From Rhodothermales bacterium (GTDB taxonomy: Bacteria > Bacteroidota > Rhodothermia > Rhodothermales > VXPQ01): DNA of 14,748 nucleotides. Position numbers and translations under genes: made by a program. Positions 1 to 14,748 of this stretch are shown piece after piece. The stretch spans positions 1 through 14,748 of the forward strand of contig JBBDTI010000011.1 of the NCBI GenBank assembly GCA_040904565.1, read 5' to 3'. The notes below the pieces were generated by a model that had not been told where the DNA came from, searched no databases, and saw nothing but the letters and a program-made list of their open reading frames with translations. Position 1 is the stretch's first letter, and the number at the start of each line of letters is the position of its first letter.

Positions 1-811
1 CGACGACCTCATCCATCCGCCCCCACAACTCCTTGTGCGCGATCTTTAGATGGATGATGTCGACCGAAATCTCCGCCCGGCGCCCCACCTCGATGGCTTC
101 AGCTACGGAGTCGAACACGCCCCTCCCCTCGTCGCGAATGTGCGTGGAATAGATGCCTCCGTGCTCGCGCGCCGTCCGTGCAAGGTCCACCAGCTGATCC
201 GTCGTCACGAGGCTCGCAGGCGGCATGAGCAGCGACGTAGACAGGCCCAGCGCCCCGTCCCTCATCGCGGCGTCGACGAGCTCCTTCATACGCACCACCT
301 CGTCTGGCGAAGCAGGCTGCTGTTCGAATCCCTTCACGTAGGTCCACACCTGGCCTTGACCGACGTACGAACAGATGTTGACGGCGACGCCCTGCTCCTC
401 GACGTGGTCGAAATAACCGCCCAGGGTCGTCCACGGCTTTACTCCTTCCCGAACCGGGCCGGCGGATGGGCCTTCCCCCAGCACCATCGTCGTAACCCCC
501 TGGCGCACCATGCTTTCGCAGAGCGGCTCGACGAGCAGCGACTCGTCCGAATGGTTATGGATGTCGATAAAGCCGGGTGCAACCGTGAGGCCGCCCGCAT
601 CGATGACGCGGTCCGCGCTCGCGCCGCTCAAATCTCCCAGCGCCGCAATGCGGCCGTCCCGCACTCCCACGTCGCCTCGGAAAGGATCCAATCCCGTGCC
701 GTCGACGAGGGTACCTCCCCTGACGAGTATATCGAAATGCTCACCCCGGCAGCCGAAGGCCGTAGAGAGCAGCAAACCGGTCGTCGCCTGCAGAAAGATT
801 CGACGATTCAT
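1..811 (-). CDS. N-acyl-D-amino-acid deacylase (D-aminoacylase)-like amidohydrolase, Tat lipoprotein; 3' end lies beyond the window
   Basis: Not in the ORF track because it has no stop in the window. Manual translation from ATG at 811 gives MNRRIFLQATTGLLLSTAFGC (twin-Arg, lipobox-like Cys), then FDILVRGGTLVDGTG...GDVGVRDGRI...IDAGGLTVAPGFIDIHNHSD...RQGVTTMVLGEG...AMRDGALGLSTSL...GGIYSTHIRDEG...IIHLK. These are typical D-aminoacylase-family motifs. The frame stays open for 270 codons to the window edge. Confidence 0.92.
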   Translation of the reverse strand, partial: MNRRIFLQATTGLLLSTAFGCRGEHFDILVRGGTLVDGTGLDPFRGDVGVRDGRIAALGDLSGASADRVIDAGGLTVAPGFIDIHNHSDESLLVEPLCESMVRQGVTTMVLGEGPSAGPVREGVKPWTTLGGYFDHVEEQGVAVNICSYVGQGQVWTYVKGFEQQPASPDEVVRMKELVDAAMRDGALGLSTSLLMPPASLVTTDQLVDLARTAREHGGIYSTHIRDEGRGVFDSVAEAIEVGRRAEISVDIIHLKIAHKELWGRMDEVV

Positions 812-853
812 GAGCGTGAGGTAGATGAGTGAATCGAACTGGCCTGTTTATCG

Positions 854-1882
854 CTAACTGAGTCGTCGGACTCGGATGCGAAAGGCGTCGGCCGGATTGG
901 CGTGCAGCAGCTGCTCGACGTCCGCCTCTTCGAGTCCGGCCGACCGCAGTGCCGGAACGAGATGCGTCAGCATCGAGGTATACCCGCGAAACGAGCCCCC
1001 TCCTTCCTCTCCGACACTGTACCAGCCCGCATCCTGAGAGAGCAGCACGCGATCGATCACTCCGTGCCGATGCATGTTCACGACTCGTTCGACATCGCGC
1101 TCGACGGATGATTCACTGACCCCGTCGAATTCGACCCAGGCACCACGCCGGGCCGCTTCGACGTGCGCGGACAAATCCTCTTCCGCCTGCGCGTGCACCC
1201 AGATCCACGCGCTCGGGTGGACGCCGAGCTCTTCCAGTAGGTCTATCTGCTCGAATGCCGGCCCGGCCGGACCCGTATGTACTGCGATCGTGAGCCCCGT
1301 GGCCAGGTGGGTTAGGGCACCCGCCTCCACGAGCTTTCCGTCGATCTCCGACAGCGATCCCGCATCGACGCCGATTTTCACGAACCCCGGCCGAATACCC
1401 GTGCCCTCGATGCCGTCCCGCCATTCCGAAATCCAGCGGCCGGCCAGCTCGTCGACCGTGTCCGTGTACGCGTGCTCGGGAACGTGCTCGTCGGACCGGG
1501 CACCGTAGTACCCTGTGTTGGTGAGCATGTGCATCCCGCTGCGTTCCGACAACGCCCGCAGCACGAGCGGGTCCCGCCCGAGGTACGCGGGGGTAGCATC
1601 CACGACGGTTTGTACGCCGAGTTCTTTCACCTCGAGCAGATACGGCAGAACGGTGTCGACGATCTCCGCACGGTCGTAGCGCTGCGTCGCGGCTTCAGCC
1701 ACGGGGGCGAAATGTACCATGGCATGTTCGTGCGCCAGCGTCCAGCCCATCTGATCGGGCGCGAGCGCCCCACGTACGGTCATGATGCGCCCCAGCCTGG
1801 GCACGGGTACGCGCCCGGCACAACCGCTCCACACCGCAGCACCTCCGACCGTCCCAAATGTGAGGAATTGACGTCGGTTCAT
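854..1882 (-). CDS. Phosphotriesterase-family (PTE/PLL, COG1735-like) binuclear metallohydrolase, Tat lipoprotein
   Basis: Motifs IMTVRG, TLAHEH (HxH), VVDATPAYLGRD, TNTGYY, GFVKIG (carboxylatable Lys), AVHTG, WVHAQ, LLSQDAG, NPADAF. N-terminus MNRRQFL...WSGC. An alternative in-frame ATG at 1897 is created by a tandem duplication. Confidence 0.92.
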   Translation of the reverse strand: MNRRQFLTFGTVGGAAVWSGCAGRVPVPRLGRIMTVRGALAPDQMGWTLAHEHAMVHFAPVAEAATQRYDRAEIVDTVLPYLLEVKELGVQTVVDATPAYLGRDPLVLRALSERSGMHMLTNTGYYGARSDEHVPEHAYTDTVDELAGRWISEWRDGIEGTGIRPGFVKIGVDAGSLSEIDGKLVEAGALTHLATGLTIAVHTGPAGPAFEQIDLLEELGVHPSAWIWVHAQAEEDLSAHVEAARRGAWVEFDGVSESSVERDVERVVNMHRHGVIDRVLLSQDAGWYSVGEEGGGSFRGYTSMLTHLVPALRSAGLEEADVEQLLHANPADAFRIRVRRLS

Positions 1883-1903
1883 TACTTTTCGGTTCATTAC
1901 TTT
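1874..1903. repeat. Perfect 15-bp tandem duplication (TCGGTTCATTACTTT x2) spanning the PTE start codon
   Basis: 1874-1888 and 1889-1903 are identical. On the - strand each unit reads AAAGTA-ATG-AAC-CGA. Confidence 0.9.
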
Positions 1904-1944
1904 GCGGACTCGAATTTCCAGAAACTAAGCAGTTCTCGCCCACA

Positions 1945-2826
1945 ATGAGCGATTCGGTCGGATTTATTGGACTCGGAATAATGGGCCGAGGCATGGCCCA
2001 CAATCTACTAAAAAACGGCGTGGACCTGACAGTGTGGAATCGGACACCCGCCAGGATGGAGCCGCTCGCCGAAGCAGGTGCCGGGACGGCCGATTCGCCG
2101 GGCGACCTGGCTTCCCGCTGTGACATCGTCATCACGTGCGTCAGCGATACGCCGGACGTCGTGGAGGTCGTCGAGGACATCCTCGATGAAGCGCGTGAAG
2201 GGAGTCTCGTCATCGACATGAGCACGATCAGTCCGTCCGTCACCCGAGAGCTGAACGAAAAATTGAACGAAAAGGGGATCCACATGTTGGACGCCCCCAT
2301 CAGCGGCGGCAGTGAAGGAGCGGCCGACGGCACGCTCAGCATCATGGTGGGCGGGGCGGCGGACCAGGTAGACCGGGCCATGCCCTACTTCGAAGCCATG
2401 GGAAGCACCATTACGCACGTCGGCGGCAACGGGGCCGGGCAAACCGTCAAGCTCGTGAACCAGGTTCTGGTCGTGATCAACATGCTGGCGGTTTCCGAGG
2501 CGCTTACGTTCGCTGAGGCGGGCGGACTCGACCTCGAAAAAACGCTGCAGGCCGTCTCGGGCGGTGCTGCCGGAAGCTGGATGCTGAGCAACCGAGGGCC
2601 GCAATGCGTCGACCGCGACTGGCGACCGGGTTTTACGATCGATCTGCAGCAAAAGGATCTACGCCTCGTGCTCGACGCCGCGGATGAGCTGGGCGTCCCG
2701 GCGCTCGGAACGAGCACCTGCTTCCACTACTATCGGACGCTGCAGCAGCAAGGGCTCGGAGCCGAAGGGAATCACGCCCTGATAAAGGCGCTCGAGCATT
2801 TATCCGGAATAGAAGTAGGGGGATAA
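1945..2826 (+). CDS. NAD(P)-dependent beta-hydroxyacid dehydrogenase (3-hydroxyisobutyrate dehydrogenase / 2-hydroxy-3-oxopropionate reductase family)
   Basis: GFIGLGIMG Rossmann motif, WNRT, DMSTISP, LDAPISGG, catalytic KLVNQ, F-x5-KDL. 293 aa with no signal peptide. Confidence 0.95.
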   Translation: MSDSVGFIGLGIMGRGMAHNLLKNGVDLTVWNRTPARMEPLAEAGAGTADSPGDLASRCDIVITCVSDTPDVVEVVEDILDEAREGSLVIDMSTISPSVTRELNEKLNEKGIHMLDAPISGGSEGAADGTLSIMVGGAADQVDRAMPYFEAMGSTITHVGGNGAGQTVKLVNQVLVVINMLAVSEALTFAEAGGLDLEKTLQAVSGGAAGSWMLSNRGPQCVDRDWRPGFTIDLQQKDLRLVLDAADELGVPALGTSTCFHYYRTLQQQGLGAEGNHALIKALEHLSGIEVGG

Positions 2827-2844
2827 TCCGCGCCACATCACACG

Positions 2845-2878
2845 TCGGACGGCCCGCAAACGGCCGCCAACCGTCCGA
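2845..2878. terminator. Hairpin between convergent genes (possible terminator or 3' stabiliser)
   Basis: Perfect 8-bp inverted repeat TCGGACGG (2845-2852) / CCGTCCGA (2871-2878). There is no U-tract, so intrinsic termination is uncertain. Confidence 0.35.
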
Positions 2879-2952
2879 GACCAGGTCCCACGGACGCCGG
2901 ATGCCTCGCCGCTGAATGCTTACGTATTCGGTGGATGTTTTGCCGGCGGATG

Positions 2953-3528
2953 CTAGCTGTCGGACGCAAAGACGACATCGAAGTGGATGGTGACATCGTC
3001 CCCCGTGCGCAGCGCGCCGAACATGGCCGTCGGCGGGCGCATCCCGTAGTTCGTCAATTTCAACGGCGAATTTCCCGTATATCGGATCGACCCATCGTCG
3101 AGTCGCTCGGCCTGCACGTCCATCTCGACCTCATTCGTCACGCCCGCGAGAGTGAGTTGTCCCGTCGTGTGCAGGAGGGTCTCGTCGTCCTCGGACGGCA
3201 CGGCCTCGATCATCTCGTACGTGATCACGGGGTGCTCGTCGACCTTCAGGGTCTGGTACATGAGGCGATCCATGATCGTGCTTTTCTGGCTCTTGATCAT
3301 GTCTGCCGTTACGGTAAGCCTTAGCGAACCGGGGACCGTCCCATCCATCTCTCCGGCGACGGCGCTCATCTCCTGCGCGTAGACCGTCCAGTCATCGCGA
3401 TTGGACGTTCCATCTATCCACAATTCACTCTCCTCGGAAAGGGTCATCTCCTGGGCGGCCAGCGGAGGAGCGGTCGCCGCAAGGGCAAGAAGCCAGACGG
3501 CGGCGATTGCGAGTCGTAAGTATGTCAT
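2953..3528 (-). CDS. YceI-family lipid/polyisoprenoid-binding protein, Sec-exported
   Basis: Signal peptide ending PLAA-Q. Motifs SELWIDGTSN..DW, MDRLMYQTLKVDEHPVITY, TGQLTLAGVT, LTNYGMRPP..MFG.L.TGDDVTIHFDV. 191 aa. Confidence 0.9.
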   Translation of the reverse strand: MTYLRLAIAAVWLLALAATAPPLAAQEMTLSEESELWIDGTSNRDDWTVYAQEMSAVAGEMDGTVPGSLRLTVTADMIKSQKSTIMDRLMYQTLKVDEHPVITYEMIEAVPSEDDETLLHTTGQLTLAGVTNEVEMDVQAERLDDGSIRYTGNSPLKLTNYGMRPPTAMFGALRTGDDVTIHFDVVFASDS

Positions 3529-3588
3529 CGGTATCGTGCTATTTATGGAGGGCGTCGAGAACGTCAGTCGACAATATGCGTTAGCAAA

Positions 3589-3597
3589 AGTATATCA
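3589..3597 (-). promoter_or_regulatory. Candidate extended -10 promoter (TG-A-TATACT) for the YceI gene
   Basis: The reverse complement of 3589-3597 is TGATATACT. It lies about 60 nt upstream of ATG 3528 in a locally AT-richer region. Confidence 0.5.
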
Positions 3598-3673
3598 GGT
3601 GTAATCGCAGGCTGTAGGAGAATCAACCAGGGTCGTTACCGGATTCTCTCCTATAGGTGTACAGGTCGTCTCT

Positions 3674-3694
3674 TTATACTATTCTCGTTATACT
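3674..3694 (+). promoter_or_regulatory. Candidate -10 elements (TATACT x2) for the oxidoreductase operon
   Basis: TTATACT at 3674-3680 and 3688-3694. No convincing -35 element. It would imply a leader of about 200 nt. Confidence 0.4.
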
Positions 3695-3905
3695 GTTCAA
3701 CATAGAGTTGGTCCGACACGTCGCGTCCTCGAACGTTACGTGCAGTGCCGATCATCACTCCGAATAAGATAACAATGCCGTACTACTGCTCGAGAGACAG
3801 GATTATTGGCATCCACACCGGCGAACTCGACCGTACTGATTCTAGCGTTTAACGCTCCACGATCGACCGCATCCACACGAGCCCCATTACCAAACTCCAG
3901 GCACC

Positions 3906-5270
3906 ATGAAAAAGTCTGACAAAAAGTCTAAAGCGTTCAAACATGTAGACGGTTCTCGCCGCGACTTCGTAAAGAAGAGTGCACTCGCCGCGACAGCGAT
4001 ACTTACCGGCTATTCTCCTCATCTCGCGGGAGCAGCCGAAAAAGCGGCGGCACCTGCATCCGGCAGCGTGTTAGGTGCAAACGATCGAATCCGCCTCGGG
4101 TTCATCGGCGTCGGTGGACAGGGCTATAACGCCCACGTCGGCTCGATCGCCGACAACGGCGGCGACTTCAACGTCGAGGGCGTGGCCGTATCCGACGTCT
4201 TCAACAAGCGCCGCGACCGCGCCGCGTCGAAGCTCGAGCTGGCCTCCGACAGCGCCTACCCCGATTACCGCGCCGTCCTGGACCGCGACGACATCGATGC
4301 CGTATTCATCGGCACGGTCGACCACTGGCACTCGCGCATCGCAACGGAGGCGATGGATGCCGGCAAGCACGTCTACTGCGAGAAGCCGATGACGCGCTAT
4401 CTGGATGAAGCCTTCCAGATCTACGACAAGACGAAGGAAACGGGACTGAAATTCCAGATCGGATCTCAGTATTGCACGGAAGGCAAGTGGCACAAGGCCG
4501 CCGAAATGATTCAGGCCGGCATGATCGGTCCGCTCGTGCTCGCGCAGGACTCCTACATGCGCAACAATCCGAACGGCGAGTGGAATTACACGATCGACGA
4601 GGACGCGAATCCGCGGAACATCGACTGGCCGACCTGGCTCGGACCGGTTTCAGACCGTCCCTTTAGCGCGGATGAATATCACCGCTGGAGGAAATATTTC
4701 CCGTACTGCGCGGGCATTCTCGGCGACCTCCTCGCCCACCGCATCCATCCGCTCATGCTGGCCACGGGCGCGCCCGAGTTTCCGACACGCGTAGCCTGCC
4801 TCGGTACCCGGAAGATCACGACGGATCGCGACGTAGCCGACAACACGCAGGTTCTCGCGGAATTCCCGAACGGATTGACGATCATGGTTATCGGCAGCAC
4901 CGTCAACGAACAGGGACTCGAGCAGGTCATTCGCGGTCACGAAGGCACGCTTTATTTCGGTGGAAACACCGTCGAGCTGCGTCCCGAGCGGCCGTTTGCG
5001 GATCTGGTCGATGCCGTGTCGCACGACAACGTCCAGCCGGGCGTCAGCGTACCGGCGCACATCAACAACTGGCTTACTGCGATTCGCGAAGACGGTCAAC
5101 CGAGCGGCAACATTGATCTCGCGATCCGTGCACAGACCGTCATCTCGCTCGCTGAAATGTCCGAGCGCCTCGGTGAGATGCTCTATTTCGACGAGAAAAC
5201 GAGGGAGGTCACGACGGGCAGCGGTCGCAAGATCGAGCCGATTACGTACGGAACCCTCGAGCTGTCTTAG
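3906..5270 (+). CDS. Gfo/Idh/MocA family oxidoreductase, Tat-exported (Gfo-1)
   Basis: Tat motif SRRDFVK, then GANDRIRLGFIGVGGQG, DAVFIGTVDHWH, HVYCEKPM, FQIGSQ, W..WLGP, RWRKY..Y..GILGDLLAH. 454 aa. Confidence 0.95.
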   Translation: MKKSDKKSKAFKHVDGSRRDFVKKSALAATAILTGYSPHLAGAAEKAAAPASGSVLGANDRIRLGFIGVGGQGYNAHVGSIADNGGDFNVEGVAVSDVFNKRRDRAASKLELASDSAYPDYRAVLDRDDIDAVFIGTVDHWHSRIATEAMDAGKHVYCEKPMTRYLDEAFQIYDKTKETGLKFQIGSQYCTEGKWHKAAEMIQAGMIGPLVLAQDSYMRNNPNGEWNYTIDEDANPRNIDWPTWLGPVSDRPFSADEYHRWRKYFPYCAGILGDLLAHRIHPLMLATGAPEFPTRVACLGTRKITTDRDVADNTQVLAEFPNGLTIMVIGSTVNEQGLEQVIRGHEGTLYFGGNTVELRPERPFADLVDAVSHDNVQPGVSVPAHINNWLTAIREDGQPSGNIDLAIRAQTVISLAEMSERLGEMLYFDEKTREVTTGSGRKIEPITYGTLELS

Positions 5271-5295
5271 TTCAACCGACTCGACGGTACGTCGG

Positions 5296-6243
5296 ATGGT
5301 TACGGTTCGCCTTGCACGGATGGCGATGGCCTGCCGGTTTGAGCTCGTCCTGCAGGGCGAACACGAGCCGTGGCTTCGCGCCGCCGGCGAGGAGGCGTTG
5401 CGGGAGATCGAGAGGCTGGAACAGATGCTCTCGATCTTCCGCCCCGGTTCCGACGTCTCGCGGATCAACGCGCGTGCGGCGCGCGAACCCGTTCGTGTTA
5501 ACCCCACCGTATTCAAATGGCTGGAAGAGGCCCAGCGCCTGCACCGGCAGACCGGCGGTGCCTTCGATTTGACGATCGCGCCGTTGATGCAGGCGTGGGG
5601 CTTCTACGAAGACGGGGGATGTCTGCCGGATGCGGCCGAGCTGGCAGCGGCACGGCGTTGTACGGGAATGAATCTCGTTGAACTGGATACGGCAAACCGA
5701 ACCGTGGCCTTTCAGCGTGAAGGGATGCGGCTGGATTTCGGCGCGATCGGGAAGGGACTGGCTGTTGACGAAGCCATTTCTATACTGCGCGAGGCCGGAG
5801 TCGAACGCGCCTTTCTGCATGGGGGCACGAGCACGATGTACGGTCTCGGTCGTCCGTTCGACGAACCCGGCTGGAAGGTCGTCGTACCATACCCCGACCG
5901 ACCGGCCGAGCCGGTAGGCGTCGTAACACTCGTTGACGAGTCGCTTTCCGTCTCGGCCGTTTGGGGCAAGTCGTTCGAGGCAGAGGGTCGGACGCTGGGC
6001 CACGTCCTCGATCCCGTGAAGGGGCGACCGGTTCAAGGTGCCGTTCTGGCTGCCGTGGTAGACCCCTCAGGCACAGTGGCAGACGCCGTATCGACGGCGC
6101 TGCTCGTTCGCGGTAGCCCGTTCGAGAACTCAGCCATCCGTTCTCTCGTCATAGTTGTCGACGATGAATCCGACACGTATTCCATACTCGATGCCGGGCT
6201 ATCCGCAGATGATCACGCGGTTACCCGTTCGGCCCATTCCTAA
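5296..6243 (+). CDS. apbE: FAD:protein FMN transferase (ApbE family) without a signal peptide
   Basis: AMACRF, LSIFRPGSDVSRIN, TGGAFDLTIAPLMQAWGF, LDFGAIGKG.AVD, SLSVSA, GHVLDPVKG.P, ADAVSTAL. Start re-called to ATG 5296, 25 nt after the Gfo-1 stop (315 aa). The ORF-track start at 4960 lies inside Gfo-1. Confidence 0.92.
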   Translation: MVTVRLARMAMACRFELVLQGEHEPWLRAAGEEALREIERLEQMLSIFRPGSDVSRINARAAREPVRVNPTVFKWLEEAQRLHRQTGGAFDLTIAPLMQAWGFYEDGGCLPDAAELAAARRCTGMNLVELDTANRTVAFQREGMRLDFGAIGKGLAVDEAISILREAGVERAFLHGGTSTMYGLGRPFDEPGWKVVVPYPDRPAEPVGVVTLVDESLSVSAVWGKSFEAEGRTLGHVLDPVKGRPVQGAVLAAVVDPSGTVADAVSTALLVRGSPFENSAIRSLVIVVDDESDTYSILDAGLSADDHAVTRSAHS

Positions 6244-6255
6244 TCCCAAGGCATT

Positions 6256-7518
6256 ATGACAAACCTACCGGAAGCCGGCAACCTCAGTCGACGTAGTTTT
6301 CTAAAGAAGAGCTCGCTGGTCCCGATAACGACCGTGCTGGCCGGGCTGCGCAGCGAGAAGGCGCGAGCCGACGCCTTCGCGGACGACGTGAACGTGGCCG
6401 TGATCGGATTTGGATCCTGGGGTCGCGAGGTCGCCGCGACGCTGGAGCGCATTCCGGAAGTGAGACTCGCCGCGATCGTCGACACGTACAGCGTCATGCT
6501 GACCCGAGCAGAACGCTCCTTCCCGGACGCAGCCACGTATGAAGATTACCGGGCCGTACTGGACGATGCGTCCATTTCGACGGTCCTGATCGCGACGCCG
6601 ACGCATCTGCATCACCAGATCGCCATCGAGGCACTGGATGCCGGTAAGCACGTGTACGTGGAGGCTCCTATGGCTTCGACGGTGGAGGACGCCCGGGCGA
6701 TGGCGCGGGCAGCGCGTGACGCCACGGATCAGATCTACCAGGTGGGCCTTCTATCCCGATCGCATCCAAACTATCGTTCCGTATTTCAGTTCATCCGCAG
6801 CGGCGCGCTGGGCAAGGCCACCATGGCGCGCGCGCAGTGGCACGCCAAGGAGAGCTGGAGGCGGGCCTCTCCGAACCGGGAGCGGGAGATCGCGCAGAAC
6901 TGGCGGCTCGACTCGGACGTATCGACCGGGCTCATCGGAGAGATCGGTACGCATCAGATCGATCCCGCGATGTGGTTCCTGGCGGCACGCCCCGTATCCG
7001 TCGCCGGATTCGGACAGATCATGCTGTGGGACGACGGTCGCAACGTCCCCGACACGATTCAGACCGTGTTCGAGTTCGATAACGACGTCCACATGCTGTA
7101 CGATGCGACACTAACGAGCTCGTTCGACGCCGCTTACGACGTCTACAACGGCCGTGACAGCTCGATCATGTTCCGGGACAACAGAGCGTGGATGTTCAAG
7201 GAGGTTGATGCGCCGCTGCTCGGTTGGGAGGTATATGCGCGGAAGGACAATTTCTACAAGGAAACCGGTATCGCACTGGTCGCCGACGCCACGCAGCTGG
7301 ATGCGCAGGACGTCGACCCGACCGAGGACGACCCCAATCTCGAGACGCCGTTGTGGTATGCCCTGCGGGAGTTCATCGACAATCATGCCTTCGGCCCCTA
7401 TCCCCCGTCGGCGGGTTACGAAGAAGGGTACCGCGCGGCCGTAGTCGCCGTCAAAGCGCACGAGGCGACGATGAACAACGAACGCATTGAGTACGACGAC
7501 GCTCTCTTTGAAATCTAG
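6256..7518 (+). CDS. Gfo/Idh/MocA family oxidoreductase-like protein, Tat-exported, atypical EAP motif (Gfo-2)
   Basis: Tat motif SRRSFLK, then VAVIGFGSWG, VLIATPTHLH, GKHVYVEAPMA, YQVG, NWRL....STGLIGEIGTHQID. 420 aa, starting 12 nt after the apbE stop. Confidence 0.92.
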   Translation: MTNLPEAGNLSRRSFLKKSSLVPITTVLAGLRSEKARADAFADDVNVAVIGFGSWGREVAATLERIPEVRLAAIVDTYSVMLTRAERSFPDAATYEDYRAVLDDASISTVLIATPTHLHHQIAIEALDAGKHVYVEAPMASTVEDARAMARAARDATDQIYQVGLLSRSHPNYRSVFQFIRSGALGKATMARAQWHAKESWRRASPNREREIAQNWRLDSDVSTGLIGEIGTHQIDPAMWFLAARPVSVAGFGQIMLWDDGRNVPDTIQTVFEFDNDVHMLYDATLTSSFDAAYDVYNGRDSSIMFRDNRAWMFKEVDAPLLGWEVYARKDNFYKETGIALVADATQLDAQDVDPTEDDPNLETPLWYALREFIDNHAFGPYPPSAGYEEGYRAAVVAVKAHEATMNNERIEYDDALFEI

Positions 7519-7624
7519 CTCCACCTGCGCGGACACTCCTTATGGTGCCGATCCGAATGCGCAGATTCGGCCTACGCGTCGGCCGCCTTCGTGCCATCTA
7601 AGACACAAAACCCGTTACAGCAGC

Positions 7625-8740
7625 ATGCAGCAAAACGAGCGACCTCGCACCCGACGCGTCTTCTTACAGGAAGCCTCCGCCCTGCTCGGCGGAGCGGCCA
7701 TTGCCGGTATAACCACGTCGCAGGCGGCAGCTTCTTCTCGAAGACGTGCAGCCGGACTCGGAATCGCGCTCGTAGGACTCGGGAATTACGCAACCGGACA
7801 GCTCGCACCGGCGCTTCAGGAGACCGAGCGATGCCATCTGGCCGGCATCGTTACGGGGACGCCGGCGAAGGCCGAGCGCTGGATGCAGGAATACGACATT
7901 CCCACCTCGAACGTATACGATTACGACTCCTTCGACGAGATCGCCGGCAACGCCGACGTCGACATCGTATACGTGGTGCTTCCCAACAGCATGCACCCGG
8001 AATACGTGATCCGTGCGGCGGAGGCCGGGAAACATGTCATCACGGAGAAGCCGATGGCGACGTCCGCGGCCGACTGCGAGCGCATGATCGAAGCCTGCGA
8101 CCGGGCCGGCGTAAAGCTGTCGGTCGGCTATCGCCTGCAATTCGAGCCGCGCCACCAGGAGATCATGCGGCTCGGTCAGGAGGAAGTGTACGGCCCGGTT
8201 ACGGCCGTAGAAGGGAGCTTCGCCTTCACGTACCGGGATACGGACGCCTGGCGCTTCAGCAAGGAAATGGCCGGCGGCGGGGCGCTCCTCGACGTGGGTA
8301 TTTACTCCATTCAGGGCGCACGCTACACGATCGGCGAGGAGCCCGTTAGCGTTCGCGCGTCCGCCTACAACACGCGGCCGGATATCTTTACCGAGATCTA
8401 CGAGACGATCCTTTGGGACATGCAATTCCCGGGTGGCGCCGTCTCGACCCATACCACGTCGTACTCCGGGAACGTGAACCGCCTGTACATGATGTCTACC
8501 CGCGGCTGGGCTGAAATCAATCCGGCTTACAGCTACGGCGGGCTCTCCGGCCGAACGAGCGAAGGTGCCATGGATTTTCCGCAGGTCACGCAGCAAGCCC
8601 TGCAGATGGACGATTTCGCCCGCTGCATCGAAGAAGACGAAGAGAGCCGCGTACCGGGAGAGGAAGGACTGCGAGACATGAAAGTGATCGAAGCGATCTA
8701 TCGTTCCATCGATTCGGGGAGTGAATGGGTAGATGTATAG
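7625..8740 (+). CDS. Glucose-fructose oxidoreductase / aldose-aldose oxidoreductase-like Gfo/Idh/MocA enzyme, Tat-exported
   Basis: Start re-called to ATG 7625 (MQQNERPRTRRVFLQ, Tat). Motifs ALVGLGNYA, DIVYVVLPNSMH, TEKPMA, GYRLQFEP and WR..KEMAGGGALLDVGIY, the DxGIY catalytic Tyr motif of the GFOR subfamily. 371 aa. Confidence 0.92.
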   Translation: MQQNERPRTRRVFLQEASALLGGAAIAGITTSQAAASSRRRAAGLGIALVGLGNYATGQLAPALQETERCHLAGIVTGTPAKAERWMQEYDIPTSNVYDYDSFDEIAGNADVDIVYVVLPNSMHPEYVIRAAEAGKHVITEKPMATSAADCERMIEACDRAGVKLSVGYRLQFEPRHQEIMRLGQEEVYGPVTAVEGSFAFTYRDTDAWRFSKEMAGGGALLDVGIYSIQGARYTIGEEPVSVRASAYNTRPDIFTEIYETILWDMQFPGGAVSTHTTSYSGNVNRLYMMSTRGWAEINPAYSYGGLSGRTSEGAMDFPQVTQQALQMDDFARCIEEDEESRVPGEEGLRDMKVIEAIYRSIDSGSEWVDV

Positions 8741-8780
8741 CACGGAGCCGCACACCATTCCATTCACCCGACCGTTCCGC

Positions 8781-9989
8781 ATGCACGTACTTCTACCTCT
8801 CCTCGCCGCGCTCCTTCTGACCGCTTGCGAGTCCCCAGTCCCCAGGCATGATGCCGCGATGGATACGTCTATCGATTCGTTTCGGACGTTCCAGGAAGAT
8901 CTTGACTTTCTCACAGCTCAAGGAGACGTGCAGCTCCTGCGCGCGCCGAGCGGGGGCGTCGTCGCCGTCTCCGCTCGATACCAGGGTCGCGTAATGACGA
9001 GCGCCGTCTCGCCGGATGGCGTCAGTGCCGGCTACGTCAACCGCGCGTTTATCGAGGCCGGTGAAACGGGTACGCAGTTCGATAATTTCGGAGGCGAAGA
9101 CCGGTTCTGGCTGGGACCGGAAGGCGGCCAGTACGGCATCTATTTCCCTCCGGGCGCAGCGTTTACGCTCGACACGTGGCAGGTGCCCCAGGAGATGCAG
9201 ACGGGTACGTGGGAGGTGACGGCGCAATCGGATACCAGTGTGACCTTCCATTGGTCGATGGCTGTCGTCAACTATAGCGGAACCACGTACGATATGGAGG
9301 TCGAACGGACCGTTCGCCTGCTGAATGCGGACGAGGCGGAGACGTATTTCGGGCAGCGTATTCCGGCCGGTGCCGAATACGTGGCCTTCGAGTCGGTCAA
9401 CCGCGTAACAAACGTCGGTGCTGATGCATGGATGCCCGAGAGCGGCCAGCCCAGTATCTGGATCCTCTGCATGTACCCTCCGCTGGGCACTTCCTGGGTG
9501 GCCGTGCCGTTCGCCGGCCCGACATCCGACTACGTGATTGCCAGCTATTTCGGAGACATTCCCCCGGATCGGCTCGAGATACGTGAGGGATATGCCCTCT
9601 TCAAGGCCGATGGCGCATATCGTAGCAAAATCGGCGTGGCCCCCGCCAATGCCCGCCCGATACTCGGCAGTTTCAGTCCGGCAGCCGAGCTACTCACGCT
9701 GGTGCAGTTCGATCTGCCTGAGGATGCGTCGCGCTACGTCAACAGTCAGTGGGAGATCCAGAACCAACCCTACGCGGGAGACGTCGTTAACAGCTACAAC
9801 GACGGTCCGCCGGGCGCAGGCGGATTCTACGAGATGGAGTCGAGCTCCCCGGCACTCGGACTGGCACCCGGCGATGTCTATACCCACCGGCACCGGACCC
9901 TGCACATCACGGGCAACCGCGATCTACTCGACGAGCTCGCCCGCGACGCACTGGGCACGACCGCTTCGGAGATGGAAGCCGGCATCTAG
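8781..9989 (+). CDS. Conserved lipoprotein of unknown function (probably DUF6786-like)
   Basis: Start at ATG 8781 gives MHVLLPLLAALLLTAC (lipobox). The alternative start at 8733 overlaps the upstream stop. Conserved-looking blocks: YQGRVMTS, NFGGEDRFWLGPEGGQ, SIWILCM, YFGDIPPDRL, FKADG.YRSKIG, YVNSQW, PY.GDVVNSYNDG, FYEMESSSPA. The family name is from recall and was not searched. Confidence 0.75.
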   Translation: MHVLLPLLAALLLTACESPVPRHDAAMDTSIDSFRTFQEDLDFLTAQGDVQLLRAPSGGVVAVSARYQGRVMTSAVSPDGVSAGYVNRAFIEAGETGTQFDNFGGEDRFWLGPEGGQYGIYFPPGAAFTLDTWQVPQEMQTGTWEVTAQSDTSVTFHWSMAVVNYSGTTYDMEVERTVRLLNADEAETYFGQRIPAGAEYVAFESVNRVTNVGADAWMPESGQPSIWILCMYPPLGTSWVAVPFAGPTSDYVIASYFGDIPPDRLEIREGYALFKADGAYRSKIGVAPANARPILGSFSPAAELLTLVQFDLPEDASRYVNSQWEIQNQPYAGDVVNSYNDGPPGAGGFYEMESSSPALGLAPGDVYTHRHRTLHITGNRDLLDELARDALGTTASEMEAGI

Positions 9990-10039
9990 CGACGTATACC
10001 GTATCCCTATGCGGGCCCCCGGTATTCTCCTTAGCCCGT

Positions 10040-11908
10040 CTATTGGCTGGCAGGATGGAGTCCGCCTCCCATCCTGTTCCAAAAGATAAACGTACCGCGG
10101 GTGCCCGACGAGATGACGTCCGGCGCCCCGTCCCCGTTCATGTCCACCACTTCGAATTCGGAACCGACGCCCGACTTATTGTGGATGAGGTCGGGCTCGA
10201 AACGGACACCGCCCGGTGCATCGACGTCGCGCACCGTGCGATACCAGTACACCACGGCTTCCCCATCGTGATCGGCATCCAGGTACTGATTCAGGTGTGA
10301 CCAGTGCCGTTTGCCCGTCACGAAATCCTTCACGCCGTCGCCGTCCATGTCGGCCACGAGGGCTCCTGAATGAACCTGAGAGAAGGCCACGCCACCGGCA
10401 TTCCTGGTGGCGAGATTCTCGAAGATCGTACGCTTCACAAAGGAAATCCCGCCGTCGTCACCGCGGATCTGCTCGTACCAGTAGAGGCCCCGGCTGTGCG
10501 CGTAATTGGATGCGACGACATCGTTAAGTCCATCTCCGTTGAAATCGTAGACGGTAATCGCCCCGCCGCGTCCGAAATTACCCTCGTGGTGCGTCCACGT
10601 CCCCTGATCGGGTCCTGCAGCAGGCTGCTCCCACCATCCGTACTGATTGAGCACGTCGGCACGTCCGTCGCCGTTTACGTCGCCCACTCCGAGTCCGTGT
10701 GCGGTACAGCCGTCTCCGAACGGCTCTGAGATGTGATGAACCGGCCACACGGCCGTCGGGTCGTTCGGATCGGGCTCGCCATACGCGAGTCTTCCGTCAC
10801 CTCCGGAGTACACGAATTCCGGCTCACCGTCATTGTCAACGTCATACTTGATAACGATCTCACTGCATATTTCAGGCAGTGCATCGTAGCGTGTCCAGTG
10901 CCGCCGCTCGCCCTGGGGGTTGACGTAGAGCACGAGGGCACGGCTTTCGGTCGCCAGTACGTCGTCCCACCCGTCCCCCGTGAAGTCTCCACTGAAGGTC
11001 ACCATGTCTGGGACGTACTCCTCGCCCGGATGGTAGGTGCGAGAGCGATAGATTTCGTGACGGGTACGGTAATCCGGCGCGAGGTAATAAAACGGTCCGG
11101 ATACCAGGTCGAGCATCCCGTCGTTATTGATGTCCCCGGCATCGACCCCCCAGGCGTGATAGAATTCGTTCAGCTGCTGCACGCGAAAGTGATAGGAGCT
11201 CCACTCCGGCTCGAAGTCCTGCCGAAGCAGGTTGCGCGTCGATACATCGTCGAACTCGACGCTTCCGGATCCGACGTACAGTCCGATCGGTCCGAACCCG
11301 AAGGTCACTTCTGGATCGTAATGTGCCGGCGCGTTGAACGAACCCGTGGTTTCGAGATCCTGTGCCGAACCCACCGGGAACTCGTGCCATCCATGACCCA
11401 GATCGTGGTGAATGTTGTTGCCCTCCACGGTGACGGACAGATCGTTCCATTCACCAGGCACGATACTTGGTGCGTCGTCTCCGGCCGATTCGCCGGCTGG
11501 TTCGCTTGTCAGGATAGTGCCATCGCTATCGAGCGTGACCCGGAAAACCCTGGAGGTGCCGTCATGGAGACGGACCAGCAGTCCTTTCATTCCCGACGCC
11601 GTCTCCTCGATACGAAGCAACACACCCGCGTCGCACGCTCCGTCGCACCGAAAGCGCGTGAAAAACGCCGCGTCCTCATAACTTCGATCAAACAGAAGCA
11701 TGCCGCCGTCCGAGCCGGCGTTTCCGTGGATAATCCCGTTTTCGGCCGCCCATTCGGCTCCACCAACGGCCTGCCATTCCTGAAGCTCGGACCCCTCGAA
11801 CGTATAGCGGGGAACGAAATGCGGCGCGGGACTCATCTGCCCGATGGCCGATATCGGCAGCAACGTGGCGATCAGCACCGTCAGTGCGAATACGTGTCTC
11901 ATAAACAT
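10040..11908 (-). CDS. Secreted fusion: DUF1080-like (3-ketoglycoside hydrolase-type beta-sandwich) domain + seven FG-GAP/VCBS-type repeats
   Basis: Start re-called to ATG 11908 or 11902 (MFMRHVFALTVLIATLLPISAIG-Q signal). N-domain FEG..L..W...GGAEW.AENG.IHG...L...RSYED...GEWN...V.V.G...GPIGL...VEF. Seven DxxxDG Ca-binding repeats: DINNDG, DFTGDG, DVDNDG, DVNGDG, DFNGDG, DMDGDG, DMNGDG. Confidence 0.85.
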   Translation of the reverse strand: MFMRHVFALTVLIATLLPISAIGQMSPAPHFVPRYTFEGSELQEWQAVGGAEWAAENGIIHGNAGSDGGMLLFDRSYEDAAFFTRFRCDGACDAGVLLRIEETASGMKGLLVRLHDGTSRVFRVTLDSDGTILTSEPAGESAGDDAPSIVPGEWNDLSVTVEGNNIHHDLGHGWHEFPVGSAQDLETTGSFNAPAHYDPEVTFGFGPIGLYVGSGSVEFDDVSTRNLLRQDFEPEWSSYHFRVQQLNEFYHAWGVDAGDINNDGMLDLVSGPFYYLAPDYRTRHEIYRSRTYHPGEEYVPDMVTFSGDFTGDGWDDVLATESRALVLYVNPQGERRHWTRYDALPEICSEIVIKYDVDNDGEPEFVYSGGDGRLAYGEPDPNDPTAVWPVHHISEPFGDGCTAHGLGVGDVNGDGRADVLNQYGWWEQPAAGPDQGTWTHHEGNFGRGGAITVYDFNGDGLNDVVASNYAHSRGLYWYEQIRGDDGGISFVKRTIFENLATRNAGGVAFSQVHSGALVADMDGDGVKDFVTGKRHWSHLNQYLDADHDGEAVVYWYRTVRDVDAPGGVRFEPDLIHNKSGVGSEFEVVDMNGDGAPDVISSGTRGTFIFWNRMGGGLHPASQ

Positions 11909-12029
11909 GCGATTATTCCGTTCGTGCAAGGGTAACGATTGGAAGGCGTGCGATCCAGACAGACTTAAAAGGGGCTGCGGTCGTCGAAGTACGGTCGTCG
12001 GAAAGCAGCCCAAGGTACGTGTGAACGTA

Positions 12030-12092
12030 TACGTGGGCGTCACGGCATAGAAGTCGATAGCAACTGAATGGTACGTGCCGGCGTCACGGCAT
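12030..12092. repeat. Intergenic direct repeat TACGTG(CC)GGCGTCACGGCAT x2
   Basis: Exact 13-mer GGCGTCACGGCAT at 12036-12048 and 12080-12092. Each copy is preceded by TACGTG. Confidence 0.65.
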
Positions 12093-12093
12093 G

Positions 12094-14244
12094 TTAGTTG
12101 GAAGGCAGCGCAAACGCTACGTAGGCCGGCGTACCCGAATCATCGTCCCCCCCCGGCACCGAGACGACCACGTACTGCCTGCCGCCGACCTCGTAGACGG
12201 CCGGAATCCCTTCGCCAGATGCTGGAAGATCGCCCGTCCACAATACGCTGCCATCCTCGACGTCGTACGCGATCAGCTGGCGGGCAGCCGCCTGAAAAAT
12301 GAGTCCGCCGGCCGTAACTGCCGGCCCGCCGGAAACGATGCTAACCCCCGTGCCCGTAATCCCGCGATCGGCCAGTGCCGGCTCATCGCCTACGGGCACC
12401 TGCCACTTCATCGTCCCCTCGTTCAGATCGTAGGCCGTCAGGCGTACCCAGGGCGGCTTCGCGAGCGGCAGGCCGTCGCTGTCGACGATGTGATCCCATC
12501 CGCTTTGATAGCGCACGGGCCCGTCCGTTGACGTATCGTCTGACGTGCCCGACGACAGGGCAAGATCGGGCGTGGCGAGATACGACCGAAGCGCCTGAAG
12601 CTCACCCTCTCCGAGATGCCCGAACGAGGGCATCGTGCCGCGTGGACTGCTCAGCACGTCGGAGAACTCACTTTCACTGAGCCGGTGCGTCACGTCGTGC
12701 AGGGACGGAATCCCGGCCGGCGGCTGACCGCCGAGGTCCGCTCCGTGACAGAGACTGCAATTCTCCTGGTACAACACGAGTCCTCTGTCGATAGGAGACC
12801 CCCCTGTCCCGAGCTGCGTACCGGTGATTTCCTTCAGCTCCATGACCATCGGCCGGTTGCGTGCGAGGACGAAAAACGTCCCGGTGCCCGGATCGGCGGC
12901 CGTGGATCCCCAGTTGGAGCCACCCGAGTTACCGGGTATCTGCAACGTCGGATGCGTGCTCGGCGGCGTGTACAGCCCCTCGTAGTCCATATTCCCGACC
13001 ACCTGTAAGATCGAATCCCGCTCCGCGTCCTTCAGATATGGATTTGCATCCTTATCGAGATCGAACGTGATGGGCAGAAACGGCTCCGGTTTGGTCGGAA
13101 ACGGCTGCGTGGGCCATGCCTGTTCGCCCGGCATCTTGGAGGGCGGCACGGATCGCTCCTCAATAGGCCAGAGAGGTTCACCCGTCTCACGGTTGAAGAC
13201 GAATACGAAGCCTTGCTTCAGCGCCTGAGCGACCACATCCACCGGCTCGCCTTCGTGCTCGACCGTAAGGAGCACCGGACTCGCGGCCAGGTCGTAGTCC
13301 CACAGATCGTGATGAACGGTCTGAAAGTGCCATATACGCTCGCCGGTCCGCGCGTCGAGCGCGACGAGCGAATTGGCGAACAGATTCTTCCCTGGGCGAT
13401 CGACGCCGTAAAAATCGTAGTTGGCGGATCCGAGTGGGACATACGCGATGCCGCGTTCTCTGTCGACGCTCAGTCCGCCCCAGGCGTTGGCCCCGCCGCG
13501 TGCCGTGTTCGGATCGAAATTGTCGTTGTCGGACCGTCCTTCGGGCCAGGTATCATATCCGAACTCGCCCGGCTGCGGAAGCGTGTTGAAAATCCACTCC
13601 TGGCTCCCCGTCCGCACATTGAACGCGCGAATGTGCCCGGGAGCGACGTTGTAGCCCTCCCCCGGAGACGACCCGTAAATGATCAGGTCCTCAAAAACGA
13701 CCCCCGGTGCCGGACCGGTCGCCCTCATCACGAGCTCGGGATCCGGTCCGAGTCCGTATCTCAGATCTACTCGCCCGCCCGTGCCGAAATCTTCCAGCAA
13801 TTCTCCCGTCTTGGCATCCAATCCGACGAGATAACGACTTCCTTCCTGGAAGAAGACGCGACGGTCGGACCGGTCGTCACTCTGCCAGTACGACACGGCG
13901 CGCGCTCGGAATCCGGCTGTGGGGAACGACCACAGCTCGCGCCCGGTGCCGGCGTGCAGAGCGACGACGGCGTTGTCCTCACCGACGACGTACATAAAGG
14001 TGTCGGCCACAATCGGATTGATCCGCGGCACGTCCGGCGATTCGTACATCCACGCAACTTCAAGTTGATGGACGTTCGAGCGGTTGATCTGGTCGAGCGA
14101 CGAAAAACTGGTCGCACCGGACGGCCCCTCGTACCGCATCCACGACCCGTCGCCCACCGAGGAATCCACAACGTCGCCGCCGCAGCCGGATAGCACTCCG
14201 GTCAAAACGACGACGAGAAAATTGCAAAAAAATGCTCGATTCAT
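12094..14244 (-). CDS. PQQ-dependent glucose/quinate-dehydrogenase-like quinohemoprotein (PQQ beta-propeller with inserted cytochrome c), lipoprotein
   Basis: Lipobox VLSGC after ATG 14244. An alternative GTG at 14307 overlaps the upstream TGA. Motifs SSLDQIN..NV..L.VAW, GHIRAFNVRTG...W.F, GGANAW, NLFANSLVALDARTG..IWHFQTVHHDLWDYD, PTQPFP, GGSNWG, haem motif CSLCH with GTMPSF, KPPW..LTAYDLNEG..KW, PAVYEVGGRQYVVV. Confidence 0.92.
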   Translation of the reverse strand: MNRAFFCNFLVVVLTGVLSGCGGDVVDSSVGDGSWMRYEGPSGATSFSSLDQINRSNVHQLEVAWMYESPDVPRINPIVADTFMYVVGEDNAVVALHAGTGRELWSFPTAGFRARAVSYWQSDDRSDRRVFFQEGSRYLVGLDAKTGELLEDFGTGGRVDLRYGLGPDPELVMRATGPAPGVVFEDLIIYGSSPGEGYNVAPGHIRAFNVRTGSQEWIFNTLPQPGEFGYDTWPEGRSDNDNFDPNTARGGANAWGGLSVDRERGIAYVPLGSANYDFYGVDRPGKNLFANSLVALDARTGERIWHFQTVHHDLWDYDLAASPVLLTVEHEGEPVDVVAQALKQGFVFVFNRETGEPLWPIEERSVPPSKMPGEQAWPTQPFPTKPEPFLPITFDLDKDANPYLKDAERDSILQVVGNMDYEGLYTPPSTHPTLQIPGNSGGSNWGSTAADPGTGTFFVLARNRPMVMELKEITGTQLGTGGSPIDRGLVLYQENCSLCHGADLGGQPPAGIPSLHDVTHRLSESEFSDVLSSPRGTMPSFGHLGEGELQALRSYLATPDLALSSGTSDDTSTDGPVRYQSGWDHIVDSDGLPLAKPPWVRLTAYDLNEGTMKWQVPVGDEPALADRGITGTGVSIVSGGPAVTAGGLIFQAAARQLIAYDVEDGSVLWTGDLPASGEGIPAVYEVGGRQYVVVSVPGGDDDSGTPAYVAFALPSN

Positions 14245-14303
14245 AGTCCGTAAAAGGCCGCGCGAAACGAGGACCCGGCGCATCGGCGGACACGCCTCCA
14301 CCC

Positions 14304-14748
14304 TCACTCCGCAACGGCATCTGGTTGTGACAAGAAAATGTTGGTACCGTAGCGGGTAGCCGACATCACGTCAGGCAGCCCGTCTCCGTTCAGGTCAGCC
14401 GTCGTCATGTCGGTACCGACGCCCGTATGGTTGTTAATCAGCTCCGGTTCGAACCGGACAATGTCCCCGTCTCGAACGAGACGGAACCAGTACATCACGG
14501 GATCGCCGAACGCATCGGGATCCGTAGGATTCTCCCCGAAATGCGCCCACCAGCGCTTGCCCGTCACGATATCTTTCAGTCCATCCCCGTCGATGTCGTC
14601 CAGAAAGGCCACTTCGTTATCCACGGACGGAATGACCATATACTTCTCCCATCGGCGTACCTCCTCTCCCGGATTCACGTAGAGGAATCCGGGGCGACCC
14701 GGCTCTCCCGTATGGAGCACGTCGGGATATCCATCACCCGTAACGTCG
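14304..14748 (-). CDS. FG-GAP/VCBS repeat protein, C-terminal part (5' end outside the window); paralog of 10040-11908 with an apparent internal deletion
   Basis: The frame is open from the window edge: DVTGDGYPDVLHTG...LYVNPGEE.RRW...NEVAFLDDIDGDGLKDIVTGKRWWAH...YWFRLVRD...RFEPELINNHTGVG...DLNGDGLPDV. It is collinear with the C-terminal domain of 10040-11908. Confidence 0.85.
   Translation of the reverse strand, partial: DVTGDGYPDVLHTGEPGRPGFLYVNPGEEVRRWEKYMVIPSVDNEVAFLDDIDGDGLKDIVTGKRWWAHFGENPTDPDAFGDPVMYWFRLVRDGDIVRFEPELINNHTGVGTDMTTADLNGDGLPDVMSATRYGTNIFLSQPDAVAE

Follow-up and report, generated by a model that had tools for sequence, protein, structure and literature searches.

Three neighbouring genes in the window (the whole 14,748 nt stretch of Rhodothermales DNA analysed here), encoding two Gfo/Idh/MocA oxidoreductases and an ApbE homologue between them, occur in an arrangement that is conserved far beyond chance, and sequence comparison makes the second oxidoreductase (Gfo2) the likely client of the ApbE (ApbE-1), with Thr346 as the candidate site. 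We lean towards a reading in which Gfo1, ApbE-1 and Gfo2 would work as one unit, with FMN placed on Gfo2 Thr346 in the cytoplasm, followed by Tat export and an electron relay. A literature search found no paper on this Gfo1-ApbE-Gfo2 module. The features of the locus are:

2953–3528, minus strand: YceI-like periplasmic lipocalin (PF04264, 2.5e-13), divergent from Gfo1
3529–3905, no strand: divergent intergenic region, 377 nt, G+C ~0.55 vs ~0.62 elsewhere
3906–5270, plus strand: Gfo1, C2-type Gfo/Idh/MocA oxidoreductase with predicted Tat signal, 454 aa (PF01408, 5.5e-18; PF19051; PF22725)
3957–3962, plus strand: Gfo1 twin-arginine codons (R18 R19), from the translation (GSRRDFVKKSALAATAILTG)
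5296–6243, plus strand: ApbE-1, signal-less FAD:protein FMN transferase homologue, 315 aa (PF02424, 1.9e-60)
6256–7518, plus strand: Gfo2, Gfo/Idh/MocA protein with predicted Tat signal, 420 aa, proposed flavinylation client (PF01408, 1e-22; PF22725)
6289–6294, plus strand: Gfo2 twin-arginine codons (R12 R13); R12, R13, F15 and L16 invariant in 18 orthologues
6661–6669, plus strand: Gfo2 E136-A137-P138, replacing the E-K-P of the family, from the sequence
7291–7293, plus strand: Gfo2 Thr346 codon (ALVADAT346QLD), candidate FMN attachment site from sequence comparison
7625–8740, plus strand: Gfo3, Gfo/Idh/MocA protein with predicted Tat signal and intact EKP (Pfam matches including PF01408)
8733–9989, plus strand: DUF6786 lipoprotein-like protein (PF20583, 2.2e-125), overlapping Gfo3 by 8 nt

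The first-pass annotation had described a flavin transferase set tightly between two oxidoreductases, and the open-reading frames, the Pfam families and the gaps of 25 nt (5271–5295, Gfo1 to ApbE-1) and 12 nt (6244–6255, ApbE-1 to Gfo2) are all as it gave them. On the plus strand no terminator-like site was found between the three genes, and one weak site lies within ApbE-1. The divergent intergenic region, in which neither a sigma-70-like site nor an Rfam match was detected, is the presumed promoter region of yceI and the Gfo1 operon. The divergent YceI gene and the downstream Gfo3 and DUF6786 genes were absent from that first description. Gfo3 resembles GFOR/xylose dehydrogenase (NCBIfam XylDh_Gfo6, 2.2e-60, under the cut-off) and follows the unit in the closest relatives only (L049–L059, L066, L102), and by this comparison it is a lineage-specific addition to the operon; DUF6786 is found in just two of 80 loci (L049, L053). 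A DUF1080 gene also lies within the window, which holds no ThuA gene.

Conservation of the Gfo-ApbE-Gfo order had been proposed as a check and was found across genomes. Orthologues of all three genes are present together in the same 36 of 61 Rhodothermales genomes and all three are missing from 24, the one exception being a 62% complete genome (G037) with only an ApbE at 41% identity. The order is kept in 31 of 35 Rhodothermales loci, the other four being a contig end (L014), a fragmented assembly (L021) and two loci with Gfo1 on another contig (L030, L032). In a second locus set, 62 of the 73 Gfo2 loci with enough room have ApbE as the gene immediately upstream, leaving 11 that do not, and Gfo1 is present in 54 of 65 Gfo2 loci with room; the two sets share genomes, and kin among the counted loci are not independent. 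No ApbE match was found in the Gfo2 locus L073 (Rhodothermales), and in L100 IS elements lie between ApbE and Gfo2. Single open-reading frames of the form ApbE::Tat-signal::Gfo2 were also seen in four proteins, each representing a different 50%-identity cluster; two Planctomycetota contigs bear the arrangement out (100% and 45% identity), and in each the fusion is preceded by a Gfo1-like gene (40% identity). In Verrucomicrobiota the unit is split: four of five genomes with Gfo2-YceI carry an ApbE-1 orthologue elsewhere (51–54% identity), which adjoins a Gfo1 orthologue in two genomes and a C2-type paralogue in a third. The module spans one order, the Rhodothermales, and two or three other phyla, three or four in all. 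YceI is a recurrent neighbour, with a match in 50 of the 65 Gfo2 loci having at least 3600 nt upstream, and it lies directly 3′ of Gfo2 in seven of nine Verrucomicrobiota/Omnitrophota loci; the portion of PMC8981238 consulted reports that YceI-like domains bind polyisoprenoids, ubiquinone-8 among them.

It is very unlikely that ApbE-1 serves an unrelated client elsewhere and owes its position to historical accident. Gfo relatives with a canonical flavinylation motif have an adjacent ApbE (within 5 kb) in only 5 of 80 loci, which would suit such an accident, as would other candidates in the genome, one of which is a Tat Gfo bearing S-G-A-S, encoded on this contig but beyond the window; however, in 60 of 61 genomes ApbE-1, Gfo1 and Gfo2 are either all present or all absent, the exception being the incomplete G037, and gene fusions exist along with conservation over three or four phyla. 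As first annotated, the window holds no classical ApbE client (no FMN_bind, Nqr/Rnf or NosR gene). The genome as a whole gave no FMN_bind match, no DUF2271 match and no clear Nqr/Rnf subunit (NqrB/RnfD), only a weak RnfD-like match without the SGAT motif, and it encodes a second, lipoprotein-type ApbE, which disposes of the early concern that ApbE-1 might be the sole ApbE and serve an Nqr or Rnf complex. Neither this check nor that of synteny refuted the first-pass interpretation, which is supported in part.

ApbE-1 matches PF02424 over profile positions 5–248 of 266 and ApbE/FmnB chains in the PDB with E-values down to 5.8e-30, but is not an E. coli-type equivalog, as it scores 96 bits against the cut-off of 498 for NCBIfam PRK10461. 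Its Ser220-His236-Asp263, invariant in 18 orthologues, align with Ser241-His257-Asp285 of Vibrio cholerae ApbE (the residues as listed in the section of PMC12052999 used here). As part of the best explanation of the locus, ApbE-1 is probably an active FAD:protein FMN transferase, an activity that in this family depends on Mg and moves FMN from FAD to a Thr/Ser of a protein. The absence of a signal peptide, claimed at the outset, is borne out by a set of 100 orthologue loci (a count that includes duplicated genomes), 44 of which have under 20 open codons before the aligned Met1 and therefore no room for one; a hydrophobic stretch in a possible N-terminal extension was seen in a single locus of the 100 (L225, in an open-reading frame overlapping the upstream gene) and in none of the other 99. 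This does not remove ApbE-1 from its family, where a signal peptide or lipobox and a periplasmic location are typical but not universal and cytosolic ApbEs are on record, and it implies that tagging would take place in the cytoplasm, before Tat export, which the first-pass annotation had not foreseen.

Since ApbE-1 is encoded between two Tat substrates, and since partners lacking a signal are known to be co-exported by Tat in the case of other enzymes, it might instead hitch-hike to the periplasm on a Tat Gfo partner and act there as a flavin transferase or a stable FAD-holding subunit. We regard this as quite improbable, because the ApbE domain of the Planctomycetota fusions is N-terminal to the twin-arginine signal, and by the accepted Tat topology such a part remains in the cytoplasm; the lipoprotein-type ApbE is moreover already available for periplasmic work, and the cytoplasm offers the simpler supply of FAD. 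The fusions place ApbE-1 on the cytoplasmic side.

Both oxidoreductases carry Tat motifs, as first described. Read by eye, Gfo1 (G-S-R-R-D-F-V-K) and Gfo2 (L-S-R-R-S-F-L-K) fit the motif S/T-R-R-x-F-L-K followed by a hydrophobic stretch, with the arginine pair invariant in Gfo2, and both are predicted to be exported; Pfam TAT_signal, however, matches neither at E ≤ 0.01, although it does match the internal signal of fusion P0038. The first description had also not foreseen how unlike the two proteins are. Gfo1 retains its catalytic motifs, invariant across orthologues (E159-K160-P161, with EKP Lys160, and D274-x-x-x-H278), and an invariant Rossmann G-x-G-x-x-G (G68/G70/G73); its top PDB matches are 8tdf/8tdh (‘dehydrogenase’, 3.5e-23). 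In Gfo2 the Rossmann G51/G53/G56 and Asp76 are invariant, and Lys occurs at the second position of E-A-P in none of 81 aligned rows (mostly Ala, also Val, Ser and Phe); in the D-x-x-x-H region Glu229 is conserved and His233 variable, the catalytic His often being lost. For both, the nearest NCBIfam family is the BT_2158_fam glycoside 3-dehydrogenase (NF058561), of which neither is a member, their scores of 118.6 (Gfo1) and 98.3 bits (Gfo2) falling short of its 750-bit cut-off. With a nucleotide-binding Rossmann motif kept but the catalytic Lys, and often the His, lost in Gfo2, and with Lys and His kept but no tagging loop in Gfo1, a division of labour between the two may be inferred.

The case for Thr346 comes from its column in the family alignment, which is Thr in 18 of 18 orthologues and Thr or Ser in all 81 aligned rows. 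In 21 of 93 family members a canonical [ST]GA[ST] (e.g. VDGVSGAT) ends at this column, and 43 further members have x-x-[AS]-[ST] there. Some 21 of the 24 [ST]GA[ST] occurrences fall 70–125 residues past the WxDGR anchor and 65–85 from the C-terminus; Thr346, at +88 and 74, is positionally homologous to the canonical ApbE flavinylation motifs of its relatives. The ApbEs of the five canonical-motif loci that have one adjacent possess a hydrophobic N-terminus, while the A-[ND]-A-T clade pairs with signal-less ApbE-1. Against tagging at Thr346, the loop A-L-V-A-D-A-T346 keeps only the A-T of D-x-x-[S/T]-G-A-[S/T], the published client motif and one expected in an accessible loop, with the −3 Ser/Thr and the −2 Gly both replaced, and in another system single Gly or Ala substitutions in the motif already halve flavinylation (according to the part of PMC12052999 drawn on here). 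The clade, having lost catalytic residues too, could retain the Gfo2 motif as no more than a degenerate relic.

This deviation is also what would favour a real linkage in which ApbE-1 is not a protein flavinylator, being for example an FAD pyrophosphatase or a flavin-handling factor in the maturation of NAD-loaded Gfo proteins, with Thr346 catalytic or structural; some ApbE-family proteins are reported to hydrolyse FAD (Treponema Ftp, PMC4436053). Such a role is rather improbable given that the transferase triad of ApbE-1 is invariant, that the homologous loop of relatives bears textbook flavinylation motifs and that these canonical-motif relatives pair with ordinary exported ApbEs.

Adjacency alone cannot single out Gfo2 as the client, because in Verrucomicrobiota ApbE-1 adjoins Gfo1. 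ApbE-1 may tag Gfo1, alone or along with Gfo2, at a position not marked by any recognisable motif, and Gfo2 may be an accessory or separate enzyme; Gfo1 is next to ApbE in Rhodothermales, Planctomycetota and two of four Verrucomicrobiota genomes, even with Gfo2 elsewhere, and as the catalytically intact partner it would have the greatest need of an electron outlet. We hold this to be unlikely, since Gfo1 has no Ser/Thr in a motif-like context conserved over three phyla, ApbE is fused to Gfo2 and never to Gfo1 in the four fusion clusters seen, and the ApbE-Gfo2 pair persists with Gfo1 on another contig or missing (L030, L032, L088, L092). The best candidate site in Gfo1, T332 (G-S-T332-V-N-E-Q-G), is Gln in both Planctomycetota orthologues, and the motif D-x-x-[S/T]-G-A-[S/T] is absent from Gfo1, Gfo3 and DUF6786.

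With Gfo2 as the favoured client, ApbE-1 would work in the cytoplasm, the site of available FAD, and link FMN through a phosphoester bond to Thr346, within a conserved loop inserted ahead of the C-terminal helices, and folded Gfo2 with its flavin would then be exported by Tat. Gfo1, with tightly bound NAD(P), would oxidise a sugar or glycoside, most likely at C3, and the tethered FMN on its presumed partner Gfo2 would accept the electrons and hand them on either to a cytochrome or to a quinone, which the YceI lipocalin encoded next door might hold; we infer a hydride path from NAD(P)H to FMN and on to the quinone or cytochrome. A more specific version is tentative at best: a periplasmic glycoside dehydrogenase of two subunits, for which a dedicated signal-less ApbE would load the flavin onto a catalytically dead Gfo in the cytoplasm, Tat would export this Gfo2, and the flavin, as a swinging, tethered second substrate, would enter the active site of NAD-holding Gfo1 and take the hydride, with a YceI-held quinone as acceptor. 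If true, this would represent a new entry of sugar electrons into respiration and a general answer to the recycling of exported NAD enzymes. A covalent flavin on an exported dehydrogenase could explain how such enzymes dispose of electrons.

Established ApbE clients comprise NqrC/NqrB, RnfG/RnfD, NosR and PceC, with DUF2271 and DUF3570 added through orphan apbE neighbourhoods (as listed in the part of Meheust et al. 2021, PMC8238504, consulted). The proposed pair shares with them the enzyme family, the triad, a transferase encoded beside its client and, as proposed, attachment at the final Ser/Thr of a short motif in a loop, but differs in that none of the listed clients has the Gfo/Idh/MocA Rossmann fold which this one would have, that A-[ND]-A-T stands in place of [ST]GA[ST], and that the transferase has no signal peptide. 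That survey describes dropping genes that lacked a signal peptide or lipidation site when it first searched for ApbE and FMN-binding genes (same part of PMC8238504), so the signal-less ApbE class may have fallen outside its scope. The cytoplasmic ApbE of Klebsiella pneumoniae, which serves a soluble fumarate reductase, is the nearest parallel in cell side (as summarised in PMC12052999, to the extent of that summary): a signal-less paralogue exists besides a lipoprotein ApbE in the genome and flavinylation is cytoplasmic, as proposed here, whereas its client is itself cytoplasmic, with an FMN_bind domain and a canonical motif, and ours would have another fold and be exported by Tat afterwards. 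BT2158 is a Tat-exported Gfo/Idh/MocA protein with tightly bound NAD(P), for which re-oxidation of the cofactor by a second sugar was proposed (Liu et al. 2021, PMC8121099); alike are an exported Gfo/Idh/MocA among 3-keto-glycoside genes, with DUF1080 in our window and ThuA-DUF1080 adjoining Gfo2 in Verrucomicrobiota, but flavin and ApbE have no part there. ThuAB and LacABC, described as cytochrome c-dependent (PMC8121099), resemble the proposed unit in feeding a respiratory chain from periplasmic glycoside oxidation, LacABC differing as a GMC-type FAD enzyme. A family link to ThuA is provided by a Gfo2::ThuA fusion (P0030) and by ThuA genes beside Gfo2 orthologues. Finally, Zymomonas GFOR is a Tat-exported Gfo with non-dissociable NADP loaded in the cytoplasm, and its mechanism is ping-pong, with re-oxidation of the cofactor by a second substrate; in the model proposed here a tethered FMN would replace that second sugar, and the system would require a tagging enzyme as well as two subunits unlike each other.

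Within the window, ApbE-1, a signal-less homologue of FAD:protein FMN transferases, lies between Gfo1 and Gfo2, two Gfo/Idh/MocA oxidoreductases with Tat signals. The source genome (4.02 Mb, 95 contigs, 94.9% complete), whose DNA is present in sediment metagenome runs, encodes the following genes here.

Genes of the window
2-811, minus strand: amidohydrolase fragment, upstream
854-1897, minus strand: Tat-signal phosphotriesterase-family (PTE) protein, upstream
1945-2826, plus strand: 3-hydroxyisobutyrate-dehydrogenase-like gene, upstream
2953-3528, minus strand: YceI-like gene, divergent from Gfo1
3906-5270, plus strand: Gfo1, 454 aa
5296-6243, plus strand: ApbE-1, 315 aa
6256-7518, plus strand: Gfo2, 420 aa
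7625-8740, plus strand: Gfo3, a third Tat-signal Gfo, GFOR/xylose-dehydrogenase-like, E-K-P intact
8733-9989, plus strand: DUF6786 lipoprotein-like gene
10040-12043, minus strand: FG-GAP/VCBS protein with N-terminal DUF1080 (3-keto-disaccharide hydrolase), convergent with the operon
12094-14307, minus strand: PQQ quinohaemoprotein dehydrogenase with inserted cytochrome c domain, convergent with the operon
14304-14747, minus strand: further FG-GAP fragment, on the convergent side

Along the operon, 25 nt separate Gfo1 from ApbE-1, 12 nt ApbE-1 from Gfo2 and 106 nt Gfo2 from Gfo3, whilst Gfo3 and the DUF6786 gene overlap by 8 nt; the 377-nt region between YceI and Gfo1 is lower in G+C. ORF and Pfam analysis bore out the gene order, spacing and families of the first-pass annotation in every particular, ApbE-1 indeed lacks a signal peptide, and the twin-arginine motifs claimed for both Gfo proteins are readable in their sequences (the short TAT model of Pfam reported neither). 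No Rfam match was found in the window, and promoter and terminator scans of it gave no excess over shuffled expectation. The convergent genes at 10040-14747 form a neighbourhood of periplasmic sugar oxidation. In a sister genus (L036), PTE and YceI genes again adjoin the module; Gfo3 follows Gfo2 in the closest family only, and DUF6786 occurs in 2 of 80 loci.

We used each of the three proteins as a query in a phyletic profile of 61 same-order genomes. Orthologues of Gfo1 (E ≤ 1e-167), Gfo2 (E ≤ 1e-150) and ApbE-1 (at least 41% identity, the remaining ApbE matches all ≤37%) each occurred in 36, an identical set, and all three were missing from 24; an ApbE-1 orthologue was also present in the incomplete genome G037. 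Conservation of the Gfo-ApbE-Gfo order, which the first-pass annotation had proposed as a check, was seen complete in 31 of the 35 Rhodothermales loci fetched. The four exceptions were a locus at a contig end (L014), one in a fragmented assembly with the pieces found on other contigs (L021), and two from one genus (L030 and L032) in which ApbE and Gfo2 are still paired and Gfo1 lies on another contig. A Gfo2-alignment scan of species-representative genomes gave 563 relatives; in the best 80, ApbE was directly 5' of Gfo2 in 62 of the 73 loci that offered 1200 nt or more for it, and, of the 65 offering 3600 nt or more, 54 had Gfo1 upstream and 50 a YceI gene, counts which express breadth and not statistics, as both locus sets share genomes and contain kin. 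Chance co-location of the three genes is rejected on the shared 36-genome profile and the kept order: the arrangement is more than chance, and sequence comparison supports reading Gfo1, ApbE-1 and Gfo2 as one unit. Among its carriers is a cultured species, Roseithermus sacchariphilus (L071). In another Rhodothermales locus (L100), IS605-type (OrfB/TnpB) and DDE transposase genes at 1795-5705 part ApbE from Gfo2 by ~4.5 kb.

Nine of the 80 loci were from outside the Rhodothermales (eight Verrucomicrobiota, one Omnitrophota), and in these neither ApbE nor Gfo1 adjoins Gfo2. YceI then follows Gfo2 in seven of the nine (at ~7400-8200, plus strand, in L111, L114-L117, L125 and L126), and in three loci where annotation of the 5' side revealed it (L117, L126 and L127) ThuA or a ThuA-DUF1080 fusion precedes Gfo2, the fusion genes lying directly upstream (L126:4434-5939 and L127:3137-4528). 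We searched five of these Gfo2 genomes for ApbE. Four held an ApbE-1 orthologue (51–54% identity) away from Gfo2: in two it was directly 3' of a Gfo1 orthologue (50% identity), in one divergent from a different, C2-type Gfo, and in one alone; the fifth, a 10-Mb bin, gave six ApbE matches. The presence of ApbE-1 and Gfo1 orthologues elsewhere in Gfo2 genomes implies that the three genes travel together even when they are not neighbours. Sampling of 151 Verrucomicrobiota-phylum genomes for Gfo2 (E ≤ 1e-80, best 10 candidates per genome) returned the query's own genome only. In two Verrucomicrobiota genomes, the ApbE-1 orthologue is followed by a gene for a rhomboid-family protease bearing a DUF6576 tail (L221:7605-8516, minus strand; L224:10197-11135, plus strand).

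ApbE-1 can be aligned to ApbE/FmnB chains of solved structure (best 5.8e-30), and its Ser220, His236 and Asp263, invariant in 18 orthologues, correspond to the conserved Ser241, His257 and Asp285 of the Vibrio cholerae enzyme (PMC12052999). An in-frame stop lies fewer than 20 codons 5' of the aligned start in 44 of 100 ApbE-1 orthologue loci, and one of the 100 has a possible hydrophobic N-terminal extension, which overlaps the upstream gene. These comparisons support a cytoplasmic ApbE-1 with its catalytic residues kept. Cytosolic ApbEs are on record, for example one serving a Klebsiella fumarate reductase (PMC12052999), and the initial ApbE/FMN-binding search of a large flavinylation survey retained only genes with a signal peptide or lipidation site (PMC8238504).

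A profile-free search with Gfo2 of 1.84 billion representatives gave 174 proteins at E ≤ 1e-30, of which 150 were listed. Four of these 150 are fusions of ~650–720 aa, in which a full N-terminal ApbE is followed by a twin-arginine signal-like segment and a Gfo2-type protein; they are separate 50%-identity cluster representatives, each on one to four contigs. Two Planctomycetota contigs carry the fusion as a single unbroken ORF (100% and 45% identity to P0056), preceded in both by a Tat-signal Gfo1-like gene (40% identity). A fifth fusion, P0030 (647 aa), is Gfo2::ThuA. Gfo1 homologues bore generic names only among the 120 matches listed, and an ESM Atlas search returned generic Gfo clusters only. 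A domain N-terminal to a Tat signal stays cytoplasmic. ApbE-1 might be carried to the periplasm as a hitch-hiker on a Tat-signal Gfo partner; by this established topology, however, the ApbE domain of the fusions, which precedes the Tat signal, remains in the cytoplasm, and this argues for ApbE-1 acting before export.

The two Gfo proteins differ in what they have kept. In Gfo1 the catalytic lysine of E-K-P is intact, as is the D-x-x-x-H pair, and no Ser/Thr in a motif-like setting is conserved across three phyla. Gfo2 still has its Rossmann glycines and the acidic residue that follows strand 2; in the window E-A-P replaces E-K-P, lysine is found there in none of 81 aligned rows, and the histidine is variable. 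Conservation in Gfo2 peaks in an insertion that precedes the C-terminal helices, AWMFKEVDAPLLGWEVYARKD-FYKE-GIAL-A[ND]A[TS]-LDAQ, which contains the candidate FMN attachment site Thr346 (A-L-V-A-D-A-T346). Of the 150 listed representatives, the 92 that reach 380 aa were aligned with the window's Gfo2. In 21 of the resulting 93 sequences a canonical [ST]GA[ST] ends at the Thr346 column (VDGVSGAT, VDAISGAS, VDSVTGAS and others, all with E-K), in 43 others an x-x-[AS]-[ST] tetrad ends there, and in 29 neither form is present. Independently of alignment, 20 of the 24 [ST]GA[ST] occurrences in the 93 proteins lie 70–125 residues past a W-x-D-G-R anchor and 65–85 before the C-terminus (two are elsewhere, two in proteins without the anchor); Thr346 itself lies at +88 and 74, respectively. 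Profile alignment to a solved relative (3e18), which yields position and no distances, puts a loop at the place of Thr346, after the sheet domain and ahead of the last helices. Sequence comparison thus supports a remnant flavinylation loop in Gfo2 at the homologous place. The ApbE::Gfo2 fusions read D-A-E-A-T, D-A-M-A-T, D-V-N-A-T and D-P-E-A-T at this site, so that the clade tied closest to ApbE is the one with the shortened A-T motif. The N-A-T of orthologues was rejected as a glycosylation sequon, as the window has A-D-A-T.

Against Gfo2 as the client, its site has neither the –3 hydroxyl nor the Gly of the published motif, D-x-x-[S/T]-G-A-[S/T], in which Gly or Ala replacement approximately halves flavinylation of a Klebsiella reductase (PMC12052999), and the conserved Thr could serve another role. 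Similarly, the ApbE adjacency in Verrucomicrobiota favours Gfo1 over Gfo2.

A genome scan with an alignment of canonical-motif Gfo relatives gave 80 loci, mostly from Flavobacteriaceae, Cytophagales, Sphingobacteriales and Chitinophagaceae. ApbE was within 5 kb in five of them, always directly adjacent; all five ApbEs have a hydrophobic N-terminal signal and Gfo partners with VDGVTGAT, and hence exported ApbEs pair with the classical motif and the signal-less ApbE-1 with A-[ND]-A-T. From these few, related cases, the pairing may represent a specificity shift together with a compartment shift.

The first-pass annotation had considered that ApbE-1 might be the sole ApbE of the genome, serving Nqr or Rnf encoded elsewhere. 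A second ApbE was found, split across contig ends (C56:2-961, minus strand; 3' end C17:9997-10209, minus strand); its N-terminus is hydrophobic and lipobox-like, and GGIAKG and TSGD are present as usual. In the genome (95% complete) FMN_bind and DUF2271 had no match, and the NQR2/RnfD/RnfE family only a 24-bit match, to a membrane protein of 299 aa that lacks SGAT; a search for DUF3570 was also negative, its control being equally silent. With a second, lipoprotein-like ApbE and no clear Nqr/Rnf match in this 95%-complete assembly, a housekeeping role of ApbE-1 for Nqr/Rnf is rejected. The second ApbE is divergent from an FGE-sulfatase-like gene (C56:696-1670, plus strand), followed by a Tat-signal Gfo (C56:1674-3029, plus strand) which has no [ST]GA[ST] motif; both ApbE genes of the genome are therefore beside exported Gfo genes.

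A whole-genome scan for D-x-x-[ST]-G-A-[ST] gave 19 ORF matches, and the six that were translated, including C4:12157 and C42:21020, yielded no convincing client: the ORFs were doubtful, or the motif fell 5' of the probable start. A canonical-motif relative matches at least 28 of the genome's Gfo/Idh/MocA paralogues (≥300 aa) at E ≤ 1e-8, 13 of them with [ST]RR.[FLIV] in the first 120 open-frame residues. On the window's contig but outside the window, a Tat-motif Gfo (C11:36479-37981, minus strand) has S-Q-S-G-A-S near its C-terminus (residue ~422) and may be served by the exported ApbE.

We propose that FMN would be attached to Thr346 of Gfo2 in the cytoplasm and that Gfo2 would then leave folded through Tat, in the manner of GFOR carrying its NADP (PMC8121099). 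Gfo1 (catalytic, no loop) and Gfo2 (loop, no catalytic residues) would cooperate, the tethered flavin taking hydride from enzyme-bound NAD(P)H, and electrons would exit to quinone or cytochrome. One hint of an acceptor is YceI, which recurs with Gfo2 in two phyla independently of ApbE: in Rhodothermales its gene is divergent and 5' of Gfo1, in Verrucomicrobiota it lies immediately 3' of Gfo2. Polyisoprenoids, ubiquinone-8 among them, are bound by YceI-like X158 domains (PMC8981238). A second hint is an EtfD-type membrane Fe-S/CCG protein. Of 66 loci with enough sequence 3' of Gfo2, 22 have its start within 400 nt, mostly at 13–16 nt (for example L041:11754-13778, L083:7255-9279 and L092:7252-9276), the window itself having no such gene. 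This EtfD/HdrD-like protein is 670 aa long and combines two CCG domains and a 4Fe-4S dicluster with several membrane helices at its N-terminus.

Precedents exist separately for flavinylation of the ApbE type, for ApbEs in the cytosol and for Gfo enzymes that Tat exports with their cofactor loaded. A literature search with subscription journals outside its scope found no dedicated signal-less ApbE for Tat substrates, no flavin tagging before export and, with the large supplementary tables of PMC8238504 also outside it, no Gfo/Idh/MocA protein as an ApbE client. Comparison gives the finding as a whole moderately good support. Bacteroidota, Planctomycetota, Verrucomicrobiota and Acidobacteriota very commonly have exported Gfo/Idh/MocA dehydrogenases, and periplasmic re-oxidation of non-exchangeable NAD(P)H is an open point, stated as such for BT2158 (PMC8121099). 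If the proposal is true, covalent FMN would be an electron outlet for these enzymes, and the short list of ApbE clients would gain a Rossmann-fold family; flavin tagging in the cytoplasm with Tat export afterwards would be an order of events not reported before, and both the ApbE::Tat::Gfo2 fusions and the lack of a signal on ApbE point to it.

Among known systems, the nearest curated family for both Gfo1 and Gfo2 is the BT2158-type glycoside 3-dehydrogenase, both being far below its cut-off, which hints weakly at a glycoside substrate. DUF1080, in the window and beside Gfo2 in other phyla, hints as weakly at 3-keto-disaccharide chemistry, and the Gfo2::ThuA fusion recalls ThuAB; with the ThuA-DUF1080 genes directly 5' of Gfo2 orthologues, it weakly ties this Gfo clade to ThuAB-type 3-ketoglycoside formation.
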